Program-made: the position numbers and the translations under genes | Assembly (NCBI GenBank): GCA_965204945.1 | Contig: OZ242022.1 | Location: 2,138,369 to 2,202,368 of the forward strand | DNA length: 64,000 nt | Reading direction: 5' to 3' | Source: Limisphaerales bacterium | GTDB taxonomy: Bacteria > Verrucomicrobiota > Verrucomicrobiia > Limisphaerales > AAA164-E04 | Shown: piece by piece, positions 1-64,000 of the stretch | How positions within the stretch are numbered: position 1 is the stretch's first letter | Layout: the number at the start of each line of letters is the position of its first letter | The notes under the pieces: generated by a model | What the model was told of the DNA's origin: nothing | Database searches by the model: none | What the model saw: the letters and a program-made list of their open reading frames with translations, nothing else

Positions 1-1
1 A

Positions 2-796
2 ATGAACGAGAAATCGAGCAAGGCCGTTGCCGTGCCGGACTTTACGCTGGAGAACTGGGGCGTCTATGAAGCGAAGGCTTTGTCGAAGATGCCGCCGGAA
101 ACTTTTCGGGCTTTTGTTTTGAAGTGTTTTGGCGCCAAGGGCAAGAGCGAGGAAGCGGGCGTTCACGGCTGGAAGGGGCCGGTTCCCGTTTGGGTTGGCT
201 CGCCGAAGCCGAGAGAGCGGGTCAGCGCGGCGGATGTGAAGGACTTTGCGAATGCGGTTCGCCAGACGGCGCGCTACAAGCAGACGAATTTGCGGGAGGG
301 GATAATGCTGGCTTGGGCGTTTCGGGCGGACGCCAAGCAGGCGGCGGAGCAATTGCGCAAGTTGGAGGAGGTGGATTTTCACTTTATTCGATTGGATTTG
401 ACGCGCATTGACTCGCAAAATTTCCGGGAAGATGTGGCCAAGTTGGCCGGCAAGTATGCCGATTACGCGAGCTTTCTTACCTTTGTATCGCCGCCGCAAG
501 TGGAGGTGGGCGTTCGGCGTTTGCAGCGGATGATTTACAAGTTTGACGCCAGCGACACGATTGTGATGAACGCCGATCCAAAGACAAAGATTGCCAATGT
601 GCAGTGGGATTTTAAATACAACGGCCGGCGGTTTCGCAGCACCGAAGGGTATTCGTTTGCGCGAGAGAAGGACGGCAGTCCAAGGCTTTGGGCGCAGTAT
701 GAGTTTGCGCGGGCGGGAAAGCATTGGGTGGCCTGCCGCGTGCAGGACGACAAGGGCGGCGAAGGATTTTGGAAGGAGGAGATTGAGGTTTCTTGA
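2..796 (+). CDS. hypothetical protein, possibly 5'-partial; R-M-associated, with a degenerate Mrr-like segment and a PKD/Ig-like tail
   Basis: ORF is open from the window edge. FRAFVLKCFG..GVHGWKG..VPVWVG..DVKDFANAV resembles the Mrr-type layout (F..FV...G..GxDG..VQVK..V..F), but the D and K positions are substituted. The C-terminus has a WDF..G..F..Y..G-type beta-rich tail. It lies directly upstream of a Res-like helicase. Confidence 0.45.
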   Translation: MNEKSSKAVAVPDFTLENWGVYEAKALSKMPPETFRAFVLKCFGAKGKSEEAGVHGWKGPVPVWVGSPKPRERVSAADVKDFANAVRQTARYKQTNLREGIMLAWAFRADAKQAAEQLRKLEEVDFHFIRLDLTRIDSQNFREDVAKLAGKYADYASFLTFVSPPQVEVGVRRLQRMIYKFDASDTIVMNADPKTKIANVQWDFKYNGRRFRSTEGYSFAREKDGSPRLWAQYEFARAGKHWVACRVQDDKGGEGFWKEEIEVS

Positions 797-891
797 ATCG
801 GCTAGCGGCGAGAAAACGCGTTTGCAAAAGGGGAATTTCTCTTTTCTCGCTAAATGCCTGTGGAATAAATGTTAGTAGGAGGTGATTGGAT

Positions 892-966
892 ATGAGTTTA
901 TTGATGATAGCTGCGATAGTTGGAATTCTTTTATTTATTGTATTCGTTGTAATTGTTAGGAGGTAA
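892..966 (+). CDS. 24-aa hydrophobic mini-ORF (MSLLMIAAIVGILLFIVFVVIVRR)
   Basis: ATG at 892 with AGGAGG at 877-882 (9-nt spacing). Single TM helix ending in RR. Lies in a 30% GC patch. Below the ORF-track length cutoff; hand translated. Confidence 0.35.
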   Translation: MSLLMIAAIVGILLFIVFVVIVRR

Positions 967-972
967 TTAGAT

Positions 973-1143
973 ATGATTGATGAAGGAAATTTAGTAGGCA
1001 TTATGTGTGGCATTAGTTATATTATTGGTCATGTTCTTGGTGCTAGATCTGAGAGAAGGTGTAGAGAAAGGATGGATAGAGAAAAACTAATTGAAGACAT
1101 CACAAAGGAAATTAAAAAGAAAAATGGAGACGACAACGACTAA
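973..1143 (+). CDS. 56-aa mini-ORF with an N-terminal TM segment and a charged tail
   Basis: ATG at 973 with AGGAGG at 958-963 (9-nt spacing, inside the last codons of the previous mini-ORF). Product: MIDEGNLVGIMCGISYIIGHVLGARSERRCRERMDREKLIEDITKEIKKKNGDDND. Same low-GC patch. Confidence 0.35.
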   Translation: MIDEGNLVGIMCGISYIIGHVLGARSERRCRERMDREKLIEDITKEIKKKNGDDND

Positions 1144-1212
1144 GATTCCCCCCGCGCGACGAACAATGTTTCTCCGCTGATGAAGCGTCAGACGGAGGTT
1201 TGGTGAACTGGT

Positions 1213-3243
1213 ATGTTCAATCAATTTGTAAAGTATGAGAGCGATTTTCAGGGCTGGTGGCGGGACGGCTGGCCGGGTTTGAATCCTGATTCTTCTAATT
1301 ATATTGAGTTTCTCAGTTCCAAGGAAAATCCGAAAAAGGCGCGGAGTCTTTGGGATCATCAATGGGATGCGTTTTTGCGGGTGGTGTATGCGCACGAGGT
1401 TTTGGGGAAGACGGAATTGGGCGCGGACGGATTGCTTTTGAACATCGTGACCGGCGGCGGCAAAACGGCGATTATCGCCGCTGTGATTGCGTGGTTGCGC
1501 ATTGCGTGCGGGGTTCAAAAGTTTGTTTTGCTTTGTCCGAATTTGATTGTGCGGGATCGTTTGGAGGATGATTTTCAAAAGGGGAAGGTGTTTCGGGATC
1601 GGGATTTGTTGCCGGATTGGGCGTCTTGTCGGGCGGATGATTTTGCGCTGACGACTTTGGGAGGCGGCAAAGAGGGCGGTTGGTCCAGCTTGCTGAGCGC
1701 CCACGTGATTTTGGGGAACATTCATCAGTTTTACCAAAGCAATCAAGGCGGGCGGAGCAATCTGGCGGGATTGATGAACGGGCCGAACTTCGCCGTGTTC
1801 AACGACGAGGCGCATAATTCGAAGGCGGAGAAGTATGAGGAAACCCTCTTGCTGATGCGGGAAAAGATTGCGCTGCGCTTGGATACGACGGCAACGCCGG
1901 ATCGCGAGGACGGAAAAACGCCGGACAGCGCTATGATTTACGAATACGGCGTGACCGACGCGCTGGCCAACGAGATAATCAAGACGCCGGTAGTTTATCA
2001 GCCGGACATCAAAACCGTGCAGTTGACTTACACGGACGCGCACACAGGCGAACAGCGCAAGGTGGAGGAAATTGACTGGGACAAAGTGGATCGGCTTGGA
2101 GTGAACGCCACACAGTGGGTCACGGATCCCAAGCCGATGCAGCAGCAGATGGCCATTGCGTTGGCGCGGTTGCGAGAGCAAGAACGAAGGGCAAAGGATC
2201 GGTATCAGCCGATTTTGTTTGTGGTGGCAGTGTGCAAGCTGGACGCGATGAAAGCCGAGCAGACGCTGAACAACTATTTCAAGGCAAAGACACTGCTGGT
2301 TACAGAGGACAGCGGCGACGACGAGCGGCGGATGGCGACTGACCTGGGGCGGGCGAAAGAACTGGAGAAGGCGCGGCGCAGCCGCCAGCCTTACAAAGCG
2401 GTGGTGAGCGTGCTGATGCTGCGCGAGGGATGGGACGTGCCGGAAGTGGGCGTTATTTTACTGTTGCGCAAGTTCAGCAGCAAAGTCTACGGGCAACAAG
2501 TCATTGGGCGAGGTCTGCGCCGAGTGCGGACAAGGGGCGTTCAAGCGGATGAGCGGCAGATTTGTGCCGTCGTGGATCATCCCAAGCTGGAGCATCAATG
2601 GTTGTGGGACATATTTGGCGCCAAAAAGCGGGAAGGAGTTTCGATTGACGATGAGTTTGACGAGACCGAAGACTTGCCGGAACCGCCGCCGAAGCAAGAG
2701 CTAACCAAACCGCATTTGGTGATTGACGTGCCGGAGCCGGATTCGGCGGCGGATGATGGCGAGTTTGACGTTGGCGGAATCCAGTCACCGCCAGAGCCTT
2801 GTGAAGATTGGAGGGAATCGCTGGACAAGATTGAGTACGATCCCACGGCGGTGGAGATTACGGAAGTGGACATCGCCGTCGTGGTAGGGCGGGAGTTGGG
2901 CGGCGAGGGTTGGAAAACCGTTCACTCGGCGCCGGGCAAAGAGGATTCTAAGTCTGCAGTGGTGAAAATATCGGATCAAGAGTTGCGCGAGGCGGTGAAG
3001 GTCGGTTTGCTCCAGATGGCCGAGGAGTTGACCGTCGAGGCCGGCTACGCGGTTTTGGACAACAAGGCAAAAGTTTATAGCGCCCTATTGCGACACGTTC
3101 GCGCCAAGTTTCTCAATGGCTTATCGCTTGGGCTGGCCGAGCGTTCGGAAGTGGAGTTCGTTTGGAAGATGCTGGCGCAGGTGAGGAAAAAAGTCTCGGC
3201 AATGCCCGGACTGGTGGCCGGAATGATTGAATATGGCAATTAG
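1213..3243 (+). CDS. SF2 helicase, Type III restriction Res-like (ResIII/DEAH)
   Basis: Motif I NIVTGGGKTAI, motif II FNDEAHNS, motif III LDTTATP, LMLREGWDVPEV and motif VI QVIGRGLRR. No fused nuclease domain at the C-terminus. Confidence 0.85.
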   Translation: MFNQFVKYESDFQGWWRDGWPGLNPDSSNYIEFLSSKENPKKARSLWDHQWDAFLRVVYAHEVLGKTELGADGLLLNIVTGGGKTAIIAAVIAWLRIACGVQKFVLLCPNLIVRDRLEDDFQKGKVFRDRDLLPDWASCRADDFALTTLGGGKEGGWSSLLSAHVILGNIHQFYQSNQGGRSNLAGLMNGPNFAVFNDEAHNSKAEKYEETLLLMREKIALRLDTTATPDREDGKTPDSAMIYEYGVTDALANEIIKTPVVYQPDIKTVQLTYTDAHTGEQRKVEEIDWDKVDRLGVNATQWVTDPKPMQQQMAIALARLREQERRAKDRYQPILFVVAVCKLDAMKAEQTLNNYFKAKTLLVTEDSGDDERRMATDLGRAKELEKARRSRQPYKAVVSVLMLREGWDVPEVGVILLLRKFSSKVYGQQVIGRGLRRVRTRGVQADERQICAVVDHPKLEHQWLWDIFGAKKREGVSIDDEFDETEDLPEPPPKQELTKPHLVIDVPEPDSAADDGEFDVGGIQSPPEPCEDWRESLDKIEYDPTAVEITEVDIAVVVGRELGGEGWKTVHSAPGKEDSKSAVVKISDQELREAVKVGLLQMAEELTVEAGYAVLDNKAKVYSALLRHVRAKFLNGLSLGLAERSEVEFVWKMLAQVRKKVSAMPGLVAGMIEYGN

Positions 3244-3580
3244 CAGACGCGGGAAATACGAAAACCCGGCGAAGAGTCCGTGGAACTTTGAGAACCACGA
3301 CAGCGACTTGGAGAGGCGGATGATGGATCGTTTGGAGAGCGATGCGCACGTTGCCAAGTGGGTAAAGCGGCACGGTGTCACCATTCCGTGGATCGACGGC
3401 CAAAAGCGCCAACGAAGGTATATGCCGGACTTTCTTGTGGAGTACGAAGATGGCAAGAAGGCGATCATTGAGGTAAAAGATCCCGGTCGGATCGATTCGG
3501 ACGACGTCCGACGCAAGCGCAAAGCGGCGGATATGTGGTGCAAACAGCGAGGGATGGAATATGTTTTGGCCACGGTTTAG
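3227..3580 (+). CDS. small PD-(D/E)xK nuclease-fold protein (TnsA-N/restriction-endonuclease-like)
   Basis: RYMPDFLVEYEDGKKAIIEVKD gives a D...E-x-K signature. Overlaps the helicase stop by 17 nt, suggesting translational coupling. Confidence 0.6.
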   Translation: MNMAISRRGKYENPAKSPWNFENHDSDLERRMMDRLESDAHVAKWVKRHGVTIPWIDGQKRQRRYMPDFLVEYEDGKKAIIEVKDPGRIDSDDVRRKRKAADMWCKQRGMEYVLATV

Positions 3581-3689
3581 CGCGGCCTAGAAATGGATAG
3601 AAGCGAGTATGGATATGAGTTTTGAATGCGCATTTTTTGATGGTCGTTGAGTCGCTTGCTTTATATCCACTTTGTGTTCGCCAAATGTT

Positions 3690-4169
3690 ATGGTTCATGT
3701 AGGCATAGGTTACGACGTGCATGCTTTGAAGGCGGGAGAAACGCTGGTTCTTGGGGGAGTGACCATTCCGCATCCCAAAGGGTTGGCCGGCCATTCGGAC
3801 GCCGACGTCTTGATGCATGCGGTTTGCGACGCCGTTCTGGGCGCCGTCGGAGCGGGAGACATCGGCCAGTTTTTCTCCAATGACGATCCGATGTGGAAAG
3901 GCGCCGCCAGCCGAACTTTTTTGGAGGAAGCGCGTCGCCAAGTGGAATTTCGCCGGGGAGTTCTTGTGAACGTGGACGCTACGGTGATTGCCGAGCGTCC
4001 TCGGTTGAGTCCCTATGTTTTGGAAATGAAGCGCAACATTGCCGAGGCGCTAAAATTGAGTCCAGACCGCGTGGGAGTGAAGGCCACGACCAACGAGGGA
4101 ATAGGATTTTTGGGAAGGGAAGAGGGAATTGCGGCCATGGCGGTCGCTAGCGTGGAGGTTCGCTCTTAA
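3690..4169 (+). CDS. ispF: 2-C-methyl-D-erythritol 2,4-cyclodiphosphate synthase
   Basis: MVHVGIGYDVHAL...GHSDADVLMHAVCDAVLGA...GDIG matches the IspF signature. ATG at 3690 is preferred over the TTG at 3672. Confidence 0.9.
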   Translation: MVHVGIGYDVHALKAGETLVLGGVTIPHPKGLAGHSDADVLMHAVCDAVLGAVGAGDIGQFFSNDDPMWKGAASRTFLEEARRQVEFRRGVLVNVDATVIAERPRLSPYVLEMKRNIAEALKLSPDRVGVKATTNEGIGFLGREEGIAAMAVASVEVRS

Positions 4170-5653
4170 GATTTGCGCTTGCAAATCTGGGCAAATCGGC
4201 CGGACGCCGCTGTCCATTCCGCCGCTTGTTCTGGTTGATAACGTTCCAATTTGTTGGATTCTCGAACCAGTTTTCGGATGGCCGTCAAGTCCGAGAGGTC
4301 TCCTGCCGCCAGTGCTTGAACGGCGATGTTTCCAGCGGCCGTCGCTTCTGCCGGCCCGGCGATGACGGGGCGTTGAATCGCATTGGCAGTCAACTGGTTC
4401 AGAAGGCGGTTTTTGGAGCCGCCTCCGACGATATGCAGGATTTTGACGGGGCGCTGGATGACGGATTCCAGTTCTTCGACGGTTTGGCGGTAAAGGAGCG
4501 CCAGGCTTTCGAGAACGCAACGCGCGACGCTTCCCGGTGTTTTTGGAAGCGGTTGGGCGGTTTCTCGGCAAAAGGCGACAATGGATTCCGTCATGTCCTT
4601 CGGCGCTACAAAACGCGGGTCGGCTGGATTGATGAGGGATTGAAACGGCGCCGCTTGCGAAGCCAAGCGGGCGAGCTCCGCATAGTCAAACTTTTGCCCG
4701 CCGGCCTCCCAGATTCTTCTGGATTCTTGCAACAGCCAGAGGCCGCTGATGTTCTTCAAAAGCCGGGTAGTGCCTCCGCATCCGATTTCGTTGGTGAAGT
4801 TGAGGTCGCGGCAGGCGTTCGTAAGAATGGGAGAGGAAAGTTCGATTCCCAGAAGAGACCAAGTGCCTGAACTGAGATAAGCCCAATTTGCCTCCTCGGC
4901 GGGAACGGCGGCCACGGCCGCCGCAGTGTCGTGGGAACAGCCGGCGACAACGCGCAAGCTGCCCAAACCGGAGGCTTGTTTCACGTTGTCGGAAAGCCTC
5001 CCAATGGTAGCGCCGGAGGGAACGACCTCGGGGAAAAGGCCGATTGGCAAACCCGCCGATTCACATAGTTTTTGGGACCAGCATTTGATTTGAGGATTGT
5101 AAAGTTGAAATGTGCTGGCCATAGAAACTTCAATGACGGGGCGGCCTCCCAGCAGATAGTTGAATCCATCGCCGATTCCCAGAATGGTTTTCGCCTTGGC
5201 CAAACGCGCGGGCGCTTCGGCGGCGAGTTGGAAGAGCGTGTTGATCGGCATCAATTGAACGCCGGTTTCCGCGAAGATGGATGGCCAGTCGGTTTTGGCC
5301 AGTACGCGCTTCATGCCAATGGAGACGCGAGGGTCTCGATAGTGAAAAGTCGGCGAAATGACGCCGCCGCCAGCGTCCAACAATAAATAATCCACACCCC
5401 AAGAATCGCAGCTGATGCTTTGGAATGGCAGGCCGAGAGCCGCCGCTTTTTTGAGGCCGGCCAAAAGTCCTTCGTAAAGCGAGTCCAGATTCCAATGAAT
5501 GGAGCCGTCCGCGCGGATCGGCGTATTGGGAAATCGGTGAATTTCTTCTAACGACAGCCGCCGACCGTCAATGTCCATGCCGCCGCCAATCAAGCGTCCG
5601 CTTTCCGCCCCAAGATCGCAGGCTAAATAGTGCTTTTCCATTTGGCTTTCCAT
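4166..5653 (-). CDS. rhaB: rhamnulokinase-like FGGY carbohydrate kinase
   Basis: Colinear with E. coli RhaB from memory: DLGAESGR, EIHRFPN, WGVDYLLLD, PINTLFQL, SHDTAAAV, YLSSGTWSL, LKNISGLWLLQ, HIVGGGSKN. Start taken at MESQMEKHY (ATG 5653). Confidence 0.8.
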   Translation of the reverse strand: MESQMEKHYLACDLGAESGRLIGGGMDIDGRRLSLEEIHRFPNTPIRADGSIHWNLDSLYEGLLAGLKKAAALGLPFQSISCDSWGVDYLLLDAGGGVISPTFHYRDPRVSIGMKRVLAKTDWPSIFAETGVQLMPINTLFQLAAEAPARLAKAKTILGIGDGFNYLLGGRPVIEVSMASTFQLYNPQIKCWSQKLCESAGLPIGLFPEVVPSGATIGRLSDNVKQASGLGSLRVVAGCSHDTAAAVAAVPAEEANWAYLSSGTWSLLGIELSSPILTNACRDLNFTNEIGCGGTTRLLKNISGLWLLQESRRIWEAGGQKFDYAELARLASQAAPFQSLINPADPRFVAPKDMTESIVAFCRETAQPLPKTPGSVARCVLESLALLYRQTVEELESVIQRPVKILHIVGGGSKNRLLNQLTANAIQRPVIAGPAEATAAGNIAVQALAAGDLSDLTAIRKLVRESNKLERYQPEQAAEWTAASGRFAQICKRKS

Positions 5654-6060
5654 AAAAAACCGCCGAGCCAAAACCCGGCGGCTTGCGAAATAAAGGCCAA
5701 GACCAACTTTACTTGCCAATCAATTTTTCTATCAATGAAAAACGATTATCAGCTGCGCTTGCTGCAATTAACAGAATTGCGCCTACCAACAATTTAAGCC
5801 ATTTTCTTTGACTTTTTCTAGCCGATCATTTGATTTTTCCAACTGACTCGTTGAATTCTCCAAGCGATCCAATTGAACGTTAATGTCAACCTTCCCATTC
5901 CCTCGAATGTCATCGTCTATTTTTTCAATTGGGATGTCAGGCTAGATTCCATTTCCTTCAATTGCTTTTCAATCTGCTCGAACCGATAGTCCCTCTGCTT
6001 TTCAGAGTGATCAAACCGTTCTTTAATCAGTTCCTTAAACCCGATAATGCGGTGTCGCTC

Positions 6061-6942
6061 TCACTCACCTTCGGCCTTCTTCATTTCTGCCACTCGGCGT
6101 TCGGCTTCCTCCACTATCGCCTCGAATTCCTTCTCCATTTCTTCCTTTTGAGCCGGAGACAACTCTACTTCTACTTCTCCTACTAATCCCCAGTCAAACG
6201 GAGGCAACCCGAATTCCTCATGAATCAGACGAACTTCCTCTTCTAATTCCTCGTAATACAGGCGATTTCTCTCTTCCGCTTCCTCTTCAAGTGCCGCCAT
6301 TTTCGCATCCCACCGATCCAAAAACTCCCTGGATTGCCACTTTGTCTTAACCATCGTCATGGCTACGGTTTCCGCGCTTCGCCGGGTCACTTGCTTTTGC
6401 AAGTCCGACAATTCGCCTTCCACGCCGGAATTCGCCAGCAAATGCGCGTAAGCCTTCTCCACTTCGGCCTCAAACTCCTGCCTTTGCGACGGGTTCAAAG
6501 ACGCCTTGAATTCGTTCTTTTGTTGGAAGTAGCTTTCCAGTATTTTCCGATCCTTAGCGTCCGCATTCTCCAAAAGCCAAGCCTGCCACTCTGGATCGTT
6601 CATGGATACCAACTCTTCCACTTGGAGCGGTTTATGCGCCTGCGTTTCTTCTTCGACTTGAACTTCTTCCACTTGAGATTGCTCGACTTCCGGCTTCTTT
6701 GCCGAAGATTCCAAAAGGCGCAATTGATCTTTGAGTTCGCTGATCTCCCGCGACTGAATTTGGTTTTGAAGGGTCAAGAGATTAACTTTCTCGCGGTGAG
6801 ACTTCTTCAATTCCTCGTAGCGATCATTGCCAAACCAACCAAAGTATTCGCCGCAGATAATTAAGCCAAAAATCGCCATGATAGTCATCACAGCGTAACG
6901 CGCAACCGACTCATCGAAACCAAAAAATTTCTTTGCTTTCAT
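6061..6942 (-). CDS. membrane-anchored E/K-rich coiled-coil protein
   Basis: AAGGAG Shine-Dalgarno before the ATG at 6942. TM segment YAVMTIMAIFGLIICG followed by long heptad-like acidic helices. Last gene of cassette 1. Confidence 0.6.
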   Translation of the reverse strand: MKAKKFFGFDESVARYAVMTIMAIFGLIICGEYFGWFGNDRYEELKKSHREKVNLLTLQNQIQSREISELKDQLRLLESSAKKPEVEQSQVEEVQVEEETQAHKPLQVEELVSMNDPEWQAWLLENADAKDRKILESYFQQKNEFKASLNPSQRQEFEAEVEKAYAHLLANSGVEGELSDLQKQVTRRSAETVAMTMVKTKWQSREFLDRWDAKMAALEEEAEERNRLYYEELEEEVRLIHEEFGLPPFDWGLVGEVEVELSPAQKEEMEKEFEAIVEEAERRVAEMKKAEGE

Positions 6943-7220
6943 TCTGTTTGTCTCCTTTCTTTTTGCTTTAGTCTTGATTCTCTGATTCTTCATCCTCTGA
7001 GCCTGAATTTGCGAATTCAAGCAAGCACTCTCGCCAATCTTCCCAAATTTGAGACACAACGTCATTATGCCTCGCAATGTTTTCAATGCGACGCCTTTGA
7101 GCGTTTCCTTTAATCATTGAGATCTCTGTATTTTGGCTATCCCGGCTTCTTCGATATCTTCCATTGCTTCTTCATTTGCTTCTTCATTTGCTTTTGCTTT
7201 GGCGTCATTGCGACCAATTG

Positions 7221-8330
7221 TCAAAGTTCCGCCAAAAGACTTTGCCCAGGAACCATGTCTTCATCCTTCGGATCCATCAGGCCAAAAAGAAAAGTTTGAC
7301 CGGTGAATCCGTCAGGTGAAATCTCCGCAATCAAACGATCACGAATCCTTTCAGCAAGTTCCACACTTGGCCTTTCTTCCCCCGGCTCCGCTACCCACTC
7401 ACTCCGAACGCAATTGCGAACAACACGGAAATCCCTTTCTAGTTGCTCTTTCCAAGTGAGCCGACGGTTTTGGTTCGTTTTGGGATCCCATCGGGTTTGG
7501 ACAGGATGCAGTTCTTCTGGATCATGCTGGCTGGCCTGCTGGCTGGTTACAAAGTAGTTTTCCAAGCCGACCATGGTATGCGCAATCCGAATGGGATTGT
7601 CTCCGACGCCTTCTTCTTCAAAGATGCGGTAGGCTTGCTCGAACTCTGGAGAGTAGCGGTAGGCCTGTTTATAGAATCCGTCTAGCCGTTTGTGCCGCAT
7701 GATAATCCGCCGTTGCTCTTCGATTTCAGGGTCGCCGTTATGGTATCTCTGGTCCGCTAGTTCTATGGCGCGCCAGAGTCTTTCGTCTTCCGCTTGTTTT
7801 TCTTCCGTGGTGAGATCGTCTCTTGCCCAGACTTTTTCGGATTCCGCTTCGTAGGTTTCAAAGGCTTCATCGGTGTTTCTTTCCAACTCCTTTTTGTAGG
7901 CGCGGTACTTTTCATCACTGTGCGCGATGTTGTTTCCCGGGTCAAAGACGATGTCAGGGTGATACCCTCTCTGGAAAGGGAAGTTGTCGATCCATTCTTT
8001 TCGTTCTTCGTAAAGTTTGGCGTAGGCGGCCTTTGCTTCGGCTTCGTCTTGCTCTCTCCACCATTGTTCCGACCGTTCTTCATCGGTAAGAAGGCGACCG
8101 TATTTGCGCATCTCGGCTTTGTCCCGGGCGAGGTCTTCGGCGACGCTTTGGCGGGCCCATTCTTTCTCTTCGGGAGTCAAGTCATCCCCGTATTTCTTGA
8201 GGATGATGGCGTCCATTTCGTCAAGCGGCGCTGATGCCTTCTCTTCCGTTTTGGTTTGCTTTTGGGGAGCGAGGAGGACAACGGCAATCACAGCCAGAAT
8301 GCCTCCCGTGATAATGTAAACACTTCTCAT
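7221..8330 (-). CDS. N-terminally anchored protein of a window-specific paralogous family (WxDxFPF...EFEQ...IRDRLIxEI)
   Basis: AAGGAG Shine-Dalgarno. TM segment GGILAVIAVVLLA. Shares WIDNFPF, SPEFEQAYRIFEEEG, LTWKEQLER and AERIRDRLIAEISPDGF with 35894-36934 and with decayed copies at 24956-25649 and 37093-37911. Confidence 0.7.
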   Translation of the reverse strand: MRSVYIITGGILAVIAVVLLAPQKQTKTEEKASAPLDEMDAIILKKYGDDLTPEEKEWARQSVAEDLARDKAEMRKYGRLLTDEERSEQWWREQDEAEAKAAYAKLYEERKEWIDNFPFQRGYHPDIVFDPGNNIAHSDEKYRAYKKELERNTDEAFETYEAESEKVWARDDLTTEEKQAEDERLWRAIELADQRYHNGDPEIEEQRRIIMRHKRLDGFYKQAYRYSPEFEQAYRIFEEEGVGDNPIRIAHTMVGLENYFVTSQQASQHDPEELHPVQTRWDPKTNQNRRLTWKEQLERDFRVVRNCVRSEWVAEPGEERPSVELAERIRDRLIAEISPDGFTGQTFLFGLMDPKDEDMVPGQSLLAEL

Positions 8331-8350
8331 CGGTAATTTCTCCTTTCTTT

Positions 8351-8830
8351 TTATGCGGACGGCTTGATGACGTTCTCGTTCTGGTAGACGGGGTACTCGT
8401 GTTTAGTTGTGTATCTGCACCCGGTTCTACGATTCCGGCCCGGCCGGTGTTTTTTGTTACACGTTAAGCACCATCGATAGATTTTCTTGTGTTTAAAGTG
8501 ACGCTCAGCGCGCCCTACCCATGTGGGGGTGCCGATGATTTTGAAGCTGCTCCACGGGATTTGGGTCAGTCCAAACCGCTTGAAGTTGTCGTCGCACCAT
8601 GACATTGGTTCAGGATAGTCAATGAAAGGCTCCTCATCATCGGGAGTTCTGGTTCGGATGTTGTAGATGAATCCAGCTTCGCGGGCGTAATAGCTAAATC
8701 TGGTAACGTAGGTGGAGCGACTGCCGGGTTCTTCCAGTTCGGTAGGAGAAAGCCCGCCGCCGCCGGGAATGGGGACGTGTTTAAAGTCCGACCAGAGTTT
8801 CACTTCCTTTTCGCAGGTGTAGGTACTCAT
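8351..8830 (-). CDS. hypothetical basic/Cys-containing protein
   Basis: ORF with plausible composition. Start taken at MSTYTC (ATG 8830). Overlaps the preceding gene by about 50 nt. Confidence 0.5.
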   Translation of the reverse strand: MSTYTCEKEVKLWSDFKHVPIPGGGGLSPTELEEPGSRSTYVTRFSYYAREAGFIYNIRTRTPDDEEPFIDYPEPMSWCDDNFKRFGLTQIPWSSFKIIGTPTWVGRAERHFKHKKIYRWCLTCNKKHRPGRNRRTGCRYTTKHEYPVYQNENVIKPSA

Positions 8831-9755
8831 AGCGCGGCCCACCACTATGACCCTTCTTTAAGGGGCCGACAGTAACCGGCCATCGCCATCTGGCTCGGGG
8901 ATTATACCAGTTTCTGCGTCTTTTATCCAAGTCTTCCTGAATTTCTGCGTCAGTGAGTGGCTTGACATAGCCACCGTAATAATCGGTGTAGGTTTCAAGG
9001 TATCTTGTTTCAGGCCTTCGTCGATCCCATGTGTACAAGGGCTCCCATGAGCCGTTTCGTAGCACGAGGACTGCGTAGGTTACTTCGATGCCTCTTCGGA
9101 GAGCGGCGTTGTGGTTCACGTAGTAGTCGAGGACGTCGTCTGCATCAAGGGTGGAGGGTGTGTTTCTGGAGTCGGTGCTGCTGGTGTCGTACGCTTTGAG
9201 TTGATTGGCCTCGGCTTGGGCGTCGACGCTGTGAACTAATGTTTTGTTGCTCCCGTCGTCGTCGAACTCATATCTTCGCACGCGCAACTTCCGCTTGCTG
9301 TACAGCCATGTATCAGTATCGGCGATGGCGGTTTCCTTGAGTATGGCTGTGTTAAACGCCGCATTGAGGCCTTGGGTGATGGCGTAGCCGGTAAAGAGTT
9401 TAACGAAAAAGTCTGTGCCATAGGCGGCGGCAATGACGGCTGGCCAAGCGGCATTGGCTTTGTATTGATAGACGAAGTTTCCGGCGGCAGTGATTGCCAG
9501 AGCGGTGACGAGCGCGGTTTTCTTGCGCCAGTTCCATTGATTGAGCCGTCGGCGAATGGGTTGGATGATTGCGCTTGCCAGCGAGACGGCTTTGGAAACA
9601 AGCCGTCCGATAGGCCTCAGGATGGCGCCCGGCGCAAAGCGCAGGTGCCACGGCGTCTTTGTCGATGAATTGTTCATCGGTTTCTCTCCTGTGGAGGCAT
9701 TCTCCACCGCGGCAACGGCGCGGTCAAGATTAATTTCGTTCTTTAATTTGTGCAT
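8781..9755 (-). CDS. hypothetical membrane protein, first gene of cassette 1
   Basis: TM segments LVTALAITAAGNFV and WPAVIAAAYG. An alternative start at ATG 9677 is preceded by AGGAGA and may be the real one. Confidence 0.6.
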   Translation of the reverse strand: MHKLKNEINLDRAVAAVENASTGEKPMNNSSTKTPWHLRFAPGAILRPIGRLVSKAVSLASAIIQPIRRRLNQWNWRKKTALVTALAITAAGNFVYQYKANAAWPAVIAAAYGTDFFVKLFTGYAITQGLNAAFNTAILKETAIADTDTWLYSKRKLRVRRYEFDDDGSNKTLVHSVDAQAEANQLKAYDTSSTDSRNTPSTLDADDVLDYYVNHNAALRRGIEVTYAVLVLRNGSWEPLYTWDRRRPETRYLETYTDYYGGYVKPLTDAEIQEDLDKRRRNWYNPRARWRWPVTVGPLKKGHSGGPRYEYLHLRKGSETLVGL

Positions 9756-9802
9756 AAAACGGTCTTTCTTTGCTGATTCGTATCTTTAAGTGTCTTTATT
9801 TT

Positions 9803-9958
9803 CGTAATTCAGGCCGATTACCCATCTTCAGCAAAGCAAAAGCGCGAAGTTTTCCGCCTGTTCGCCAGAGCAAAACAGGGAAAAGCGTACGATTCTCCCG
9901 CCAAAATTTCATATCTAAACTGTGATATTCAGCGAGAGACCCGACAAGCAAATCACCT
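9803..9958 (-). promoter_or_regulatory. conserved structured non-coding leader, copy 1
   Basis: The reverse complement aligns with 34223-34378. Identical blocks include GAATATCACAGTTT, TTTCCCTGTT and AATCGGCCTG, and three hairpins are preserved. Confidence 0.7.
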
Positions 9959-10213
9959 CACCGAAGATGGGCAAAACCGAAAAAATCAACACCTTCGTCA
10001 ACACTTTTCTTAACTTTTTTTCTTTCGAGATTGGAGGGAAATTCTGTTTTTTGGCGGGCAAGATGGGCTGGTTGGCGGTTTCAAAAATCTATCGGCAAGC
10101 CTTCTGAGACGGCTTAGTAACGGCTTAGTTTCCTATTTGTGTTGGTTTTGTGAAGGTGTAACGGTTTTGTGGAGTCCTTGATTTTTAGGCGAGGATTGCC
10201 TTAAATCCTTTGC

Positions 10214-11065
10214 GTGTCGGCGCATGTCATTGCGGTTGCCAATCAGAAGGGCGGGGTGGGGAAAACCACTACGAGCGTTAATTTGTCGGCTTGTTTGGCG
10301 GCTGTTGAGTGGCGGACGCTTTTGGTGGACGTTGATTCTCAAGCCAACGCGACCAGCGGGCTGGGCGTGGAGAAAAAGGCGGGCGGGAGCATTTATCGTC
10401 CTTTGCTAGGCGAGGGCGCGTTGGAAGAGAAGGTTGTCTCGACGAGTTTTGAGCGTTTGGATTTGATTCCGTCGGAGGTGGATCTTTGCGGCGCGGAGGT
10501 GGAGCTCGCCCAAATGCAGGATCATCTTCTTCGTTTGCGGCGCAGTCTTCACGGCATTGTTCATTCCGGCCGATACGACGTCGTCCTTCTGGATTGTCCG
10601 CCTTCTCTGGCGATTTTGACGCTCAATGCTTTTGCGGCGGCGGATTGGCTGGTGGTGCCATTGCAGTGCGAGTATTACGCTTTGGAAGGCATTGCCATGC
10701 TGATGAAGGTGGTGGAGCAATTGAAGGAGGCGGGCGCCAACAAGAAGCTCGAACTGCTGGGGATTTTGATGACGATGTTTGACATACGAACTCGTCTGTC
10801 GCATCAAGTGGTTGGCGAAGTGCGGAATTTTTTCCCGGAGAGGGTGTTTGACACCATTATTCCGCGGACGACTCGGCTGGCGGAAGCGCCCAGTCACGGC
10901 AAGCCGATTATCCACTATGATCCTTACAGCGCCGGCGCGGCGGCTTACGAAGTGCTGGCCCGGGAAGTAGTTTCTCGCTTGACGGAGGCCTTTTCGCCGA
11001 AGAAACCATTGAAGTCGGCGGAGTCTTCAGAAACCGAACGAGATGAAGCGGCTTCTTCCTTGTAG
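10214..11065 (+). CDS. parA: ParA/Soj-family partition ATPase
   Basis: Deviant Walker A VANQKGGVGKTTT, then DCPPSL and IPRTTRLAEAPSHGKPI. GTG start. No parB follows. Confidence 0.9.
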   Translation: MSAHVIAVANQKGGVGKTTTSVNLSACLAAVEWRTLLVDVDSQANATSGLGVEKKAGGSIYRPLLGEGALEEKVVSTSFERLDLIPSEVDLCGAEVELAQMQDHLLRLRRSLHGIVHSGRYDVVLLDCPPSLAILTLNAFAAADWLVVPLQCEYYALEGIAMLMKVVEQLKEAGANKKLELLGILMTMFDIRTRLSHQVVGEVRNFFPERVFDTIIPRTTRLAEAPSHGKPIIHYDPYSAGAAAYEVLAREVVSRLTEAFSPKKPLKSAESSETERDEAASSL

Positions 11066-12227
11066 CGCGCTGTTTGGGATCCGAAGGGGAATTGCGCGGG
11101 GTGGTTCTTGTTTCCATGTTTGCAAGGTTCTCTGGATCGTTTGCGTGGCCATTTGCGTGCCTCTGGGGGAAAGCGGGCGGGCGGTGATTTTTCTGGGAAC
11201 GGGGAATCCGGATCACAACACGAGCACTCCGGAAGGCGAGTTGGCGGGGAGCGGCTGGCAGTTTCAAGGGGATTGGGGAGAGTTTTTGGGAACGGTAATC
11301 GGGGAGCGGCACTTCATCACGGCCTCGCACGTTGGGGGGAGGCTTGGAGATCGCTTTCATTATCGCGGAGCGGCCTACACTGCGAAAGCCTGCTATCGAA
11401 TTGGCTCTGTTGACCTTCGAATCTGGGAAATTTGCGGACGGTTTCCAAAGCCGTATGCGACTCTTTATTCCTCTAGCGACGAAGTGGGAAAGGAGTTGGT
11501 GGTCTTTGGGCGGGGCACGGTTCGAGGGGATGCGGTGCGGCTGGAAACTTCCAACGGCGACGAGTTGCGCGGTTGGATGCCCGGAAGATCGGATAATCGG
11601 CGCCGTTGGGGGAAAAATCAAGTGACTGACATATTGGACTTGTCCCAACTGGATGAAGGCGTTCTGCCGGGCGAGCGGCAATATCTCGTTGCGGACTTTG
11701 ACCGCGAAGGCGGATTCAACGAAGCGCATTTGACCGCGGGCGATTCGGGCGGCGCCGTTTTCATTCGAGAGGCCGGGCAATGGGCGCTTGCCGGCATCAA
11801 TCACAGCGTGGACGGCGCTTTCAACACCGTTCCCGAAGGCGCTGGCTTTTCGGCCGCTTTGTTTGACGCCGGTGGTTTTTATCACAACACGGGCAAAGGG
11901 GAGTGGGTTTATCTTTCCGACCAAGAAGAAGATAAGCCCAGCGCTTTTTACGCCGTTCGAATTTCTCGTTATTTGGCTGAAATCCAAGCAGTTCTGGACG
12001 GAAATGCCGAGCCGGAACGCCGGGAACCTTGGCTGATTTCTTCGCCGACGATTGACGGACGCTATCAAATGGAAGCCAACCAGTATCTGGACGAATCCCT
12101 GCAAACCATCGCTGTCCCTTTGAATGGCGAAATGCGTTTTTATCGATTGCGAGGTTGCGCGGAATACGGCTTTCGCGGCCTGTCCATTCGCAAGCAAACG
12201 GCGGTTTTGCGCTATCGGATAAAGTAA
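11043..12227 (+). CDS. secreted trypsin-like (S1) serine protease
   Basis: Signal-like N-terminus; catalytic His context ITASHVG and catalytic Ser context GDSGGAVF. Confidence 0.75.
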   Translation: MKRLLPCSALFGIRRGIARGGSCFHVCKVLWIVCVAICVPLGESGRAVIFLGTGNPDHNTSTPEGELAGSGWQFQGDWGEFLGTVIGERHFITASHVGGRLGDRFHYRGAAYTAKACYRIGSVDLRIWEICGRFPKPYATLYSSSDEVGKELVVFGRGTVRGDAVRLETSNGDELRGWMPGRSDNRRRWGKNQVTDILDLSQLDEGVLPGERQYLVADFDREGGFNEAHLTAGDSGGAVFIREAGQWALAGINHSVDGAFNTVPEGAGFSAALFDAGGFYHNTGKGEWVYLSDQEEDKPSAFYAVRISRYLAEIQAVLDGNAEPERREPWLISSPTIDGRYQMEANQYLDESLQTIAVPLNGEMRFYRLRGCAEYGFRGLSIRKQTAVLRYRIK

Positions 12228-12290
12228 AGGGAACGCGGGGAAGTTTTTTTTTTCGTTCGCCTTGCCGGAATGGATGGATAGGAAAGCGAT

Positions 12291-13109
12291 TCATTGGCCG
12301 CCTTCGTTGGGTTTGAGCCAAGGGGTGTCGCCCCAATACCATTGCCGGGCTTGGAGCGATTCGATGTGGCCGTCGGCAAAGGCCACGTTGCTTCTGCCAT
12401 TGTGCCGCAAGAGCGGGCCTCCCCAGTTTGGGTCGTCAGGATTGACGGCGAGACGAGGAGAAGGTTTGTCGCTGGCGGGATCGTGCACAATCCAGCATTC
12501 GGGTTTTTCTTCGGAATCCACGGTGACGCATTTTTCGGGGTTTTTGGTTTTGAGCGCTCGGCTGCCGCTATCGGTTAAATGAACCGTGCCAGAAGGGTTG
12601 CGAACTTGGGAATCTCGCAGTTGGGGATAAGTTTCTTTCGGCCAAGCGCTTGGCCAGTCGCAGCCGCCGAGCCGAAAGTTGAGGCCGTAGTTGGAGATGA
12701 ATTCAAAGCCTTCGGCGTTGGAATAAACCTCTAAGGTTCCTTGGCGGAGTTTTTCTTTGAATCTGGGAGTGCGCGTTGGGCAAAGGATTAAGTTGGTGGT
12801 TTGTTGGTAGGGATGCAAAAAGGCGTACCAAGGTTTTTTCCAAGTGTTGGGGCCTCGCACGGCAAATGTGAAAACATAGCGGTCGTCGTTGTCGCCGGAG
12901 TAAAGCCGGGCGGCGAGGGATTGTTGGCGAAGGCTGTTGACGCAGCTAATTTGATGGGCTTTGGCTTTGGCCTTGCTGAGCGCGGGGAGAAGCATTCCGG
13001 CTAGAATGGCGATGATGGCGATCACGACCAGCAACTCGATCAAGGTGAAGGCGCGGCGGTTGACGCAATGGCTCAAGGCTTTGTCGGCGGCGTTTGCGGA
13101 GGATGTCAT
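12291..13109 (-). CDS. DUF1559 / H-X9-DG prepilin-type N-terminal cleavage-methylation protein
   Basis: [24 protein letters not shown] at the N-terminus and [13 protein letters not shown] (H-X9-DG) near the C-terminus. Start taken at ATG 13109. Confidence 0.85.
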
Positions 13110-13123
13110 GGAAAAGCTTTTGT

Positions 13124-16100
13124 TTATCGCGGTGAATGGCGCAGTTGGTAAAATCGGGCCGATTGGTCTGCGGACAAAACGGCTTGATTGCCGTCCGCGC
13201 CGGTGACCGGCGTCCAAGTTTCCGCCGGCAGTGCGTCAGTTTGAAACAGGGAAAGTCCGCTGTCTTCGGGCCAGGAAATGGTAATGTTGCCGTCTTCGGC
13301 GAGTTGGATTGTTAAAGAAACCGGCTTAATCGCAATTGGCGGCAAGCCGCCGAGGTCGAGCTCGATTCCAGTCAAATCTTCCGCAAGAGAGAAGGGATTG
13401 CCGACGTAGATGGCCGATGGTTCGTCGGGATCAGGCAGGAAGTTCCCGTTGACGTCAACAAAGGCGGCCAAGCGGTAGTTGTCGCCTTTGGGAAGGCGAG
13501 GCATGGAAAAGGCGCCGGCTTCGGCGAAGACGTCGGTAAAAACGGGGTTGCCCAATCCAGGAATGTTTGCTGGAACAATGGCCGCATCGCCCCAAAGTTC
13601 GCCGTGGTAGCCGTGTGGGGCAGAATCATCGGCAGTGCCGTCGTCAAACTTCCACAGGCCGATCAAACCTTCTTCCTTGCCGGTCAAAGGAACGTTCCAA
13701 CCGTTCGCAATTTCTGATTCGCTCAACGCTCTTTCCCAAATGGCGATTTCGTCCAGTTCGCCTTCGGCAAATTCGTCTTGACCGTTGAAAGAGCCAAAGT
13801 AAAGGGCGGTGTTTTGAAATGGAATTTCTTCGGCCGAGCTGTCTCGCTGCTCCACCAGTTTGCCGTCGAGATAACTCCGAAATCCGTTGGTCGTGTCGAT
13901 TTTCCAAGTCATCGCGAGGTGATGCCAGCGTCCGTCATCGAGGTTTTCGCCGGCGGAGATGCCGTCTGTTGTGTCGCCGTCGTGGGAAAGGATGTGTTGG
14001 TTGTTCCAGCCGGTCACGATGTAATTGCCTCCGCTTTGCTGGCGGACGGCGGATTGAATGGAACGGCCGCGAAACCAGTATTGGATGGTGATTTCTGCGC
14101 CGGAAAGGTCGTTCAAGTCGGTCACTTCCACAAAGTCGCCAGCGCCGTCGAGCTTCAAGGCTTGGTTGCCGGGCAAAAATTCGACGGCGGTGACGTGGAT
14201 TTTGCCGGCGGGTAAGCCCGTGTATTGGAGATGGCCGGCAATGGAAACGTGGTCCGCAGGAACGACGAAAATCTTTGCGTCGCGGCTGAGGACGCTTCCT
14301 TTTTCATTGGAAATGAGAACCGAGTATCCGCTGTCTCCTTGCGCGGCGGCGTTGAGGATTTGAAGCGTGGAAGAGTTCACTCCTTGAAAGTCGTTGTCGG
14401 CGGAAGAAAGATTTTCGCCGTCTTTGCGCCATTGATAGGAAAGCGGCGCGGTGCCGGCGGCTTGAACCGTGAATTCGGCAAGGCTGGGATTCGAGTCCGA
14501 CGCAACTCGCGCATCCGCGGGTTGATCCAAAATGCGCGGCGGTTCGGTCAAAAGAATGTCGACGTCGAAGGCGTTCTGCGTAAAGGCGAATGGATTGTTG
14601 GCGTATTCGCCGGCCGGCTCGCCTTCGTCGGGAGCGCCATTGCCGTTGACGTCGAGAAAGGCGGTCACCGCAAAGTTGTTGCCGGGCAGGATGTTGTCCA
14701 GCGTGTAATCGCCGGGCGATTGCAAAACGGCGGAGAAGACGTCGCTGCCGAGTCCGGGAACGATTTCTTCCAAAATGGCGGCGTTGCCGTGTAGTTCGGC
14801 GTGGTTTCCGAAGTCGCTCAAATCTTCCCCAAGGCCCTCGTCAAAATTCCAAAAGCCGATCAGTCCTTCTTCGCCGCCGGTCAAAGGAACGTTCCAACCG
14901 CTCGCAATCTCGCCTTCCGAAAGCGCTCTTTCCCAAATGGCGATTTCATCCAGTTTGCCGTTGGCGAATTCCCTTTGGCCGTCGAATGCCCCAAAGTAGA
15001 CCTGCGCGTTGAGATTGGGAATTTCCGCATCGGCGCTGTTTCTCCGCTCGATGAGTCGGCCGTCCAAATAACTCCGAAACCCGCCCCGCGCGTTTGGCTT
15101 CCAAGTCATGGCGAGGTGATGCCAATTGCCGTCGATGGCGGAGTCTCCCGCAGAAATGCCCGCAATGCCGCCGTCAAAGGAAAGGATGTGTTGGTTGTTC
15201 CAGCCGGCCACAATCCAATCGCCGCTGCTTTGCTGGCGAACCGCCGATTGAATGGAACGGCCGCGAAACCAGTATTGAACGGTGAGTTCGATTCCCGACA
15301 AGTCTGTAAGCGTTGTGATGGCGAAGTCCCCGTTGCCGTCCAGAAAAAGCACGCGGTTGCCTTCTTGAATTTGCGAGGCGGCGAGGCGAACGGGGCCGAT
15401 TTGATCGCCTTCGTATTGAATGACGCCGGAGATTTGCAAGCCGCCTTCGATCACTCGCACGTTGGCCGCATTGCTAAATGACTCGCCAGCGGCGTTGGCG
15501 ACGCGGCAGTTGTAAGATCCGGTTGTGTCGACCACTGCGTTGCGGATCACCAGTTCGGGCGAATCAGTGCCGGAGATGTTTCCGCCGTCCGCAAGGTCTT
15601 CTCCGTAGCGCCGCCATTGATACGAAAGCGGTTGCGAGCCGCTGGCGGCAACGCCAAGGCGCACTTCTGCGCCGGCGCCAATTCGAATGTCGGCCGGATG
15701 CGCCGTGATTTGAGGAGGATCTAAAAGCAAGATGTCAATCCCGGTCGCATCCCCCGAAACGGCAAAGGGATTGCCGGAATTGTAGACCGCGGAAGGTTCT
15801 AATTCGCCGCGCCGCTCATCTCCGTCGGCATCCAAAAAAGCCCAAACCCGATAGCCATCGCCATTGGGGACTCCGTCAATGGAATAAGCGCCCGGCTCGC
15901 TCAACTCCGTCATAAAAAATGCGTCCAAGCCGGGAATGTCGGCATCCACAATGTCGGCGTCTCCCATCAGTTCGCCGTGGTAGCCGTTGGACGAAAGATC
16001 GTCCGCCGTTCCGTCGTCAAAATTCCAATAACCAACCAGTCCTTGTTCGCTTCCCGTCCGCTTTCGAAACCAGTCATTGCGGACTTCTTCGGGAGTCAAA

Positions 16101-16687
16101 GCCCGCTTCCACACCGCGATTTCATCCAGTTCGCCGTCGGCAAATTCTCCGTTGCCGTTGAATGTCCCAAAATAAAGCGGCGCGTTGATATTGGGAATAG
16201 GCGCATCCACGCTGTCCCTTTGCTCCACAAGCCTCCCGTTCAGATAGCTTCGAAAGCCTCCCGCCGCGTTCTGTTTCCAAGTCATTGTCACTTGATGCCA
16301 GTTGCCGTCAATCACTTCGTCGCCGGCGGCAATGCCCGCCGTGCCTCCGTCGTGGGAAAGGATGTGTCGGTTGTTCCAGCCGGCCACAATCCAGCCGCTA
16401 CTTTGCTGGCGAACCGCCGATTGAATGGAACGGCCGCGAAACCAATACTGAACCGAAATTTCAGATCCGGAAAGGTCTGTGAGCGAATCCACGAAGACAT
16501 AATCCCCGTTGCCGTCCAGTTTTAGCGATTTATTTCCCGGAAGGGTTCGCGAAGCCAAAATTTGAATCGAGCCTGTTTGCTTGTCGTTGTAACGAACAAC
16601 GCCGGAAACGCTTCCGGAAAAGAGCGGCACCGGAAAAAGAAAACCCGACAAAAAGACAATGCAAGCGGACAAAGCAAGTTTTTTCAT
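13124..16687 (-). CDS. giant secreted protein with three LamG (concanavalin-like lectin) plus Ig-like modules
   Basis: Signal peptide. [29 protein letters not shown](V/I)W occurs three times. Ig-like PLSYQWR..SG.Y.C segments lie between the repeats. Confidence 0.8.
13400..16600 (-). repeat. three in-gene tandem repeats of about 1.17-1.19 kb
   Basis: CCGCGAAACC anchors at 14067, 15261 and 16434 give periods of 1194 and 1173 nt. The flanking ~50 nt are near-identical. Confidence 0.85.
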
Positions 16688-16792
16688 AATGAGTCAAAGA
16701 AAATCAATTCCCTCAATTCTGGCAAATCCGAACGGAAAAGTCAGCAATTTTCCAAACAAAAAAAGCAACGAAACACCACAAAAAACAATTGC

Positions 16793-16849
16793 AATTGAGA
16801 CGCAATCTCAATTAGGATGCTCTCGAACAAACGAGACCGAGTCTCAATA
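16793..16849 (+). promoter_or_regulatory. candidate operator upstream of the TonB-dependent receptor
   Basis: Perfect inverted repeat AATTGAGA-N5-TCTCAATT (16793-16813). A second GAGACnnnnTCTCAAT copy lies at 16833-16848. Confidence 0.4.
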
Positions 16850-16864
16850 TCGTTTTTTACATCT

Positions 16865-19240
16865 ATGAATCAGTCAATCAATCCGTCCCATCGCAAGTTG
16901 AATTCAACCACGGCTTCCGCCCGCGCAAAGCTTGGCCGCTTGGCCGCAATCCTCACCATCGGCGTGGCCGTTCAAGCTCCCATTCTCCAAGCCCAAGAAG
17001 AATCCAGCCCGCCAACCGCCGCCCCCGAAACAACCACCGAATCCAAACTTGTGCCGCTCCCGGAAACAGTGTTAATCGGATCCGAAGAAGCCGAACGAAC
17101 CTTGCCCGCCTCCGGCGCCTACCTTGGCAAAGAAATTCTTCGCCGCTATCTCAACGCCGACGTCAACCGCGTCCTCCGCCAAGTGCCCGGCGTCTATCTC
17201 CGCGGAGAAGACGGCATGGGGCTTTTCCCCAACATCAGCCTCCGAGGCGTTACTACCGAACGCAGCAAAGCCGTCACCATCATGGAAGACGGCATCCTCA
17301 GCGCCCCGGCCCCATACTCCGCTCCTTCCGCTTACTACAGCCCCAACGTCGCCCGAATGAACGGACTCGAAGTGCTCAAAGGAACCCGTCAAATCCAATA
17401 CGGCCCCCATATCACCGGCGGCGCTATCAACTACATCTCCACGCCCATCCCAACCGGCAATCTCTCCTATCTAAAACTCTCCTATGGATCCCACAACGAA
17501 ATGCTCGGCCACTTTTGGCACGGCAACTCCCAAGACATCAGCGGCGGCGGCAAAGCCGGCTACCTAGTCGAAGGCTTCTACCACCGAACCGATGGCTTCA
17601 AAACCATCGATACGGCCCCCGACTTTGCTGACGGCGAGGATACCGGCTTTACCCGCGTCGAGCCAATGATCAAACTATTCTGGGAACCGCCAACGGAAAC
17701 CTATCACCGCTTTGAAGTCAAATACGGCTACTCCGACCTGGACGCCGACGAAACCTATCTTGGCCTCTCCGAAGCCGACTTCGCCGCCAATCCCTTCCAA
17801 CGCTACGCCGCCTCCCGCTTGGACAACATTCAAACTGAAAACCACCGCGCCACATTTCGCCATATTATGGAACCAACAGCCAATCTCCGAATCGCCACCA
17901 CCGGCTACCTCCAACACTTCAAACGCAACTGGGCCAAACTCCATTCACTGCGCGGACTGGAGAATAATAGTCTTTCCTCCGCGCTCTTAGACACTTCTAT
18001 GGGCGGCGGTTTGGCAATTTTGCGCGGTGAAGCGGCTGGCAAATGGAGGCTTCGCAACAACTCGCGCGAATACAAAATTTACGGAATTCAAACCGCCGCC
18101 ACGGTGGATATTGACGCCGGCGATGTAACGCATCAATGGGAAACCGGCATCCGCTACCACTTTGACGAAGTGGATCGCTTCCAATGGAACGTCGACTACG
18201 ATCAAAACGAAGACGGCGCCATTATCGATGACGATCCCGGCGCTTTGGGCGCAGCCGGAGACCGAATCCAACAATCCCGCGCCTTAGCTATTTACACGCA
18301 AAACGAAATAAAGTGGCAACGCCTCACCATCACCCCCGGAATCCGCTATGAAACCGTAGACCAAGAATACGAACAAAATCGCCGACGAGAAGACAGAACA
18401 CCGCAAGAACGGCTTGCAGGCGCAACAGGTGATGGAAGAATTGACGCGCTTGCCGCCGGCCTTTCCATTGCCTACGAACTGAATCCAAACTGGAACGCCT
18501 TCTTCGGAGTGCATCGCGGTTTTTCCCTGCCCAGTCCGCGATCTTCCATTCGAAATAATCTAGAAGAGGAAACTTCACTTAGCTTCGAACTGGGAAGCCG
18601 CTACGCCAATCCGGACTCCGGACTTATGGCCGAGGCCGTCCTGTTTCATACCAGCTTCAACGACTTGATTGTCGGCGGCAACATTGGCGGCGGTGGAAGT
18701 CCAGTCACCGAAAACGTAGGAGACATTAACTCTATGGGTATGGAACTGACGCTGGGCTACGATCCCGGCCAAGCGCAAGACTGGGCGGTGCGAACCCCGG
18801 TTCGAGTTTCTCTTACCTTGACTGATGCCGAACTTGACGGAGATGCGCGGAACGAGGAATCAGAGTCCATATTTGAGGGCGGGTTTGACGGCGCGAAGGT
18901 GCCTTACATTCCTGACTACCAATTCAATACAGAAGTCGGCTTGGAATATGATAAGTTCGCCGCCTACCTCATGATGACTTACGTTCCTTCCACTTATACC
19001 AGCGCCAGCAATACTAAAGAAAACATACAAGCGGACGGAACTTGGGACGCTCGAGTAGGCGAGACGGACAGCTACTTTGTTGCCGATCTCTCGCTGCGCT
19101 ACCAGATCAAAGAACAAACAACCCTCTTCGGCGGCGTTCGAAACCTGTTTGACCGGGAGTATATTGCCTCCCGTCATCCCCACGGCCCGCGTCCCGGACT
19201 GCCTCGCTTTTTCAACGCCGGCATCGAAGTGCATTTTTAA
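16865..19240 (+). CDS. TonB-dependent outer-membrane receptor (siderophore-type)
   Basis: Plug motifs LRQVPGVYL and ISLRGV, a beta-barrel repeat pattern, and a C-terminal ...GIEVHF ending in Phe. ATG at 16865. Confidence 0.9.
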   Translation: MNQSINPSHRKLNSTTASARAKLGRLAAILTIGVAVQAPILQAQEESSPPTAAPETTTESKLVPLPETVLIGSEEAERTLPASGAYLGKEILRRYLNADVNRVLRQVPGVYLRGEDGMGLFPNISLRGVTTERSKAVTIMEDGILSAPAPYSAPSAYYSPNVARMNGLEVLKGTRQIQYGPHITGGAINYISTPIPTGNLSYLKLSYGSHNEMLGHFWHGNSQDISGGGKAGYLVEGFYHRTDGFKTIDTAPDFADGEDTGFTRVEPMIKLFWEPPTETYHRFEVKYGYSDLDADETYLGLSEADFAANPFQRYAASRLDNIQTENHRATFRHIMEPTANLRIATTGYLQHFKRNWAKLHSLRGLENNSLSSALLDTSMGGGLAILRGEAAGKWRLRNNSREYKIYGIQTAATVDIDAGDVTHQWETGIRYHFDEVDRFQWNVDYDQNEDGAIIDDDPGALGAAGDRIQQSRALAIYTQNEIKWQRLTITPGIRYETVDQEYEQNRRREDRTPQERLAGATGDGRIDALAAGLSIAYELNPNWNAFFGVHRGFSLPSPRSSIRNNLEEETSLSFELGSRYANPDSGLMAEAVLFHTSFNDLIVGGNIGGGGSPVTENVGDINSMGMELTLGYDPGQAQDWAVRTPVRVSLTLTDAELDGDARNEESESIFEGGFDGAKVPYIPDYQFNTEVGLEYDKFAAYLMMTYVPSTYTSASNTKENIQADGTWDARVGETDSYFVADLSLRYQIKEQTTLFGGVRNLFDREYIASRHPHGPRPGLPRFFNAGIEVHF

Positions 19241-19281
19241 ACATTTTCCGGGCGGCATCGAGAAGATCGCAAAGAGTGTTT

Positions 19282-20271
19282 ATGGCGGCAGTTTTCAAAG
19301 AGACTCTGATGGATTCTGTCGGTCGGCCGTCTTTTGGCGCCTTTGCAAAACGCCCGTTGACAGAAGCCGGCGGCCGGGAACGGCCGCGCTCTTCCGCGCC
19401 GGATCGGACTCTTCTTTTTGGCGACTTGTCCCGCGCCGGCTTTGCCTTGGAATGGTCGGATTTTCAAGGCGGCAAGATAGACAAAAACACCGCCAACCGC
19501 CCGCATCGTCTGGAAGTTTGCTTCAATTTGAAGGGGGAAGGAACCTTGGTCTGCGGAGGAAAGCGAGCCGAGTTTGACGTGGGCAAGGTCTGGTTTGTCT
19601 TTTGCGGACAAACCAACGTCGAAACGGCTCGCCAGCCTCAAATCCGTCATCAATTTCTAACCTTGTCTTTTTCCGTCCGATTTCTTGCGGACAACCTGCC
19701 TTTGAATAGCGGACATCTTCATCCGCTTGTGCAATCCGCCGTAAAACACCGCCGGAAACGCTCGGCCATCGGCGAAGTGCGCCGCCTAAACTCCGCTCTT
19801 CACTCTTGGGTTTCCCGCGTCCGAAAACCTCCCGTTCTAGCCGCGGCCCAGCCTCTTTGGTATCGCGCCAAAGCGCTGGAATTAGCCTGCGATCTGTTGT
19901 TCGTCACGCCGCAAGAAGAGCTGTTTTGCCGACGACATCAACGACTGGCCGAAGAGAGAACAACGCAAGTCAAACGCCTGCTCTCCGAAAATTTGGCCGA
20001 ACCGCCCAGCTTGAAGGAACTCGGCCGTATGGTAGGTTGCAGCCCGTATCATTTAAGCCGCACCTTCTCCCAAGAAGCCGGAATGACCATCCCGCAATAC
20101 TTGCGGTCAATCCGCGTGGAGCGAGCCGCGGAACTACTTCGAGACGGGAGATGGAACGTTACCGAAGCCGCGCTGGAAGTCGGCTACAACAGCATCAGCC
20201 ACTTCAGCCAAGCATTTTGCCAAACAATGGGTTGCTGCCCCGCCATGTATCCGCTAGAAAAAGGCGACTAA
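19282..20271 (+). CDS. AraC-family transcriptional regulator
   Basis: C-terminal double HTH: LKELGRMVGCSPYHLSRTFSQ...VTEAALEVGYNSISHFSQAF. Confidence 0.85.
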   Translation: MAAVFKETLMDSVGRPSFGAFAKRPLTEAGGRERPRSSAPDRTLLFGDLSRAGFALEWSDFQGGKIDKNTANRPHRLEVCFNLKGEGTLVCGGKRAEFDVGKVWFVFCGQTNVETARQPQIRHQFLTLSFSVRFLADNLPLNSGHLHPLVQSAVKHRRKRSAIGEVRRLNSALHSWVSRVRKPPVLAAAQPLWYRAKALELACDLLFVTPQEELFCRRHQRLAEERTTQVKRLLSENLAEPPSLKELGRMVGCSPYHLSRTFSQEAGMTIPQYLRSIRVERAAELLRDGRWNVTEAALEVGYNSISHFSQAFCQTMGCCPAMYPLEKGD

Positions 20272-20478
20272 GCTTCGGCAAAAAAAAAACGCGACGGACT
20301 CTCGCTTTTCGCCTCCGCCCACACCACTGCGATCTCGTGAGGCCTCCTCTTGATTGTATTTTATTATCATAGCAATCATTCACTAAAAAAATGCAATAAT
20401 ACAATAGAAGATAAAGCGGAATTCTTGTAATCAATAGGGGTTGTCTACAAGATATAAATTCATTTGCTAGCTAAATAC

Positions 20479-21591
20479 ATGTCCACATCAGAAAATTCCA
20501 AATCCAACCAAAGCGCCATTCCAAAGGCTCTAGCAAAGAATCGCAAAAGGCGACGTTTTACCGGCAAACACTATAGCCGGTTTATGAAGTTGGTGCGCCG
20601 AACCCATATGTATACAGGGCTGATCCTGTTGCCTTGGGTTTTGCTGTTTGGCGCCAGCGGCGTGTTGTTCAATCATCCCACTTGGCTTGCCTCCGCGAAA
20701 ATAGTTCACCGCAGCGACCCGGAGATTGTAAGAAAAACTGTCGGCTTTGCTCCGCCGGATCCGGCGAGTTTCGCTGCCCAAGTGGTCGCCGGCATCAATA
20801 ACGACGCTGACACTCCCGAATTCGAATTGGTTTCTCCGGGCAAAGCGTGGTTGACAAGGAAGCTTTCTTACACCGCCGCCACTGAATCAAGTCAACATAC
20901 CATTTGGCTTAATCTTCATAATGGAAGCGCGCGGATTGAAACGCGACCAAAGTCTAACAAAGAACCAATTGAACGCCCGGCCTTTGCCGGTTCCACGGTT
21001 GACGTGAAAATCCCAGGACTAGATGGAGCCGAGCGCAAGATTCTGAAGTTGTTAGAGCAAGCCAATATCAACCCGTCCGAAGAGGTTAAGTTGCGTTCTC
21101 GTTCCAGTCCGCAATTGTTGTTTCAAGTGCGTGGCCGCGATGGCCAATTGTGGAACGCGACTTGCAACTTATTGAACGGCCGTTTAGATGGTCGAGCGAC
21201 CGAAACTGGGACGAGGTTGGACTTGCGCTCCGCGATAACCCGTCTGCACCAACTTCACCATTACCCTGATAATCTCGGCGCCCGATGGTTGTGGACGTTG
21301 GCTGCGGACGCCACAGGTCTGATGTTGGTCTTTTGGGGCATCTCCGGCGTGATTATGTGGTGGCAGATCAAACCCACTCGTCTTGTCGGCGTCAGCGGAC
21401 TTAGCATTGCCGCCATGATCGCTTTTCTTGTCATATCAGGCACGTTAACGGAACTAGGATTTGGCCCGCCGCGCTCCTCACGAAGCGCTTCAGCAGAGCG
21501 GAACGACGGAAACAATCAAAGGGGCATGATATTGAACGAAAAATCCACTTCAACCAATGCCTTAGGTGAATTGCCAGCGGAAGGCCTCTGA
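20479..21591 (+). CDS. PepSY-associated TM-helix (PiuB-like) iron-regulated membrane protein
   Basis: HMYTGLILLPWVLLFGASGVLFNHP and ITRLHQLHH, with a C-terminal TM pair. Confidence 0.75.
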   Translation: MSTSENSKSNQSAIPKALAKNRKRRRFTGKHYSRFMKLVRRTHMYTGLILLPWVLLFGASGVLFNHPTWLASAKIVHRSDPEIVRKTVGFAPPDPASFAAQVVAGINNDADTPEFELVSPGKAWLTRKLSYTAATESSQHTIWLNLHNGSARIETRPKSNKEPIERPAFAGSTVDVKIPGLDGAERKILKLLEQANINPSEEVKLRSRSSPQLLFQVRGRDGQLWNATCNLLNGRLDGRATETGTRLDLRSAITRLHQLHHYPDNLGARWLWTLAADATGLMLVFWGISGVIMWWQIKPTRLVGVSGLSIAAMIAFLVISGTLTELGFGPPRSSRSASAERNDGNNQRGMILNEKSTSTNALGELPAEGL

Positions 21592-21757
21592 AACCGAATC
21601 GGACGAATCGGGTTCAGAGAACGGTGATTGGGGGGCTTGGATAGTTTGGGGCGCAGCCAAATCGTTCTCCGCCGAAATTTGTGGGGATTCTTTTGCCTTT
21701 TTGTTAGGGATTGCCTAAAATGTCCTGTTTGCTTATGATGAGGCCGTTCTGGTTGGG

Positions 21758-22639
21758 ATGAAGGTTTATATCGACGGGAATTTTTTGGATCGAGAGGACG
21801 CGAAAGTTTCGGTGTTCGATCACGGTTTGTTGTACGGCGACGGGGTTTTTGAGGGGATTCGCGCTTACAATGGGCGAATTTTCCGGTTGCGCGAGCATGT
21901 GGAGCGTTTGTTTCGGTCGGCAAAGGCGATTTTGTTGCCGATTCCGGCGTCGATGGAGGAGATGTGCGAGATTGTGCGGTTGACTTGTGCCGAGAACGGA
22001 ATCGAAGACGGATATGTTCGGCTGTTGGTAACGCGCGGCGAGGGGAGTCTGGGATTGGACGTCCGGAGCTGCAAACGTTCTTCGATCATCGCGATTGCCG
22101 GCGCGATTCGTCTGTATCCGCCGGAATATTACGAAAGAGGATTGCGCATCGCAACGGCCTCCACGACGCGCAACTTGCAGAACGCGGTAAACCCGGCGAT
22201 CAAGTCGCTCAACTACTTGAATAACGTTTTGGCTAAAATTGAGGCCAACATTGCGGGCTGCGAGGAGGCGATTTTGTTGAACGCCGAGGGGTTTGTGACG
22301 GAATGCACCGGCGACAATTTATTTATTGTGAACGAACGAAAACTTTATACGCCGCCGTTGGCGGCGGGCGCGCTTTACGGAATCACGCGAAAGGTGGCGA
22401 TTGAGCTGTCTCGAGAGGCGGGGCTGGAAGTGGCGGAGGAAAATCTATCGCGCTACGACGTCTTTGTGGCGGACGAATGTTTTTTGACGGGCACAGGGGC
22501 GGAAATTGTGCCGGTTGTGGAAGTGGATCGGCGGAGGATTGGAGAAGGTGTTCCCGGTCCGGTGACTCGGCGGTTAGTGGCTGTTTATCACGATTTGACG
22601 CGTTCGACGGGCGATCCAATTTCGGGGAAAAAACAATAA
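21758..22639 (+). CDS. ilvE: branched-chain amino-acid aminotransferase (class IV)
   Basis: VSVFDHGLLYGDGVFEGIRAY..REH..RL, with the class IV fold motifs present throughout. Confidence 0.9.
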   Translation: MKVYIDGNFLDREDAKVSVFDHGLLYGDGVFEGIRAYNGRIFRLREHVERLFRSAKAILLPIPASMEEMCEIVRLTCAENGIEDGYVRLLVTRGEGSLGLDVRSCKRSSIIAIAGAIRLYPPEYYERGLRIATASTTRNLQNAVNPAIKSLNYLNNVLAKIEANIAGCEEAILLNAEGFVTECTGDNLFIVNERKLYTPPLAAGALYGITRKVAIELSREAGLEVAEENLSRYDVFVADECFLTGTGAEIVPVVEVDRRRIGEGVPGPVTRRLVAVYHDLTRSTGDPISGKKQ

Positions 22640-22700
22640 ACTGATGGCCGACGTTTCTCTATTTCTATTGCGGACGGGCCGATAAACTGGGAGCGAAGAT

Positions 22701-23240
22701 ATGCTTTGCAATGTTTGCGGAAAGAACGAAGCCAGGGTGCATTTGTCCCAGATAGAGGAGGGCAAGACCACGAGGGTGGATCTTTGCGAGTTCTGCGCCA
22801 AGGAGAGGGGAATTGACGACGCTTCTCTGGTTTCTGACTTGATAAGCGGGATTCAGGGAAAGAAAACGACCACTTTATCCTCGACCGGCGGCGAGCCGGC
22901 GCTCCGTTGCAGTGTTTGTGGATACACTCAGGCCGACCTCAAAAAAACAGGAAGATTGGGTTGCTCCCATTGTTACAAAGCCTTTGAGGAAAAACTGAAG
23001 AAAATTCTCAAATCCATGCATCCTGCAGTGAGCCACGTCGGGAAAAACCCCGAAAAAATCAAAGCCAAAAAAATTCCCCGAGAATTGAAAGCCCGCTCCC
23101 TCCAACTGCAAGAACAACTAAAACGCGCGGTGAAGCGCGAGCAATTTGAAGAAGCCGCCGTCCTGCGAGATGAGTTGAAGGCGGTTCGCGAAGAAATTCG
23201 AAAACTCTCTTCGTCGCCAAGGAACGACGACAAGGAATAA
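22701..23240 (+). CDS. mcsA: McsA-like arginine kinase activator (zinc-ribbon plus UVR domain)
   Basis: CNVCG...CEFCA and CSVCG...CSHCY Cys pairs, plus a C-terminal UVR-like FEEAAVLRDEL. Confidence 0.8.
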   Translation: MLCNVCGKNEARVHLSQIEEGKTTRVDLCEFCAKERGIDDASLVSDLISGIQGKKTTTLSSTGGEPALRCSVCGYTQADLKKTGRLGCSHCYKAFEEKLKKILKSMHPAVSHVGKNPEKIKAKKIPRELKARSLQLQEQLKRAVKREQFEEAAVLRDELKAVREEIRKLSSSPRNDDKE

Positions 23241-23251
23241 GGAGAGATAAA

Positions 23252-24364
23252 ATGCCGTCAAAACTAACGCCGTCAAAACTGATTGAATTTTTGAAACCGC
23301 CGGAAGATTGCGTCCGTCGCGGCAATCCCGTGAACAATTGGGACAATATCATCCTGACGAGCAGAGTTCGTTTGGCGCGAAACCTGGATCGTCTGCCTTT
23401 TCCCGGCCGCTCCAAAATAGCGCAGCGAGTGGAGGCCTTGAAAATCTTGGCCCCCGCAGTCGCCGGCCTTCCGCCTATGAAGGGCGGCGTCTGTGAAACC
23501 ATGGACAATCTGATACCGATCTATAAGGAGATTCTTGTCGAACGCCACTTGATTAGCCGAGAACACAAAGCTCGAGGCGTTGGAAGCGCGGTGGCTCTGA
23601 GCGGCGACGAGGAAATCAGCGTGATGATCAACGAAGAAGATCATCTGCGCATGCAAGCCATCCTGCCCGGCCTTCAAGTAAAGGAAGCCTGGAAGCGAAT
23701 GGACTCCTTTGACTCCATGCTGGAAAAGCGAGTTCCCTACGCCTACTCCTCCCAATACGGTTACCTCACGGCGTGTCCCACCAATGTGGGCACCGGAATT
23801 CGAGTGAGCGCAATGTTGCACTTGCCCGGATTAGTTCTTGCCGATCACGTCAACCAGACGATTAACGCGGCCAACCGAGTAGGAATGACCGTCCGCGGGC
23901 TTTACGGCGAAGGTACCGAAGCGCTGGGAAACGTCTTTCAAGTGTCCAACCAAAGCACACTCGGCGTGTCCGAGTCCGAAATCGTCGAGAAACTCAAAAA
24001 AACCGTCCTACAAATCGTCGAGAAAGAAGAAGACGCCCGCCAAAAACTTTGCGAAACCCAAGAAAAAAAGCTTCGAGACTATATCGGGCGAGCTTATGGA
24101 AATCTTTCCTACGCCCACGTAATTTCGTCCAAAGAAACAAAAAACCACCTTTCCTTACTGAGGCTTGGAGTAGACTTGAACTTATTTCCCGCCGATTATC
24201 GCGCATTAGTGGACGAACTGCTCCTCGTGACCGAGCCGGCCCACATCCAAAAACAAGCAAAAAGCAAAAAAAACTCCGGAGAACGAGATAGCTTGCGGGC
24301 GACAATCCTCCGCAGACGGCTAGCGACGGTAAAGCCGCCGGACGACCGCAAACTCGGAACCTAA
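23252..24364 (+). CDS. mcsB: protein arginine kinase (ATP:guanido phosphotransferase)
   Basis: SRVRLARNL..PFP, NEEDHLR and CPTNVGTGIRVS. Confidence 0.9.
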   Translation: MPSKLTPSKLIEFLKPPEDCVRRGNPVNNWDNIILTSRVRLARNLDRLPFPGRSKIAQRVEALKILAPAVAGLPPMKGGVCETMDNLIPIYKEILVERHLISREHKARGVGSAVALSGDEEISVMINEEDHLRMQAILPGLQVKEAWKRMDSFDSMLEKRVPYAYSSQYGYLTACPTNVGTGIRVSAMLHLPGLVLADHVNQTINAANRVGMTVRGLYGEGTEALGNVFQVSNQSTLGVSESEIVEKLKKTVLQIVEKEEDARQKLCETQEKKLRDYIGRAYGNLSYAHVISSKETKNHLSLLRLGVDLNLFPADYRALVDELLLVTEPAHIQKQAKSKKNSGERDSLRATILRRRLATVKPPDDRKLGT

Positions 24365-24411
24365 CCGCTTCCTCAAATCACCTTGCCTCGCTTAAGTTTG
24401 ACTTTTCTAAA

Positions 24412-24435
24412 CCGCTGGAAAATCAGCGGCTTTTT
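24412..24435 (+). terminator. rho-independent terminator after mcsB
   Basis: CCGCTG-GAAAAT-CAGCGG followed by CTTTTT. Confidence 0.5.
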
Positions 24436-24955
24436 ACAATGTTGGCTAGCGTGACAGACCGGTCATAAGATGGTTTCAATTCCCTCCGATCCCTCTACCA
24501 AATCGACAAACGAGAGAGAAAAATCATTTCCCAAAAGCGCAGGAAAATAATCTGACCGCAAGAAAACTCACTTTTTCTCCAACAAGAACACAAGAAAACG
24601 GCAACTGACGCCCTATCGACTACTAATATGAACGCAAGCTCGCGCTCGTTAGCAAAACACCATTTTAAGAAACTTCCTTCAGCGGCAGACGGCGCATTGA
24701 GACACACAGCGCAACCGCCAATGTATTCCCAAGCCTTTGACCAAGACCGAGACTCAATCATAGTTGAAACAGACAAGGACTGATTGGATGGCGAATTCCG
24801 AGCCGCAAAGAAGCGCCATCATGGCCACCTAAGAGAAAAAATCAGGTTGGAAGTGGAAAGAAAACAAAAAGAAGAAAGCCAAAAATTTATGCCAGAACAC
24901 CGATGCGCTTTTCTCGAAAGACAACAAGAGTCAACCGAGAACGAATAGTCACATC

Positions 24956-25649
24956 ATGAAAAGTCTGTACACTATTATTACAGATTTTGGCCGCCGTCGA
25001 CATCATCTTCTTTACTCAGAACCCGACTGAACGCAAAGAGGTGACTTTGATCCAGAAAACAACATCGCGCATTCACCAGAAAAGATCCAAGCCTACCAAA
25101 AGAAATTGGAGAAAAAAGCGGAAGAAGTGGAACTTATAAATGAGGCTGAGATCGACGAGTTCTACTATAGAGGTGGGCAAGTTCACTGAAAAAAGGCTCG
25201 AAGAAGACAGACTCTTTGCCGAGATGGAAAAAGCCGTGGAAGAAGCCGGAAAACCCGATTCTGAGATCATGGAACAATGGCGGATTCTAATCAACCCCAA
25301 CTTGCCACAAGGTTTTTACAATATCCAATACCCCTATCTGCCGGAGTTTGGTCAGGCCTACCGCATCTTTGAAGAAGAAGGCGCCAGAGAGAACCCCATT
25401 CAAATTGCGAATACCATAGTCGCCTTAGAAAGCTACAAAGTAGCCAGCAAACACGATCCCAACCAACCGCATCGCCATTTCAAAGGATCAATTGAAGGGA
25501 AGCGAGGCAATCATCTCTATACCAACAAACAATTCTTAGAGAGAATTTTTCATTGGTTAGTTAACACAATTACTTTTGAAGGTAATTTAATGCCCGGCAA
25601 GACACTACTAAGTCCGGAGCAGGCGAATCGGAAGGGAAAGCGATTCTAA
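24956..25649 (+). pseudogene. decayed paralog of the 7221-8330 family
   Basis: The pieces lie in three frames: MKSLYTIIT / ILAAVDIIF (TM), FDPENNIAHSPEKIQAYQKKLE, and PEFGQAYRIFEEEGARENPIQIANTIVALE. There is an internal deletion, and the copy is truncated near 25630. Confidence 0.65.
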
Positions 25650-26519
25650 GGTGCTGTTGCCCCATAAAGCGAAGGAGTAATCCCAATCTTTCCGATCTGG
25701 GTGAACTTCATTGGCAAAGTTCACATTCGGCCAAGCGGTGCCGCCGATGCATTTGCGTTTGATGAAGGCAATGGCGAGAGGCTGGGATGCTAATCCGAAA
25801 TCAACGGTCAAATGACATCTGCCGGCGATGTTATGCCAGAGTGTGTTGGCGCGTTCTTCCTGCCCTTTCTTCGCTTTGAGTTTGCGGTCGGGTTGGCAGA
25901 TCATTTGCGTTTTTTTTGGCATCATGACTCCATAAAGCAGCATAGGTGACCGTGGAGGGGGCTGGGGGAGGCTCTCTTGAACGGGCCTCGTGGAGATTGT
26001 GAGGCTCGGCGCGGTTTTTCTGCACGGACGCGTGGAGCAGGGCCGTTTATGTATCAGCTCAGCAAGACCCATCTGCCCACTTTGGACAATGTCGTCATCT
26101 TCAGGTTTAACGGCTTTGCTTCACTGGGCAACCAAAGTTGGGACTGCGTCAAGGCGCAAGAGGTTTAAGGCAACAAGTAATCCCGAATGCGGATGCAACA
26201 TCAGCCTACTTTGTAGGATGCGGCAAGGGCTTCGCTTAAGGATTGATTGCCGACCGTCAAGAAAGTGCCATCGATAGGGACATTTTCCAGCTTATAGTGA
26301 CTTGTTTGGGCAAGGATCTGCTGGCTGAAAAGCGTCGATTTAGGGAATATTTGAGGGCGGTGCAAAGAAACCAGTTGGCTGTGTGTTGATGAGGTTTCTT
26401 CCAGCCGAGGTTTGCGGGCGACAATCAGACTTCGACGATGCCTGTGGAAGAAGAAAAGGCCATATCGGTGCTTTTGTCGGCAACGATGTTGACGATGGTA
26501 AGCTTGTTATAGCCGTCCG

Positions 26520-26939
26520 CTAGTAGACAGCGGAACTTTTCTCAAGCAGAAGCGGCGGCGGCGGGAAATAAGTGCCGCCGTAAAACGGCTTCAACTCTCC
26601 GGTCAAAAACACACTCAACGGCCAGCCTCCTTGCCCCGCCATCGCCTGCACCGCCGTCATATAAATCTTGTCCACATCGGGGCGCTCCTCGCGATCCACT
26701 TTGACGCTCACAAAATGCTCGTTCAAAAACGCGGCCACCTCAACGTTCTCAAAGGACTCGCGCTCCATTACATGACACCAATGGCAAGTGGAATACCCTA
26801 TGCTCAAAAAGATCGGCTTGCCTTCGGCTCTCGCCCTTTCAAAAGCCTCTTTTCCCCAAGGAAACCAATCCACCGGATTATGCCGATGCTGCAACAAATA
26901 CGGCGACTTCTCCCCCGCCAATCGATTCCTCTTTTCCAT
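26520..26939 (-). pseudogene. truncated thioredoxin-domain protein (DUF255/YyaL-type N-terminus only)
   Basis: [37 protein letters not shown] is the N-terminal ~125 aa of a family that is normally much longer. The ORF ends shortly after GGTYFPP. Confidence 0.7.
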
Positions 26940-26968
26940 AAGTATTTTTATGATCTGATTAAACGGAA

Positions 26969-28774
26969 TTAAAATTCAAGTATCTCTTCCAGTAAATCAA
27001 ATATTACTTGGAAATGCTTAAAGTCGTCTTTTGTTCCGTATTTGCAAAGCCAATCGTAGAGGTTGGTTTTTTCATCTTTATTAACAGTCCACTCTTCAAC
27101 GACGCTTTCCTTTTGCTCCCGTACAGTTCTTTTATGTCCTTCTTCGATGTCTATGAATGCAGGTTTGAATTCTTGCGCTTTTTCTAGAGTTTTTCTCAAA
27201 TAAGTTTTCAATGCCTTTTTTCAATGGGTGATTTTCATGTAGGTGGATATGCCGCTTAAACACGTTTCCTTTATCGTCCTTGTTTGGTTTATCACAATCA
27301 TAGAGAAGAATTATTTTCTGCTTAATTAGTTTGCAAAGTTGAGGAGTGATATTTTTCCAGATTTTATCCAAATTCCCAAAACCATTTCCGTCTCTTAATT
27401 CAACTCTTTGGAGTAATTCTTTCTGACCAAGCAATTCCGCAGCTTTCTCCAAATATTTTACATCAGTTTTGCCTTCCATGAAAACGAGAGGTTTTTGAGC
27501 ATTTTCAATTTCTTTTCGTATATCCTCTTTAAACTTTTTGGTTTCGGCGAAGGCTCGATAGGCATCGCCGAATTCGCTAAATTCTTCCGGGCTAATTTCT
27601 TGACCTTGTGGCAACCTGTAAAGCGCAAAACCATCTTCTCCAAAAGTTTTCTGCATTCCAAGAATAAAGAGCAGAGAGTGAGTTGTGACAATAAATTGGA
27701 CGCGTGGAGATATTTTCATCAATTCGGAAAGCACATCATACTGGTGGACAGTGTGCAAGTGTAAGTCAATTTCATCTACAACAACGATGCCTCGAATTTC
27801 CTCGGTTTTAGTGAAACCTTCCCCGGCCAAATCAAAATCTCTGGGGATAGAGAAAAATAGATTTAGCAAAGAAGTTTCTCCGCTAGATAATTGGAAAATA
27901 TTAGGAACAAGAATTTGACGATCTTGCATTAAAGCAACCCCTCTATCGTGTCTCGAATAAACTCCAAATCCTAGATTTTCATTTGCTTGGAAAATAATTC
28001 GGAGAATAGAAAGAATTTGACGATAAAGAGATGTTGTTGGTCCACTGGATCCTAGAAATATAGGGACATAATAAGGATCTATTGATATAGGCAGCTCTTT
28101 AATTTTGATTTCATAAACAGAACTGTCGTAATTTAAGCCAAATCCCCAGTTTCGATTATCGTGGAGAGGCGAGTGTTGAATAATTTTACGGTTAGAATGT
28201 CCATGTATATGACTTAAAGTTGTGTACTCAGCTTTGGTTTTTAAGTTTTCTTCATTTAACCATGCCGGCTCTTGAAATCTATTGGGAGGAAAATAGAGAA
28301 TACAGTTATTTCGAAAAATCTCTTTTAGGCTGTCCTTTTGCGCAAATTCTAGAAAAGTACATCCCAGCCAACTTTGTTCCGTATTGGGTATATCTTTCCA
28401 TAATTTATTTATACTATTGATTGAAAACGAGGGCTTTTGAGGAAATTTTTCTTTTGTACGATCTAAGACTAATTCTTGGAAATATATATCACGTTCAAAC
28501 TCTATTTTCGCGCAAGAGTGTTCACTTCCAGATTTAATATAGGTAGGAGATCGAAGTTTGTACACTTTTCCTTTTTTACTTCGCTATTTTCAGGATAGAC
28601 GATGCCCTGGGCATCCATCAAACCGTTGACGATATGGGATAGTAAAATGCTTTTGCCAGAACCATTTTGTCCGACTAGCAAAACGGGTTTGGGATTGTCT
28701 CCGTTGAAGGGAAAAACAATTTCTAGGTGGTCAATTGGTCCATAGTTTTCAATTTGGGTTTTCTTTGCGTACAT
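26969..28774 (-). pseudogene. OLD/ABC-type AAA ATPase with a C-terminal TOPRIM/DUF4435-like region, broken by two frameshifts
   Basis: Walker A GQNGSGKS (ORF 28502-28774). LSSGETSLL, VVVDEIDLHLH, IVTTHS and FMEGKTD (ORF 27132-28565). The tail continues in a third frame (26969-27211). Low GC. Confidence 0.7.
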
Positions 28775-28793
28775 ATCTTTTTAGTCTCTACTA

Positions 28794-29327
28794 TTAATGG
28801 CCTTCACCCCACCAGAGGGTAGGTTTGAGGATGGAGAGGAAGTGGAGTTTTTCTTTCTCGGTCATAGTTTTGGGGTTAATCTTTTCAATCGTGCCGTCGG
28901 CGAAGGTGACTTGGTTTGCGTCCAAACGGTGGATGGCTTTGCCGAGTAAGTTGGATAAGGTTTCGGCAACGTCCACATCGGGGTATAAGCCTTGCAGGTT
29001 GATTTCGATTTTGTCGTCTTGGGCAAATTGGCAGGCGTAGGCAAGTTTGTCGTCGCCGAAGAAGACATATTGCTCAAAGGGAGATTTTGCGCTGTCGATT
29101 TCCAGTTGCTCGCCGTCTTGGTAATGAACGTTTCGCAAGGTTTCTTCATATTGTTCTAGCGCGTAGTATTTTAATACTCCGCCGCCTTTATAGTCGGTTT
29201 GTTTGCTGACGCCAGATTGATGGCTGGCCAGAACTTTTTTCATCCTTGGCAAAATCACGGTGTAAAAATGCTCTCCCATTTCAATGCCAAGCCACTTTCT
29301 GCTCCCCTTCCTTTCGCTAATCCTCAC
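28794..29327 (-). pseudogene. C-terminal fragment of an N6-adenine/N4-cytosine DNA methyltransferase
   Basis: RKWLGIEMGEHFYTVILPRMKKVL..YKGGG..KYY.LEQYEETLRN resembles the tail of Type III/IIG methylases from memory. No catalytic N-terminal part is present. Confidence 0.55.
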
Positions 29328-29601
29328 CCCTCCTTCCTAAACCGCACCATTCTTCAAATCTGCCAACAAAGAAAAACTCCGCTTCTCACAAAGATACAAA
29401 CTAATCCCACATCCAATCAGCAGCATCTTCGAACCACAAACAACACTCCGCCCGCTGATTTACTTGCACGAAGACTGACGGCTATAAGTCACCGATCCGT
29501 GGATCACCCCAATCACGAATTGCTGATGGCGGTTACAAAGTGACGGAGGAAGACAAAGCCGAGGGCGAATATGCTAAAAGGCAACCGCGCATTCTTAAGA
29601 T

Positions 29602-30433
29602 TTAAAAACCAAAACCCTTAATCGTATCGAAACTGACCACCTGCAATCCGTTGAAACTCGACGTGACTACAGTGCTGCTTGCTATAAAAAAGGGATCACC
29701 ATAATAATACTCGCCGAGACTGTTGACGGTAAAATTGGTGACGGCGTAAGGTAAGGTGCCTTACCCTCTCCATGAGATTGCGTCTCCGGATGAATATCTC
29801 AAATTCGATATCTTCACGCGAATGTCTAAAATATAGGATCCTTGCCCTTTCAAAGAAGGAATATAGGACAGATTAATTCTATTGATGGTTCCAGTGCCAA
29901 ACGGAGTAATGATCCGCGGCAGCAAGTTGGGGTTGGCCTTCAAGGTGAAGAAGTTCGTTAATTGCCGGCCTGGATGGCCTCTGAATTCGAAACAGGCAGA
30001 AAATTCTCTTTTGATTTGCTTGTCGTTAAAATGGTCGGAGGCGGGCCTTTGTTTACGGGATGCCGCTCGTGGAGAGGGTAGTTTTCCCAAAGAAAGGAAA
30101 GAAAGGAATTTCGCCGCGTTTTCTTCGAAATTTGCGATTGGCGGGAACGATGCTCTAGTTGACGGACAAAAAGTCCTTCTTCTGCGCGGCGTTTTCCTCC
30201 CAACACTTGCGGATTTCCATTTTTGAGGTATCATGAGGCAACGAGTTTGTTGCGGACAAATTACCGGCGAAGGAGAGGCCGAAGGCGAGGATGCCTAGAA
30301 AGAAGTTTTGAAAAAATTGAAAATTGAGAAGCCGGTGGAATCGAGGTTCCTTTTGCGGAAATATTTTCAGGGAGGCGAGGTGGGAAGATTTGCAAGCGCC
30401 CGACGGCGCAAGGTTTAGGCGGAGGGGCCGCAA
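29602..30433 (-). pseudogene. outer-membrane beta-barrel-like gene with a frameshift and an in-frame TAA
   Basis: Signal-like FFLGILAFGLSFAGNLSA, alternating beta-strand pattern, and a terminal ...TIKGFGF. TAA at 29761-29763 is in frame; there is a frame change near 30155-30234. Confidence 0.4.
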
Positions 30434-30448
30434 ATTGTTGTAGTTTTT

Positions 30449-30856
30449 ATGGCGTCAAACAAAATTCCTTCCGGCGCGCGATTGGCAAGCTCTCTTCGTT
30501 TTGACGGCGTGACTAGGTTTTCCGAGACTTCTTGGACGCCGAACACGGATATTTTCCTCGACGAGGAAAGTTTGGTGATTCAGGTGGAAGTGGCGGGAAT
30601 GCGGCCGGAAGACCTTCATATCAAGGCGGAGGGCAATCGGCTTTGTGTGACGGGCAGTCGATCCCCGGAACGTCTTAACCGCCCTGCCCGATGCAAGTTC
30701 ATTGTCATGGAAATCCATTTCGGCGACTTTCGTTTTTACATCGACCTGCCCAAGGGCTATGATCTGAGCCGGGCGGATGCCAAATATCACAACGGCATTC
30801 TGCGCGTGGAAGCTCCTATCGCCGGACGGTCAAACTCTGAAGAGGGGAAAAAATAG
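30449..30856 (+). CDS. Hsp20/alpha-crystallin small heat-shock protein
   Basis: WTPNTDIF..EESLVIQVEVAGM..EDL.I...GN.L.V.G.R ... NGILRVEAP. Confidence 0.9.
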   Translation: MASNKIPSGARLASSLRFDGVTRFSETSWTPNTDIFLDEESLVIQVEVAGMRPEDLHIKAEGNRLCVTGSRSPERLNRPARCKFIVMEIHFGDFRFYIDLPKGYDLSRADAKYHNGILRVEAPIAGRSNSEEGKK

Positions 30857-30899
30857 CGTCCGACGGTTTTGCGCGCGCCGCCAGAGCGGAAGACTTCAA

Positions 30900-33275
30900 A
30901 TGATACCAGTCAATAAAGAGGCCTCCGGTGCTTTGGAAGTTTCCATAAACCCGGAACTGCCCGAAACAGCGGCCAAAGAAAGCGCTCCCCAAAAAATCCC
31001 CGTCTTAGGGCTTTCGGACATCGTCGTCTTCCCCGGCATGGTTACTCCGTTGCTCATCGAATCCCCCGAAGGAGGCCAACTCATTAACGACGTTTTAGCC
31101 GGAAACCGTTTTCTTGGGCTGGTGCTCCAAAAAAACGCGGAGGCCGAGAATCCCGCCCCACAAGACCTTTACGACTACGGATGCCTCGCCCGCATTCAGA
31201 AAATGGTGAAAGGCTCCGACGAATCCGTGAGAATTCTAATTGAAGGGCTGGACCGTTTCAAAATTAAACGATACGTCGCCATCGATCCCTATCTCGTAGC
31301 CACGCTGACGACTCTGCCCAGCCGTGCCGAAAACTCCCCGGAAATGACCGCCTTGATCCGCACCGCCAAAAGCCAATTTGAAAAAATCGCCGAACTATCC
31401 AACTCCCTCAACGAAGACGCCATACTGGCGATCCTCAAACGCGAAAATCCAGCCGTCATGGTCGACCTTATGGCGGGCAACCTTAACCTCTCCTTGCCAG
31501 ACCAACAAACGTTGTTGCAAACTCCCGACGTCAAAGACCGTTTTAAGAGGCTGCTTCCCCAACTTGGCAGAGAACTGGAAGTGCTAATCCTCCGCTCGAA
31601 AATTCAGGAAGAAGTCTCCGCTTCCATGTCGAAAAGCCAACGCGACTGCTTTCTCCGCGAACAAATCCGCGCCATCCAAAAAGAACTGGGCGAATCCGAT
31701 CCCGCCGCCGCTGAAATCCTCCGGCTCCGCAAACAAGCCGACGACCAAGGATTAGAACCCGAAGCCAAAGACGTTTGCCTGCGGGAACTCGACCGCCTTC
31801 AACATACCCCCCCATCCTCCACCGAATACACCGTCGCCCGAAGTTACATTGAATGGCTTGTTGAACTGCCCTGGAAAAAATCCACCCAAGACAAACTGGA
31901 CCTAAACGAAGCCGCAAAAATCCTCGACTCCCAACACCACGGTCTCAACCAAGTCAAAGAACGTCTCCTCGAATTTCTGGCCGTCCTCAAACTCAAACAA
32001 CACCTCAAAGGCCCCATCCTCTGCCTAGTTGGCCCGCCCGGCGTGGGCAAAACCTCCCTCGGAAAAAGCGTGGCCGACGCCCTCGGACGCCGCTTCGCCC
32101 GCATTGTGTTAGGCGGAATGCGAGATGAGGCAGAAATCCGCGGCCACCGCCGAACCTACGTCGGCGCCTTGCCGGGACGAATCATGCAAGCCCTCCGACA
32201 ACTGCAAAGCAACAACCCCGTCATCCTGCTGGACGAATGCGACAAAATGAGCGCCGACGGCCGCGGCGACCCGGCGGCCGCGCTACTGGAAGTGCTCGAC
32301 CCACAACAAAACAAAAGCTTCACCGACCACTACCTCGACGTGCCCTTCGACCTTTCTCGGGTGCTCTTCATCGCCACCGCAAACTGGCTGGACCCCGTTC
32401 CCCACGCCTTGCAAGATCGATTGGAAGTCATCGAACTGCCCAGCTACACCCCAACCGAAAAACAACTCATCGCCAAGCGCCACCTCATCCCACAACAAAT
32501 AGACGAACACGGCCTCCTGAAATCCCAACTGCAACTCAACGGATCCGTTCTGGATCGCCTAATCCACGGCTACACGCGGGAAGCAGGCGTCCGGCAACTA
32601 TGCCGGCAAATCGCCCACGTCGCCCGCAAAGCCGCCCGCCGCATCGCCTGCGGACAATCCACTCCCATCCAAATCGACGCCGACTGGTTGGCCAAACACC
32701 TCGGCCCCGAATGCTATCCTGCCGCCGATGCCAAAACCCCAAACGAATGCGGCGTCGCCTGCGGCCTGGCTTGGACGCCCACCGGCGGCGAAGTCCTCCA
32801 CATTGAAGTTGCACAACTGCCGGGGCGCGAACGCCTCACCCTCACCGGCTCGCTAGGCGACGTCATGAAAGAAAGCGCCCAAACCGCCCTCACTTGCCTG
32901 CGCAGCCAATCCGACATCCTCGGACTTCACATCACGCCCGCAGACATTCACGTTCACGTCCCCGCCGGCGCCGCGCCCAAAGACGGCCCCAGCGCCGGCA
33001 TCGCCATCGCCGTCGCCATCGCATCCCTATTCACTCAACGGCAAATTCGCCCCGCCCTCGCCATGACCGGCGAAGTCAGCCTGCGCGGCCGCATCCTTCC
33101 TGTCGGAGGCATCCGCGAAAAAGCCCTGGCCGCCTTCCGATCCGGCATCACAACCATACTCATCCCCGACCAAAATCGGCACGACTGGCTTGCCGTGCCA
33201 AACGAAGTGCGCAACCGCGTCGCCGTGCGCTTCGTAGAACAAATTGGCGACGCCGTTCGACTCAGCCTCATATGA
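30900..33275 (+). CDS. lon: ATP-dependent Lon protease
   Basis: LON N-domain, Walker A GPPGVGKTS, LLDECDK, and the protease motif KDGPSAGIA. ATG at 30900. Confidence 0.95.
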   Translation: MIPVNKEASGALEVSINPELPETAAKESAPQKIPVLGLSDIVVFPGMVTPLLIESPEGGQLINDVLAGNRFLGLVLQKNAEAENPAPQDLYDYGCLARIQKMVKGSDESVRILIEGLDRFKIKRYVAIDPYLVATLTTLPSRAENSPEMTALIRTAKSQFEKIAELSNSLNEDAILAILKRENPAVMVDLMAGNLNLSLPDQQTLLQTPDVKDRFKRLLPQLGRELEVLILRSKIQEEVSASMSKSQRDCFLREQIRAIQKELGESDPAAAEILRLRKQADDQGLEPEAKDVCLRELDRLQHTPPSSTEYTVARSYIEWLVELPWKKSTQDKLDLNEAAKILDSQHHGLNQVKERLLEFLAVLKLKQHLKGPILCLVGPPGVGKTSLGKSVADALGRRFARIVLGGMRDEAEIRGHRRTYVGALPGRIMQALRQLQSNNPVILLDECDKMSADGRGDPAAALLEVLDPQQNKSFTDHYLDVPFDLSRVLFIATANWLDPVPHALQDRLEVIELPSYTPTEKQLIAKRHLIPQQIDEHGLLKSQLQLNGSVLDRLIHGYTREAGVRQLCRQIAHVARKAARRIACGQSTPIQIDADWLAKHLGPECYPAADAKTPNECGVACGLAWTPTGGEVLHIEVAQLPGRERLTLTGSLGDVMKESAQTALTCLRSQSDILGLHITPADIHVHVPAGAAPKDGPSAGIAIAVAIASLFTQRQIRPALAMTGEVSLRGRILPVGGIREKALAAFRSGITTILIPDQNRHDWLAVPNEVRNRVAVRFVEQIGDAVRLSLI

Positions 33276-33973
33276 AAATCCTGTTCCTTTCCTTTTTGAC
33301 GGGGTTGCTTTCCTTAGATCCCGGCCAACAACTAGCGCAACACATGCGTCAAACCCAACTTCTCAGCGCCGAACCCCTCCAAGGTACTCTTCAAACCAAA
33401 CAACGCCGCGGCCAACGCATTACCCAAGCCATCTGGATACGCCACGCCAACGACAGCCCAACTCACAGCACGTTCACCGTCTCCAGCCCAAACAAAAACA
33501 TCGCCCGCCTCACCATCCTCCACAACCCTCAACAAACCCCTCGCTATTACTTATCCGACAACCCCGGCCAACTTGGACGGCCGCTCTCCCCTCAAGAAGC
33601 CATGTCGTCATTTGCCCACAGCGACTTTTGGCCTGCTGACTTAGGATTAGAATTCTTCTACTGGCCCCAACAAAAAATCCTTCCCAACGTCCGAATCAAA
33701 ATGCGCAAAGGCGTTGCCTGCCAAGTCCTAGAAAGCCGCCTCCAACCCGCCTCCAACTTCGGCTACAACCGCGTCCGCTCTTGGATTTCTCGGGAACATT
33801 TCGGGTTAGTCTACGCCGAAGCCTACAACGCCGAAGGCAAACGCGTCAAAACCTTCGAAGTTTCCGGCCTTCAAAAAATCAACGGCCAATGGAAAGTCAA
33901 AGAGCTTCGCATCCGCAACGAAATCACCAAATCCACCACCAAACTCATCCTACATAACCCCAAACTCAATTGA
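33272..33973 (+). CDS. LolA-like outer-membrane lipoprotein-sorting family protein (tentative)
   Basis: Signal peptide MKILFLSFLTGLL; ATGA overlap with the lon stop. The C-terminal pattern ..AEAYNAEGKRVKTFEVSGLQKINGQW.. recalls the LolA_like family. Confidence 0.5.
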   Translation: MKILFLSFLTGLLSLDPGQQLAQHMRQTQLLSAEPLQGTLQTKQRRGQRITQAIWIRHANDSPTHSTFTVSSPNKNIARLTILHNPQQTPRYYLSDNPGQLGRPLSPQEAMSSFAHSDFWPADLGLEFFYWPQQKILPNVRIKMRKGVACQVLESRLQPASNFGYNRVRSWISREHFGLVYAEAYNAEGKRVKTFEVSGLQKINGQWKVKELRIRNEITKSTTKLILHNPKLN

Positions 33974-34222
33974 CTTTAATTGAACTTCTGATTCCGCCAA
34001 CCAATCCCGCAACCCATCAAAACCATCCCTAAGCCGTCACTAAACCGTTGCAAAACGCTCCCCAAAACCAAAAAACAAACCGCCGCCGCTAACAAAAAAC
34101 GAAGAAAAATCGCTCAATTCAGCAGATTTCATCAAAAAAATCGAAGAAAGACAAAAAAGTTGAGAAAAAAGCTTGCGCTCAAAATGAATTTTTGCTTTTC
34201 TCGCTCTTGTCAGTTCCAAGTG

Positions 34223-34378
34223 GGGCGATTCGCTATCGGGTCTCCCCGCTGGAATATCACAGTTTGGATATGCAATGCGTCGGGAGAGTCGTAATTACCT
34301 TTCCCTGTTGGCTTCGGCAAACAGGTGGAAACTCGCGTGATTTGCTCCGCTTGGAACTGACAATCGGCCTGGACGCGG
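34223..34378 (+). promoter_or_regulatory. conserved structured non-coding leader, copy 2
   Basis: See copy 1. Contains the CCTGTT-G-GC-TTCG-GC-A-AACAGG hairpin at 34304-34325. Confidence 0.7.
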
Positions 34379-34444
34379 GAAGAGGTTTCCCAAAGGCGCC
34401 GGCCAAATCAGAGAATACAAAACAGTTTAGCTACATAGATTCGC

Positions 34445-35857
34445 ATGAAAAAAACAATATTCTTTTCAAAACGGCTTGACGATTCCCCCGAATCGGTCAA
34501 GGATAGCAAGAACAATGACACGCAAACTGCATCGCAAACGACGGCAAACGGCCAAGCGGAGAAGGAATCCCGCTGGACGCGCAAACGCATCGGCCTGCTC
34601 GTCGTCCTTGCGCTCACCTGCATCGCCACTATGCTGACGACAAGCCTCATCGAGCAAGCAGGAGCGGCGTCCGCATCCACAAATCAAATCACGCGACAAA
34701 CTCCGCCCTCCTACCGAAGTAAATCACCTACCACATCCACAAATCGAGTAATTCCACGTAGAAGCAGAAACATCGCGGCTCCATCAAGAGCGATGCCAAC
34801 CAGAACAGCGCGAACCAACCAAGTGCAAACGCCAAGTCGTAGAACAATCCCCGTACCGAATCGAAGTAGAACACGACCAGCCGCAGTTCCTGTGCCAGTC
34901 GTGGTGGTCGCCAAACCCGTTCTCAAAAAAGGCGCTATCGTAGCAGGAAAATGGCTCATCGCCGTTCTTGCCGAATATGGAGTTCACAGCGCACTAGACA
35001 GGGTCTTTCAAAATAACAAAGACCAAGAAGCCTACGTAACCGTCCACGGCGCGCACTGGCTCTCCAATGAGTATTTTTGGAGATCGTCCAGTCCACACAC
35101 ACCTTCGCCTAGAAATGTTTTAACAACAATAGCAACAATGAAAAAAGAAGACGATCCAGAAAGCGCAGAAGGATGGGACGCCTTTAATAATCGCTCCATG
35201 ACGCAGTCGGAAGCAAAAGGCCACATGAAACGCAGGATAGCCAGCACCACAGAAAGCATATGGTCTGCAATAGTGCCTGCAACGACCACCCAGCATGCGC
35301 AAACAATGTTCTTCCCTATCAAAGCAAGAACAGATCATTATGCGGCAGAAGAAGCAAGAATACTCGCATTGTATCGTGCCATGCATCCAACCATAATATT
35401 AACTAAAGGCGGGGAAGACCTTAAAAAATGGAAAGTGGGAAGTTTTGTAATGTTCAGCGATTTCGTCGATCCTCCCCCGATTTTGAAAAAACTCGGAACG
35501 GAAAACGCCATCGACAGCGACGCCAACTATTACAAAGCCAAAGCCAGATGGAAATACCGAGAACTCAATCCAAACGGAACATGGGGGGAATGGCAAGATG
35601 CTGAAAAAACCTTCAGCCAAGAAACCGGGGACGGAATCAAGAGCTGGGATGACCATACCTTCGACTTTGACTTCTGCAAAGATAACCAAGAAATCACCGA
35701 ACCCGAAATCTACAGAGGCATCAAACGATTCATTTCAAAACGGCCCGTTTATGAACAGCGAAGAGCGAGAGGACAAATGAGTCGTGGCGGAAAGTATCGC
35801 TGGGTAAGAGTCGGATGGGAACCGGTGGTGGCTCAGAAGTACCATGACGCCAATTAG
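34445..35857 (+). CDS. hypothetical membrane-anchored basic protein, first gene of cassette 2
   Basis: TM segment IGLLVVLALTCIATML, then a P/R/T-rich linker. NYYKAKARWKY weakly resembles NWYNPRARWRW in 8781-9755. Confidence 0.6.
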   Translation: MKKTIFFSKRLDDSPESVKDSKNNDTQTASQTTANGQAEKESRWTRKRIGLLVVLALTCIATMLTTSLIEQAGAASASTNQITRQTPPSYRSKSPTTSTNRVIPRRSRNIAAPSRAMPTRTARTNQVQTPSRRTIPVPNRSRTRPAAVPVPVVVVAKPVLKKGAIVAGKWLIAVLAEYGVHSALDRVFQNNKDQEAYVTVHGAHWLSNEYFWRSSSPHTPSPRNVLTTIATMKKEDDPESAEGWDAFNNRSMTQSEAKGHMKRRIASTTESIWSAIVPATTTQHAQTMFFPIKARTDHYAAEEARILALYRAMHPTIILTKGGEDLKKWKVGSFVMFSDFVDPPPILKKLGTENAIDSDANYYKAKARWKYRELNPNGTWGEWQDAEKTFSQETGDGIKSWDDHTFDFDFCKDNQEITEPEIYRGIKRFISKRPVYEQRRARGQMSRGGKYRWVRVGWEPVVAQKYHDAN

Positions 35858-35893
35858 GAAAACCGAAACAAAGCAGAAAAGGAGAACATTGAG

Positions 35894-36934
35894 ATGACCA
35901 AAATAGATAAACTCCTTTACGGCGGATTCGCCGTCGTGGCCATCGGCGGCCTAATAACCATGCTGGTGTCCGTTTTCTCGCCATCAAAGCCAGTAGTGGA
36001 AGAATCCGTCGAGCCTCCGCAAACCGAGCAAGCAACGATGAAAACAACTTCGATTGTCAACGAGCCAGCGCAACCAGAAAATGGCACTGGAGAGTACTGG
36101 TTTGACGAGAATGGAAACAAAGTCTGGACCACCCAAGAGCAAATCGCCGAAAGCGATGCTTACGAAGCAGAACTCAAACGGCAAGAAGAAGAGCAAAGAG
36201 CCCTCGATGAAGCGGAGAAAGAATGGTGGGAAAGCAGGCAAGATTGGGTAGACCGATTCCCGTTCGAGCCAACCCCGCATCCAGAGATTACCTACGATCC
36301 TGATGCCTTTCGAGCCAGCCGAGAAATGCGCGATTTGGCTAGAAACCACAGCTTGTTGAAAATGTTCTACGAAAGCTGGGTGCCTTACACCGAAGAGTTC
36401 GAACAACTGCACGACATCATCGAAGAAGAGCTCGGCGAAGTGGGAAGCACGGTGGCTCTCGCTGTAACATTCAGAACGCTCGCAAAATACCACAAAGCGG
36501 CGCAACAATCCCCCGATTCGGTTTACCGAGAAAACGTCCGAGTGGAACTGCCAAAACCAGAACCGGTCAACACAATGGTCGCTCTGGGGCCGGAGTTTTA
36601 CAGCCTCCCCCTAGAAAAACAAATCCAGATAAGTAATGAGCTCATCGACGCCCAAATAGAAGCCATGAGAGCTAATAACACGCAAAAATACGAAGTGCGT
36701 GACGTCACTTGGGCGGAACGAACGGAAAGACTGGCAACGCTCATTATCGGCCCGTTAGTGAACCAGAGAACCGGATGGGAAGGAATTCCCAAAGAACAGG
36801 CAATCGCCATTAGGGATCGCTTAATCAACGAAATCCCGGCGGCGGGTTTCTTGGAACTGCCCGAATTGATTTGGGCTTACAATGGCAAATACATGGGCGA
36901 ATTGAAAGCCGGTGATCCGTTGCTCGTCAAGTAG
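35894..36934 (+). CDS. paralog of 7221-8330 (WxDxFPF...EFEQ...IRDRLIxEI family)
   Basis: TM segment GGFAVVAIGGLITMLV; WVDRFPF, TEEFEQLHDIIEEE, VTWAERTER and AIAIRDRLINEIPAAGF. Confidence 0.7.
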   Translation: MTKIDKLLYGGFAVVAIGGLITMLVSVFSPSKPVVEESVEPPQTEQATMKTTSIVNEPAQPENGTGEYWFDENGNKVWTTQEQIAESDAYEAELKRQEEEQRALDEAEKEWWESRQDWVDRFPFEPTPHPEITYDPDAFRASREMRDLARNHSLLKMFYESWVPYTEEFEQLHDIIEEELGEVGSTVALAVTFRTLAKYHKAAQQSPDSVYRENVRVELPKPEPVNTMVALGPEFYSLPLEKQIQISNELIDAQIEAMRANNTQKYEVRDVTWAERTERLATLIIGPLVNQRTGWEGIPKEQAIAIRDRLINEIPAAGFLELPELIWAYNGKYMGELKAGDPLLVK

Positions 36935-36962
36935 TCCGGCCATCGAAAGTTCACCGTTTCAA

Positions 36963-36993
36963 CCTCGGCAAGACACATCTTGCCGAGGTTTTT
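36963..36993 (+). terminator. rho-independent terminator
   Basis: Perfect 11-bp stem CCTCGGCAAGA/TCTTGCCGAGG, loop CACA, then TTTTT. Confidence 0.85.
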
Positions 36994-37092
36994 CTATGCC
37001 CCCGCCCATCCAACAAAGCCGTCAAGCGCCAACAGCAACGTGTCTACCCACTCCAAGCTGGAAAACTTTTTCAAAAACGAAAACAGGGTTTC

Positions 37093-37911
37093 TTGCAGTT
37101 CGAGCAGTTCTATCGCCTCTTGGAAAAGCGCGGCAGAACCGAAAAGCCGGCCGCCATAGCCAATGCGTTCTCATGTCTTCAGGACTACTACCAAACCTTA
37201 TACTATAATCCCGAAGAAATAGTGCTACAATCCAACGGGGAACCGTCTATGAGGCGGGTGCCCTCTAAATCGGGTGGAAGAGATACTTGGAGGACTGTTA
37301 CATGGAGAGAGCGAGCGGAAAGCTTCAAAGAAGGGATTGTGTCAGCAATAGGCAATCCTAGAGATTGGCCGCCTCAGCATCGCGAGGAATAGCCCGTGGA
37401 ATTCGCTCGCGCCGTAGCCGAAGAGCTAATCCGAGATGTTCCCAACATGGCCGACATCGCTTACGCCGGTTATTTTGCTGGTTCTCACGATAGGAATTAC
37501 AGGCAGTCATTAGAAGGGGAAGATTCTTTGATAACGCCGTATGTGGGGTATCAGGCCGCTTATGAAGAAGTGGAGGCCGAGCTGTACAGACGGCTCGATG
37601 AGGCATGGGTAAAACAAAGAGAAAGGATGCGTCTAAGAGGGATATTAGCGGACGGCACTTTAGTAAATGCGTATGGCGAACTTATCATGGCCAATGCGGG
37701 TTCTTTTGGCAGTTTTATGTCGGATGGCCAAAGGTTTGATTTAGAAGAAATGGAAGGCGGCAGTATTCGCCCGTTTGCCGAAGCCATGAAAGCCTTAGAG
37801 GAGCAGTTTGAAAACACGCCGCTGCAACAGGATTCTAATTCTCCTCAAATCAGCGAGGAAGAACGGCGACTACTAGAAGCCATGCGAATGCTGAAAGAAG
37901 CTGTTGAATAA
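37093..37911 (+). pseudogene. N-terminally truncated paralog of the same family, interrupted by an in-frame TAG
   Basis: FEQFYRLLEK.. and VTWRERAES..HREE-TAG(37390-37392)-PVEFARAVAEELIRDVP. Both ORFs are in the same frame. There is no signal anchor. Confidence 0.55.
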
Positions 37912-38267
37912 CAACAATAACCCAGCCGCCCATCAATAGCTCGCATCCTAGGCAAGGGATCTTCCAGACTAGCGGCCGCCAATTCTTGTTGCCAAGGGTT
38001 TCTATCATGCTGATTTTTCTTCCCGCTTTCTTTTCTTTGTTTTTGCTGTTTTGCGCTTGTTAATTTCCCCAGGATTTTTCTTGGCGTTGGTTTGTGTGGT
38101 TTTTGAATTTTGTTTTGCGCTTGCCGTTGGTTGGATGTCTACAAGGATAGGATTTTATTGAGGTTTGCTTTGCTGTTGCCACGTTCGGCGCAAATGATAT
38201 TTATGGGGAAATCGCGTCATTTATCTTGTGGAAAAAGTCGGACAAGTGGCGGCGATACAAGGCTGAT

Positions 38268-38780
38268 TTAGTCGTCGAGTTCGCCGACGTCCCATTGAAT
38301 TGCGGAGAGGAGGCATTGTTTGGCGAGTTTGCGGATGGTTTCGGTTTTGTCGGCGCGGTTGTCTCTTGCTTCCGAATAAGTTTGTTTTTTGAAGAATTCT
38401 TCTAGGGAAAGCATTAGGATTTTTCGATTGTTTTGGCGGAATCGGCGCAAATCCTGGGCGAGCATGCACCGTTCGGTTAGCTTTATAGGAAGCCAGTGTT
38501 CTTTTCGTAGCCATTGAACAATTCTCCCGGAGCCAAAAATTTTCTTGGCGTAGCAGAAAGTTAGAAGATGCCAAAGGAACTCTGGCGGATCGGGAGCGGA
38601 AGCGTCTTGGATGCAGAAAAATCCTTGTGACTTTAACTTGGCAATCGCAACGCGGGCGGCTTCCCAATGAACGAGGCGATTGTCTGTCTTGCATTCGACG
38701 GCGTTCCAGCTGTCCGCCAAGCATAAATCAGAGGCGGAGAGGCCATTGGTCTGGATGATCTCGCGATTTTCGGAAGCCAT
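38268..38780 (-). CDS. hypothetical protein
   Basis: 170-aa ORF with ordinary composition. No motif recognised. Confidence 0.45.
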   Translation of the reverse strand: MASENREIIQTNGLSASDLCLADSWNAVECKTDNRLVHWEAARVAIAKLKSQGFFCIQDASAPDPPEFLWHLLTFCYAKKIFGSGRIVQWLRKEHWLPIKLTERCMLAQDLRRFRQNNRKILMLSLEEFFKKQTYSEARDNRADKTETIRKLAKQCLLSAIQWDVGELDD

Positions 38781-38944
38781 GTTGCGGATCTTCTCGCTTT
38801 AATGTTACAGAATGGCGACGCTTAAGTAACTTTTGCTTGTACTTCTAACAAGCCGCGCAAAAGTTCCAGAGAAAACTCGGCGAAGGAACGAGAGGCTAGC
38901 GCGCGTTCTCAAAATCTCTGCCGGCCGCTGTCTGTCAGCAGCGT

Positions 38945-39706
38945 CTACAAAGTGGCGGCTTGCCGTTGTTTCTTTTTCGTTATACGGCGATGAAAGAAAA
39001 CAAAACCCAAAGCAAACAAGCCAAACACAAGCGCATATTCCTCCGGCTCAGGCACCAAAGCCCTTGGCTCGCCGGACACTACCAAACGCAATCCGCCCGA
39101 ACTCGGAGCCCCCAAAATGCCGGCGGCCACAAAATTCGGGCCGACGTTATAAGTGTAAAAATACTCGCCCGCAGCGGTGAGCGTGAAGTTGCCAATGGAA
39201 TAGGACATAGTGCCTTGCCCGCTCCAAGAAACAGCGTCGCTGGCAGAATAACTCAGCGCCGAAGAGCCGGCCACGCGAATGCCCACATAATCAATGGAAA
39301 GATTGTTGAACAAATAGATGTCGCTGATGGATCGGGTGTTAGTTGCGGTGGCGGATTGGAAGGTGATTTGCGGATTCCAGTCTGAATTGGGATTGGCCGT
39401 CAAGGAATGATAGCCTGCTGTCGCGTAGCGGGAGGGAGCGCTGGCGGTGAGGAATTGCGTGCCGGAGGGAAGGCCTAAGCTATTGGTGTTTCCGGCGAAG
39501 GGACTAAGAAATCCTGTGTTATCGGTTCCTGTGGATCCAGCGGTGGCCGTGGGGATGCTGCCGGTGCTGAAGGGAGTGGAGGAGCCGGAGAAAGTCCAGA
39601 TGGTTGTGTTAGTGTCGCTTTGGAGAGGATTGATGGTGAGGACAAGTTGCGCCTGCCCCTGCTCCCCAGAAGCCAAAGAAAGCGCCGACACTACCAACGC
39701 CACCAA
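38945..39706 (-). CDS. PEP-CTERM sorting-domain surface protein; the annotated part starts at a TTG, and the probable native ATG at 39807 is out of frame
   Basis: C-terminus VPEPEEYALVFGLFALGFVFFHRR (PEP motif, TM helix, basic tail). S/T/G-rich beta-type body. Confidence 0.8.
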   Translation of the reverse strand: MVALVVSALSLASGEQGQAQLVLTINPLQSDTNTTIWTFSGSSTPFSTGSIPTATAGSTGTDNTGFLSPFAGNTNSLGLPSGTQFLTASAPSRYATAGYHSLTANPNSDWNPQITFQSATATNTRSISDIYLFNNLSIDYVGIRVAGSSALSYSASDAVSWSGQGTMSYSIGNFTLTAAGEYFYTYNVGPNFVAAGILGAPSSGGLRLVVSGEPRALVPEPEEYALVFGLFALGFVFFHRRITKKKQRQAATL

Positions 39707-39719
39707 AAGAGACCCATGC

Positions 39720-39782
39720 CCGCTTGCCGCTTGCCGCTTGCCGCTTGCCGCTTGCCGCTTGCCGCTTGCCGCTTGCCGCTTG
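39720..39782 (-). repeat. 9 perfect tandem heptanucleotide units: CAAGCGG on the coding strand, CCGCTTG on the + strand
   Basis: Counted base by base: nine perfect units spanning 39720-39782. Confidence 0.95.
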
Positions 39783-40096
39783 CATATTGTAAGGATAGCT
39801 TTTTCATCACTTCAAACATAAAAATAACTGCTCAATAACCGTTCTCTTGACTTTCCTTAATGAAAGTTTCTTTATTTATAGTCTCTTTTCCGCCTTGAGT
39901 CAACCCTCAAATCCAAAAAAGTGAAAAAGTGAAGAAAATGGAAAAAATTGGTGGGAGGCGAAAGAAATTCGCCCAAAAAGCACGCAATCTCCACTGCTCC
40001 ACTGCGGGAAGGAAGAGAGTTTTCATGGGCAGCGGCTTGCGGTTGGTCGAGTGGAGAGAGGGGAATCATTTTTGGCGGGGCGGGCGCAAACGATGT

Positions 40097-40975
40097 CTAT
40101 CCTACGGACAATGCGGCGGAGGTGATTTCCAACAGCTCGTTGGTAATGCTGGCTTGTCGAAGTTTGTTGTATTCCAAGGTGAGGTCTTTGATTAACTGGT
40201 TGGCGTTGTCCGTGGCGTTCTTCATGGCCACCATGCGGGCGGTGTGTTCACTGGCTTTGCACTCCAGCAGGAGTTGGTAGATTTGGTAGTTCAAGTAGTG
40301 GGGCAATAAGTTGCCAAGCACTTCGCCGGCGGCGGGTTCAAATTGAAACTCTAGGGGGTTTGTTCTGCATTCGATCTCGCTTTTTTCGTCTGTCAGATTT
40401 GTTTCGAGGGCGGCAATCTCGCTTATCGGCAAGAATGGACGCCGTTCGGGACGCTGGTTAAGGGTGGAGATGAAGTTGGTGAACAGCACGTCGACTTGAT
40501 TGACGTCGTCTTTCAGAAACAACTCCGAAGCATATTTGGCGATGGCTCGCGCATCGGCAAATTCAGGCACGTCCTTGCAAGTGAATTCGGCGGAAAGCTC
40601 GCGCCGTGTGCGAGCGACGAATTGCGAGGCTTTTCTTCCTACGGCCACAAATACGGCGGATTCCGCCTCTGCTTTGGCCGCTTCTCGCAGCAGATTGGTG
40701 TTGAGCGCGCCGCACAAGCCTTTGTCCGTGCTAATAACGATCAAGGCGCGCTTTCCCTTTTCTTTTTTCTCGATTAAAGGATGGGTGAAGTCTCCGGCGT
40801 TGGCGGTGACTTCGCTCAGCATTTTATTCATGAGCACAACATAATGGCGCCCGTTTAGGGCGGTTTGCTGGGCGCGCCGCATTTTGGAGGCGGCTACCAT
40901 TTGCATGGCTTTGGTGATTTGCGCCGTGTTTTTGACGGACTTGATGCGCCGCCGAATGTCTCGCGTGCTGGGCAT
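40097..40975 (-). CDS. atpG: F1 ATP synthase gamma subunit
   Basis: MPSTRDIRRRIKSVKNTAQITKAMQMVAASKMRRAQ ... ITNELLEI. Confidence 0.95.
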   Translation of the reverse strand: MPSTRDIRRRIKSVKNTAQITKAMQMVAASKMRRAQQTALNGRHYVVLMNKMLSEVTANAGDFTHPLIEKKEKGKRALIVISTDKGLCGALNTNLLREAAKAEAESAVFVAVGRKASQFVARTRRELSAEFTCKDVPEFADARAIAKYASELFLKDDVNQVDVLFTNFISTLNQRPERRPFLPISEIAALETNLTDEKSEIECRTNPLEFQFEPAAGEVLGNLLPHYLNYQIYQLLLECKASEHTARMVAMKNATDNANQLIKDLTLEYNKLRQASITNELLEITSAALSVG

Positions 40976-40981
40976 GAGAGT

Positions 40982-42517
40982 TTATTGGAAAGTCCGTCCG
41001 AATTCTTCGAGCGCGTCTTTCAAGGCCGCGGCAACTTCGTCGGTCAATTGTTCGCGCTCGGCAATCAAACCCAGCACGTTCCGCTTCCGCGTTTGCAGGT
41101 ATTCGACGAGATTTGCCTGAAAATCCTTGATTTTGTCCACCGCTGCTGAATCCATAAAACCGTGTTGCACAGCGTAAAGAACCGCCACCTGCACTTCCAC
41201 CGGCACGGGGTTGTATTGCGGCTGTTTGAATACTTCGACGATTCGCTTGCCTCGTTCCAGTTGCGCTTGGGTTTTGGCGTCCAGATCGGAGCCAAATTGG
41301 GCAAAGGCCGCTAGCTCGCGAAACTGGGCAAGATCAAGTTTGACGCGGCCGGCCACTTGCTTCATGGCCTTAATCTGCGCGGCGCTGCCTACGCGCGAGA
41401 CGGATAGCCCCACTGAAATCGCCGGCCGAATGCCTTGATAAAACAAGTCGGTTTCCAAGTAAATTTGGCCGTCGGTAATCGAAATCACGTTTGTGGGAAT
41501 ATAGGCCGAGACGTCGCCGGCTTGGGTCTCAATAATCGGCAAAGCCGTCAACGAGCCTCCTCCGTATTTTTCCCCCACTCGGGCAGAGCGTTCCAGCAGG
41601 CGGCTGTGCAGGTAGAACACGTCGCCGGGATAAGCTTCCCGGCCGGAAGGACGCTTGAGAACCAAAGACACTTGGCGGTAGGCGACCGCGTGTTTGGATA
41701 AATCGTCGTAAATAATTAACGCGTCCATGCCGTTGTCCATGAACCACTCGCCCATAGCGCAGCCGGCAAAGGGAGCGAGGTATTGATTGGTGGCCGAGTC
41801 CGACGCCGAAGCGCAAACCACCGTGGTGTAAGGCATGGCGCCGGCGTCCTCCAAAGTGCTGATGACTTGCGCCACGTTGGACTGCTTTTGCCCCACGGCC
41901 ACGTAAATGCAGTGAAGCGGGCGAAAGTCCCGGTCTTCGTTTTCTTCCGCCGCCCGATTCAAACGAGCCTGACTGATAATGGCGTCGATGCAGATGGTTG
42001 TTTTGCCGGTGGAACGGTCGCCAATGATCAACTCGCGCTGTCCGCGCCCAATCGGAATCATCGCGTCCACAGCCATAATGCCGGTTTGCACCGGTTGGGA
42101 GACGGATTGGCGTTTGACAATGCCGGGGGCGATCTTTTCCACTGGATAACTGGCTTCGGCGTCAATCTTCCCCTTGCCGTCTAACGGACGCCCCAAAGCG
42201 TTAACCACTCTGCCCAGCATGGCCTTGCCCACCGGCACTTGCAGGAGCTTCCGGGTGGTTTTGACTTCTTGCCCCTCTCTGATGCCGGTGTAATCGCCCA
42301 GCACAATGGCGCCAACTTCGGTTTCTTCAAGGTTGAGCGCAAGCCCCACCGCGCCTTCGCCAAAGTCAATCATCTCGTTGAGCATCGCGTCCGTCAGGCC
42401 TTCAATTCTGGCGACTCCGTCGCTAATTTCCCGAACCACGCCAACGTTCTCGCGGGCGACTGTTCTTTTGGCGCCGCGAATCTGCGATTCGATTTCCTGC
42501 AATAAACTGCTGCTCAT
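40982..42517 (-). CDS. atpA: F1 ATP synthase alpha subunit
   Basis: GDRSTGKT Walker A, with alpha-subunit colinearity throughout. Confidence 0.95.
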
Positions 42518-42556
42518 AGTTGGGTATCAGTAAAACAAATAAGTAAAATAAATCTC

Positions 42557-42958
42557 TCAATCCGCTGCGAACGCGGCGGCCATCTGACTCAAACGGGAAC
42601 GAAGCGAACCATCGTAAACGTCGCTGCCCACTTGAACGCGAAGGCCTCCTATCAACGCCGCATTTTCCAAAAATCCAACGGCCAAACCCGCCCCGTAAAT
42701 CCTCTCAAGTTTCTCAGAAATTTGAATTCGCAACTCTGAAGACAACACGGTTGTGGACTCCACAACGGCCGTTCGTCGCTGCGTTTCCGCTTTCACCAAG
42801 CGCAAAAAGTAACTCAAAACGGCAAAGCAACCCCGCGGTTTCTGCTCCAGAACCTTGCGGACAACCTCACGAACTTTGGCCTCATCCAATCGATCTTCCA
42901 CCAAACAACTCCGAAAGAGCGCCTTCCCGTTTCGCCGCGCCTGTTTGCTGTTCTTCAT
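42557..42958 (-). CDS. atpH: F1 ATP synthase delta (OSCP) subunit, short form
   Basis: C-terminal ..AALIGGLRVQVGSDVYDGSLRSRL is OSCP-like. At 133 aa it is shorter than typical. Confidence 0.75.
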   Translation of the reverse strand: MKNSKQARRNGKALFRSCLVEDRLDEAKVREVVRKVLEQKPRGCFAVLSYFLRLVKAETQRRTAVVESTTVLSSELRIQISEKLERIYGAGLAVGFLENAALIGGLRVQVGSDVYDGSLRSRLSQMAAAFAAD

Positions 42959-43158
42959 CGGCGAAAATTCAGGCAGGGCGCATGCTCAATGCGTTTCCTC
43001 TTCCATTCCTCATCGGCGTCGACATCCACTTCGGGCAGTGTCGTCATCAATGCTTTGAGTGCTTTGATTTCGCTGAGTTTGGGTTCGCACTCAGGCCATT
43101 TCCTAGTGTGTTGGTTGCGCTCTTTTCTCTGGTCGTTATTCATTGGTCGAGTCCCCAT
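42955..43158 (-). CDS. 67-aa charged small protein inside the atp operon
   Basis: Its stop overlaps the atpH start as ATGA (42955-42958). Confidence 0.4.
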   Translation of the reverse strand: MGTRPMNNDQRKERNQHTRKWPECEPKLSEIKALKALMTTLPEVDVDADEEWKRKRIEHAPCLNFRR

Positions 43159-43418
43159 TCTTTTATCTCTAGTTCTCGCATGCGTTGCTTCTCTTTGGTG
43201 GGTAGATTTTCATACCATTCTTTAAGTTCTTTCCGAATTTCTGGGTCGTGTGAGTCCATTGCTTCGTCGTGGATTGCTTTCCATTTCGAGTAGATTTGTT
43301 GTTTGGCTTTCCGTTTCTCTTCCCAATCGATGTAGGTATGGGCGAGTATGGCTCCGATGGGGACGGCGATTGTGGTCGACAAGAAGTGGACAAGTTGTTG
43401 GGTGATTTTGGGGTTCAT
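43140..43418 (-). CDS. 92-aa small membrane protein inside the atp operon
   Basis: TM segment LSTTIAVPIGAILAH followed by a K/E-rich tail. Its start overlaps the upstream stop as ATGA. Confidence 0.5.
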   Translation of the reverse strand: MNPKITQQLVHFLSTTIAVPIGAILAHTYIDWEEKRKAKQQIYSKWKAIHDEAMDSHDPEIRKELKEWYENLPTKEKQRMRELEIKEWGLDQ

Positions 43419-43633
43419 TGGGGTTTCTTAAGTTCTGCGATTTCCTTTCTCAACTCGAAGACTTCTTTGTTTTGGTGGTCGAGTATCCATATTGTGAAAT
43501 TTAACAATTCGGTTCTTTTGTTGATTTCCTCCACTAGTATTTCGTTTTTGCGTTCCTCTATGGATTGCGTGGTGGTGCAGGCAGAGAGGCATGCGATGGC
43601 TAGGATGACGGTTATTTGGATTGCGGTTCTCAT
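43415..43633 (-). CDS. 72-aa putative lipoprotein inside the atp operon
   Basis: Signal plus lipobox ILAIACLSAC, followed by a coiled-coil tail. Confidence 0.55.
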   Translation of the reverse strand: MRTAIQITVILAIACLSACTTTQSIEERKNEILVEEINKRTELLNFTIWILDHQNKEVFELRKEIAELKKPQ

Positions 43634-43762
43634 CGGCGTTCTCCCTTGCTTTTGTGGAGTTTTCTGTCGAGGAAGAGCGATGCGAGTCCATTGAACAGCT
43701 CTTCCGCGCTTTTCCAGTTCTTCCAGTGGATTATCACTCTAGGTTTGTTTGGTAGTTGCGTT

Positions 43763-44335
43763 TCAAGAGAGTTTGGAAGAAACGATCTCGCGATTGGCCT
43801 CTTCGGCCAGACGTTTTTGATCCTCCGCAGTGAGGGCTTTGCCGATGACTTGAGCCGTTGTCTGAACGACTAAGCTGCCGATTTCTTGCTTCAAATCGGC
43901 CAGCATCCGGGCGTGATCCGCGGCGGCGGCCTCGCGGGCTTGGGAAAGAATTTGCTCCGCCTGCGCCATCGCTTTTTGGCTCTCTCTTTCCTGAACTTGC
44001 GCCGCCGCCGTCCGGGCTTCTTCGATCATCTTGTTTGCCTGAACATTGGCGTTTTCCAAAACCCGCTTTCGGGCGGCTTCTGCGCTGACCAGCTCTTGTT
44101 TGATTTTATCGGCGTTGGCCATGCCTTCGGCGATTCGCCGACGCCGTTCCTCCAGCAGGGTCAAAATAGGTTGGTAAGCGTATTTTTTTAGCAACAACGC
44201 TACCACGACAAAGGCAATCAGTTGGGAAAAAAACAACCCCCAAGTGACGCCGAATCGATCCAAAATCTCGACAAGGCCACCCTCACCGCCCGATTCCACC
44301 GCTGCCGCCGCAAAGAAAATGAACGAAGAACTCAT
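43763..44335 (-). CDS. atpF: F0 ATP synthase b subunit
   Basis: Single N-terminal TM helix followed by a long A/E/R/K-rich helix typical of subunit b. Confidence 0.85.
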   Translation of the reverse strand: MSSSFIFFAAAAVESGGEGGLVEILDRFGVTWGLFFSQLIAFVVVALLLKKYAYQPILTLLEERRRRIAEGMANADKIKQELVSAEAARKRVLENANVQANKMIEEARTAAAQVQERESQKAMAQAEQILSQAREAAAADHARMLADLKQEIGSLVVQTTAQVIGKALTAEDQKRLAEEANREIVSSKLS

Positions 44336-44415
44336 ACTTCACAATTCAAAAAAGGCCGAACAAAAAAAGCCTTTGCCCGCCCCAACTTCCACTCATGATT
44401 CAGGCAAGACCTCAA

Positions 44416-44640
44416 TTACCCTCCCAAATTTCCCAAAAAGATTGCAATAAACACAACTCCTTCCGCCAAAGCGGCGAAAATAATGGAGGACACTAAAATC
44501 TTCCCGGACGCATCTGGATTCCGTCCGGTCGCCTCCGCCGCCTTCATCCCTACAAAACCCACGCCAATGGCCGCCCCCAAAGCCGCCAATCCAACGTGAA
44601 TGCTTCCCGATAACTCCGCCAATAAGGACAATTCCGTCAT
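44416..44640 (-). CDS. atpE: F0 ATP synthase c subunit
   Basis: 74-aa hairpin: GLAALGAAIGVG ... RNPD ... ALAEGV (carboxylate Glu). Confidence 0.9.
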   Translation of the reverse strand: MTELSLLAELSGSIHVGLAALGAAIGVGFVGMKAAEATGRNPDASGKILVSSIIFAALAEGVVFIAIFLGNLGG

Positions 44641-44723
44641 TTCCTATACCTTTCTTTCTTTAACTTTACCGAGCGGTTTCCGCTGACATGCACGGTCCAA
44701 CCGCCAAAATTCTTTTCCAATCC

Positions 44724-45629
44724 TCAATCGCCGGAACCATGCGCGTGTTCTTCGCCATCGTGTCGGCAAATCAGCATCGTAAACACAGAAGTTAGCAACG
44801 CAAACACCAACGCCTGAACCAGCCCCACCAACAACTCCAAAAAATAAAACGGCAACGCAAAAAGCCAGCCAAACCAAAAACCGCCCATGTGCAACATCGT
44901 CTCCAAAATGTTCTCCCCGGCAAAAATATTTCCATACAAACGGAACATCAAAGCCAACGGACGCACCAAAATCGACACAATCTCAACCACCCCCACAAAC
45001 AAAAAAATCGCCACTAAAAAAATGCCCAAAAAACTGGCGCCGTGCCCCTTCACCTGAAAAATATGCGCCGCCACGCCGCCCACGCCATTTGCTTGAAACG
45101 CCCACACAATCCAAAACGCAAAAAAGGCCAACGCCATCGCCGCCGTCATGTTCAAATCCGCATTCACCCCGCGCAACAACGGTTCCGTCAAGTGAAACTC
45201 CCCGCCAGAATCCTCGTTTCCCCAGCCAATCGTCCCCACGCCGGGCAACAGCCCAAACCAGTTGGAAAAGAGAATAAAAATGAAAACCGTCGCAAAAAAC
45301 CAAAAAGTCTTCTTCACCAGCTTTGCGCCCAAAATATCCTCAAAAAATCCGTAAAGCGACTCCACCAACCACTCCCAAAAATTCTGCCAACCCGACGGAA
45401 TCAGCTTGGCCTTGCGAACCGCCAACTGCGAAAACAAAATCAACAAGCCGGCCACAACCCAAGTAACCAACATCGAATTCGTCACAACCAGCGGACCCAG
45501 TTCAAACAAACGCACCGCATCCGGCGTCAAACCGTGCCTTGCCCCATCGCCATCCGCTTCCGCTCCCAGCCCCAAAACCGGAAATCCCAGCAGAACGAAA
45601 ACGACAATCCACAATCTCAACGCAAGCAT
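44724..45629 (-). CDS. atpB: F0 ATP synthase a subunit
   Basis: LFSNWFGLLPG and RLYGNIFAGE (essential Arg context). ATG at 45629 is preferred; the ORF is open to 45716. Confidence 0.9.
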   Translation of the reverse strand: MLALRLWIVVFVLLGFPVLGLGAEADGDGARHGLTPDAVRLFELGPLVVTNSMLVTWVVAGLLILFSQLAVRKAKLIPSGWQNFWEWLVESLYGFFEDILGAKLVKKTFWFFATVFIFILFSNWFGLLPGVGTIGWGNEDSGGEFHLTEPLLRGVNADLNMTAAMALAFFAFWIVWAFQANGVGGVAAHIFQVKGHGASFLGIFLVAIFLFVGVVEIVSILVRPLALMFRLYGNIFAGENILETMLHMGGFWFGWLFALPFYFLELLVGLVQALVFALLTSVFTMLICRHDGEEHAHGSGD

Positions 45630-46167
45630 CGCGCGATGTCGACAAACCTTTCGCAAAACAAAAGCCAAGCCGAGAAAAATCGCCTTCCCGGCCAAAGACG
45701 GAAAACACTGCCGCATCGGGAAAACCTTCGCAAGCCTTTTTTAAGATTTTTCCCAAAAATCCATCCCGCCAACATCTTCTCCCGCCTTGCCATTCGCCGC
45801 CGCTATTCTCCGTTGATCTCTTGCCTGCCTCTACCCTTGCCGCGCTTTTAGTCGATTGCGGCAACAATACCCCTCGTCAACGCATCCAATCTCTCCTCAA
45901 AACCCTATCGACCCAAAACCCCCGCAAGCCGCCCGCAAAATACGATTTCATTTCCGAAGTATGGAAAAAGAAAGAAAGGATATTCTCAATTCCTAATTCG
46001 TAATTGAAAATCCATCACTCCCTCGCTCCCGCCTCCCGCAAAATTTTGATAACTTCGTCATAATGTTCCCTTCTATGCTTTGCCGCCACCAATTCGCTAC
46101 CTTCTCCTCTCTTTACAATTCGGCGGCAAAATTTCTATTCTCAAAATTGAGATTTTGGCGAAGTTTC

Positions 46168-46578
46168 TCAAGAAACTGAATTCTTTCGGTTGGCGTAGCG
46201 TTTAGGCTTTACAACGGCAATCCCCGCTTTGCGCAACTTGGCGGAGGCTTCTTCCATTGTGCCGTTTCCCTTGACGCGGTTGCAGTGCGAGCAAAGCAGT
46301 TGTTTGTTGCCAATGCTTTCATCCAAGCCTTTTGACTTTGGCCAGATATGATCCACTTCAAATAAAGCGTAGGGAAGATGCAATCCGCACAAGTTGCAGT
46401 TCCCCTCTTGAACTCCGTAAAGGATTTGCTTGGCGTCTTTGTTGTCAATCGGTTTGCCGCGATCTGATCGGCTGGGATATCCGTGTTTGTCTACTTCCCT
46501 AATGATTGGCTTGCTTCCCACAGGCATTCCCGGTTTGCCCGCGCCGGTCATTCTTTGATTAATCTTTTTGATGGCCAT
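46168..46578 (-). CDS. HNH endonuclease domain protein, currently separated from the upstream methylase by a frameshift
   Basis: CNLCG...EVDHIWPKS...NKQLLCSHCNRVKG. The first ATG is at 46578. Confidence 0.8.
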   Translation of the reverse strand: MAIKKINQRMTGAGKPGMPVGSKPIIREVDKHGYPSRSDRGKPIDNKDAKQILYGVQEGNCNLCGLHLPYALFEVDHIWPKSKGLDESIGNKQLLCSHCNRVKGNGTMEEASAKLRKAGIAVVKPKRYANRKNSVS

Positions 46579-46588
46579 CCTGTCGATG

Positions 46589-47491
46589 TCAATCCCCACC
46601 CATCCCCACCCAATGACGGCTCATAATATCGGACTGAACCAAAGTCGTGGCGCATCCGCAAAACGGATCCAACACAATGTCGCCCGAATTGCTGCTCGCC
46701 TTGATAATCCGCTCCAACAACGCCTGCGGCTTCTGCGTTTTTTGTCCCACTCGTTCTTTTGAGTTAGGGCTAATAATCGGAATGTCCCAAGTACTCCCTA
46801 CAACAAGATGACTGCTTGGCGTCCGCTTGATTGGCTTTCCCGATGCGTCTTTCTTTACCACTGTTTTTCCGTCTTCATCCTTTGCGCTGACATATTGGGA
46901 TGGGTTTGGCGTTAGATTGGGGACAAGAATGGGGTTGATTTTGGTCTTTTTGCTTTTTGCGTAGAACAGGATAGTGTCGTGCAATTTTGGGAAAGATTTC
47001 TTTGATTTGACTGTCCACCGGTTGTAATGCCACACGATTTCATTTCTAAAATTGTCTTTGCCGAAGATGGCGTCCATTAGGAGGCGCAGGTAGGCGTTGG
47101 CGCTAGGGTCGCAGTGCAGGTAAATGCTGCCGGTTTCTTTGAGCAGGCGGCGGCATTCAATCAAACGAGTGGCCATCATGGTCAAGTAGGCCTGCATTCC
47201 TTTGCCGTGAACTTGCCCTGCGGCGCGAGCCACGTCGTAGGCTTTTTGGTTTTGGTGCGCCAGCAAGCCAAACTCCACTTCCCGCAGGTCGTCAAACGTC
47301 CAGAAGTCTTTGAAAGAAGTTCCGCTCAAAGACTGGTATAGCCTTTTGCTGTTGAACGGCGGGTCGAGGTATATCAGGTCAATCGTCCTCGAATTCATCG
47401 CCCGCATTACGTCGAGATTGTCTCCGATGAAGAGCGTTCTATTCTTCCAATTTACCGCTGTAGCAATGACTGCCTTTTCTAAATTACTCAT
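46589..47491 (-). CDS. beta-class N6A/N4C DNA methyltransferase
   Basis: Motif IV LDPPFNS near the N-terminus and motif I VLDPFCGCATT near the C-terminus. Ends abruptly inside the conserved W.GI(D/E) tail. Confidence 0.85.
   Translation of the reverse strand: MSNLEKAVIATAVNWKNRTLFIGDNLDVMRAMNSRTIDLIYLDPPFNSKRLYQSLSGTSFKDFWTFDDLREVEFGLLAHQNQKAYDVARAAGQVHGKGMQAYLTMMATRLIECRRLLKETGSIYLHCDPSANAYLRLLMDAIFGKDNFRNEIVWHYNRWTVKSKKSFPKLHDTILFYAKSKKTKINPILVPNLTPNPSQYVSAKDEDGKTVVKKDASGKPIKRTPSSHLVVGSTWDIPIISPNSKERVGQKTQKPQALLERIIKASSNSGDIVLDPFCGCATTLVQSDIMSRHWVGMGGD
46593..46612 (-). repeat. perfect 10-bp tandem duplication (TCCCCACCCA x2 on the + strand)
   Basis: Read base by base. Removing one copy joins the methylase frame to the HNH frame. 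Confidence 0.95.
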
Positions 47492-47572
47492 CTGTCATAT
47501 TTTCCCAATCGGCGGAGATTTTGAAATGGATCGAATTCCGACTTCGATGGAAGCGACCCTTGCGCTTTTGCC

Positions 47573-48751
47573 CTAAACCGTCGTCCACTGTTTTGTGTTT
47601 GCCGATTGTTCCACCGCTTCTAAAACTCGCTGATTCTTCAGGCCGTCTTCAAAAGTGGGTTGAACGGATTGGCCGGCGAGGACCGCGTTGACAAAGTCCG
47701 CCAAAGTGTGGACGAAGGTATGTTCGTAGCCCAAGATATGCCCCGGCGGCCACCACTGGCCGACGTAGGGATGCGTTCCTCCGGGCTGTGTGACGAGAAT
47801 GTCGCTGAATCCTTGGCGGTCTTCCGGCTGGCGGTTGTCAAAGAATTGGAGACGGTTCATGTCTTCAAAGTCGAAGAAAAGGGAGCCTTGGCTGCCGTTG
47901 ATCTCGATGGCGATGTTGTTTTTGCGGCCGAGCGCAAATCGCGTGGCCTCCAGATTCGCAAGGGCGCCGTTTGCAAACCGCCCGATGAACATAGCGGCGT
48001 CATCCACGGTCACTTCGCCCATTTTTGCCGCGCCCGCAGTGCCTCCCAGTCCGTCTCTTTTTTCTGCGGCGTCTTCAAGGGGCCTCTGTTTGATGAAAGT
48101 GTTCATCAAGCCGCAGACTTCGGCAAATTCGCCCACAAGGTATCGTCCCAAGTCGATAATGTGAGCGTTGATGTCTCCGTGCGCGCCGCTTCCGCTTACG
48201 CCTTTTTGAAGACGCCAAACGAGAGGAAAGTTTGGATCGACAATCCAATCTTGGGCGTAGCGGGCGCGGTAGTGGAAGAGTTTGCCTAAGGCGCCTTCTT
48301 CAATCATTTTCTTTGCGTGAGCGATGGCCGGGATGCGCCGATAGTTGTGGCAGACCATGTGAACGACGCCGTTCTCTTCGGCCGCGTCGAGCATTTCCCG
48401 GCATTGGCAGACGGTGAGCGCCAGCGGTTTCTCGCACAGCACGTGCTTGCCGGCGTTGGCGGCGGCAATGGCGATCTCGGCGTGCGAATCATTCGGCGTG
48501 TTGATGTCGATGATGTCGATTTCCGGATTCTCGATCACCTCTTTCCAATCTGTGGAAGCGTTTTTCCAGCCCAGTTCCCGGGATGCGGCCGCAACCCCTT
48601 CAGGATTGCGCCCGCAGATAGTGTGCATTTCGAGATCGGCCTCCAAAGGAAAGAAGCGCGGGGCTTGCCGCCAACCGTTGGAGTGGGCCTTCCCCATAAA
48701 CCGGTATCCGATCATCCCTACGCGAAGAGTTTTTTTCGTCATCGTCGTCAA
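47573..48751 (-). CDS. Gfo/Idh/MocA-family oxidoreductase
   Basis: N-terminal Rossmann LRVGMIGYRFMGKAHS and EKPLA. Confidence 0.85.
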   Translation of the reverse strand: MTTMTKKTLRVGMIGYRFMGKAHSNGWRQAPRFFPLEADLEMHTICGRNPEGVAAASRELGWKNASTDWKEVIENPEIDIIDINTPNDSHAEIAIAAANAGKHVLCEKPLALTVCQCREMLDAAEENGVVHMVCHNYRRIPAIAHAKKMIEEGALGKLFHYRARYAQDWIVDPNFPLVWRLQKGVSGSGAHGDINAHIIDLGRYLVGEFAEVCGLMNTFIKQRPLEDAAEKRDGLGGTAGAAKMGEVTVDDAAMFIGRFANGALANLEATRFALGRKNNIAIEINGSQGSLFFDFEDMNRLQFFDNRQPEDRQGFSDILVTQPGGTHPYVGQWWPPGHILGYEHTFVHTLADFVNAVLAGQSVQPTFEDGLKNQRVLEAVEQSANTKQWTTV

Positions 48752-48879
48752 AAAAATGTAAAAGTGTTGATTTGCTAGACCGCTCTCTTATAGTGGATTC
48801 GCCGGGGCAAGTCAACGACGTCTCGTCCCGCCCCAAGTGGCAAATCGCTTGGAAAGGCAACCAAAAGTATTGTCGAGTT

Positions 48880-49332
48880 ATGGCCGGTAATTATTTTGTG
48901 GAAGTGCTGAAGTCAAAACTGCATCGAGCGCGAGTGACCGAAGCGAACTTGAACTACGAAGGCAGCTTGTCGATTTCCGAAGACTTGATGCGAGCCGTCG
49001 GCATTGTGCCGTTTGAGAAAGTCTTATGCGGCAACCAAACCAACGGCGCCCGATTCGAAACCTACGCCATCCCCGCTCCCGCCGGCGCCGGGCAAATTGT
49101 CTTGAACGGCGCCGCCGCTAGATTGGGCGCGGTAGGCGACCGGCTCACCATTTTAGCCTTTGCCCGAATCGCTTTAGAAGACGCCGCTTCTTGGAAACCT
49201 TCCATCGCCACCCTGTCGGAAACCAACCAAATCGCCACGCTACGGCATCCAAAAAACACTGCCGAAACCGCCGCGGAGGCAAAGTCCGATCCGACGCCCT
49301 CGCCGAGCTGGAAATCCGTCGTTGTTGATTGA
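48880..49332 (+). CDS. panD: aspartate 1-decarboxylase
   Basis: LKSKLHRARVTEANLNYEGSLSI (self-cleavage G-S) ... NGAAAR. Carries a C-terminal extension. Confidence 0.9.
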   Translation: MAGNYFVEVLKSKLHRARVTEANLNYEGSLSISEDLMRAVGIVPFEKVLCGNQTNGARFETYAIPAPAGAGQIVLNGAAARLGAVGDRLTILAFARIALEDAASWKPSIATLSETNQIATLRHPKNTAETAAEAKSDPTPSPSWKSVVVD

Positions 49333-49344
49333 CGAAGCCTTTCC

Positions 49345-50361
49345 ATGCAACTGACGACCGGCGACATTGCCTCCCGCCTCCAAGGCACCTTGCGGGGCGA
49401 TCCCAAAGTGCCGATTGTCGGCGTCGCCTCGGCCAAAGAAGCCATGCCGGGACAAATCGCCTTTGCCGAAGACCGTCGGCTTTTTCAGGACGCTTTGGAA
49501 GGCGGCGCTTCAGCCGTCGTCGTTGCGGAATTTTACAAAACCGCGAACAAAACGCTAATTCAAGTCGCCAACGTCCGCGTCGGCCTTGCGCAACTTCTGG
49601 AATTGTTTCATCCTGAGGAAACCTTTCCCGCCGGAATGCACGCTTCCGCCACCGCTTCCCAAAGCGCCCAAATCGATCCCAGCGCTTCCATTGGCCCCGG
49701 TTGCTCCATCGGACCCGGTTGCTCCATCGGACCCAAAGCCGTGCTTTACGGAGGCAATCATCTTGGCGCTAACTGCCGAGTCGGCGCCGAAAGCCGGCTG
49801 TTTCCCAACGTCGTTCTTTACGCTGACACCGTGCTGGGAGAACGCGTCCGCATCCAAGCCGGCTCGGTCATCGGCTCGGATGGCTACGGCTATGTCTTTG
49901 ATGGAGAAAAACACCGAAAAATCCCGCAGATCGGCGGCGTTCTCATCGAAGACGACGTCGAACTGGGCGCCAACGTGACCGTAGATCGCGGCGCCTTCGG
50001 CAAAACCATCATCAGAAAGGGCGCCAAAATTGACAACCTCGTGCAAATCGCCCACAATGTAATAATTGGAAAACACTGCGTCATCGTCGCTCAAACCGGC
50101 ATTGCCGGCAGCGTCACTATTGGAGACCACGCCGTCATTGCCGGACAAGTCGGCATCGCCGGCCACCTCAAAATCGGCAACAACGCCATTATCGCCGCCC
50201 AATCCGGCGTCATGCGCGACGTCCCAGACGGCCAAAAAGTCTTCGGCTCACCCGCCCAAGGCGACCGCGAAGTCAAACGGCAACTGCTTGCCCTCCGCCA
50301 ACTGCCCGACTTGCTCAAACGATTCCATCAACTCGAAAAACAGCTCGGCAACCAAAAATAG
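49345..50361 (+). CDS. lpxD: UDP-3-O-acylglucosamine N-acyltransferase
   Basis: LpxD-type N-terminus followed by long hexapeptide repeats. Confidence 0.9.
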
Positions 50362-50436
50362 CCCCAAAATCTCCCGGCCGTTTCCGTCTTGCTTTTCAAA
50401 ATTGCTTCGCTTATAATTCTTTTTTTCAACTTATTT

Positions 50437-50928
50437 ATGAATAATCCAATCAATCCCATCCCTGAGGAATACGGAACCATCACTCCGTACTTGATCGTCG
50501 ACGGCGCCAACGACGCCATCGCCTTCTACCAAAAAGTGTTCGGCGCAATCGAACAAATGCGACTCTCCGGCCCCGAAGGCTCCGTCGGCCACGCCGAACT
50601 CAAAATCGGCAACTCTGTCATCATGCTGGCCGATCCGTGTCCGGCGATGGAATTCGAAAGCCCGAAAAAATACGGCGGCACGCCGGTTTCCTCCTGCATC
50701 TACGTCGAAAAATCGGACGAAGTCTTTGCCAAAGCCATCGAAGCCGGCGCCACGGAAATCAAGCCCGTCTCAGATCAATTCTACGGCGACCGCTCCGGCA
50801 CCATCCGCGATCCATTCGGCCACGTTTGGACCATCAGCTCCCGCATCGAAAAACTAACGCCCGAAGAAGTTCAAAAACGAGCCGCCGACTTTATGGCCAA
50901 AATGGCCGCCGAAGGAGGCCACTGCTAA
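50437..50928 (+). CDS. VOC/glyoxalase-family (PhnB-like) protein
   Basis: ITPYLIV..A..AI.FY...FGA ... HAEL.IG.S.IML.D ... FYGDRSG.IRDPFGH.W. Confidence 0.8.
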   Translation: MNNPINPIPEEYGTITPYLIVDGANDAIAFYQKVFGAIEQMRLSGPEGSVGHAELKIGNSVIMLADPCPAMEFESPKKYGGTPVSSCIYVEKSDEVFAKAIEAGATEIKPVSDQFYGDRSGTIRDPFGHVWTISSRIEKLTPEEVQKRAADFMAKMAAEGGHC

Positions 50929-51122
50929 AGCGACGACTAAATCACGCTGACAATCCACGTGGAAAGACAAAGCGAAACATTGCCGAATCTTCCCGCGTCG
51001 CAGGCGAAGTCTTACAGAGAAACCGCCCGCAGAACGCCCCGAAAAAGCGTTCGTCGAATTGTTGTGTTGTATAATCTCCAAGCACTCGGCCAAAAATCAG
51101 AAAAAACGAAAGACGAAACTTT

Positions 51123-52001
51123 ATGACGAAACTCATGCCAATAATTGCCGCCGGAGTGGTTGCCCTTTCCGCTGCATTCAATTGGGAAAGGATTCCCTTT
51201 GTCTGGATGGTCGGCTTTATTGTCTACGGACTCCTTCTCTATTTTCCCAAGAAACAAACGGAAACCGATGCCGAAAGACTGAATCAACTGGCCGAGCATT
51301 ATTATTTTGTCGGCTACATCGCCACCATCACCGGATTAGGCGGCGTTCTTTACAAGTTGGGCATGCGCGTCCAATCCAACCAAAATTTAGAAGAATTATT
51401 GACCCCAGATTTACTCAAACTAGGCGGTACCAGCGTTGGTTGCACTATCATCGGCTTGATCGGAATGAACGTTTTCCGCGCCAAAGCATTCAAACAAGAA
51501 CAAGAAGCCCGAAAACTCGACGCCGAACTCGACGAGATACGAACCCAAAACGTCGTTCACCAAATCGCCAAAAATTTTGAAAATTTTGAAAACCGAATGA
51601 AAGAACTCGAAAGCACCCGCATGGAAGAGTTTTCCCGCCTGATGGATGCTTCGGAACTTTCCAAAGTGCTGACCCAACTGGTCGGCGAAATTCAGGGCGG
51701 CGCCAAAGGTTTGGAAGACCTGCGCAAAGTTTCCAAATCAGCCTTCGGCGCAATCAGCCATTTAGAGAAAAAGTTGACCGGGATGGACGGCGCATTGCAA
51801 GGCATCGCCGAAGACTCTGACAAAGTGCAACAAAACTTCGCAACCATCGCCGATCAATCCGACCGCATAGAAACACTGGCAAGCCATTTAGAATCCGCCT
51901 CCAACTCGCTAAAAACACTGGGCGAAGACGGCAAATCCAGCGTCCAAGAACTGCGCGATCAATTCGATCTTCTCAGCGAAAATCATCAAACAAACAAATG
52001 A
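51123..52001 (+). CDS. 4-TM membrane protein with a ~170-aa coiled-coil tail
   Basis: Four hydrophobic segments (IIAAGVVALSAAF, VWMVGFIVYGLLLYF, FVGYIATITGLGGVLY, VGCTIIGLIGMNVF) followed by a heptad-rich tail. Confidence 0.6.
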   Translation: MTKLMPIIAAGVVALSAAFNWERIPFVWMVGFIVYGLLLYFPKKQTETDAERLNQLAEHYYFVGYIATITGLGGVLYKLGMRVQSNQNLEELLTPDLLKLGGTSVGCTIIGLIGMNVFRAKAFKQEQEARKLDAELDEIRTQNVVHQIAKNFENFENRMKELESTRMEEFSRLMDASELSKVLTQLVGEIQGGAKGLEDLRKVSKSAFGAISHLEKKLTGMDGALQGIAEDSDKVQQNFATIADQSDRIETLASHLESASNSLKTLGEDGKSSVQELRDQFDLLSENHQTNK

Positions 52002-52047
52002 GGAAACCCAAGGTTGGAAAGACAAAACCAACGCCGCCCACAAACGA

Positions 52048-52803
52048 ATGGACGACTTTATCGAAAATTTCAGCAACTTGTGCCACAAACTAAAAACATC
52101 CGCAAACAAAGAAATCGGCGACTTCTGCGCCGCCTTTGAAACCGCCTGCCACAAACTGAACAATTCCCTGCAAACCGCTGAAAACTTCGTTCAAAAACTA
52201 AGCGACGGCACCAACAAAACCGCCAACTTTTCCCAATCTTTGGAAAGTCTCACCGCCCAAACCGCCGAACACAACAAAGCCTTTGAATCCTTCAAAACCG
52301 ACCTGCAACAAACCGCAACCGCCTTGACCCAAAACATTCAAGAACTGCTCGCCCAATTCAAAACCCTCGGCGAACAAATCACCGACGCCTCCCAAAAAAC
52401 GCAGATTTGGAAAAACCAAACCAACGAAACCAGCCAAGAAATCCAGCACTTCGGCGAAAGCTTCCAAACCGCCTGCCAACAATTACAAGCATCTTCAGAG
52501 ACGGTAATTCGCTATGCGGACAGCCTGCAACAACATTTGAACGATCCAAACTGGAATTCGAAAATGGCCGGAAACTTTGTTGATGATCTTGCCCGGAGGA
52601 TAAATGACTTTGCCAAAAGAATAAGCGAAAGTTTGTCACCAATGTCCAACCTTTCCCAATCCTTGAAAGAAATGCGCGAAGGAACTGCTCGCATCAACGC
52701 AGAGTTGGAAAAACTGCGAAAAATGATCGAAGAAATCCCAGAACAAATTAAAGAACAAAAGGGCTTCTGGCAGGGATTGCGTCAAATGTTTAGCAGGAAA
52801 TGA
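52048..52803 (+). CDS. soluble all-helical coiled-coil protein
   Basis: Q/E/K/T-rich helical repeats and no TM segment. Lies 46 nt after the previous gene. Confidence 0.55.
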   Translation: MDDFIENFSNLCHKLKTSANKEIGDFCAAFETACHKLNNSLQTAENFVQKLSDGTNKTANFSQSLESLTAQTAEHNKAFESFKTDLQQTATALTQNIQELLAQFKTLGEQITDASQKTQIWKNQTNETSQEIQHFGESFQTACQQLQASSETVIRYADSLQQHLNDPNWNSKMAGNFVDDLARRINDFAKRISESLSPMSNLSQSLKEMREGTARINAELEKLRKMIEEIPEQIKEQKGFWQGLRQMFSRK

Positions 52804-52921
52804 TATTCCTCCTCATCAAATTAAAAAAGCTGAAGATGGAAGAGCGACCCATCATCCAAAAACGAAAAACACAATTGACTCAAAATCTATTAACCGTTAA
52901 CAATAACTTCTTTCCTTTCCG

Positions 52922-54106
52922 ATGAAACACAACCGCAACTCTCATAGCGGCTTTGGTCTGCCTCTTTTCATCTCATTCAACGAACTGGCTTGGTTGGCCG
53001 TCGTCGGCGTTGTCCTCATCGCCGCGCCGCAACTAGTCAAAGGGAAACAACAAAGCTCGAACTCGCAAGAAGAGAAGAAAGAACAACTACAACACCAAAA
53101 ACAAGAACCAGAACCCACTTTGACAGAGGAAGATAAGTTGCGCCGCCAACTCAAAGAAGCAGAGCAAGAATTAGCCGAAGCGGAAAATCAACATTCCAAA
53201 GCGGAGCAAAAGTTAGAAAGTAAAAATACCGAGTTGCTTAGAAAAATTGATACGCTCGAAAAGCGACTCAAAGAAACGAAGCAAGAATTGGCCAAAACAC
53301 AAGATCGACTCGAAGAGGCAGAGCAAAAGTTAGAAGTTGCGGAAAGCAAAAATGCCGAGCTGCTGGAAAAAATCAATACGCTTGAAGAGCAGTTGAAAAA
53401 CCGGGAACAGGAACTGAAATTGGCTTTGGCAGAGAAACACAAGTTGCACGACCAACTGAAAGAAATGGCGCCAAATCAGCCTGAAAGAATGGAGCAAGTA
53501 GTGCGCAAGGAACTATTAGGCTTGGAAGGAGAATTAGAATACGTCGGACTTTTGCTAGACCGCTCCTCCAGCATGAAAAACGACAACCGATGGGAAAAAT
53601 CCATTAAGGTTGTGGAAACATGGCTTCAGCACTTGCCCATAGAAAACTGCTTCCTGATCCACTATAATCACGAATTCAATACCTTTCCCGCCAATCGATA
53701 CCTTCCTGTTTCCGGCCCGAATGGGATAAGAAATCGAAAATGGCTAATTCAACACATTCAAGACGTCCAACCGGCCGGAGGCACTCATACTATTGAGGCG
53801 CTGGCAAAAGCCTATAAGGATCCGAATCTGCAAACCATCATTCTCTTCACTGATGGTGAACCAAGACTTTGGGACGAAAATTCACAAGGCCGACTCTCGC
53901 AAAACAAAACCGATGAAGGCAATTATCAAACGGGAAGAAGTGTCAGTAGAAACATGAAAGAAATTCTCCAGTTATGCCGCAATGAGAAACAAAGACAGGG
54001 AGTGACAGTGAACGTAGTTGCCATTGGAGATTATTTTGACGAAGAGTTTGGCGAGTTCCTCAGAAATGTGGCGAAGGAAACGGACGGCGCCTTCATCGGC
54101 CGCTAA
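52922..54106 (+). CDS. TM-anchored coiled-coil protein with a C-terminal vWA (MIDAS) domain
   Basis: TM segment LAWLAVVGVVLIAA; duplicated AEQKLE..ELL.KI.TLE..LK coiled coil. MIDAS residues DRSSSM, GGTHT and FTDGEP. Confidence 0.75.
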   Translation: MKHNRNSHSGFGLPLFISFNELAWLAVVGVVLIAAPQLVKGKQQSSNSQEEKKEQLQHQKQEPEPTLTEEDKLRRQLKEAEQELAEAENQHSKAEQKLESKNTELLRKIDTLEKRLKETKQELAKTQDRLEEAEQKLEVAESKNAELLEKINTLEEQLKNREQELKLALAEKHKLHDQLKEMAPNQPERMEQVVRKELLGLEGELEYVGLLLDRSSSMKNDNRWEKSIKVVETWLQHLPIENCFLIHYNHEFNTFPANRYLPVSGPNGIRNRKWLIQHIQDVQPAGGTHTIEALAKAYKDPNLQTIILFTDGEPRLWDENSQGRLSQNKTDEGNYQTGRSVSRNMKEILQLCRNEKQRQGVTVNVVAIGDYFDEEFGEFLRNVAKETDGAFIGR

Positions 54107-54231
54107 TTTTCTCTAATCCCACAATGGAAAAAAGACTGGAAAAGAAACCTCCTTCAATTCACAAACAACAACCGAAAAGAAAACCAAGAAACAAAAACCT
54201 TCTTCGCTTTGGTGGTGCCAAGCCTTCCCTT

Positions 54232-57225
54232 TTATTCCCTCTCCTTATCCGGCGAATCCTCCTTGCTTTCTTCATCCTTCTTAAAAGTTTCGTTGAGGAT
54301 TTGGTCGTGACTTTTCTCCATCTTTTTTTGTTTGTCGATGTCAGAAAGTTTGTCCACTCTTTCATTCATGCGCTGTTTTACTTCTGCTTCACCAAGGGCG
54401 CGGAGTTTCTCTTGAAACTGCTTAATCAAAGTCTGCTCGTCGTTTTGTTCAAGGTATTCGCGCAATTCCTTTTCGTCTAACGATCCCTTGCGCTTAATCA
54501 AGAGATGCTTATTCAGACCGTCGATAACCTGAACGAATACAATGTCTTCGTTTCTTTTCTCAAACGACTCAGGCGAAAGATCTAGTAAAGATTCTATCCA
54601 CTGGTGAAGATTCTCTAAAGATTCCTTACGTTGAAGGTTGAAGTAGTTTTCCCCGTGTTTATGGGTAAAATTAGTGCAGACCGGGGGATTTTCTTCGGAT
54701 TTTTCCAATTGTTCGCTTGCGTATTTACAAATGACGAAGTCGGAGATGGCCAGCCCTATCTCTTCCCGATAGATAAAAATGAAGTGATCTAATGGAGAGA
54801 ACTCTGATGTGAACTCTCTTCCTCCCGGCGCCTCTTTATTGGCAAGTAGGGACAATTCTTTGCCAGCCTGGGAATCTTTGCAGAAAATGAAGTTTGGCGA
54901 CTGCGTGGCCGCCAAACTCAGAAGATCACACCCGTTAATGATTTCTACGTGGGGAAAAGAGCTGCGGACAAGCAATGCAATATTAAGTTGTTTGAGGTCG
55001 GAGATGGCTTTTTTGCCGACTTGAAATTTGTCAGTCACCCCTTGGCTGATCTGGTCAAAGGTTTTGTCCACGCGGAAAACGAGGCGATCCGTATTTTGGT
55101 TTTTAAGAATCGACATCAGGGGCTCTCCTTTCAGAAACTCATCGCGCAATGACTTGATGTCGTAGGTCTTTATAATTTCAGCGACACCAAGTTCCACGTC
55201 ATCAACAATACTGGATGGTTCTCCCCGCGTAATAATCGACAAGTTGTTGGCGCTTGGAAGTTCTAACAGCTTTTCTTTTTGCATTTTGCAAGTGGTCCGG
55301 AAAAGTGGCAACCTACCACTTTGGGAGGCGATGTCTCTGGACAGTTTTTCCAAAAACAATTGGCAATCGGCAAGAATGCCGTGGAGATAGTGATCTCGAA
55401 TTTCGTTCAGCCGATCATTCGCCTCCCGTTGCCATTGATTCCAGACGACATTGCGAACGGTTTGCTGATATTCGCTCTCCACTTTGGTCCTTTTCTCTTT
55501 GGAAAAGATTCGTAGGAAAAGATCCCAATTTCGTTGTTTCCGGCGAATCCATCGTTTCCGGAAATCACCGGAGCCGTATTTGTTTAGCACCAAGTCTGAA
55601 GAAAAGGAAAATGGAGGAAGGTTTGCCGGAAGTTGCGCAATCGCAGTCTTTATTTTTTGAAGAATTCCCTGGATGTAGGTTTTCGTCTCCGCATTAGTGT
55701 GATCGTTCATGTAGCGGATCACGATTTTTCGGATGTCTTCTTTCAAGTCTTTGGCTACCAAAATCTTGGCATTGTCAATCCTGCGGTAATAATCTCCATT
55801 GGGGTTTAGACGGTCTCCCAGTGTATTGCTTCGGACTGGAAATCCTGCCATGAAGTTGTCGATCATTTCCCATCCAATAAGGCTGAATTCGGCAAATTTA
55901 CTTCCAAAAAGACCGTTGATTTCGGCCGGCAGATCAAGATTGACTTGGGCGTTTGCCACAGTGCCAATCAAGCTCCCTTGGGCTCGCTCGTAAGAAGCGC
56001 CCCAGTCATTCTGAACTCCGTCATCCGCTTTGTTGGGATCAATATCTGAATTATCAAGCAAACCATTAATCATGCGGATAGCAAGTTGCCGATTGATTGC
56101 CCGGGAGATGCGGTTTCGAGGATACCAGATAGCGGAAAGCCCGAAGGAACTGAAAGCGCGCATGTGGCCTTTATTATTGGGTTGGAGATAGCCTTCAACT
56201 TGTTTAAGGTTTACGCGGATCGCAGCTTTTTTATCGGCAAGCCCAGCTACAACTTCGGTAAAGAGGTTCATAGCGCACATTCGTCTGAGATCCTTTGGAT
56301 TATCCCCCTTAAATCCGCCATTTTCTTGGTTTTTCATAGATTGCAAATAGACCGTGTCAAACGGGGCGTCCAAAGTGTCAATTTCCTGACCGTCGGGGAA
56401 TTTTACATAATAGCGGCTTTTTTCTAGGTAATAAAAGTCGAGTTCACGTAGCGCCGTCCAGCAGTTAACGCTGGGGACTTTGTACTTTGGATCTTTGCTA
56501 TGAACATCGTCCATGACGGTGAAAAGACCGATGACTTCCGGACGACCTCCCTCCATCATAGCGCTCTCTCTTCGGATGCCGAGCAGTTCGCTGACGAAGT
56601 AGGCCACGTCGATAAAGGCGCCGCTGCAAGTGCCGCCGCAAAGGGTGCCGCAGATGTAGACCTTCGGTTGGATTTTAACGAGAGATTTCGCGGGAAGGTC
56701 AGTGCCGGGGTGCTTGTCTGGAAAATATTCCTCGCGCAAGAATTTGTTTGCGGCAAGAATATTACCCGCATCGTGAATTGCCTCAATGGACTCGATTAAT
56801 TCACGGCGAACCTTATTTTTCCAGTTTTTCCAGAGGCAGAGACGGCCGGCTTGCCGAAGGTTTCCAGCGCCGGCCTCGTAGCTTTTCTGCCCCCGTTCAA
56901 TGAGTCGATTGTCCAGCCAATCTTTCAGGCTGGAGTCTTGTCCATCGCTTCCCTTCATCTGTTGTTGGACGTTGTCCACGTCGGCAACGGTGATATGAAG
57001 AGGCTTAATTTCCTCATAAGGTTCTGGATTGTGGGGAATAAATCCGTCATCGGGCTCTTTATTCTTGTCCGTTTCGATAGCCAGATAACGAAAACAGGGA
57101 AGTCCAGCTCGTCCAAATTCTTCGAGCACGAATTTTCTCAGGTCTTGAAGAATTTCCCAGCCATTAGTGCCAAGCCCGATAAACAAGCAAGGCCTGATAG
57201 TGAATTTGTCGTTGTCTTCTGCCAT
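54232..57225 (-). CDS. 997-aa tubulin/FtsZ-superfamily-like GTPase (Tubulin_2-type) with a long helical C-terminal region
   Basis: T1-like FIGLGTNGWEIL and T4-like ICGTLCGGTCSGAFIDVAYFV (compare GGGTGSG of tubulin and GGGTGTG of FtsZ). Confidence 0.65.
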   Translation of the reverse strand: MAEDNDKFTIRPCLFIGLGTNGWEILQDLRKFVLEEFGRAGLPCFRYLAIETDKNKEPDDGFIPHNPEPYEEIKPLHITVADVDNVQQQMKGSDGQDSSLKDWLDNRLIERGQKSYEAGAGNLRQAGRLCLWKNWKNKVRRELIESIEAIHDAGNILAANKFLREEYFPDKHPGTDLPAKSLVKIQPKVYICGTLCGGTCSGAFIDVAYFVSELLGIRRESAMMEGGRPEVIGLFTVMDDVHSKDPKYKVPSVNCWTALRELDFYYLEKSRYYVKFPDGQEIDTLDAPFDTVYLQSMKNQENGGFKGDNPKDLRRMCAMNLFTEVVAGLADKKAAIRVNLKQVEGYLQPNNKGHMRAFSSFGLSAIWYPRNRISRAINRQLAIRMINGLLDNSDIDPNKADDGVQNDWGASYERAQGSLIGTVANAQVNLDLPAEINGLFGSKFAEFSLIGWEMIDNFMAGFPVRSNTLGDRLNPNGDYYRRIDNAKILVAKDLKEDIRKIVIRYMNDHTNAETKTYIQGILQKIKTAIAQLPANLPPFSFSSDLVLNKYGSGDFRKRWIRRKQRNWDLFLRIFSKEKRTKVESEYQQTVRNVVWNQWQREANDRLNEIRDHYLHGILADCQLFLEKLSRDIASQSGRLPLFRTTCKMQKEKLLELPSANNLSIITRGEPSSIVDDVELGVAEIIKTYDIKSLRDEFLKGEPLMSILKNQNTDRLVFRVDKTFDQISQGVTDKFQVGKKAISDLKQLNIALLVRSSFPHVEIINGCDLLSLAATQSPNFIFCKDSQAGKELSLLANKEAPGGREFTSEFSPLDHFIFIYREEIGLAISDFVICKYASEQLEKSEENPPVCTNFTHKHGENYFNLQRKESLENLHQWIESLLDLSPESFEKRNEDIVFVQVIDGLNKHLLIKRKGSLDEKELREYLEQNDEQTLIKQFQEKLRALGEAEVKQRMNERVDKLSDIDKQKKMEKSHDQILNETFKKDEESKEDSPDKERE

Positions 57226-57263
57226 AATGCTTTAAATAAAATGAAAAAATTCGTCTGTTCGGC

Positions 57264-59432
57264 TTAAAAAGTCTCCGGTATTATCTCCTCGGAAATGTCA
57301 ATAGTCAAGGTTCTTTTGGCGCCAAAATCATCCGTGATTTCGACCGAATCTGAAAACTTGAGCCAATGAGGTTTGCCGTCGTTTCCCGGCGAGAAAAAAC
57401 CAAGATGCGAATGCCGTTGGAAATAGCAACCCTTTGCGGGAATATCGCACACAAATTCATCGCCGGCGCCATCATTTGTCGCATCCGTTTGGCTCAGGTA
57501 GATTTTGTCCTGCATTTCCAAAACGAAAGTTTTCAACGGCTTGAGGTTTTGGCCGGCGTTGGGCTTGTTGTCTTTTTTCGACTTCGAAACTTCGGAGATT
57601 TCCACGCGCATTTTCTTGTTGGGCGGCACAGGCGGCGCGTTGCGGGCTTTTCTGATCTTTCCCCAAAATTTTGCCGAAACGAACAAGAGGAAAATTGCAG
57701 GAATCAGAATCCACCAGAAACGCTGCAACCAACCTTTTGGAGGCTCTGGACTAATGGCAATCAAAAGACTGGCCGAGGATTGCTCTTCGCCGTCGCCTTG
57801 CACGATTAGCGTAATGGTTTTGTCACCCGGCGTTTGGAAAGTGAATTCAGGATGTCTTTCCATGCTAGAACTTTCATCGTTGAAGTTCCACCGCCAAGAT
57901 TGAATCAAGCCGATGGACTCGTCCAGAAAGCGGACTGTTTGCCCCACTCCTATTTTAGAAGGGCTATCCAAACCAATCGCCGCTTGGGGAGGAGGAATGG
58001 GCGGAGGAGGAATAAATAAAGTTGGCGGCGACGGCAGAATAGTCAGGCTATGGATTTTGCTACGAATTTCTTGGCCGTTGGAAAGTTTGCCGACCAGTTG
58101 AACTCTAAAAGTCTTTGGATCATCCCCATCGTTTTCATATTGATGTTGCGGCGATCTTTCCGCGCTGGTTTGGCCGTCGCCAAAATCCCAGCGGAAGGAC
58201 ACAAAGTTGCCTTGGGACTCGTTGGCAAATTGCACAACTTGATTGTGATGGTATGTTTTTGGATTCGCTCGGAAATTCACAATGGCGGACGGTTCGCGGA
58301 CAATGAGAGTTTGTGGATCGGAAGGAAACCACTTGCCGTTTTCATTCTGCGCGGAAAAGACAACGGAAAACTCGCCTTCGGAAGCAAACTTCCATTCAAA
58401 ATCCAACTCCCTGCCTTTGATTTCGTCATCGATCTCCCACTTGTAAGCAACGGGATGTCCCAAACTGCGCCCGTAAAACCGGACGGATTGCATAGATGAA
58501 GGATTGAGGGGTTTCCAGTGGAGAACTTCGGAGCGGATCGAAGGCGGCTGATACGGATCAGAAACCTGAATAGTTACTTGCGAATGTTCTTGACCACCTT
58601 GCGCCCCTTCTACTTCAAGACGGATGGCATGCTCTCCGCTGGTTGTAAAAATGTGCTTTAAAACTTTGTTGGTAGAAACCGGTTGGCCGTTCACGCTCCA
58701 ACTATAAGTTTTGTAAATCGAGGAAGAGTTTTCATAAGCGATCATTTCCTTGCCAACACGAAGGCCCTTCGGCCGCCATTCAACGACCGGAGACAACAAA
58801 ATCTCAAAGTTGGGATCGTGTCTGAGGCGAAAACCGGAATGGTCTCCTATATCTCTCTGGGTTTTTACATCCATCTTGAAGTCGCCGAGTATGACGAGGT
58901 GACCTTGTATGCTCTTGCCGTCCACCGGAAAACCTTTCACAGCTTCATTGAAAGTGGGGACATCTTCATTCTCTTCGGTGTTTTGCCCGTCGGTGAACAC
59001 TCTTACCTGCACTGTTTGTCCGGGATTTTCGTTTGCATAGCGCGTGGCCACCTCCAATGCCTTGCGCAAAGTCGTCCACAAATGTGTCTTTCCAGTTTTA
59101 TGCGCTTCTGCTTCTTCATCGATTCCGTCGCACCAGACAAGCGCCGGCTGATGATCCAATTTGTTTCGGAAAATGAATTCGCGTTGCGATTGGATTCCAG
59201 AGTTAAACGAAACCAACGTGAGCCGCGATCCCAAAGGCAAGGCTTGAAGCCAGCTTTGTAGCGCATTCTGCACCGTTGTAATCCGATTCTGCGAATCGCT
59301 CGGAGAAACGCTTCTTGTCATCGACCCGGACGTATCCACCACAATGACATAATCCGCCGCTTGCAAAGACCCGCCGGCCCAAAACGCGAACGCCAGCGAC
59401 AACAACACTCTCAAAACAATTCGATACATCAT
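57264..59432 (-). CDS. secreted vWA domain, three or four PKD/Ig domains, a TM helix and a cytoplasmic tail
   Basis: Signal peptide; MIDAS VVDTSGSM..T..FTDGQ. PKD-like WSVNG.., FRWDFGDGQTS and WRWNFNDESS. TM segment WWILIPAIFLLFVS followed by a ~130-aa tail. Confidence 0.8.
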   Translation of the reverse strand: MMYRIVLRVLLSLAFAFWAGGSLQAADYVIVVDTSGSMTRSVSPSDSQNRITTVQNALQSWLQALPLGSRLTLVSFNSGIQSQREFIFRNKLDHQPALVWCDGIDEEAEAHKTGKTHLWTTLRKALEVATRYANENPGQTVQVRVFTDGQNTEENEDVPTFNEAVKGFPVDGKSIQGHLVILGDFKMDVKTQRDIGDHSGFRLRHDPNFEILLSPVVEWRPKGLRVGKEMIAYENSSSIYKTYSWSVNGQPVSTNKVLKHIFTTSGEHAIRLEVEGAQGGQEHSQVTIQVSDPYQPPSIRSEVLHWKPLNPSSMQSVRFYGRSLGHPVAYKWEIDDEIKGRELDFEWKFASEGEFSVVFSAQNENGKWFPSDPQTLIVREPSAIVNFRANPKTYHHNQVVQFANESQGNFVSFRWDFGDGQTSAERSPQHQYENDGDDPKTFRVQLVGKLSNGQEIRSKIHSLTILPSPPTLFIPPPPIPPPQAAIGLDSPSKIGVGQTVRFLDESIGLIQSWRWNFNDESSSMERHPEFTFQTPGDKTITLIVQGDGEEQSSASLLIAISPEPPKGWLQRFWWILIPAIFLLFVSAKFWGKIRKARNAPPVPPNKKMRVEISEVSKSKKDNKPNAGQNLKPLKTFVLEMQDKIYLSQTDATNDGAGDEFVCDIPAKGCYFQRHSHLGFFSPGNDGKPHWLKFSDSVEITDDFGAKRTLTIDISEEIIPETF

Positions 59433-59497
59433 AACAATAAAAACAATCAATTTACACTTTCGGCAACAAAACCACAGCCGGCAATGGCTTTGTTCGG

Positions 59498-61246
59498 TTA
59501 AATGCCGTCGGCGTGGGGCCAGATTTGGACAATCGCTTGCACTAATCGCTCGCTACGTTTCACAATTGTTGTTTCGTCCCATACTTCCGGAGCATTATCC
59601 AACAACTCTTTGTTGAGATACAATCCGCTGTGTTGGTGCAATGCTTTCTTTTTGTTTTCCCATGATTTGTTGGGGATAGCAAAATTCAATCTTTTGCTTG
59701 CCAGAGTTAAATTTCCAATGAAATCGACGAATCCATCTAAATTACCATTGGGGTTTACTGCAAAGCCTCCCTGCGGCAAAATACGTTCAACGGTTAGCTC
59801 GCTGGTATCGCCAAGCGGCTTTGCAGACATGGGTTTGCTTGTTGCGATGGCTTCAAAAACCATCATTTTCTGCGCTTTACTTCCGGGCATTGAAAAATTA
59901 GTGAGATAAGAAATCACTTCGTCGTCGTCGGGCCAGCGATTGCCTCCAAATTTCTTGTTCAAAAATTGGATTATGACTTTATCCGTTGGTTGACTTTTTT
60001 GCGCTTCCAAGGGTTTTGCCATATCAGTAAAAAGATTCTTCAGTCCTGTCCCGTATATTTTACACAGCATTCGCCGCACTAGATAGCTTTCCAATGCGCG
60101 AGCAATTCTTTGCCATTCGTCTTCGGAAACGTCGTTCGTGTAAAGCCACAGCAAGGGCGGCATGATTACGCCGATTTTCATCGTCTTAATTCGCTCTAGA
60201 AACAATGCTATTCTTTCTCCCGGCGGCTCGTCCTCCTTAATTTTTCCCGGCAACTTGTTCTTCTCAATTTTCCAATAAGCTAATCCTGATTCCTTAATGT
60301 CTTCTGCAACCTCTTCAATGTTTGGTTGGAACTGAATGTAGTTGCGAAACTCTTCCGCCGTACGATCAAAGGTAACGTATTTGCTGATGCGCATCATGAT
60401 CCAATAGTTTAGGAATCTGTCGAGGCGGATCTGAGAATCTTTCCCTTGTCCATCTAAAAAATGCCACCAGATATCCTCAAACATTCCAAACAGCTGCTCC
60501 GCCTTCTGCTCGTCGTCGATAACGTTGGCTTTGTACATTATCGTGCCTTTGATAAGATCGGCTTGGGTCAACGGTTTTCCGCGTGCATTAAGGGTTTCAA
60601 AAATGACGTACGGTTCTTGTCTGGGTGCCAAGATAATGGACACCACTTTTAACTGCTTGACGAGGGCTTTGTGCAAAGCCGTCGCTCTGACATCGACGTT
60701 TGCATGGCGGCTGACCCACTCGAGCACATTTTCATGGAAGTAGTTGTAAGCTTTTGTGATGTCGTGGGACTGATGCTCTAATTTAATTTCATCTCTAATG
60801 ACTGCCCGAAAAACTCGTCGGTCTCTGTTGGACTGGACAATTTTAGTTTCGTTGAGAGGGTCGTTCCCAGTTCGCTTTCGGTCATTGAGTAAAAGCTTGT
60901 CCAAGTTGAATTTTTTGGTATCGCTCAGCGATTTTTGAAACGCCTTTTGCGTGGCTTTGATCAAGAGTTGCAACGTCGTGAGCCTTTGCTGGCCGTCCAC
61001 TACAAAAATTTGGCTAACTTTGGCATCCGCCGATTTCATCGGTTGCAGAAGGATGGACCCCATAAAGTGAGGAAGTAAATCTTTTTGACGATATTTGAGG
61101 ATGCGATCCGCCATTTTGTGGGCGTCTTCCCATAATGGTTGCCATTGTTTTTCGCTCCACGCATAAGGGCGCTGGAACTGCGGAATGCGATAAGAAACGG
61201 AATCGTCAAACAGGTCGTCAATCCCTTGAATTTTTGCGTCCATCAT
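59498..61246 (-). CDS. DUF262 plus DUF1524 (GmrSD-like) protein
   Basis: N-terminal YRIPQFQRPYAW and VVDGQQRLTT. The C-terminal ..VERILPQ...IGNLTLASKRLN matches the DUF1524 layout but has Arg where the HxxP His is expected. Confidence 0.8.
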   Translation of the reverse strand: MMDAKIQGIDDLFDDSVSYRIPQFQRPYAWSEKQWQPLWEDAHKMADRILKYRQKDLLPHFMGSILLQPMKSADAKVSQIFVVDGQQRLTTLQLLIKATQKAFQKSLSDTKKFNLDKLLLNDRKRTGNDPLNETKIVQSNRDRRVFRAVIRDEIKLEHQSHDITKAYNYFHENVLEWVSRHANVDVRATALHKALVKQLKVVSIILAPRQEPYVIFETLNARGKPLTQADLIKGTIMYKANVIDDEQKAEQLFGMFEDIWWHFLDGQGKDSQIRLDRFLNYWIMMRISKYVTFDRTAEEFRNYIQFQPNIEEVAEDIKESGLAYWKIEKNKLPGKIKEDEPPGERIALFLERIKTMKIGVIMPPLLWLYTNDVSEDEWQRIARALESYLVRRMLCKIYGTGLKNLFTDMAKPLEAQKSQPTDKVIIQFLNKKFGGNRWPDDDEVISYLTNFSMPGSKAQKMMVFEAIATSKPMSAKPLGDTSELTVERILPQGGFAVNPNGNLDGFVDFIGNLTLASKRLNFAIPNKSWENKKKALHQHSGLYLNKELLDNAPEVWDETTIVKRSERLVQAIVQIWPHADGI

Positions 61247-61273
61247 AAAAATGCGTCTCTTTTACGGTTTTTC

Positions 61274-61876
61274 TTAAAAAAGTGTGGATTTGTCTTTGGA
61301 AATGATTTCCACTTTTAAGCGAATTCCAAGATGCTGGGCAATTTCATCGAGCTGCTCTTTCTTTTTTCGAGTGCCTGAATAGAGGCAAATATACCATCCC
61401 TGGATTTTTTGTTGCGCGAATGTTTTACCGTCGCGGCGTGGGGCAGAATCGATCAAAGGAACTCCATTCCCGTGAAGCCCTAGTTTGCGGACTTTGTCGA
61501 TTCCGATCTTTTGGATGGTTTCGACAAAGGTATTCCTCGCGGAGTTTCTTTCAATTCTCTCTCCGTAGGGAAACGTCACTCTCAATTTGGTTTGAGGCGC
61601 GTTTGGGGGTCTGTAAATTTTAGGCGGCGGATCATCTTCTGGAGGATCCTCAAGAATGTCGATGCCGTCGATCCATTCTTGGCGCAGGGCGTTCACACGG
61701 GTTTGGAAGGCTTTGAGGTTCTTGCCGCGGTCGAGAAGAACTTGGCCTTTCTCATAATCCGCGTTCATGGAGGCTTGCGTGATTTGTTTCGTGATTTCCT
61801 GATTGGCTTTGTCCAACTCTTCCATGACCAGCTTGAAAGCTGCGGCGACACTGTCTTTGTTTAGGTGTTCGTTCAT
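61274..61876 (-). CDS. hypothetical protein (N-terminal helical region, P-rich linker, C-terminal alpha/beta domain)
   Basis: 200-aa ORF lying 27 nt upstream of the DUF262 gene. No motif recognised. Confidence 0.5.
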   Translation of the reverse strand: MNEHLNKDSVAAAFKLVMEELDKANQEITKQITQASMNADYEKGQVLLDRGKNLKAFQTRVNALRQEWIDGIDILEDPPEDDPPPKIYRPPNAPQTKLRVTFPYGERIERNSARNTFVETIQKIGIDKVRKLGLHGNGVPLIDSAPRRDGKTFAQQKIQGWYICLYSGTRKKKEQLDEIAQHLGIRLKVEIISKDKSTLF

Positions 61877-61912
61877 GTTTGTTTGATGCGGTGTTTTTGG
61901 CGGTTGGCAAAC

Positions 61913-63349
61913 TCACACGGCGGCGGGGACGACAAAGGGCTTGCGATAAAAGCGCGAGAGGAGGAGATTGGCGGGAGTGTTGCCAATGAATTGCTCGGCG
62001 TGTTTGTCGATGCGGAGTTTGGGTCCGAGTTGGTATGTAGAGCGCAAGGGATCAATGCCGATGGCTTTTGTGTTTTCCAGAACGGTTCGAAGAGAGTCGG
62101 TGATCACTTCGGATTCGCCGAGAGCGGTGGTTGGGTTGGCGAAGGGATATTGCCAGCCCAGCCGGTAGGAGATGTTGCCGAGGTGGCAGAGGGCGCTGGA
62201 GTAGTGGCCTTCCAAAATGTCGGCGTGTTGTTGGCGGCGATTGCGGCTGCGGACGGCGTCAATGAAGTTTTCGAAGATGTTGCCGTTGTGGAGTTGGAAG
62301 TCAACTTCGCCGAGGTCTTGGCCGTCGCCTTGTCCGTTTTCGAAGAACTTGCCTTGGCGGATGACGCCGGCTTCGAGGTAGAATTCGTTGTCCACGATGC
62401 GAGGGAAGTCGCTCATTTTACCAACGAGGCCGCGGGTTTCGAAGACGAGTTGAGTTTGGCCGTAGTCAAAGACGGCGAGTTGCATGTTGGGGGTTTGGCC
62501 TTGGTCGGCGTAGTTGGGGCCGTCGACGTAGCGTCCGCCGATGGCGACGACGGATTTGGGGAGGGTGGCGTCTTTGATGGCCCAGCGGGCGATGTCCATT
62601 TGATGGACGCCTTGATTGCCGATGTCACCGTTGCCGAAGTCCCAGAACCAGTGCCAGTTGTAGTGGACGAGGTTGCGGTGGAAGGGTTGTTCGGGAGCGG
62701 GGCCGAGCCAGAGATCGAAATTCACGTTGCCGGGGACTTCTTCGTAGGGTTTGTAGCCGATGCTCCAGCGGGGTTTGCAGCAGTAGCCTTTGGAGACGAG
62801 GAGTTTGCCGTATTTGCCGCTGTGGACGGCGGCGATTTGCTTGGCCCAGCCGCTGCTGGCGCGGCTTTGCGTGCCGTGTTGGACGATGCGGTTGTATTTG
62901 CGGGAGGCTTCAACGCATTGACGGCCTTCGAAGACGTTGTGGCTGCAGGGTTTCTCGACGTAGACGTCTTTGCCGGCTTGGCAAGCCCAGACGGTGATGA
63001 GGGAGTGCCAGTGGTTGGGCGTGGCAATGGCGACGGCGTCGACGCTTTTGTCTTCCAAGAGCTTGCGGACGTCGGCGTAGGTGGAGACTTTGGGGGCGTT
63101 GTCTTTTTCCAGTTGGTCGACTCGGCGGCGGATGACGTAGTCGTCAATGTCGCAGAGAGCGGTGACGCGGACGCCGGGAATGCTGCGGAAGCCTTTGATG
63201 TGGGAGCTTCCGCGTCCGTTGATGCCGACAACGGCGACTCGGATGTCTTCATTGGCGCCGAGGACTTTGGAGTGCGGATGGGCTAACGCCAGGCCGAAGC
63301 CGGCGCCGAAGGTGTTTTTGACGAAGTGTCGACGGTTTAATTTTCTCAT
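61913..63349 (-). CDS. Tat-exported Gfo/Idh/MocA-family oxidoreductase
   Basis: Twin-arginine signal NRRHFVKNTFGAGFGLALA; Rossmann IRVAVVGINGRG; EKP. Confidence 0.85.
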   Translation of the reverse strand: MRKLNRRHFVKNTFGAGFGLALAHPHSKVLGANEDIRVAVVGINGRGSSHIKGFRSIPGVRVTALCDIDDYVIRRRVDQLEKDNAPKVSTYADVRKLLEDKSVDAVAIATPNHWHSLITVWACQAGKDVYVEKPCSHNVFEGRQCVEASRKYNRIVQHGTQSRASSGWAKQIAAVHSGKYGKLLVSKGYCCKPRWSIGYKPYEEVPGNVNFDLWLGPAPEQPFHRNLVHYNWHWFWDFGNGDIGNQGVHQMDIARWAIKDATLPKSVVAIGGRYVDGPNYADQGQTPNMQLAVFDYGQTQLVFETRGLVGKMSDFPRIVDNEFYLEAGVIRQGKFFENGQGDGQDLGEVDFQLHNGNIFENFIDAVRSRNRRQQHADILEGHYSSALCHLGNISYRLGWQYPFANPTTALGESEVITDSLRTVLENTKAIGIDPLRSTYQLGPKLRIDKHAEQFIGNTPANLLLSRFYRKPFVVPAAV

Positions 63350-63529
63350 GAGAGCAAAAACGATATTTAATTGTTATTTGAAATAAGAGTAACTGGTTGG
63401 GTTTATAGCGCGGGCCGTTTTGAAAAGCAAAAGAAATCCAGCGAAGAGGGGAAGAATATCTATCGGGCAAGAAAAACAGGAGGATGTCAAATTAATCGTT
63501 CGATTCGCAGACTGTGGTCATGCGACAAC

Positions 63530-64000
63530 CTACAAGTCGCTGAGTGTTTGGAACGCTTGGGAGAGCTTGCCGCCATAGCTTTCGAGCTATATCGGTGAAT
63601 TGTTCGCCGGAAACAAAAGCCAGAACGTGTCTGTGCCTCCGGCCCCAGTGTGTTGAGGGGTATGCCCAATGACATAATCGTACAACGCCTTCTTGGGAAT
63701 CACCCAGCACCGAGCGTCAAACGGCGACAAGCCAAGGCAGATGAGAAAGTCGTAGTCTTGATCCCGTATTTGTTGGAAGTTGTAGACGCCGCTTTTCCAG
63801 AGAGTCGAAAACTTGATCTCGACCCTGCGTCCCTGAATCACCTTGTCGGCTTCAGTATCTCCGCTTGGCCCGACGCTGAGGCCTTTCGCCGCGCACCAAC
63901 CCGAAACGAGTTGCTCGCCGATTTTGCCAACTTGCCGCGAGGGACGCGTTTTGATCCAAGCGAAAGGACTTCCAATCCAGTCCTCGTTCTCCTCGTAATC
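63530..64000 (-). pseudogene. 5'-partial PD-(D/E)xK-like nuclease gene with an in-frame TAG
   Basis: The frame is open to the window edge: ..GDTEADKVIQGRRVEIKFST.. (D...E-x-K). TAG at 63587-63589 is followed in frame by LESYGGKLSQAFQTLSDL and then a stop at 63530-63532. Confidence 0.45.

Follow-up and report, generated by a model that had tools for sequence, protein, structure and literature searches.

A structured RNA with a sequence-variable closing helix, probably a leader, precedes a two-gene membrane-protein cassette in Limisphaerales

Identification of a probable leader RNA family in Limisphaerales

We report a structured RNA, about 170 nt long, that has not been described before; it is real and new, and its known copies all lie immediately ahead of one type of unannotated two-gene membrane-protein cassette. 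Its sense strand folds as a three-way junction (P1, P2 and P3) with a UCACAGU loop and a CGGCCYG tail that are both invariant, and its architecture is unusual in that a helix of at least 22 bp, free of sequence constraint, clamps a junction that is constrained in sequence. For an order that has hardly any experimental genetics, it is a well-supported new RNA family, and it both marks, and supplies a search model for, a many-copy, hypervariable and recombining pair of membrane proteins.

Two copies are found in the window, the 64,000-nt stretch of a Limisphaerales bacterium contig that was analyzed here. Copy 1 occupies 9809..9979 on the minus strand (cmsearch with model R1, 140.6 bits, E 2e-32) and copy 2 occupies 34202..34372 on the plus strand (181.8 bits, E 1e-42); neither blastn nor the covariance model detects a third copy in the 64 kb. 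A first-pass annotation had aligned the two by eye, and blastn confirms the match (77% identity over 123 nt, 34220-34337 versus 9961-9843, E 1e-12), while a MAFFT alignment recovers all the identical blocks that it listed. An additional upstream box of 23 nt is common to both copies at 91% identity (blastn). The limits originally given (34223 and 9958) captured a genuine element but were too short, their 5′ boundary falling inside the 5′ arm of P1, a helix that was overlooked because it is not conserved in sequence. Both copies are predicted to fold stably, with a minimum free energy (MFE) of -91 kcal/mol for 34195-34385 (copy 2, z -6.7) and -69 kcal/mol for 9795-9985 (copy 1, z -5.3), and both are, as first described, in the sense orientation close to the start of the first cassette gene, their 3′ ends lying 73 nt before its first ATG in copy 2 and 54 nt before it in copy 1.

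The homologue search that the first-pass annotation had proposed, run with nhmmer and the covariance model, expands the family from the two copies recorded there to 24 copies from genomes and metagenomes of uncultivated Limisphaerales, with at least nine in one genome. All 24 precede the same cassette type and none is free-standing. The 16 copies with an aligned downstream flank are without exception on the sense strand, ~50-130 nt before the first ATG of gene 1; the remaining 8 share this orientation and lie 1.3-1.8 kb before gene 2, which is the equivalent position in the cassette. The distribution is very narrow, being confined to one order. A pattern scan of JGI metagenomes gave 57 matches, all of which are chance matches when judged by nhmmer, viral contigs gave two pattern matches, both chance, and no relatives of gene 2, plasmids gave no match to the element, and the distant gene 2 homologues L018-L020 have no comparable long stems upstream. 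Comparison with Rfam 15, another of the checks proposed at the outset, returned no match at the gathering threshold across the 64-kb window; at E<=10 in 451-nt slices there is nothing at copy 1, and the sole match near copy 2 is a spurious antisense hit to snoZ107 (13 bits against a threshold of 50). A full-text literature search found no description of this leader motif.

The original statement that no conserved ORF crosses the element also holds across the family. Mechanical TTG ORFs do occur in it, yet stops interrupt all three sense frames in 8 of 22 copies, and 44 of the 59 relative indels between copies are 1 nt long.

A sequence-variable helix closes a conserved three-way junction

In copy 2, the 5′ arm of P1 (TTGTCAGTTCCAAGTGGGGCGA, 34207..34228, plus strand) pairs with the 3′ arm TTGCTCCGCTTGGAACTGACAA (34342..34363) in a duplex of about -42 kcal/mol. 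The corresponding arms of copy 1 (TTGCCCATCTTCGGTGAGGTGA, 9953..9974, and TTGCTTTGCTGAAGATGGGTAA, 9818..9839, both minus strand) form a duplex of about -32 kcal/mol that includes 7 G.U pairs. The two 5′ arms are unrelated in sequence, and the outer-arm identities between the two copies are only 0.43 and 0.38. This is the pattern of the whole family: the arms of P1 (at least 22 bp) diverge between copies and their complementarity is kept within each copy, with mean identities between arm types of 33-39% for the outer arms versus 62-70% for the core and 86% for the tail. Compensatory, two-sided changes are seen in 20 of the 22 P1 pairs and 88.8% of the cells are paired, although these cells are not independent events, since the paralogues are related by descent and the alignment was fitted to the model; about 14 arm types were counted as independent. 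Intact copies display 20-25 contiguous P1 pairs with duplex energies from -30 to -42 kcal/mol, and the MFE structure of copy 2 lengthens the closing helix to about 34 pairs. P1 escaped RNAalifold when this was run on a plain MAFFT alignment, in which the variable arms are misaligned, and the model used here is a hand-mapped consensus of single-sequence folds combined with the covariance model.

The composition of P1 distinguishes the strands. In the 12 intact arm types, there are 200 Watson-Crick, 42 G.U, 7 A.C and 10 other cells. The sense fold is the stabler in 13 of 13 copies, and the mean energy of the P1 duplex is -34.0 kcal/mol in the sense versus -25.7 kcal/mol in the antisense direction. 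The covariation of P1, the excess of G.U over A.C (42:7) and the stability of the sense strand together indicate a sense-strand RNA, which upholds the original proposal of a structured non-coding element in the cassette leader. The P1 arms match nothing else in any locus examined, and we accordingly reject a role for them as guides to other sequences. About 5-6 of the 24 copies carry non-matching arms (L007, L008, L006 and L081, with L015 and L009 as weaker cases); therefore, the pairing of P1 is not strictly required in the short term.

The core comprises two further hairpins. P2 is formed in copy 2 by CGGGTCTCCCCGCTG ... CGTCGGGAGAGTCG (34237..34291, plus strand), with an apical region at 34252-34278 that contains the invariant TCACAGT, and in copy 1 by 9890..9944 on the minus strand, with the same loop within 9903-9929. 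Its 13 modelled pairs are 81% paired, and the apical loop tCACAGTt does not vary among the 24 copies. P3 is CTTTCCCTGTTGGC-TTCG-GCAAACAGGTGGAA in copy 2 (34299..34330, plus strand) and a hairpin with the loop TCTG in copy 1 (9852..9883, minus strand); its 13 pairs are 84% paired and its tetraloop varies (UUCG, UCUG, UCAG, UCCG and others). Support for both helices comes mostly from one-sided changes, in P2 chiefly G-C to G.U, with double changes in two pairs of each. Taken as a whole, the structure has 83.6% of its cells paired versus 73.2% in shuffles (0 of 500 reach the observed value) and 41-50% when the partners are slid. Two of the three hairpins first described, TCTC(C/T)C/GGGAGA and CCTGTT/AACAGG, hold family-wide; the third, ATATC-N8-GATAT, is present in both window copies but fails elsewhere, its C-G pair being broken in 12 of the 20 family copies that have letters at these positions, with no covariation.

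The 3′ tail that follows P1 (TCGGCCTGG, 34364..34372, plus strand, in copy 2; TCGGCCTGA, 9809..9817, minus strand, in copy 1) conforms to the family motif cGgCC.G and has a mean pairwise identity of 0.86 versus 0.33-0.39 in the neighboring outer arms. Pairing of the tail with CGGGUC of P2 or CGAUU of J1/2, as a tertiary or alternative interaction, was examined by eye and rejected, as it is broken by the variants L005, L006, L016 and L017. The alignment reveals two classes of leaders by their 3′ flanks. In one class only, which includes copy 2, MFE structures show an extra hairpin after the tail (34365..34404, plus strand) or, as an alternative, the pairing of 34375-34384 (GCGGGAAGAG) with 34195-34204, which lengthens the closing helix. 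A pairing of the conserved 5′ segment UUGAUUUUCU with a purine-rich stretch before the ATG was likewise rejected, as it appears in some MFE folds only and is inconsistent between copies.

The associated cassette genes

The cassettes are short, with two or three genes, and are scattered among housekeeping genes. Gene 1 is hypervariable and mosaic. In copy 2 (34445..35857, plus strand), it encodes a 470-aa protein with an N-terminal cytoplasmic region, a TM helix, a low-complexity linker and a beta-rich C-terminal domain, of which the AF2 model is confident for roughly residues 195-464. This protein has only 20 homologues, with mosaic N-termini, and has no match in Pfam, NCBIfam, PADLOC or PDB; a Foldseek search recovered nothing significant, the best match being epsilon-toxin (E 0.1). 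A protein 96% identical to a gene 1 product from the window is encoded in a 4.31-Mb NCBI genome. In copy 1, gene 1 (8781..9755, minus strand) encodes 324 aa and is followed by an overlapping 164-aa ORF (8351-8845), the two possibly constituting a frameshifted gene.

Gene 2 is the conserved anchor of the cassette. Its copy 2 version (35894..36934, plus strand, 346 aa) displays an N-terminal TM helix followed by a conserved helical domain and has 170 homologues, none of them annotated; the family comprises 249 clusters among 1.84 billion representatives. Neither a PDB sequence search nor AF2 modelling with Foldseek gave a significant match for it, and both cassette proteins are without significant matches in Pfam, NCBIfam, PADLOC and AF2-Foldseek searches. 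The copy 1 version (7221..8330, minus strand, 369 aa) is 25% identical to it over 244 aa. The products of gene 1, described at first as barely alignable, indeed show no significant similarity between the two copies (BLASTP E 0.44).

Upstream DNA and recombination of the 5′ module

The 23-nt box noted above is part of an A-rich segment (AAAAAAGTTGAGAAAAAAGCTTGCGC, 34153..34178, plus strand, in copy 2; AAAAAAGTTAAGAAAAGTGTTGACG, 9995..10020, minus strand, in copy 1) that is conserved in 16 aligned copies and which we take as the likely promoter region. Cassette L010 does without the element, yet it retains a 29-nt match (93%) to the A-rich box of copy 1, which would put the promoter ahead of the element. 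Just 5′ of P1, nearly all copies have a TTGATTTTCT-like segment (TTTTGCTTTTCT in copy 2, 34190..34201, plus strand; TTGATTTTTTC in copy 1, 9979..9989, minus strand), which could be the -10 region of a promoter or the 5′ end of the RNA. Farther upstream are tandem decamers spaced 11 nt apart, CCTAAGCCGT and ACTAAACCGT at copy 2 (34028..34048, plus strand) and two of ACTAAGCCGT at copy 1 (10109..10129, minus strand); the motif recurs upstream of the element in other loci and is a candidate regulator-binding site. No sigma-70 promoter is recognizable at either window copy, and a sigma-70 or sigma-54 reading of the upstream box is unconvincing on promoter search and sequence inspection. Two weak terminator-like sites lie inside the element in copy 1 and have no counterpart at copy 2, where no terminator-like site was found.

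Together, the upstream repeats, the promoter-like box, the leader RNA and the start of gene 1 make up a conserved unit, a 5′ module of roughly 600 bp. The DNA conservation profile shows this module and gene 2 to be conserved and the body of gene 1 not. The sequences further show that the module is swapped between loci by recombination: L007 and L008, inverted copies 335 kb apart, have reciprocally exchanged P1 arms; other mismatched arms find their partners in other genomes (L006 with L086 and L081 with L004); at one chromosomal locus, two strains differ in arm type (A versus B), with flanks 93-98% identical and the module only 83%; module-replacement breakpoints recur at L084:8968; and a cassette body is present as an exact 2313-bp duplicate that lacks the 5′ module (L008). 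The conserved 5′ module and gene 2, which bracket the hypervariable gene 1, act as homology tracts for such inter-locus exchange. No recombinase or transposase was seen in or beside the cassettes, and no integrase in the Pfam results for the ORFs and called genes around them. In pointing out that the non-coding DNA exceeds the downstream coding DNA in conservation, the first-pass annotation overlooked the swapping of the module between loci, which is part of the explanation. As a general caution, non-coding DNA that is conserved above its gene can reflect selection at the RNA level and gene conversion alike.

Functional interpretation of the leader

With moderate confidence, we read the element as a cis-acting 5′ leader RNA of the membrane-protein cassette that is recognized by a putative shared factor. 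The promoter probably lies within the A-rich box, in which case every cassette mRNA would begin with this fold. As more than ten paralogues per genome retain identical invariant nucleotides, these are probably recognized by a single common factor that acts in trans. Such a factor, most likely a protein, would place all cassettes under common post-transcriptional control of mRNA stability, processing or translation. Like RNase III substrates, P1 has ~20 or more intramolecular bp of dsRNA and no large internal loops; from its length and regularity we speculate that it is an RNase III site, where cutting would detach the core and leave the mRNA to begin at the conserved tail. The initial proposal of a cis-regulatory RNA stands as regards a structured non-coding leader RNA but not in its riboswitch or attenuator form, for which a conserved terminator or an obvious expression platform is lacking and a P1 of at least 22 bp is ill-suited. 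If the RNA is the common regulatory handle of all cassettes, it offers a natural entry point to the function of the family; hypervariability, many copies and recombination are usually a sign that a family interacts with other cells, with phages or with hosts.

Foremost among the rivals, which we nevertheless regard as unlikely, is a processed small RNA that acts in trans, with P1 as a processing stalk from which a ~110-nt core is excised to serve as a sponge or a regulator elsewhere, the many copies merely raising the dose. Such an origin would suit a long, near-perfect P1 whose pairing is independent of sequence, a core and tail that are conserved across paralogues when the arms are not, and the presence of at least nine elements in one genome. 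However, the fixed position and orientation before gene 1 in 24 of 24 copies, with none free-standing, the absence of a terminator after the element and the absence of target complementarity for the invariant loop or the arms among the loci examined all speak against it.

More tentatively still, the leader may be the control module of a surface-protein cassette-shuffling system resembling antigenic variation. In each copy, P1 would then be an individual 'barcode' helix that surrounds the common core, and the core would be read by a dedicated factor for mRNA processing or for the choice of the expressed cassette. Recombination guided by the module would carry leaders, N-terminal domains and variable bodies from one to another of more than ten loci. 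If true, this would amount to a novel type of variation system linked to RNA, in a phylum that is widespread though uncultivated.

Alternatively, the element might be above all a feature of the DNA that drives cassette shuffling, either a site of recombination or homology or what is left of a mobile element, MITE-like in that an inverted repeat encloses a core; the RNA fold would then be a by-product. The reciprocal arm exchange between inverted copies, the mismatched arms with partners in other genomes, the replaced module with its recurring breakpoints and the cassette-body duplicate without the module all speak for this. We hold it to be improbable: the G.U:A.C ratio and the uniformly greater stability of the sense strand would be surprising in a palindrome of double-stranded DNA, the arms vary from copy to copy as the terminal repeats of transposons do not, the orientation relative to the gene is constant, no recombinase or transposase accompanies the cassettes, and ordinary homologous recombination within the ~600-bp conserved tract suffices for the crossovers.

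The chances of a riboswitch are slim. Its junction would bind a small molecule, such as a second messenger, and co-regulate many surface-protein cassettes, as multi-copy c-di-GMP riboswitches do in some genomes; the three-way junction with its highly conserved junction and loop nucleotides and the many copies per genome ahead of membrane or surface-type proteins fit this picture. Against it, P1, at 22 bp or more and about 34 bp when extended, is too stable for switching, a conserved terminator or anti-terminator is absent, the pairing of the 5′ segment with the pre-ATG region is inconsistent between copies, no Rfam riboswitch matches at E<=10, the distribution is confined to one order and the associated genes are an unannotated, hypervariable multi-copy family, apparently not metabolic genes.

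Even less credible is promoter or operator DNA, with the conserved blocks as protein sites on dsDNA and transcription starting downstream; conservation of the whole upstream region, including the tandem ACTAAGCCGT decamers and the A-rich box, and the lack of a located canonical promoter speak for it, but an operator does not require to be enclosed by a helix of at least 22 bp that covaries and differs between the strands, and the promoter-like box persists in the element-less L010. Least probable of all is a self-cleaving ribozyme within the leader, which a compact multi-helix junction with invariant unpaired nucleotides tied to a repeated, recombining unit might suggest, but no Rfam 15 ribozyme matches at E<=10, and the invariant UCACAGU loop, GGGAGAG strand and CGGCCYG tail show no apparent likeness to a known catalytic core.

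Comparison with known systems

Close parallels to the leader are RNase III processing stems such as the rRNA processing stalks, the rnc and pnp leaders and the phage lambda N leader. In these too, the flanks form a near-perfect duplex of at least 20 bp in a 5′ leader, where the pairing rather than the sequence matters. The present stem differs in enclosing a sequence-conserved three-way-junction core, in that its cleavage is putative and in that each genome repeats it ahead of more than ten paralogous cassettes.

Transcribed MITEs such as ERIC and the Correia elements (NEMIS) of Neisseria are ~100-160 bp units with inverted repeats of ~25 bp around a core; their hairpin is cut by RNase III and thereby changes the stability of the mRNA. 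They resemble the present family as multi-copy inverted-repeat units that lie just upstream of genes and are co-transcribed with them (presumably so here). However, Correia elements have inverted repeats that stay the same from copy to copy and carry target-site duplications, whereas here the arms are 33-39% identical and it is the core that is conserved, with all copies bound to one gene family in one orientation. On these grounds (outer arms 0.33-0.39 versus core 0.62-0.70, and 24 of 24 copies in the same position and orientation), we reject a Correia-like or MITE repeat. Integron attC sites, which have R′′/L′′-L′/R′ core sites (GTTRRRY) at the base of the stem, a variable center, tandem arrays and a nearby intI, present the opposite pattern to the variable stem and conserved center seen here, where the cassettes are dispersed and the Pfam matches nearby include no integrase. 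An invertible promoter (inverton) is unlikely, as the core has an identical orientation in 24 of 24 copies. IS110 bridge RNA, IscB/HEARO omega RNA and the retron msr-msd, which have a recombinase, nuclease or reverse-transcriptase gene next to them, are rejected, as searches of Pfam, NCBIfam and PADLOC and of protein folds give no match for the cassette proteins; Rfam gives no HEARO or retron match either.

Multi-copy regulatory leaders of surface-structure operons, namely JUMPstart/ops, which is read by RfaH, and the c-di-GMP riboswitches, share with this element the placement of one conserved non-coding leader over many otherwise different operons, an arrangement that brings such operons under one regulator. 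The leader described here differs in that Rfam gives no match to JUMPstart, to GEMM or to another family, no NusG paralogue or expression platform was seen, and its cassettes are short, with two or three genes.

Finally, there are recombining variable-gene families with conserved 5′ expression modules, such as Neisseria pilE/pilS, Borrelia vlsE and polymorphic-toxin loci with orphan modules. In contrast to these, there is no single expression site here, nearly every cassette having its own 5′ module, and no sign of programmed or high-frequency switching; in none of the three, moreover, does the structured RNA have a counterpart. What the cassettes have in common with all three is a hypervariable coding segment set between conserved flanks, genes of mosaic make-up, a cassette body duplicated without its promoter (L008) and the replacement of modules between loci.

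A conserved RNA fold in the leader of paired membrane-protein genes

The two copies in the window are as alike as the first-pass annotation held, with 77% identity over 123 nt (blastn, E 1e-12), all of its identical blocks present in the alignment and a 23-nt upstream box that is 91% identical between them (blastn); neither blastn nor the covariance model finds a third in the 64-kb window. Its 5′ boundary, which fell inside a closing helix that had gone unseen, is corrected here, placing the elements at 34202-34372 (+; copy 2) and 9809-9979 (−; copy 1). Both are in the sense orientation near a start, as reported, and each faces its own cassette of a hypervariable gene 1 and a conserved gene 2, with 73 nt (copy 2) and 54 nt (copy 1) between its 3′ end and the first ATG of gene 1. 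When 191 nt around each copy are folded, both display the same architecture, namely a long flank-flank closing helix (P1) around two internal hairpins (P2 and P3), with energies of −91 and −69 kcal/mol and z-scores of −6.7 and −5.3 for the two copies. In P1, TTGTCAGTTCCAAGTGGGGCGA pairs with TTGCTCCGCTTGGAACTGACAA in copy 2 and TTGCCCATCTTCGGTGAGGTGA with TTGCTTTGCTGAAGATGGGTAA in copy 1, the flanks being complementary within each copy and unrelated in sequence between copies.

Searches by nhmmer and by a covariance model derived from 13 intact copies recovered the element in 22 further places, for a total of 24 copies. All have the sense orientation and precede gene 2 by 1.3-2.4 kb, the exception being one in OZ251460.1 (L008:7949-8143) that sits before a neighboring cassette; in 16/16 copies with an aligned downstream flank, the first gene 1 ATG follows the element by ~50-130 nt. 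In the 24-copy alignment fitted to the model, where the copies are paralogs related by descent and the independent evidence amounts to ~14 classes of P1 arm sequence (arm types) and not 24 sequences, the 22 pairs of P1 have 88.8% of cells paired and both-sided changes in 20 pairs. P2 and P3, each of 13 pairs, have 81% and 84% of cells paired and both-sided changes in 2 pairs apiece, their variation being mostly one-sided, from G-C to G.U. Over the structure as a whole, pairing reaches 83.6% of cells, against 73.2% after column shuffles (0/500 attain the observed value) and 41-50% when the partners are slid by 1-3 columns. P2 and P3 were among three hairpins proposed earlier; the third (ATATC/GATAT) was left out of the conserved fold, as it lacks covariation and 12 copies break its C-G pair. 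Identity between arm types is 33-39% (near random) in the outer P1 arms, 62-70% in the enclosed core and 86% in the 3′ tail. Invariant in 24/24 copies are the UCACAGU apical loop of P2, most of a GGGAGAG strand, parts of P3 and the CGGCC.G directly after P1.

Selection on the sense strand

A primarily DNA-level role, as a recombination or mobile-element site, appears improbable. A double-stranded DNA palindrome would be expected to decay equally into G.T and A.C mismatches, whereas the P1 cells over 12 intact arm types comprise 200 Watson-Crick, 42 G.U, 7 A.C and 10 other combinations. The sense strand also folds more stably than the antisense in 13/13 copies (mean P1 duplex −34.0 versus −25.7 kcal/mol). 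This stability and the G.U/A.C asymmetry, which together with the non-conserved arms weaken the DNA-site reading, indicate that the RNA, or at least the single sense strand, is under selection. The element is non-coding: in keeping with the earlier claim that no conserved ORF crosses it, stops interrupt every sense frame in 8/22 copies, and its relative indels are 1 nt long in 44/59 cases. Thus, a conserved, strand-specific RNA fold sits in the sense leader of the cassettes.

The 5′ module and its exchange

DNA-level conservation extends over about 34000-34600, a module that opens with ACTAAGCCGT decamers in tandem, 11 nt apart, and runs on through an A-rich box (AAAAAGTTRAGAAAAA..TTGMS), a conserved TTGATTTTCT and the RNA element to a linker and the opening codons of gene 1. 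From there, conservation drops to 3-5/25 loci in the body of gene 1 and returns to 23/25 in gene 2. The ACTAAGCCGT-like decamers (34028-34048, +; 10109-10129, −), which lie ~130-190 nt upstream of the element and recur there in several related loci, are a candidate transcription-factor binding site. No canonical sigma-70 promoter was found at either copy. One cassette lacking the RNA (L010) retains the promoter-like A-rich box (L010:2458-2485, a 29-nt match, 93% to the copy 1 box) and has an unrelated leader of ~230 nt where the element would be, which points to a promoter upstream of the element. In leaders of the copy 1 type, a second in-frame ATG (9678-9676; site 9676-9697, −) has a strong AGGAG Shine-Dalgarno, predicted to be sequestrable in a small CCTCC-ACA-GGAG hairpin. 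The true start of gene 1 may not be the first ATG, in which case the leader would have another length.

The same matched pairs of arm types turn up in different genomes, with type A in copy 2 of the window and in loci L012, L013 and L087, and the intact type B pair in L084; some copies, though, are chimeric. Two elements on opposite strands of OZ251460.1, 335 kb apart, have exchanged arms: L007:2450-2642 (~2.895 Mb) joins a type B 5′ arm to a type A 3′ arm and L008:7949-8143 (~3.229 Mb) shows the reverse. Paired across the two loci, the 5′ arm of L007 and the 3′ arm of L008 give −30.7 kcal/mol and the opposite combination −36.9 kcal/mol, as would be expected of a 335-kb chromosomal inversion with its crossover in the conserved core. 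L006 and L081 each have one arm with its partner in another genome (L086 for L006, L004 for L081). L007 and L008 also share a 100% identical 2313-bp segment with most of gene 1 and gene 2 (L007:2797-5109 and L008:2797-5109); upstream of the L008 copy the sequence is unrelated and lacks the 5′ module, making it a promoter-less duplicate of the L007 cassette body.

L084 and L087 are one chromosomal locus as carried by two strains, with flanks 93-98% identical; their 5′ modules are only 83% identical, with different arms, and homology returns at L084:8968, around codon 137 of gene 1, the breakpoint at which it also resumes in L091. At this syntenic locus, whose downstream neighbors are Pyr_redox, GrpE and DnaJ, three strains have three different 5′ modules (L084:8192-8968, L087:8250-8986 and L091:~7900-8461). 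The leader and the N-terminal domain of gene 1 are swapped there as a block. Gene 1 proteins are visibly mosaic, and this, with the arm swaps and module replacement, marks the 5′ module as a portable unit. Module recombination also accounts in part for the non-coding DNA seeming more conserved than the genes. Homologous recombination is enough for all the exchanges seen, and nothing requires more.

The cassette proteins and their setting

In the gene 1 product, a cytoplasmic N-terminus is followed by a TM helix and a low-complexity linker, and the C-terminal domain is beta-rich by confident prediction; the gene 2 product combines a TM helix with a helical domain. Pfam, NCBIfam, PADLOC and Foldseek give no match for either, and a PDB sequence search with gene 2 was empty. 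For this beta-rich domain in the copy 2 gene 1 product (residues ~195-464; gene at 34445-35857, +), the best fold match is the aerolysin-family epsilon-toxin, a non-significant similarity (E 0.1, probability 0.13). The downstream proteins are indeed barely alignable: the gene 1 products have no detectable similarity (E 0.44) and those of gene 2 share 25% identity over 244 aa. In copy 1, gene 1 (8351-9755, −) is broken up into two overlapping ORFs, one of 324 aa and one of 164 aa, and may be frameshifted or decaying. About 30 nt inside the gene 1 ORF, both copies have a hairpin (34476-34500, +; about 9705-9725, −) whose position is kept while its stem sequence (TTGAC-GATTC..GAATC-GGTCAA versus GACCGCG..CGCGGT) and encoded amino acids differ. 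A third, acidic ORF after gene 2 of copy 2 (37396-37911, +), with a 69% identical counterpart at one other locus only (L003:5565-6080), is an optional third cassette gene. The host belongs to the PVC group, and on its chromosome the cassettes lie in ordinary housekeeping DNA (Lon, a LolA-like protein, ATP synthase, ParA). Two possible defense genes, an AAA_21 (AbiEii-like) ATPase (27132-28565, −) and a ResIII/SNF2 helicase (1213-3243, +), have no apparent link to the cassettes.

Proposed function and distribution

We consider a cis-acting 5′ leader somewhat better than an even bet. Transcription from the upstream box would make the element the 5′ end of the cassette mRNA, and its invariant loop, strand and tail could be recognized by a single factor that all paralogs share, probably a protein, allowing coordinated post-transcriptional control of the cassettes. 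P1 has 20-25 contiguous pairs, extending to ~34 in copy 2; speculatively, this length would suit cutting by bacterial RNase III, which might detach the core, so that the mRNA would then begin with the conserved tail. An excised trans-acting sRNA is a much less likely outcome, though one we take more seriously than a DNA site. The conserved sense-strand fold fits the earlier cis-regulatory candidacy in general, and not its riboswitch version, which we regard as distinctly unlikely given that P1 is too stable and an expression platform is absent. Operator DNA is very unlikely, and a ribozyme more so.

Gene 2 has 170 homologs, none annotated, in a tiny family (249 clusters among 1.84 billion representatives). 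It recurs many times within single Limisphaerales MAGs: OZ251460.1 has 10 loci, OZ241891.1 has 6 and a Pedosphaera MAG has 2. The element was not found in cassette L010, the degenerate Pedosphaera copies, distant gene 2 homologs of other Verrucomicrobiota, or the viral contigs and plasmids searched; its 57 pattern matches in the JGI metagenome collection were all due to chance. Its distribution is narrow, as it goes with one hypervariable gene family within a single order of uncultivated bacteria. The structural evidence for an RNA family is strong and the link to recombination intriguing. The first-pass annotation could not place the element in an RNA family, and Rfam 15 indeed has no match even at E<=10, nor is it described in the literature searched. 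It is a real, previously undescribed RNA family of unusual design which, while matching no known family, is of a known kind, the structured 5′ leader.

Follow-up and report, generated by a model that had tools for sequence, protein, structure and literature searches.

A heptanucleotide repeat in the signal-peptide region of a Limisphaerales PEP-CTERM-like protein gene as a probable phase-variation switch

Results

We analysed a window of 64,000 nucleotides from a 4.31 Mb metagenome-assembled genome (MAG) of Limisphaerales (Verrucomicrobiota), whose chromosome is distinct from the two used here for comparison. On the minus strand lies a long open reading frame (ORF) that encodes a mature domain followed by a C-terminal tail. 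Upstream of the mature domain we find, in order, a hydrophobic core in the same frame, a tract of CAAGCGG repeats, a leader coding segment with two ATG codons and a promoter-like module (Table 1). The segment comprising the hydrophobic core and the cleavage region, which holds TTG 39706, GTG 39703 and GTG 39691 as alternative starts, is the best-conserved N-terminal portion of the family to which the protein belongs, and cleavage of the signal peptide would presumably occur within it.

Table 1. Features of the repeat-bearing locus (positions within the window)
Feature	Position	Strand	Basis
T-rich, UP-element-like tract upstream of the -35-like box; conserved across the family	39904..39948	-	sequence
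-35-like hexamer TTGACT	39898..39903	-	sequence and family conservation
-10-like hexamer TATAAA, 17 nt after TTGACT	39875..39880	-	family consensus TAnAAA
Leader coding segment MFEVMKKLSLQY with ATGs 39819-39817 and 39807-39805; signal-peptide n-region if in frame	39783..39819	-	translation
Nine perfect CAAGCGG units, proposed slipped-strand switch	39720..39782	-	repeat finder, regular expression, shuffles, simulation
Signal-peptide hydrophobic core LLVALVVSALSLASG, then EQGQAQ, predicted cleavage region, in the long-ORF frame	39665..39709	-	translation
TAG closing the 42-aa ATG-frame product at nine units (OFF state)	39691..39693	-	translation, simulation
Long ORF read from TTG, of 253 codons with the stop: beta-rich mature domain and C-terminal sorting tail	38945..39706	-	
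PEP-CTERM-like tail: VPEPEE, hydrophobic helix ALVFGLFALGFVFF, basic cluster HRRITKKKQRQ	38948..39055	-	translation

The preliminary description of this locus had called the product a PEP-CTERM protein, a label that stands at the level of the motif and falls short at the level of the curated model. The motif in question is VPEPEEYALVFGLFALGFVFFHRR, and the C-terminus as a whole, VPEPEEYALVFGLFALGFVFFHRRITKKKQRQAATL, has the make-up of a PEP-CTERM sorting signal and corresponds to the invariant columns of the family alignment. The isolated tail, however, scores 14.5 bits against TIGR02595, under the cut-off of 16; the full protein has no NCBIfam or Pfam match, and its mature domain is assigned to no family. 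As a near miss to TIGR02595, the protein is best termed PEP-CTERM-like. No exosortase is present among the 28 window proteins scanned. An AlphaFold model (pLDDT 84.7) is beta-rich in the mature domain, and Foldseek searches against PDB and BFVD gave no significant match (E of about 0.02-0.04 at best, with a TM near 0.2). Likenesses to viral fibre knobs appeared in these searches as weak look-alikes with E and TM values that are not significant, and we do not trust them.

The repeat tract is the only long simple repeat across the 64 kb of the window. A regular-expression search of the minus strand finds exactly nine CAAGCGG units, all perfect, and Tandem Repeats Finder places the tract at 39720-39783, with a period of 7, 9.1 copies, 100% matches and a score of 128. 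Adjacent CAAGCGG pairs, of which the window holds 8 as overlapping matches, were found 0 times in 100 dinucleotide-preserving shuffles. The heptamer is free of stop codons in every frame and, as in known contingency loci, the tract is perfect, is not built of triplets and sits between ATG 39819/39807 and the hydrophobic core. When metagenome contigs were scanned for three consecutive CAAGCGG units, at least 120 matched, with up to 16 units; since none of the 80 contigs inspected carried the window's leader or had a PEP-CTERM ORF 3' of the repeat, the heptamer by itself is not specific, and the scan yielded no copy numbers for orthologs.

Translation from ATG 39807-39805 gives MKKLSLQY, runs on through ASGKRQA repeats and ends at TAG 39693-39691. 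An additional ATG at 39819-39817, absent from the preliminary description, lies in the same frame and extends the leader to MFEVMKKLSLQY. The frame of the long ORF is open upstream across the entire tract (..KRQAASGHGSLLVALVVSALSLASGEQGQAQ) and has no ATG in it. Positions 39807 and 39706 lie 101 nt apart, a distance equal to 2 mod 3. We rebuilt the locus with 0 to 14 units and found that a full-length precursor (272-300 aa) carrying a putative signal peptide of normal make-up is encoded only at 1, 4, 7, 10 or 13 units, and that every other number, including the present nine, yields peptides of 21-81 aa. The gain or loss of units toggles the frame of the ATG relative to an ORF that is intact over 253 codons, and a complete putative signal peptide is encoded only in those states in which the ATG joins the long-ORF frame, since a product begun at the internal TTG or GTG codons has no n-region. 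The preliminary description had counted nine CAAGCGG units on the minus strand, seen no stop in any frame of the heptamer, followed ATG 39807 through MKKLSLQY and the repeats to the TAG, noted that the long ORF is open through the repeat in another frame that lacks an ATG, and calculated from the 101 nt that 7 or 10 units would bring the ATG into frame with the full ORF. The repeat searches, the frame check, the translations and the simulation reproduced all of these points.

Upstream of both ATGs and of the tract, the sequence resembles a promoter. Most paralogs have, just before TTGAC, a T-rich block much like that of the window gene (e.g. CTTTTTCTTCACTTTTTTCATTTTTTT), and TTGAC followed by T, A, G or C occurs in 70 of the 81 loci scanned, a count that includes some incidental matches inside the leader or gene fragments. 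In 47 of these 70 loci, the second hexamer follows at a spacing of 17 nt. We infer from this conservation across the family that TTGACT-17-TATAAA acts as a promoter, with a transcription start predicted near 39868. A strict consensus promoter scan did not call the pair, because the final base of TATAAA is A, and reported only a chance-level site inside the leader. That a conserved module of this kind lies 5' of both ATGs and of the repeats speaks against transcription beginning 3' of the repeats.

The gene belongs to a family that is restricted to its lineage and present in Limisphaerales genomes in dozens of copies each. We detected 200 homologs at E<=1e-3 and retrieved 80 paralogous loci out of at least 149 confirmed matches in the collection; all 80 lie on two related complete Limisphaerales chromosomes (MAGs), between which they are split roughly evenly. 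Heptamer and octamer paralogs occur on OZ241891.1 and OZ251460.1. About 65 of the 80 have a repeat tract at the same site as the window gene, made of 7-mers, 8-mers, poly-G or poly-C. The oligomeric tracts include TCGGGCA x3-14, GAACAGC x20, CACGCAT x6, GGCAAGCG x2-4 and CAATCGGT x5, and homopolymers (poly-G of 9-24, poly-C of 10-18) occupy the site in about half of the paralogs. Among the 80 loci, no genuine tract at the site has a unit of 3, 6 or 9 bases. Leaders homologous to that of the window gene are present in the paralogs (MLESMRTFSLSL, MFESMKTFSLQS, MSKHSLQY), and the ORFs downstream of their tracts remain intact. Tracts cluster at the 5' ends of genes, well beyond the background level: we counted 56 in 27.2 kb of 5' ends and, in 430.6 kb of flanks, 31 trivial repeats (tetra- to hexamers x3-4 and one C11).

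A protein-based scan of JGI metagenome contigs revealed no close relative. The only syntenic ortholog, L001, is 88% identical in nucleotide sequence; it carries only some two units, differs in its upstream region and lacks a counterpart of the leader, and the stretch homologous to the window locus starts right within the tract. The search for orthologs, JGI contigs included, turned up none that shares the leader. Separately, a cluster of related proteins (cluster 7, P0115 and relatives) contains length variants that lie at the C-terminus and not in a 5' tract, and is uninformative in this respect.

Across the paralogs, the conserved leader ATG is in frame in a minority of copies. Among loci with 7- or 8-mer tracts it is in frame in 5 of 32, a count that leaves out six spurious repeats and takes one ambiguous locus as in frame (raw tally: 4 in, 33 out, 1 ambiguous), and that is below the one-third expected with random tract lengths. 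The corresponding figure for homopolymer loci is 10 of 32, a class in which the states are not reliable, given an A7/A8 difference inside one coding region between assemblies. The two-unit paralogs, eleven or so, and the one single-unit paralog are all out of frame, and these copies give the impression of being locked OFF and not of switching freely. For the OFF copies, we also weighed programmed ribosomal frameshifting and transcriptional slippage. The heptamer and octamer tracts show no evident slippery motif, and only in the long poly-G/poly-C class is slippage during transcription a possibility.

Sister loci of the family that are otherwise identical differ in the length of their tracts. 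Two assemblies of one clone (L205 and L005) have 0 mismatches in 5,720 bases and differ solely by 21 gap columns, corresponding to 7 versus 10 heptamers, both in frame. Sets of paralogs with flanks at least 97% identical have 14, 3, 3 and 10 units, or 10.6 versus 4.6 units. The one difference between L207 and L052 is C15 (ON) as against C16 (OFF), although homopolymer lengths are unreliable in these comparison genomes, which appear to be long-read metagenome assemblies.

Of the other ways to account for the tract, constitutive synthesis from an internal start is the strongest contender, and we still regard it as unlikely. The protein would then be made from TTG 39706, GTG 39703 or GTG 39691, and the tract would belong to a 5' untranslated region or a short upstream ORF, its length being neutral or tuning translation. 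These codons are directly 3' of the tract in the correct frame, the form of the window protein in public collections (P0122; NCBI, ENA) starts at GTG 39691, and an out-of-frame ATG, as in many one- and two-unit paralogs, would be harmless if that ATG were unused. Shine-Dalgarno motifs do not help to choose: the preliminary description was right that TTG 39706 lacks one, but so do GTG 39703, GTG 39691 and both ATGs. Against the internal start, the product would be M-(V)ALVVSALSLASG, in which the core is shortened and a charged n-region is missing; in-frame alleles yield complete putative signal peptides such as MKEQKHLNGRKANLSKFGHRASGIG..KSALLAALIVSALSLVS. Moreover, the long-ORF frame is open across the tract and the leader, and paralogs conserve both the leader ORF and the basic residues it encodes. 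A site at which only units of 1, 7 or 8 bases occur is hard to square with a non-coding spacer, and the change between 7 and 10 units kept the frame.

Less probable again is that the window gene is a decaying or silent copy, with the tract as a neutral microsatellite and the out-of-frame paralogs as pseudogenes or an archive of recombination donors. Most family members are indeed out of frame, with the two-unit copies OFF without exception; family fragments exist (L017, L028, L030, L060); and the point at which homology to L001 begins suggests a rearrangement within the tract. Yet the 253-codon ORF and the ORFs of OFF paralogs are intact and conserved over their full length, and in OFF copies the promoter-like module and the leader ORF are retained. 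Perfect repetition over as many as 20 units implies ongoing slippage, and between clonal sequences there are tract changes that keep or restore the frame.

Finally, it is very improbable that the nine units are an assembly or consensus artefact concealing a true count of 10 or 7 and a gene that is simply on: the source appears to be a metagenome-assembled chromosome and two assemblies of one clone do disagree at repeats, but such disagreement is also expected of a length-variable population, most reads are longer than this perfect tract of 63 nt, whole-unit errors are uncommon in a high-coverage consensus, and an error of this kind would alter the present state only and not the nature of the element.

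Discussion

We conclude that the CAAGCGG tract is probably a hypermutable on/off switch in the 5' coding region of a gene for a putatively secreted PEP-CTERM-like protein. A slipped-strand switch, currently OFF, was what the preliminary description had proposed, and the proposal now has the support of comparison between loci in addition to the frame logic of the window gene itself: non-triplet tracts occupy the same site in nearly all members of the family, the leader ATG is out of frame in most paralogs, and near-identical paralogs and clonal assemblies differ in unit number.

According to our model, transcription would proceed from a conserved sigma-70-like promoter made of the T-rich tract, TTGACT, a 17-nt spacer and TATAAA, and translation would begin at ATG 39819 or 39807. 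The tract would code for part of the n-region of the signal peptide, and slippage during replication would add or remove 7-nt units. With 1, 4, 7, 10 or 13 units, the ATG would be joined to the hydrophobic core and the mature protein, and the ON product would be exportable and presumably sorted via its C-terminal tail. With any other number, as at present, translation would stop after 21-81 codons and the gene would be OFF. A population could in this way express changing subsets of the family's surface proteins. For the window locus, we infer slippage, use of the ATGs, export and a selective benefit; that the benefit consists of phage or grazer escape, or of altered adhesion, is a guess.

A broader reading, which we offer tentatively and consider rather doubtful, is that these Limisphaerales possess one of the largest repeat-driven contingency systems known, made up of genes with PEP-CTERM-like tails that have a promoter and leader module in common and each a 7-mer, 8-mer, poly-G or poly-C switch of its own, giving a non-pathogen a combinatorially variable cell coat, with possible additional roles in recombination at tracts and in silent archiving. 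The tract may serve as a recombination joint that swaps 5' modules; the homology to L001 starts within it. The two-unit copies that look locked OFF could represent a silent archive.

To our knowledge, nearly all described cases of repeat-driven phase variation come from pathogens adapted to a host, among them Neisseria, Haemophilus, Helicobacter and Campylobacter. The present locus would extend this switch logic to an uncultured lineage of Verrucomicrobiota and to a PEP-CTERM-like family with dozens of switchable genes per genome. If true, this would make stochastic surface variation a strategy that extends beyond infection biology, with phage or grazer pressure as the obvious candidate driver, and would provide a handle on the role of the PEP-CTERM cargo class. 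It would also carry a warning for annotation: in many genes of these genomes, an out-of-frame consensus tract length would lead to a wrong, internal start being called.

The preliminary description had been aware of no such switch in PEP-CTERM proteins or in this phylum, and in agreement with this our literature search on phase variation with PEP-CTERM proteins, Verrucomicrobia or Limisphaerales found nothing relevant and no paper linking them; the Akkermansia genome paper mentions homopolymers, in other genes only. The closest parallel is the opa family of Neisseria, in which CTCTT pentamer repeats lie within the leader-peptide coding region (PMC3745409). Both are multi-copy families of surface-protein genes with a non-triplet repeat in the signal-peptide coding region, in which the number of units decides whether the ATG and the mature part are read in one frame. 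Each opa copy switches independently, with most copies off at once, and the copies here would do likewise. There is no relationship in sequence or fold, however, and the differences extend to the unit (7 nt here, 5 in opa), to the part of the signal peptide that the tract encodes (here the charged n-region, ASGKRQA, and not the hydrophobic core) and to the cargo, which has a PEP-CTERM-like tail here and is a beta-barrel outer-membrane protein in opa. Dozens of copies per genome compare with about 11 opa genes, the copies here differ in repeat type (7-mers, 8-mers, poly-G, poly-C), and the host is an uncultured Limisphaerales lineage instead of a human pathogen.

Heptanucleotide switches in coding regions have been described for neuO of E. 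coli K1 (PMC9659370) and pglE of Neisseria (PMC7157529), which share with the window gene a 7-nt unit within the coding sequence and an ON state at every third copy number only; slipped-strand mispairing shifts their frame and would do so here. Those genes encode single cytoplasmic modification enzymes rather than a secreted protein family, and their repeats, unrelated in sequence to CAAGCGG, lie outside any signal peptide. The contingency loci with poly-G/poly-C tracts in Campylobacter jejuni, Helicobacter pylori and Neisseria (PMC4965091, PMC5084427) likewise include many surface-related genes with tracts in the 5' coding region. They are spread over unrelated genes, whereas one family holds nearly all the tracts seen here, and the gene in the window has a heptamer. 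PEP-CTERM/exosortase cargo (TIGR02595; Haft et al. 2006, as cited in PMC3048395) resembles our family in its C-terminal PEP motif, hydrophobic helix and basic cluster, and in its many copies scattered round the genome of an environmental Gram-negative lineage; the present protein departs from it in a TIGR02595 score just under the cut-off and in the lack of an exosortase among the window proteins scanned. The proposed mechanism is of the known Opa/neuO type; its novelty lies in the lineage that hosts it, in the family of proteins it would control and in its scale.

Window locus

At nine units, the frame of the window ATGs runs for 42 codons and closes at the TAG at 39693-39691, while the long-ORF frame, a different one, is open across the entire CAAGCGG tract and has TTG 39706 as its first possible start. 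The tract (9.1 copies, 100% identity in Tandem Repeats Finder) is the sole simple repeat of any length that the 64 kb window holds, and even two adjacent units are absent from all shuffled sequence. The preliminary description had reported this tract, stop, open frame and TTG, all of which we verified; its ATG 39807 also stands, but it overlooked the in-frame ATG 39819 upstream. In simulated loci rebuilt with 0 to 14 heptamer units, a full-length precursor was obtained at 1, 4, 7, 10 and 13 units and peptides of 21-81 residues at all other numbers, in agreement with the earlier frame arithmetic (full length at 7 and 10, truncated at nine). The one-unit precursor starts MFEVMKKLSLQYASGHGSLLVALVVSALSLASG-EQGQAQ, which reads as a normal signal peptide.

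Features of the window gene and of the ATP synthase genes 5' of it
Feature	Position	Strand	Remark
ATP synthase a subunit	44724-45716	minus	
ATP synthase b subunit	43763-44335	minus	
ATP synthase alpha	40982-42517	minus	
ATP synthase gamma	40097-40975	minus	PEP-CTERM-like gene directly next
T-rich tract	39948-39904	minus	sequence read
TTGACT	39903-39898	minus	followed by 17-nt spacer
TATAAA	39880-39875	minus	17 nt after TTGACT
Two ATGs	39819 and 39807	minus	one shared frame, leader MFEVMKKLSLQY
Nine perfect CAAGCGG units	39782-39720	minus	
Conserved hydrophobic segment		minus	between CAAGCGG tract and long-ORF body
Long ORF	end 38945	minus	253 codons

About 70-100 nt 5' of the leader ATG, most family members carry a T-rich block followed by TTGAC(T/A) and, after a 17-nt spacer, TAnAAA; the same module is present in the window. 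Because it sits upstream of both ATGs and of the tract, transcription is predicted to start 5' of them. The module thus argues, as a prediction only, against a transcription start downstream of the repeat, which had been named as evidence against switching. No Shine-Dalgarno sequence was found 5' of the window ATGs, where the DNA is AT-rich, as in the rest of the family; the earlier observation that the TTG lacks one is correct but carries little weight as a discriminator, since the ATGs equally lack one.

An 18-nt tandem repeat (2.7 copies, 49687-49734) with an in-frame unit lies inside an LpxD-like hexapeptide-repeat acyltransferase gene of the window, as expected from that fold. Four otherwise identical paralogs with a plain in-frame signal peptide differ in the length of a G-run within the promoter-like spacer (L075:2279-2310 versus L076-L078:2277-2310; 16-nt versus 18-nt spacer), which could be a transcriptional rather than translational repeat switch.

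Protein and gene neighbourhood

The window protein ends in VPEPEEYALVFGLFALGFVFFHRRITKKKQRQ, a PEP-CTERM pattern that scores 14.5 bits against TIGR02595 (cut-off 16). It has no Pfam family match, and the confident beta-rich model of its mature part (pLDDT 84.7) has no significant structural match in PDB or BFVD. The database entry P0122 (NCBI, ENA), on a contig of 4,313,451 bp, is the identical protein counted from GTG 39691. The family is narrow: among 1.84 billion representative proteins, profile searching recovered only 323 relatives at E<=1e-3.

The gene lies among ordinary chromosomal genes, 3' of atpB, atpF, atpA and atpG, with which it shares its strand; in the window ORFs scanned, we noticed no gene for the beta or epsilon subunit of ATP synthase. 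Elsewhere in the window, a tubulin-like domain (PF13809) occupies the N-terminal part of a 997-aa protein (54232-57225, minus strand) that is flanked on one side by a vWA protein (52922-54106) and on the other by a protein with vWA and PKD domains (57264-59450), an unusual cluster spanning 52922-59450. Defence-type genes (ResIII helicase, AAA_21 (AbiEii-like) ATPase, N6/N4 DNA methylase and GmrSD-type endonuclease) are dispersed at 1213-3243, 27132-28565, 46589-47491 and 59498-61246.

Repeat tracts across the family

We fetched 80 of at least 149 confirmed matches in a species-representative genome collection, and all 80 came from two complete chromosomes, OZ241891.1 (4.23 Mb) and OZ251460.1 (4.52 Mb), both labelled 'MAG: Limisphaerales bacterium', from an order of Verrucomicrobiota. 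In these loci the tract lies immediately 5' of a conserved hydrophobic core and consists of heptamers (TCGGGCA x3-14, GAACAGC x20, CACGCAT x6), octamers (GGCAAGCG x2-4, GACAAGCG x3, CAATCGGT x5), poly-G (9-24 bases) or poly-C (10-18 bases). No genuine tract with a 3-, 6- or 9-base unit occurs at this site in the 80 loci; were the tracts peptide repeats that the protein tolerates, units compatible with the triplet code would be expected to prevail. The leader at L038:2420-2470 holds three tandem copies of a 13-nt unit, TTTTCGTTATCAC, and a single octamer unit; this is a further non-triplet repeat at the tract site. Tracts are highly concentrated at family 5' ends, with 56 in 27 kb against 31 trivial ones, mostly tetramers x3, in 431 kb of flanking DNA.

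At least 120 unrelated JGI metagenome contigs, GC-rich for the most part, also contain (CAAGCGG)n of up to 16 units (L085-L164 are among them, for example L091:743-855, L164:8250-8333 and L100:779-855), often beside other heptamer tracts (GCAAGCC, CAGCAAC, GGCGGAC). This looks like a wider heptamer microsatellite class with no relation to the PEP-CTERM-like family.

Leaders, frame states and alternative readings

A conserved leader ORF (e.g. MKEQKHLNGRKANLSKF) precedes every family tract, and the window leader is related to the paralog leaders MLESMRTFSLSL, MFESMKTFSLQS and MSKHSLQY. After six spurious repeats were dropped and one ambiguous locus was scored in frame, the leader ATG was in frame at 5/32 loci with 7/8-mers (5/21 of those with at least three units) and at 10/32 homopolymer loci, and ORFs 3' of the tract stay intact. 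With the leader ATG often out of frame and the downstream ORF intact, gene callers often choose internal codons, so that called starts read for example MVSALSL.. or MEQSQAQ.., window-genome paralogs included.

We consider it likely that the window tract acts as an Opa-type switch, turning translation on and off through slipped-strand mispairing. It would be OFF with the present nine units and ON with 7 or 10, and the paralogous family would contain dozens of switches like it; gain or loss of units would toggle the frame between ATG and ORF here and in the other copies. Constitutive initiation at an internal TTG or GTG is an unlikely alternative: it would yield a signal peptide devoid of an n-region, and it would not explain why the leader ORF is conserved, why the frame is open across the tract or why the non-triplet rule holds. 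Less probable still is that the window gene is a decaying or silent copy and its tract a neutral microsatellite. Intact ORFs and conserved promoters speak against decay, although none of the many two-unit paralogs is in frame and these copies look locked. At least eight paralogs (L007, L020, L025, L027, L031 and L033-L035, at ~2430-2500) have two GGCAAGCG units each and the leader MLESMRTFSLSL, which is out of frame and ends ...ASGQAGL*, and may form a locked-OFF or silent set; the three-unit copies L026 and L032 are in frame. That nine is a miscounted consensus is very improbable, and would alter the state of the element, not its nature.

Tract length in near-identical sequences

Proteins P0005 and P0121 differ solely by a seven-residue GHRASGI insertion. 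The alignment of their loci, L205 (ENA ERZ26167651) and L005 (OZ241891.1), has 5,741 columns, of which 5,720 are matches, 21 are gaps and 0 are mismatches. The gap columns correspond to 7 versus 10 units of TCGGGCA, each count being in frame. The two assemblies represent one clone, since two further loci show 0 mismatches over ~11.6 kb; one has 10.6 units in both, and the other has C15, which is in frame, in one assembly and C16, which is out of frame, in the other. Within a family-member coding region of this clone, A8 versus A7 (L206:3490 versus L041:2746) splits the gene call in one assembly. The difference is due either to noise at homopolymers in long reads or to another tract that shifts the frame, and it is a warning that homopolymer lengths cannot be relied on in these assemblies. 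The clean three-unit (21-nt) difference is not an error of the homopolymer type. Unit number also differs among paralogs of one genome whose 150-nt upstream flanks are identical and whose 400-nt downstream flanks share 97% identity or more: one such set has 14, 3, 3 and 10 units, and a second 10.6 and 4.6.

The contig L001, a syntenic ortholog, matches the window colinearly over 4.4 kb (39732 to 35426) at 88% identity. Homology starts inside the heptamer tract (L001:3900-4000 versus window 39732, minus strand), with a divergent fumarase gene and about two units on the upstream side and no family promoter or leader upstream in L001. The junction reflects either a rearrangement that broke within the tract or a short-read assembly that is chimeric at this point.

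Comparison with known switches

The family shares its logic, without homology, with the poly-G loci of Campylobacter and Neisseria. The likeness drawn earlier to Neisseria opa holds in that its CTCTT repeats also lie in the leader-peptide region (PMC3745409), and E. coli K1 neuO and meningococcal pglE, both switched by heptanucleotide repeats (PMC9659370, PMC7157529), follow the same logic; none of these is homologous to the proposed window switch. Our literature search found no paper connecting phase variation with PEP-CTERM proteins or Limisphaerales, in line with the preliminary description, and the Akkermansia genome paper notes homopolymers only in other genes. The novelty relative to these systems lies in the host lineage, in a cargo that carries a PEP-CTERM-like tail, in the number of loci and in the fact that a single family uses four repeat classes at one site.

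Follow-up and report, generated by a model that had tools for sequence, protein, structure and literature searches.

A 10-nt tandem duplication splits a methyltransferase-HNH fusion gene of a Limisphaerales bacterium, most likely as a recent loss-of-function mutation

Two overlapping open reading frames (ORFs) on the minus strand of the window, by which we mean the whole 64-kb stretch of DNA that was analysed, encode a DNA methyltransferase (MTase) and an HNH nuclease domain, which in this allele do not belong to one polypeptide. The two frames, the repeat at which they part and the genes on either side are as follows.

47573..48751, minus strand: Gfo/Idh/MocA oxidoreductase, the upstream neighbour (housekeeping)
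46589..47491, minus strand: truncated beta-class DNA methyltransferase ORF (DPPF, probably N6-adenine) of 300 aa, ending ..SRHWVGMGGD-TGA, without the beta2 Asp298 and the C-terminal helix
46589..46620, minus strand: 32-nt overlap of the methylase and HNH frames, spanning the stretch between the HNH frame's upstream stop and the methylase TGA
46592..46612, minus strand: perfect 10-nt tandem duplication, on the coding strand TGGGTGGGGA twice plus one extra base; single copy in allelic contigs
46168..46620, minus strand: open frame that contains the displaced linker and an HNH nuclease domain with the complete CxxC..DH..N..CxxC-N set, stop at 46168
44724..45716, minus strand: atpB, the downstream neighbour and first gene of the ATP synthase operon

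Flanked by the oxidoreductase and atpB, the broken gene is a solitary insert between housekeeping genes. The 300-aa ORF matched the Pfam family N6_N4_Mtase (PF01555) with E = 2.4e-44 and 152 bits (cut-off 26.7), and the coverage of only profile positions 1-208 of 221 indicates that the C-terminal tail of the methylase has been cut. The second ORF, which reads ..WVGIDIDRMAIKKINQR.. and then EVDHIWPKS..CSHCNRVKG, matched Pfam HNH (PF01844, beta-beta-alpha-Me) with E = 9e-11. Both the ORFs and the Pfam matches bear out the initial annotation of this DNA, which had the methylase frame ending in ..RHWVGMGGD-TGA and the next frame continuing into the HNH domain. Candidate starts for the HNH frame are GTG 46599, ATG 46578 and ATG 46551; the second of these, an internal ATG that had also been pointed out before, is preceded 11 nt upstream by the methylase TGA, and the third gives a 127-aa product that is on record as P0123 from this genome. 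No convincing Shine-Dalgarno sequence or other ribosome-binding site was seen on inspection before any of the three starts, and the internal Met codons of the HNH frame are not conserved across the family in a 43-member alignment.

A full-length fusion could in principle still be made from the duplicated allele by programmed +1 ribosomal frameshifting or transcriptional slippage, and inspection of the sequence revealed a G-rich, Shine-Dalgarno-like GGUGGGG directly before GAU-UGA that superficially resembles the prfB +1 site. Any read-through or frameshift would need to fall within the overlap of the two frames. However, the P-site codon GAU could not pair again after a +1 shift (to AUU), only 32 nt of overlap are available, with no slippery site seen in them by inspection, the product would gain an insertion of 3-4 residues in strand beta2, and the ancestral allele described below requires no frameshift. 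Programmed +1 frameshifting was rejected on the first and last of these grounds, and we consider it extremely improbable that either process restores the fusion.

On the plus strand, the two copies of the duplication at 46593-46602 and 46603-46612 each read TCCCCACCCA, and Tandem Repeats Finder reported 46592-46612 with a period of 10, 2.1 copies and a 100% match, in agreement with the perfect 10-bp tandem duplication first described at 46593-46612. It is the sole perfect 10-nt tandem duplicate within the 64-kb window, for which first-order Markov simulations of the window give a chance expectation of about 0.03 per 64 kb. A replication-slippage-type event within the W-V-G-I-D codons would explain both the duplication and the shift of the frame, and slippage is its probable origin. 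Over the whole window, 11 perfect tandem duplications with units of 8-12 nt were observed and about 1.8 were expected from first-order Markov simulations, and mutations of this type may be common in this genome. An 11-nt tandem repeat at 33736 was considered as a second frameshifting duplication and rejected, as the ORF reads through the repeat.

When one repeat copy is skipped in translation, the two frames join into a single MTase-HNH protein of 437 aa. A database search with this repaired protein gave a cluster (90% identity or more) of four different 437-aa proteins together with the 300-aa and 127-aa pieces from the window, and the protein P0001 differs from the repaired one at two residues (R35G and V161I). 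Contigs encoding the intact 437-aa protein were found in the following assemblies.

L009, L010 (plus one similar place), L011, L119 and L120: environmental metagenome assemblies
L121: Logan assembly

Alleles with ..RHWVGIDIDRMAIKK.. and an intact 437-aa ORF are thus present in 7 metagenome and Logan contigs, which derive from six or more samples. In DNA alignments, contigs L009-L012 are 96-98.5% identical to the window across the gene. The additional 10-nt copy is the only indel that separates the window's gene from four allelic contigs with the intact ORF, and three more contigs encode intact 437-aa products; at the junction, the intact L009, L010 and L011 differ from the window solely by the absence of exactly 10 nt. 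The longer contigs L010, L011 and L012 share with the window the gene order Gfo/Idh/MocA oxidoreductase, MTase-HNH, atpB. The copy number of the repeat is one in eight other alleles and two in the window, and no allele has three or more. Beyond the species, all of the 120 best database matches (40-52% identity) carry both Pfam domains in one protein of 397-484 aa, and intact fusions account for 68 of the best 80 loci in a species-representative genome collection, the others being broken by stops or frameshifts (7/80) or consisting of the MTase only (5/80). Since the orthologues are not consistently split at the junction, the single MTase-HNH polypeptide that the initial annotation had proposed as the ancestor stands: the seven contigs of the same species carry a 437-aa ORF without the 10 nt, and the fused orthologues that it had suggested looking for turned out to be the overwhelming majority of the family. 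The duplication is the derived state, and its intact single-ORF ancestor is observed directly. With at least seven related environmental contigs keeping the gene intact, the split is most likely a recent loss of the gene of an ordinary kind rather than a novel two-gene system.

The split allele occurs in one assembly only and every independent contig is intact at the junction, as would also be seen if the real gene encoded an intact 437-aa protein and the extra 10 nt had come from consensus building. The assembly, with 2 contigs and 92.5% completeness, suggests a long-read metagenome-assembled genome (MAG), and another gene broken by a 1-nt homopolymer indel at 51979 could hint at consensus errors. 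The latter is a 1-nt insertion in an A-run relative to L010, which splits the gene of a 575-aa coiled-coil membrane protein (4642-6369 in L010) into the ORFs 51123-52001 and 52048-52803. Long-read and polishing errors are, however, mostly 1-nt indels in homopolymers, for which a clean and perfect 10-nt duplication is atypical, the assembly around the locus is sound, with adjacent housekeeping genes that are intact across 17.5 kb and of the same length as in L010, and genuine frameshifts are frequent among the defence genes of this genome. On balance, an assembly or polishing artefact appears quite unlikely.

In the intact protein, DPPF lies at residues 43-46, N-terminal of the AdoMet motif DPFCGCATT at 275-283, with a variable region at 180-245 between the two (the beta permutation), and PADLOC gave a match of the intact form to MTase_II at 1.5e-72. 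The DPPF motif is the basis for assignment as an N6-adenine methyltransferase, and the intact methylase domain is probably a beta-class, N6-adenine enzyme. The solved structures closest to it are a Mod-type methylase (6K0W), CcrM, M.MboIIA, M.BceJIV, M.RsrI and EcoP15I Mod, and the HNH half scored best against Cas9/IscB-type HNH models. A Foldseek search of the PDB returned methylases only, with no fused MTase-HNH homologue, and no characterised MTase-HNH fusion of this type and no biochemical study of one were found in the literature. In the AlphaFold2 model of the intact allele (pLDDT 82, pTM 0.81), residues 293-298 (HWVGID) form a strand and residues 302-311 a helix, the linker at about 312-350 is of low confidence and the HNH domain is confident. 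The chain would run from an N-terminal beta-class methyltransferase (DPPF, a central target-recognition region and a C-terminal AdoMet-binding half) through a flexible linker to a C-terminal zinc-bound HNH domain, and the recognition domain of the methylase would target both methylation and cleavage. It is mainly in this central recognition region that the family members in the 43-member alignment differ.

The residues hit by the duplication are conserved throughout the family. None of the 43 members, at about 45% identity, deviates at R292, W294, G296 or D298, and the same holds for the HNH residues D377, H378, N392, N401 and C362/365/397/400, which are all present in the window. In the window allele, I297-D298 is replaced by M-G and the chain ends two residues later (WVGMGGD*) without helix 302-311, whereas the beta2-terminal acidic residue and the C-terminal helix that follows it are present in intact alleles. 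D298 aligns with Glu216 of the Helicobacter methylase M1.HpyAVI; this residue closes strand beta2 and contacts the AdoMet ribose hydroxyls by hydrogen bonds, and in the E216A variant both AdoMet binding and methyl transfer are abolished (PMC5173035). Given the loss of the AdoMet-ribose-binding Asp298 and of the helix behind it, the methylase half is probably also inactive, a reading in which we are rather confident; the new C-terminus ..GMGGD has an Asp two residues later, which could conceivably leave some residual AdoMet binding. The nuclease domain would be uncoupled both from the translation start and from the recognition domain, and the HNH fragment presumably lacks expression or targeting.

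Two outcomes had been put forward in the initial annotation, namely a nuclease silenced with methylation kept, or a newly created two-gene system. The first found no support, as the invariant Asp298 is replaced and helix 302-311 deleted, and no positive evidence emerged for the second, as the split is private to this genome, the Met codons are unconserved and the HNH fragment lacks a recognition domain. A functional split would combine an active truncated methylase with an HNH protein made by re-initiation from ATG 46578 or 46551, either as a two-gene restriction-modification (R-M) system or as an orphan methylase with a free nuclease. The short distance between the methylase TGA and ATG 46578, the 127-aa HNH ORF from ATG 46551 on record and the complete set of catalytic and zinc residues in the HNH domain would all be compatible with this, and the MTase-only loci (5 of the 80 related ones) indicate that the methylase module can exist without the HNH. 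Against it stand the loss of the terminal helix and of an acidic residue whose equivalent substitution in M1.HpyAVI gives a dead enzyme, the lack on inspection of a convincing Shine-Dalgarno sequence before either ATG, and the absence of the arrangement from any second genome, which together with the unconserved Met codons and the untargeted HNH fragment make a functional split very unlikely.

The break is young. The alleles differ from the window gene at 5-14 synonymous and 2-6 non-synonymous codons, and the three closest, with the 10 nt ignored, at 6-9 synonymous and 2 non-synonymous codons, with no non-synonymous difference in the HNH half. Pooled over all allele pairs, the ratio of synonymous to non-synonymous differences is 323:122 for the methylase part and 104:83 for the linker/HNH part. 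This synonymous excess indicates that purifying selection acted on both halves until a very short time ago, and no decay is apparent after the frameshift. The 300-aa and 127-aa split products have been recorded from no other genome, and a scan of JGI metagenome contigs did not find the junction with a gap of 0-30 nt. Contig L012, from a sister strain, carries at 6351-7838 the same MTase-HNH gene with an independent 1-nt deletion at codon 64 (CTTCTGGAC -> CTTC-GGAC), which removes the N-terminus including DPPF and leaves a product of 366 aa that the gene caller starts from an internal Met. This independent frameshift in L012, together with the duplication in the window, indicates that the gene has been knocked out repeatedly in the population. 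The duplication is likely to be a loss-of-function mutation of an MTase-HNH fusion gene that arose very recently and is private to this strain, with a null allele for both activities as the most likely outcome.

Breakage of such genes is not restricted to this locus. The genome (4.32 Mb in 2 contigs) contains 52 loci similar to the methylase (tblastn, E < 1e-5) and nine MTase-HNH fusions, five of them intact and four, including that of the window, frameshifted. In the other frameshifted paralogues (p3, p4 and p8), the break is due to non-repeat indels elsewhere in the gene. With four of nine paralogues frameshifted and 7 of 80 loci broken, frequent inactivation appears to be normal for the MTase-HNH family, and the event in the window would be one of many losses in a fast-turnover defence-gene family. 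A common break mechanism was considered and rejected: none of p3, p4, p8 and m1163 has a tandem duplication, and their breaks lie at differing sites that are non-repeat or resemble homopolymers. The idea that other genomes break preferentially at this very position was rejected as well, for the frameshift of the relative L098 lies in a C-run five codons further downstream, which looks coincidental. Two pairs of MTase-HNH paralogues, with one member of each frameshifted, are 96-98% identical at both ends and unrelated over the central ~220-340 nt, the target-recognition region, which suggests recombinational swapping of this region.

G000 C1:670650-672100 and C1:1894771-1896036: first paralogue pair
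G000 C1:3225100-3226720 and C1:3343673-3345178: second paralogue pair

Many of the methylase loci of this genome encode proteins of 490-560 aa with a shared C-terminal module (..DGGIDG..VQVKGG..), and examples of methylase loci are given below.

G000 C1:185792-187273
G000 C1:235188-236699
G000 C1:1284005-1285645
G000 C1:1740662-1742191
G000 C1:2207071-2208564

One scanned representative of the 490-560-aa proteins gave a borderline match to Pfam Mrr_cat (E = 2.5e-4, 21.6 bits against a cut-off of 21), and methylase-Mrr_cat would be a second methylase-nuclease fusion architecture beside MTase-HNH. The methylase scaffold is alternatively fused to the Mrr_cat-like restriction-nuclease domain in this genome and in sister species, and the methylase expansion is found in some but not all species of the genus. 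In the two closest species, represented by L033 (G005:C1:2103900-2109500) and L034 (G009:C1:798300-804000), the Gfo/Idh/MocA gene is 96% identical and has different methylases downstream, namely N6_N4 methylases of 557 and 558 aa with a C-terminal 190 aa lacking domain assignment. The same site also holds a 518-aa methylase-Mrr_cat fusion in G009 and an AAA_16 ATPase gene in G005, and it looks like a defence-gene insertion hot spot.

Outside the genus, the best 80 loci of the fused family (L039-L118) come nearly all from MAGs, and marine sponge microbiomes are the typical setting of many of their lineages (Poribacteria, Dehalococcoidia/Chloroflexota, Poriferihabitaceae, Porisulfidus, Binatia and Caldilineaceae). 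The spread over phyla at 35-49% identity suggests horizontal transfer. The fused architecture was found in none of 50,697 phage records and none of 72,556 plasmid records, in which the matches cover the methylase part only. The family is large, widespread and occurs almost only in uncultured bacteria, and it is biochemically uncharacterised in the literature found.

Perfect tandem repeats can be deleted by slippage, and the two-copy allele might be the OFF state of a reversible contingency switch in a phase-variable R-M or phasevarion methylase, from which slipped-strand mispairing would return the one-copy ON state. The perfect repeat in the window could revert in this way, the HNH half has not decayed, and the excess of short perfect tandem duplications in the window and the use of repeat-based switches elsewhere in the lineage, such as a 9-copy heptamer before a PEP-CTERM gene, would also be in keeping with a switch. 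That heptamer tract comprises nine perfect 7-nt copies (CCGCTTG, plus strand) at 39720-39783, which either immediately precede the minus-strand PEP-CTERM ORF 38945-39706 or lie at its beginning. However, phase-variable R-M genes use long tracts of homopolymers or of 2-7-nt units with variable copy number, whereas there are only two copies here, eight of eight other alleles are single-copy with none at three or more, and L012 as well as the paralogues p3, p4 and p8 are broken elsewhere by non-repeat indels. Within the family the site is no repeat tract at all and merely codes for the conserved W-V-G-I-D. A switch is therefore an unlikely explanation, and a recent loss of function in one strain remains the preferred one.

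For annotation, the two ORFs would be best treated as one frameshifted MTase-HNH pseudogene rather than as an orphan methylase and an HNH gene, and methylase activity of the split allele should not be assumed when methylomes are interpreted. The natural pair of an intact allele and one broken by 10 nt offers a ready-made control for single-chain R-M function. Together with the insight that the methylase-nuclease family of this lineage is massively expanded and recombines, it is the most useful by-product of the analysis.

The architecture of the intact fusion, a solitary gene with a variable recognition region whose scaffold is alternatively fused to an Mrr_cat-like domain, points most likely to a putative self-contained, Type IIC-like R-M enzyme. 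For a sequence-specific cleavage that self-methylation would block, the alternative Mrr_cat-like fusion is the one piece of indirect support. A broader reading, in which beta-class methylases with a C-terminal HNH or Mrr_cat-like PD-(D/E)XK domain would make up a class of self-contained, single-chain R-M enzymes that has yet to be characterised and the duplication would be a snapshot, possibly revertible, of their ON/OFF turnover, is tentative and in our view rather doubtful as a whole. In its favour are the roughly 50 methylase loci of this 4.3-Mb genome, nine of them HNH fusions, and a family that seems to diversify through exchange of the central recognition region among paralogues and to turn over through frequent frameshifts. 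Helicobacter, Neisseria and Haemophilus also have R-M genes that are phase-variable or inactivated by frameshift, and there too a short insertion within a repeat turns the gene off; their genomes likewise have many R-M paralogues of which a sizeable fraction is broken; their switches are variable-copy long tracts, whereas here there is one extra 10-nt unit and no copy-number series among the alleles. The HNH half shares with Cas9/IscB HNH domains the D-H..N..N catalytic pattern with two CxxC pairs, but the likeness is confined to a domain of about 80 residues, with no RuvC, guide RNA or CRISPR context at this locus.

The methylase half has the same fold as stand-alone beta-class methyltransferases and Type III Mod subunits (M.MboIIA, M.RsrI, CcrM, M1.HpyAVI and EcoP15I Mod), which provide its best sequence and structure matches and have the same order of motifs (DPPF, TRD, FxGxG-like, beta2 acidic residue). 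Those enzymes lack an HNH extension, and all of them have the beta2 acidic residue and terminal helix that are missing from the window allele. The Type IIC single-chain R-M enzymes (Type IIG/IIL MmeI, BpuSI) differ in layout, as MmeI and BpuSI consist of an N-terminal PD-(D/E)XK nuclease, a gamma-class methylase and a C-terminal recognition domain, whereas the intact allele has a beta-class methylase with a central recognition region followed by a C-terminal HNH, for which cleavage is predicted. Like the intact allele, they unite methyltransferase, recognition and nuclease in one chain encoded by a solitary gene that needs no partner, and the diversity of recognition domains among the paralogues implies many specificities, as in Type IIC.

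Follow-up and report, generated by a model that had tools for sequence, protein, structure and literature searches.

Organization of the gene locus

A lower-GC stretch of a Limisphaerales (Verrucomicrobiota) chromosome carries a gene for a tubulin-like GTPase, packed among genes for membrane and nuclease-family proteins, and this arrangement raises the question of which genes belong together and what they may do. We are highly confident that the locus consists of a four-gene FtsZl1/Tubulin_2 module, a separate inserted gene (GmrSD), and a resident of the chromosomal slot (the gene for a 200-aa protein). When the open reading frames were re-derived in the window (the whole stretch of 64,000 nucleotides that was analyzed), all coordinates of the first-pass annotation, including the 125-nt spacer between the convergent genes, were reproduced. 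The features were as follows.

51123..52803, plus strand: TM-CC, multi-TM protein with a ~440-aa coiled coil (from single proteins of relatives and hydrophobic segments)
52922..54106, plus strand: CC-vWA, TM helix, charged coiled coil and vWA domain, 394 aa (Pfam VWA_2, E=7e-10)
54107..54231, no strand: convergent spacer between the gene pairs, 125 nt (from ORF ends)
54232..57225, minus strand: Tub, FtsZl1/Tubulin_2 protein, 997 aa (Tubulin_2 PF13809, E=7e-46)
57264..59450 (likely ATG at 59432), minus strand: vWA-PKD, type-I membrane protein, 728 aa (Pfam VWA_2 and PKD_4)
59498..61246, minus strand: GmrSD-family Type IV restriction-like gene, 582 aa (GmrSD_N, 1.6e-38; GmrSD_C, 3.8e-12)
61274..61876, minus strand: 200-aa protein (no family match)

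The region was AT-richer than its surroundings, as previously described: the GC content was 43-49% over 51.5-61.5 kb and 54-59% in the flanks, and GC3 was 0.49-0.54 in the module and 0.65-0.75 in the flanking genes. Pfam also agreed with the assignment of these flanks (LpxD and a Glyoxalase/VOC protein on one side, and GFO_IDH_MocA on the other). Intergenic gaps on the minus strand were short (27, 47-65, and 38 nt), and no terminator-like site was called in the 54107-54231 spacer, where the scan gave results no better than those with shuffles.

Seven genes had been counted initially, with a 4-TM/coiled-coil protein (51123-52001) and a coiled-coil protein (52048-52803) as separate entries. These two ORFs are one gene of ~575 aa, split by a 1-nt insertion: single proteins of relatives (563-696 aa) cover both ORFs, with the switch of frame at ~51976-51985, and a DNA alignment with the 99%-identical L065 locus (GCGAAATC in L065 and GCGAAAATC in the window) revealed an extra A in an A-run of the window at ~51979-51982. 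Since both ORFs constitute a single gene, the locus contains six genes (one frameshifted), not seven. Either a true mutation or a mistake in the assembly could account for this frameshift. Assembly may be at fault in some of the gene disruptions; a frameshift in the Gfo gene of L002 was absent from the same genome in L001.

Conserved core and neighboring genes

The conserved core comprises four genes: vWA-PKD, Tub, TM-CC, and CC-vWA. They were found together in the window, L065, L011, L015, L014, L012, L013, and L008, and in a single co-directional string, with a changed gene order, in L071-L073; this linkage held down to ~32-40% identity. The first-pass grouping of vWA and coiled-coil genes with Tub was therefore borne out in other genomes, also in altered order.

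The DUF262/DUF1524 call for the nuclease-family gene was correct (GmrSD_N and GmrSD_C), and this gene matched Orf5 (2e-83), HEC-06, and mREase_IV in PADLOC. GmrSD-family enzymes work alone as Type IV restriction enzymes. The product shares GmrSD_N with DGQQR and GmrSD_C with such enzymes but differs from them in the C-terminal nuclease motif, in which Arg replaces the conserved His (VERILP, in place of VEHILP in the orthologues). It had been assigned to the same system as the tubulin-like protein, and a single sensor-effector system of all seven ORFs, including the 200-aa gene and with GmrSD as the nuclease effector, would be in keeping with the short gaps on the minus strand and with the gene order (200-aa, GmrSD, vWA-PKD, and Tub) kept in the window, L065, L011, and L015. 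However, GmrSD was missing at the syntenic Pedosphaera locus L014, where the 200-aa gene and vWA-PKD are immediate neighbors, and at every non-syntenic module locus; it was intact in L130, in which Tub and vWA-PKD are pseudogenes; and it was the most divergent segment among near-identical strains (60% aa identity where Tub is 99%), indicating a divergence history of its own. Together with the stand-alone function of the family, these results make the seven-ORF system very improbable, and because of this distribution, survival, and divergence we place GmrSD outside the module, as an unrelated gene inserted beside it later. The 200-aa protein had no match in Pfam, NCBIfam, PADLOC, or PDB. Its gene was present in L011, L015, L014, L065, and L130, but not at non-syntenic module loci; it is specific to this Limisphaerales/Pedosphaera chromosomal slot and lies outside the conserved module.

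Features of the module proteins

Tubulin_2 (PF13809, E=7e-46) covered residues 14-385 of Tub, and a Foldseek search with the AF2 model (pLDDT 80.5) matched CetZ2 (E=4e-5) as well as tubulins and phage TubZ, in agreement with the first-pass proposal of a tubulin/FtsZ-like fold. The protein consists of a GTPase part (~1-390, with a helical insert of ~105 aa), a helical/coiled-coil part (~397-655), and a C-terminal domain (~656-997) that had no PDB match and was clade-specific (only 30 representative clusters). Invariant residues were found in the GTP-binding motifs T1 (G17/G19/G22) and T4 (G193-T-x-C-G-G-T-x-S-G202), and the S4-T4 region aligned with GGGTGTG of FtsZ. Judging from the profile match and the model, Tub is a predicted cytoplasmic GTPase with a divergent tubulin/FtsZ fold; E261/D263 may correspond to T7, and Tub would be expected to polymerize and to hydrolyze GTP.

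Both vWA proteins contained VWA_2 (E=1e-10 in vWA-PKD), with the MIDAS residues intact in the window and in all orthologues, as expected for the two vWA-MIDAS membrane proteins proposed. In the 728-aa vWA-PKD, Pfam (at least three PKD domains; PKD_4, E=4e-31) and the hydropathy and charge profile (a signal-like N-terminus, one TM helix, and a basic cytoplasmic tail) agreed with the secreted vWA-PKDx3-TM-tail architecture described before; the order is signal peptide, vWA (MIDAS, DTSGS), three to four PKD domains, TM helix (~577-597), and a tail of ~130 aa kept in all orthologues. CC-vWA has an intact MIDAS site (DRSSS...T...D), and its single TM helix bears PxxxSFNELAW, invariant in seven orthologues down to 28% identity. 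This family was rare: 5.8 billion proteins yielded only 17 clusters of it, and at least seven of the 17 lay on contigs whose sizes match those with Tub matches. TM3-4 of TM-CC contained the invariant motifs YFxGYxxTITxL and TxxGLxGM, while searches of the whole protein against Pfam, PADLOC, and NCBIfam gave coiled-coil noise only. MotA_ExbB, a domain considered in the first-pass annotation, was undetectable by Pfam in the module, and hhalign of the TM profiles with TolQ/ExbB/MotA and TolR/ExbD/MotB of E. coli gave a probability of 2% or less. With their invariant polar TM motifs, TM-CC and CC-vWA may form a membrane complex that is gated or conducts ions. The earlier idea of a membrane-spanning assembly, with extracytoplasmic MIDAS and PKD domains, single-pass anchors, long coiled coils, and a cytoplasmic GTPase, fits this architecture.

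Evolution and possible function

The module is rare, patchy, and faster-evolving than its flanks. Its proteins were 40-49% identical where the flanks were 77-85% identical, dN/dS was 0.26-0.55 in the module, compared with 0.03-0.17 in most flanking genes (the VOC value was noisy), and below 1 for every gene, and dS formed a mosaic from gene to gene; the best-conserved parts were the GTPase core, both MIDAS sites, the TM motif of CC-vWA, and TM3-4 of TM-CC. Tub and vWA-PKD were deleted or frameshifted in L130/L131, with the flanks intact, and transposases flanked the module in L008. A simple recent island was rejected as an explanation: the Pedosphaera genome (L014) has the module in the same LpxD/VOC-Gfo slot, with a 40%-identical Tub, so the chromosomal slot has been kept across genera. 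No copies of the module were found on viral contigs.

Parts are exchanged or fused at orthologous loci. Downstream of the Tub orthologue in L007/L016 come genes for a DO-GTPase2-like protein, GAP1-M (30 bits; cut-off, 24 bits), and RHS. P0014, an orthologue that aligns at 40% identity over 98% of the length, carries fusions with TIR_2 (49.6 bits) and an ABC-type ATPase, and ABC-3C, DUF4365, and HepT/MNT genes surround it. The putative output half (TM-CC/CC-vWA) takes the place held in these loci by DO-GTPase, GAP1, and RHS or by the fused TIR and ABC ATPase. Distant HSDR_N_2-Tubulin_2 fusions adjoin Mrr, HEPN-MNT, and XPB/DUF790 genes. At the slot of the module itself, GmrSD has been inserted, with DNA methyltransferase genes no more than 10 kb away; several loci adjoin non-defense genes, for an SNase-domain protein and a giant LTD-CotH surface protein. 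In PADLOC, Tub and vWA-PKD were without a match; no module protein had a specific match in NCBIfam, and no experimentally studied FtsZl1/Tubulin_2 member was found in the literature.

Taken as a whole, the best explanation, to which we give about an even chance, is that the module is a dispensable conflict or immune system associated with the membrane, with GTP-dependent assembly as its gate; fast evolution, low GC3, decay in L130/L131, and the swaps or fusions with TIR, RHS, and DO-GTPase speak for it. Against it stand a dN/dS below 1 throughout, the lack of viral copies, the missing PADLOC matches of Tub and vWA-PKD and missing specific NCBIfam matches of all four proteins, the possible origin of some disruptions in assembly, and the non-defense neighbors in several loci; retention of one chromosomal slot across genera is also less typical of mobile defense islands. 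Its working, slightly more tentative than the reading itself and modeled on the tubulin kind of Kaur et al. (2020), may be as follows: the MIDAS/PKD ectodomain would bind an envelope or invader-derived ligand, the signal would run via the TM helix and tail of vWA-PKD to Tub, which the tail may contact, GTP-dependent self-assembly of Tub would act as threshold and amplifier, and the output would be through the TM-CC/CC-vWA membrane pair.

The same architecture may serve a non-immune membrane-remodeling or envelope machine, as predicted by Makarova and Koonin (2010) for FtsZl1-vWA operons, in which a Tub polymer on the cytoplasmic face, with the tail of vWA-PKD and the coiled-coil membrane proteins as its anchors, would give the membrane its shape, form vesicles from it, or organize a surface adhesion structure. 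The published context analysis favors a membrane role, three of the four proteins are membrane-bound, the coiled coils are long, vWA and PKD are classic adhesion modules, the slot beside lpxD, an envelope-biogenesis gene, is stable in two genera, and the giant surface protein (LTD-CotH-Big_7) lies immediately downstream in L072/L073. We nevertheless consider this rather unlikely: the family is very rare and patchy, the module is lost or degraded in close relatives with intact flanks, its rate of evolution is several times that of the flanking genes, with a dS mosaic, and orthologous Tub proteins are coupled to TIR, ABC-ATPase, RHS, and DO-GTPase/GAP1, parts typical of conflict systems. Less probable still is a divergent, ion-driven 5:2 motor built from TM-CC and CC-vWA, comparable to ZorAB, TolQR-TolA, or the recently proposed tolQ-associated vWA force transducers; it would couple events at the envelope to the long coiled-coil tail in the cytoplasm, with Tub as a downstream partner. 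The pairing of a multi-TM protein with a very long coiled-coil tail and a single-TM protein is parallel, an invariant acidic residue (E21) of CC-vWA is located where the TM helix begins, TM3-4 of TM-CC has invariant Thr- and Gly-rich motifs, the TM regions are the most conserved portions of both proteins, ZorA models match the tail weakly, and a role in force transduction has been suggested for vWA proteins that are TM-tethered and paired with tolQ-like genes, also in Verrucomicrobia (PMC12204202). On the other hand, the Pfam and hhalign searches described above gave no support for stator homology, the matches of ZorA models were confined to the coiled coil of TM-CC, the acidic residue is Glu rather than Asp with spacing unlike the ExbD/TolR motif, and a peptidoglycan-binding domain is absent.

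Comparison with known systems

The first-pass annotation did not recognize this combination as a named system; however, the FtsZl1/Tubulin_2 family was predicted, and Tubulin_2-vWA operons were described, in 2010 by Makarova and Koonin (PMC2875224), and Kaur, Burroughs, Iyer, and Aravind reported sets of tubulin, coiled-coil, and two vWA proteins in DO-GTPase/GAP1-N2 conflict systems in 2020 (PMC7159879). The novelty here lies in the particular partner set and in the absence of DO-GTPase and GAP1.

As in the FtsZl1 operons, Tub begins with a divergent FtsZ/tubulin GTPase domain that has a GGGTG(S/T)G-like loop and family-specific inserts separating T1 from T4, its middle region is a coiled coil, and its operon encodes a vWA partner in which the MIDAS is intact and a signal peptide or TM helix is present; the other partners are likewise lineage-specific membrane proteins, and the function is a predicted one (PMC2875224). 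The module differs in that no P-loop GTPase, protein kinase, or OmpA protein accompanies it, and in a Tub C-terminal domain that is mixed alpha/beta and clade-specific, not 'mostly alpha-helical'. The AF2 model of Tub has an H7-like helix together with a second domain of the activation type, neither of which was identifiable in the 2010 sequence analysis, and the set of vWA-PKD-tail, multi-TM-CC, and TM-CC-vWA proteins is outside the contexts described.

Common to the module and the tubulin theme of the DO-GTPase/GAP1-N2 systems (PMC7159879) are a tubulin protein with a C-terminal coiled coil, two vWA proteins, one of them membrane-bound (extracellular vWA), beta-sandwich repeats, a membrane-proximal setting, variable effectors, mobility, and patchiness, and the verrucomicrobial L007/L016 loci provide a direct link, with DO-GTPase2-like and GAP1-M genes beside the same Tub and PKD partner. 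Both defining parts are, however, missing in the window and its four-gene relatives, in which TM-CC and CC-vWA hold the place of the GTPase/GAP1 pair; the repeats are PKD here and FNIII there, and the published theme was reported from Firmicutes and Actinobacteria only, whereas this module is from Verrucomicrobiota.

The likeness to Zorya ZorAB, MotAB/ExbBD/TolQR, and the tolQ-vWA pairs (PMC12204202) lies in a multi-TM long-tail protein with a single-TM acidic partner carrying an extracytoplasmic-type domain, and in a defense-like genomic setting. It is an analogy only, with no sequence homology detected by Pfam or hhalign, and the module has Glu in place of Asp, vWA in place of a peptidoglycan-binding domain, and no effectors of the ZorC/ZorD type.

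Organization of the locus

Every ORF coordinate in the first-pass annotation was reproduced by the ORF table, and its domain calls were confirmed by Pfam matches to Tubulin_2, VWA_2, PKD, and GmrSD_N/GmrSD_C. The flanking genes were assigned by Pfam to LpxD and a Glyoxalase/VOC protein on one side and a GFO_IDH_MocA (Gfo) oxidoreductase on the other. The slot between them contains the following genes:

51123-52803, plus strand: TM-CC, membrane and coiled-coil protein
plus strand: CC-vWA, 394 aa, coiled-coil and vWA protein
minus strand: Tub, 997 aa, tubulin-like protein
minus strand: vWA-PKD, 728 aa
59498-61246, minus strand: GmrSD protein, 582 aa
61274-61876, minus strand: 200-aa protein

TM-CC had previously been read as two separate plus-strand coiled-coil genes; however, it is a single gene, since single proteins of 563-696 aa in relatives span both 51123-52001 and 52048-52803, with the frame switch located at about 51976-51985. 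In the 99%-identical relative L065, TM-CC is one protein of 575 aa, and the site of the frame switch reads GCGAAATC in L065 versus GCGAAAATC in the window. The disruption may be genuine, or it may be an assembly error in the homopolymer; a similar frameshift was found inside a housekeeping gene of L002, a related assembly. A promoter/terminator scan gave the same counts as in shuffled sequence, and was uninformative on operon boundaries.

Linkage and distribution of the four genes

When every fetched locus was searched with the proteins of the window, vWA-PKD, Tub, CC-vWA, and TM-CC were found together in the window (source contig, 4.31 Mb) and in seven other loci. The closest relatives were Limisphaerales MAGs (Verrucomicrobiota).

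Amino acid identity of Tub to that of the window in loci with all four genes
L065: 99%
L011: 88%
L015: 78%
L012: 47%
L008: 42%
L013: 41%
L014 (Pedosphaera): 40%

In three metagenome contigs (L071, L072, and L073), vWA-PKD, a small multi-TM ORF, Tub, TM-CC, and CC-vWA form one co-directional string, in contrast to the two convergent gene pairs of the Limisphaerales loci. Since linkage survives this altered gene order, there is good evidence that the four genes function together. The expectation that the neighbours would be co-conserved with Tub therefore held for the vWA and coiled-coil genes (including L071-L073), but not for the DUF262/GmrSD gene, as described below.

Among 5.8 billion proteins, the CC-vWA family formed only 17 clusters, of which at least 7 were on contigs matching those of Tub hits in size. 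Of 1.84 billion representative clusters, only 30 had the C-terminal domain of Tub, in every case C-terminally in proteins from the clade or in fragments of them. The module family is small and confined to its clade. More distant Tubulin_2 proteins (identity of 33% or less, N-terminal domain only) from Deinococcus, Armatimonadota, Abditibacteria, Poribacteria, Myxococcota, and Actinomycetes have none of the module partners; their neighbours (zinc-ribbon proteins, HSP70, GrpE, OmpA, and kinases) correspond to the context already published for the family. No relatives of the module were found in the viral contigs scanned.

Many modules outside Limisphaerales have an extra small multi-TM protein (116-150 aa) between vWA-PKD and Tub (L007, 3067-3432; L008, 9625-9975; L013, 4011-4463; L069, 5352-5717), whereas the two genes of the window are separated by a gap of 38 nt without such an ORF. 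Directly downstream of the co-directional module in two metagenome contigs, after a 322-aa unknown protein, there is a giant secreted protein (at least 1991 aa; L072, 7338-13310; L073, 9768-15740) with two Lamin Tail Domains and CotH kinase-like, Big_7, and beta-helix regions.

GmrSD and the 200-aa protein as neighbours of the module

The 582-aa protein matched GmrSD_N (DUF262; E=1.6e-38) and GmrSD_C (DUF1524; E=3.8e-12) in Pfam, and contained the DGQQR motif (VVDGQQRLTTL). At approximately residue 497, the window has VERILP in place of VEHILP in L065, L011, and L015, by which the conserved nuclease histidine is replaced with arginine; the substitution is possibly inactivating, or else an error in the sequence. 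The segment just downstream of VERILP is shorter than, and differs from, that of the orthologues.

Although this gene had been regarded as belonging to the system, the same LpxD/VOC-Gfo slot of the complete Pedosphaera chromosome (L014) contains the module without GmrSD, the 200-aa gene abutting vWA-PKD. Between the window and L065, Tub was 99% identical, but GmrSD only 60%, with a part that failed to align as DNA, and in the decayed locus L130, Tub and vWA-PKD are pseudogenes beside intact copies of GmrSD and the 200-aa gene. On these patterns of presence, absence, and decay, GmrSD was rejected as the effector of the module; it is a Type IV restriction-like gene, independent of the module, which has entered the slot. 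The 200-aa gene was confined to this chromosomal slot, never being found beside the module elsewhere, and its product matched nothing in Pfam, NCBIfam, PADLOC, or PDB.

Tubulin-like GTPase

The tubulin/FtsZ fold proposed for the 997-aa minus-strand protein was substantiated both by Pfam (Tubulin_2, PF13809; residues 14-385, E=7e-46, 157.5 bits against a cut-off of 27) and by Foldseek using the AlphaFold model, in which the N-terminal part matched CetZ2 (E=4e-5), eukaryotic tubulins, and phage TubZ. The T1-type (GLGTNG) and T4-type (GTLCGGTCSG) motifs did not vary in 16 sequences. In hhalign, the S4-T4 segment (GTLCGGTCSG) was aligned to GGGTGTG of FtsZ; since this segment alone of the Tub profile was aligned to E. 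coli FtsZ (E=0.11), the T7 loop was not assignable by this comparison. Invariant E261 and D263 at the end of an H7-like helix in the model would occupy the place expected for the catalytic T7 loop, the acidic residues of which, in FtsZ, tubulin, TubZ, and CetZ polymers, complete the GTPase site of the adjacent subunit. The AlphaFold (AF2) model (mean pLDDT 80.5, pTM 0.69) was divided as follows:

Residues 13-390: alpha/beta domain
Residues 397-655: helical region, including a 60-residue helix
Residues about 660-911 (C-terminal part given as 656-915): mixed alpha/beta domain
After the mixed alpha/beta domain: terminal helices

Neither FtsZ_C nor Tubulin_C matched Tub in Pfam. The C-terminal domain had no match in PDB, with nothing below E=0.59 in the fold search, and a PDB sequence search using the Tub profile yielded apolipoprotein-type coiled-coil noise alone (E of 0.012 or more), with no sequence relative among solved structures.

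vWA proteins and the membrane pair

Pfam assigned VWA_2 and at least three PKD domains (PKD_4, E=4e-31) to the 728-aa protein, and VWA_2 downstream of a coiled coil to the 394-aa protein. From hydropathy and charge, vWA-PKD has a signal-like N-terminus, extracytoplasmic vWA and PKD domains, and a single TM helix (approximately residues 577-597), followed by a basic juxtamembrane stretch and an approximately 130-aa tail, predicted to be cytoplasmic and kept in all orthologues. The MIDAS sites described for both vWA proteins were borne out: DxSxS and the downstream Thr and Asp are retained in every orthologue. At the sole TM helix of CC-vWA, the motif PxxxSFNELAW is invariant (the acidic residue within SFNELAW being Glu21), as are YFxGYxxTITxL and TxxGLxGM in hydrophobic segments 3 and 4 of TM-CC. 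The best-conserved parts of the module were the TM regions of this membrane pair, the GTPase core, and the vWA domains, and the coiled coils diverged fastest.

The pattern of TM-CC and CC-vWA resembles the stator pairs MotAB, ExbBD, TolQR, and ZorAB, and tolQ-associated TM-tethered vWA proteins were proposed as force transducers in 2025 (PMC12204202). Homology with MotA/ExbB, as suggested by the first-pass annotation, did not hold up: no MotA_ExbB (PF01618) match at E up to 0.1 was present among the Pfam matches listed for TM-CC (the best 25 of 34 families), and hhalign probabilities were 2% or less for TM-CC against E. coli TolQ/ExbB/MotA and about 1% or less for CC-vWA against TolR/ExbD/MotB, a weak negative given the thin reference profiles. 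Furthermore, the single-TM partner of stators has a TM Asp, whereas CC-vWA has invariant Glu21, and the former carries a periplasmic peptidoglycan-binding or TonB/TolA-type domain, whereas the C-terminal domain of CC-vWA is vWA. Since profile comparison gives homology no support, the likeness to stator pairs is treated as an analogy. ZorA (PADLOC and NCBIfam) was rejected as the identity of TM-CC because the matches were restricted to the coiled coil; JetC, LmuB, and SMC matches of the coiled-coil proteins, like those of ZorA, reflected coiled-coil composition only.

Composition and evolution

The low GC content noted for the region was reproduced (43-49% across 51.5-61.5 kb versus 54-59% in the flanks). 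It is not solely an effect of Lys/Glu-rich coiled coils, since GC3 also drops (0.49-0.54 versus 0.65-0.75 in the flanks), and the module is thus compositionally atypical. A recently acquired island was rejected because the module occupies this slot in Pedosphaera as well.

Amino acid identity between L014 (Pedosphaera) and the window
Flanks: Gfo 85%, VOC 82%, LpxD 77%
Module: Tub 40%, vWA-PKD 49%, CC-vWA 49%
TM-CC: N half 49%, C half 44%

The dN/dS values of the module genes (0.26-0.55 versus 0.03-0.17 for most flanking genes) correspond to purifying but weaker selection, and abrupt shifts of dS between adjacent genes indicate recombination mosaics. Tub has lost residues ~200-368 and is split over several frames in L130 and L131, where the first ~504 residues of vWA-PKD are also gone, while the neighbouring housekeeping genes are all intact. 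Frameshifted module genes were also found in L014, L008, L013, and L073 (some possibly assembly errors), whereas none of the 17 flanking gene copies across syntenic loci was disrupted. Thus, the module can be dispensed with, and its loss is frequent. Transposases lie on both sides of the module in L008.

Other genes noted in the window

A second low-GC patch (24300-30700, 42-47% GC) also contains several small unassigned ORFs, and resembles a minor defence islet that has decayed in part:

23252-24364: McsB-like ATP:guanido phosphotransferase (border)
28565-27132, minus strand: PtuA-like (Septu) AAA_21/AAA_15 ATPase (PADLOC PtuA, 1.4e-21)
29327-28794: Type III methyltransferase C-terminal fragment, 177 aa (2e-39)
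30777-33275: lon (border)
46589-47491, minus strand: N6_N4 DNA methyltransferase (PADLOC MTase_II, 7.5e-69), outside the patch

The last of these is 3.6 kb from the module and has no obvious restriction partner; the corresponding region in L001, L065, and L131 has different methyltransferase fusions (e.g., MTase+Mrr_cat and MTase+HNH), and this slot near the module is therefore also strain-variable. Two adjacent plus-strand ORFs (470 and 346 aa; 34445-36934) had no match in Pfam at E of 1e-4 or less or in PADLOC at E of 1e-3 or less.

Functional prediction

In the verrucomicrobial loci L007 and L016, Tub (36% identical) has a homologous PKD partner and a small TM ORF, and is followed by a DO-GTPase2-like protein, a GAP1-M protein, and an RHS-repeat protein. 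In L007, the DO-GTPase2-like protein (405 aa; E=3.6e-5) fell slightly short of its cut-off (24 versus 27 bits), and GAP1-M exceeded its own (30.1 versus 24 bits). P0014, a Tub orthologue (40% identity over 98% of the length), continues into TIR_2 (49.6 bits) and an ABC-type ATPase, and was seen in two samples beside ABC-3C components, DUF4365, and HepT/MNT genes. The receptor (vWA-PKD) and Tub thus form a constant half, and the other half is exchangeable: TM-CC/CC-vWA, DO-GTPase/GAP1/RHS, or fused TIR and ABC ATPase. The parts that replace the exchangeable half are of types common among immune effectors and regulators. Fusions of an HSDR_N_2 nuclease-type domain to more distant Tubulin_2 proteins were also found, with Mrr, HEPN-MNT, and XPB/DUF790 genes alongside.

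We tentatively favour, at slightly less than an even chance, a role in conflict or immunity in which GTP-dependent assembly would act as the switch and the TM-CC/CC-vWA pair would provide the membrane output; all steps from ligand binding to output are inferred. The partners in L007/L016 and P0014 are consistent with such a role. Its main rival is a non-immune function in membrane remodelling, which was the prediction made for the family by Makarova & Koonin (2010). Predictions for FtsZl1/Tubulin_2 since 2010 have been computational only and conflict on this very point (membrane remodelling versus immunity), and no experimental work on the family was found in the literature. It is unlikely that the module is a compact tubulin-based conflict system without DO-GTPase/GAP1, in which the extracellular vWA-PKD receptor would directly license GTP-dependent polymerisation of Tub and the output would be a hitherto unrecognised membrane complex of TM-CC and CC-vWA, arranged around an invariant Glu/Thr TM motif, that would conduct ions or gate the membrane.

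If the immune role holds, a cytoskeletal polymer would serve as a bacterial immune switch; if the compact system is true, this would be the first such switch based on a cytoskeletal polymer in bacteria, and its stator-like or pore-like effector would belong to a new class. Few branches of the tubulin/FtsZ superfamily are as divergent as FtsZl1/Tubulin_2. The minimal four-gene form without a P-loop DO-GTPase or GAP1 makes reconstitution realistic, natural loss-of-function alleles exist, and invariant residues are offered for mutagenesis (the T4 loop, E261/D263, the MIDAS sites, Glu21 of CC-vWA, and Thr68/Thr70/Thr108 of TM-CC).

Comparison with known systems

The module is a real, conserved four-gene unit of a known kind predicted computationally. 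The first-pass view that the gene set was not a named system stood insofar as it is absent from PADLOC and NCBIfam, real matches of which, among all proteins, were limited to GmrSD; however, Tub is a member of FtsZl1, and sets of tubulin and two vWA proteins have been published. Kaur et al. (2020) placed sets of tubulin, coiled coil, and two vWA proteins in the DO-GTPase/GAP1-N2 conflict systems, reporting this tubulin theme in Firmicutes and Actinobacteria only (PMC7159879). HSP70-like proteins (some with N-terminal zinc ribbons) and GrpE-domain, OmpA, and zinc-ribbon proteins at distant Tubulin_2 loci of Armatimonadota, Abditibacteria, Deinococcus, and a Deltaproteobacteria MAG (L009, 16000-19494; L024, 9130-12006; L059, 2814-5354; L053, 5127-6905) fit the published DO-GTPase/HSP70 theme, in phyla beyond those listed for it.

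The DO-GTPase of these systems belongs to the TRAFAC clade and often bears N-terminal zinc ribbons, and their GAP1 protein is composed of GAP1-N, GAP1-M, and GAP1-C domains. Among the proteins of the window, no match was obtained in Pfam to DO-GTPase or any P-loop GTPase model or to GAP1, GAP1-M being found in L007 only; the window system thus lacks both defining features of DO-GTPase systems, whereas the sister locus has both. The FNIII repeats of these systems had no Pfam match in the 728-aa protein, which has PKD instead, a similar Ig-like beta-sandwich that may be an analogue. On the other hand, the combination of tubulin, coiled coil, and two vWA proteins, one of which is membrane-bound with its vWA domain outside the cell, is shared by the window. 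FtsZl1, now Pfam Tubulin_2, was defined by Makarova & Koonin (2010), who described vWA partners with intact MIDAS and predicted membrane remodelling (PMC2875224). The family is marked by a divergent FtsZ/tubulin GTPase domain at the N-terminus, whose T1 loop is G-rich and whose T4 loop resembles GGGTG(S/T)G, as is the case for Tub, and by operonic vWA proteins that are often secreted or membrane-bound. The window has two such operonic vWA proteins, linked with Tub across loci, and its system is, by these defining features, a member of FtsZl1.
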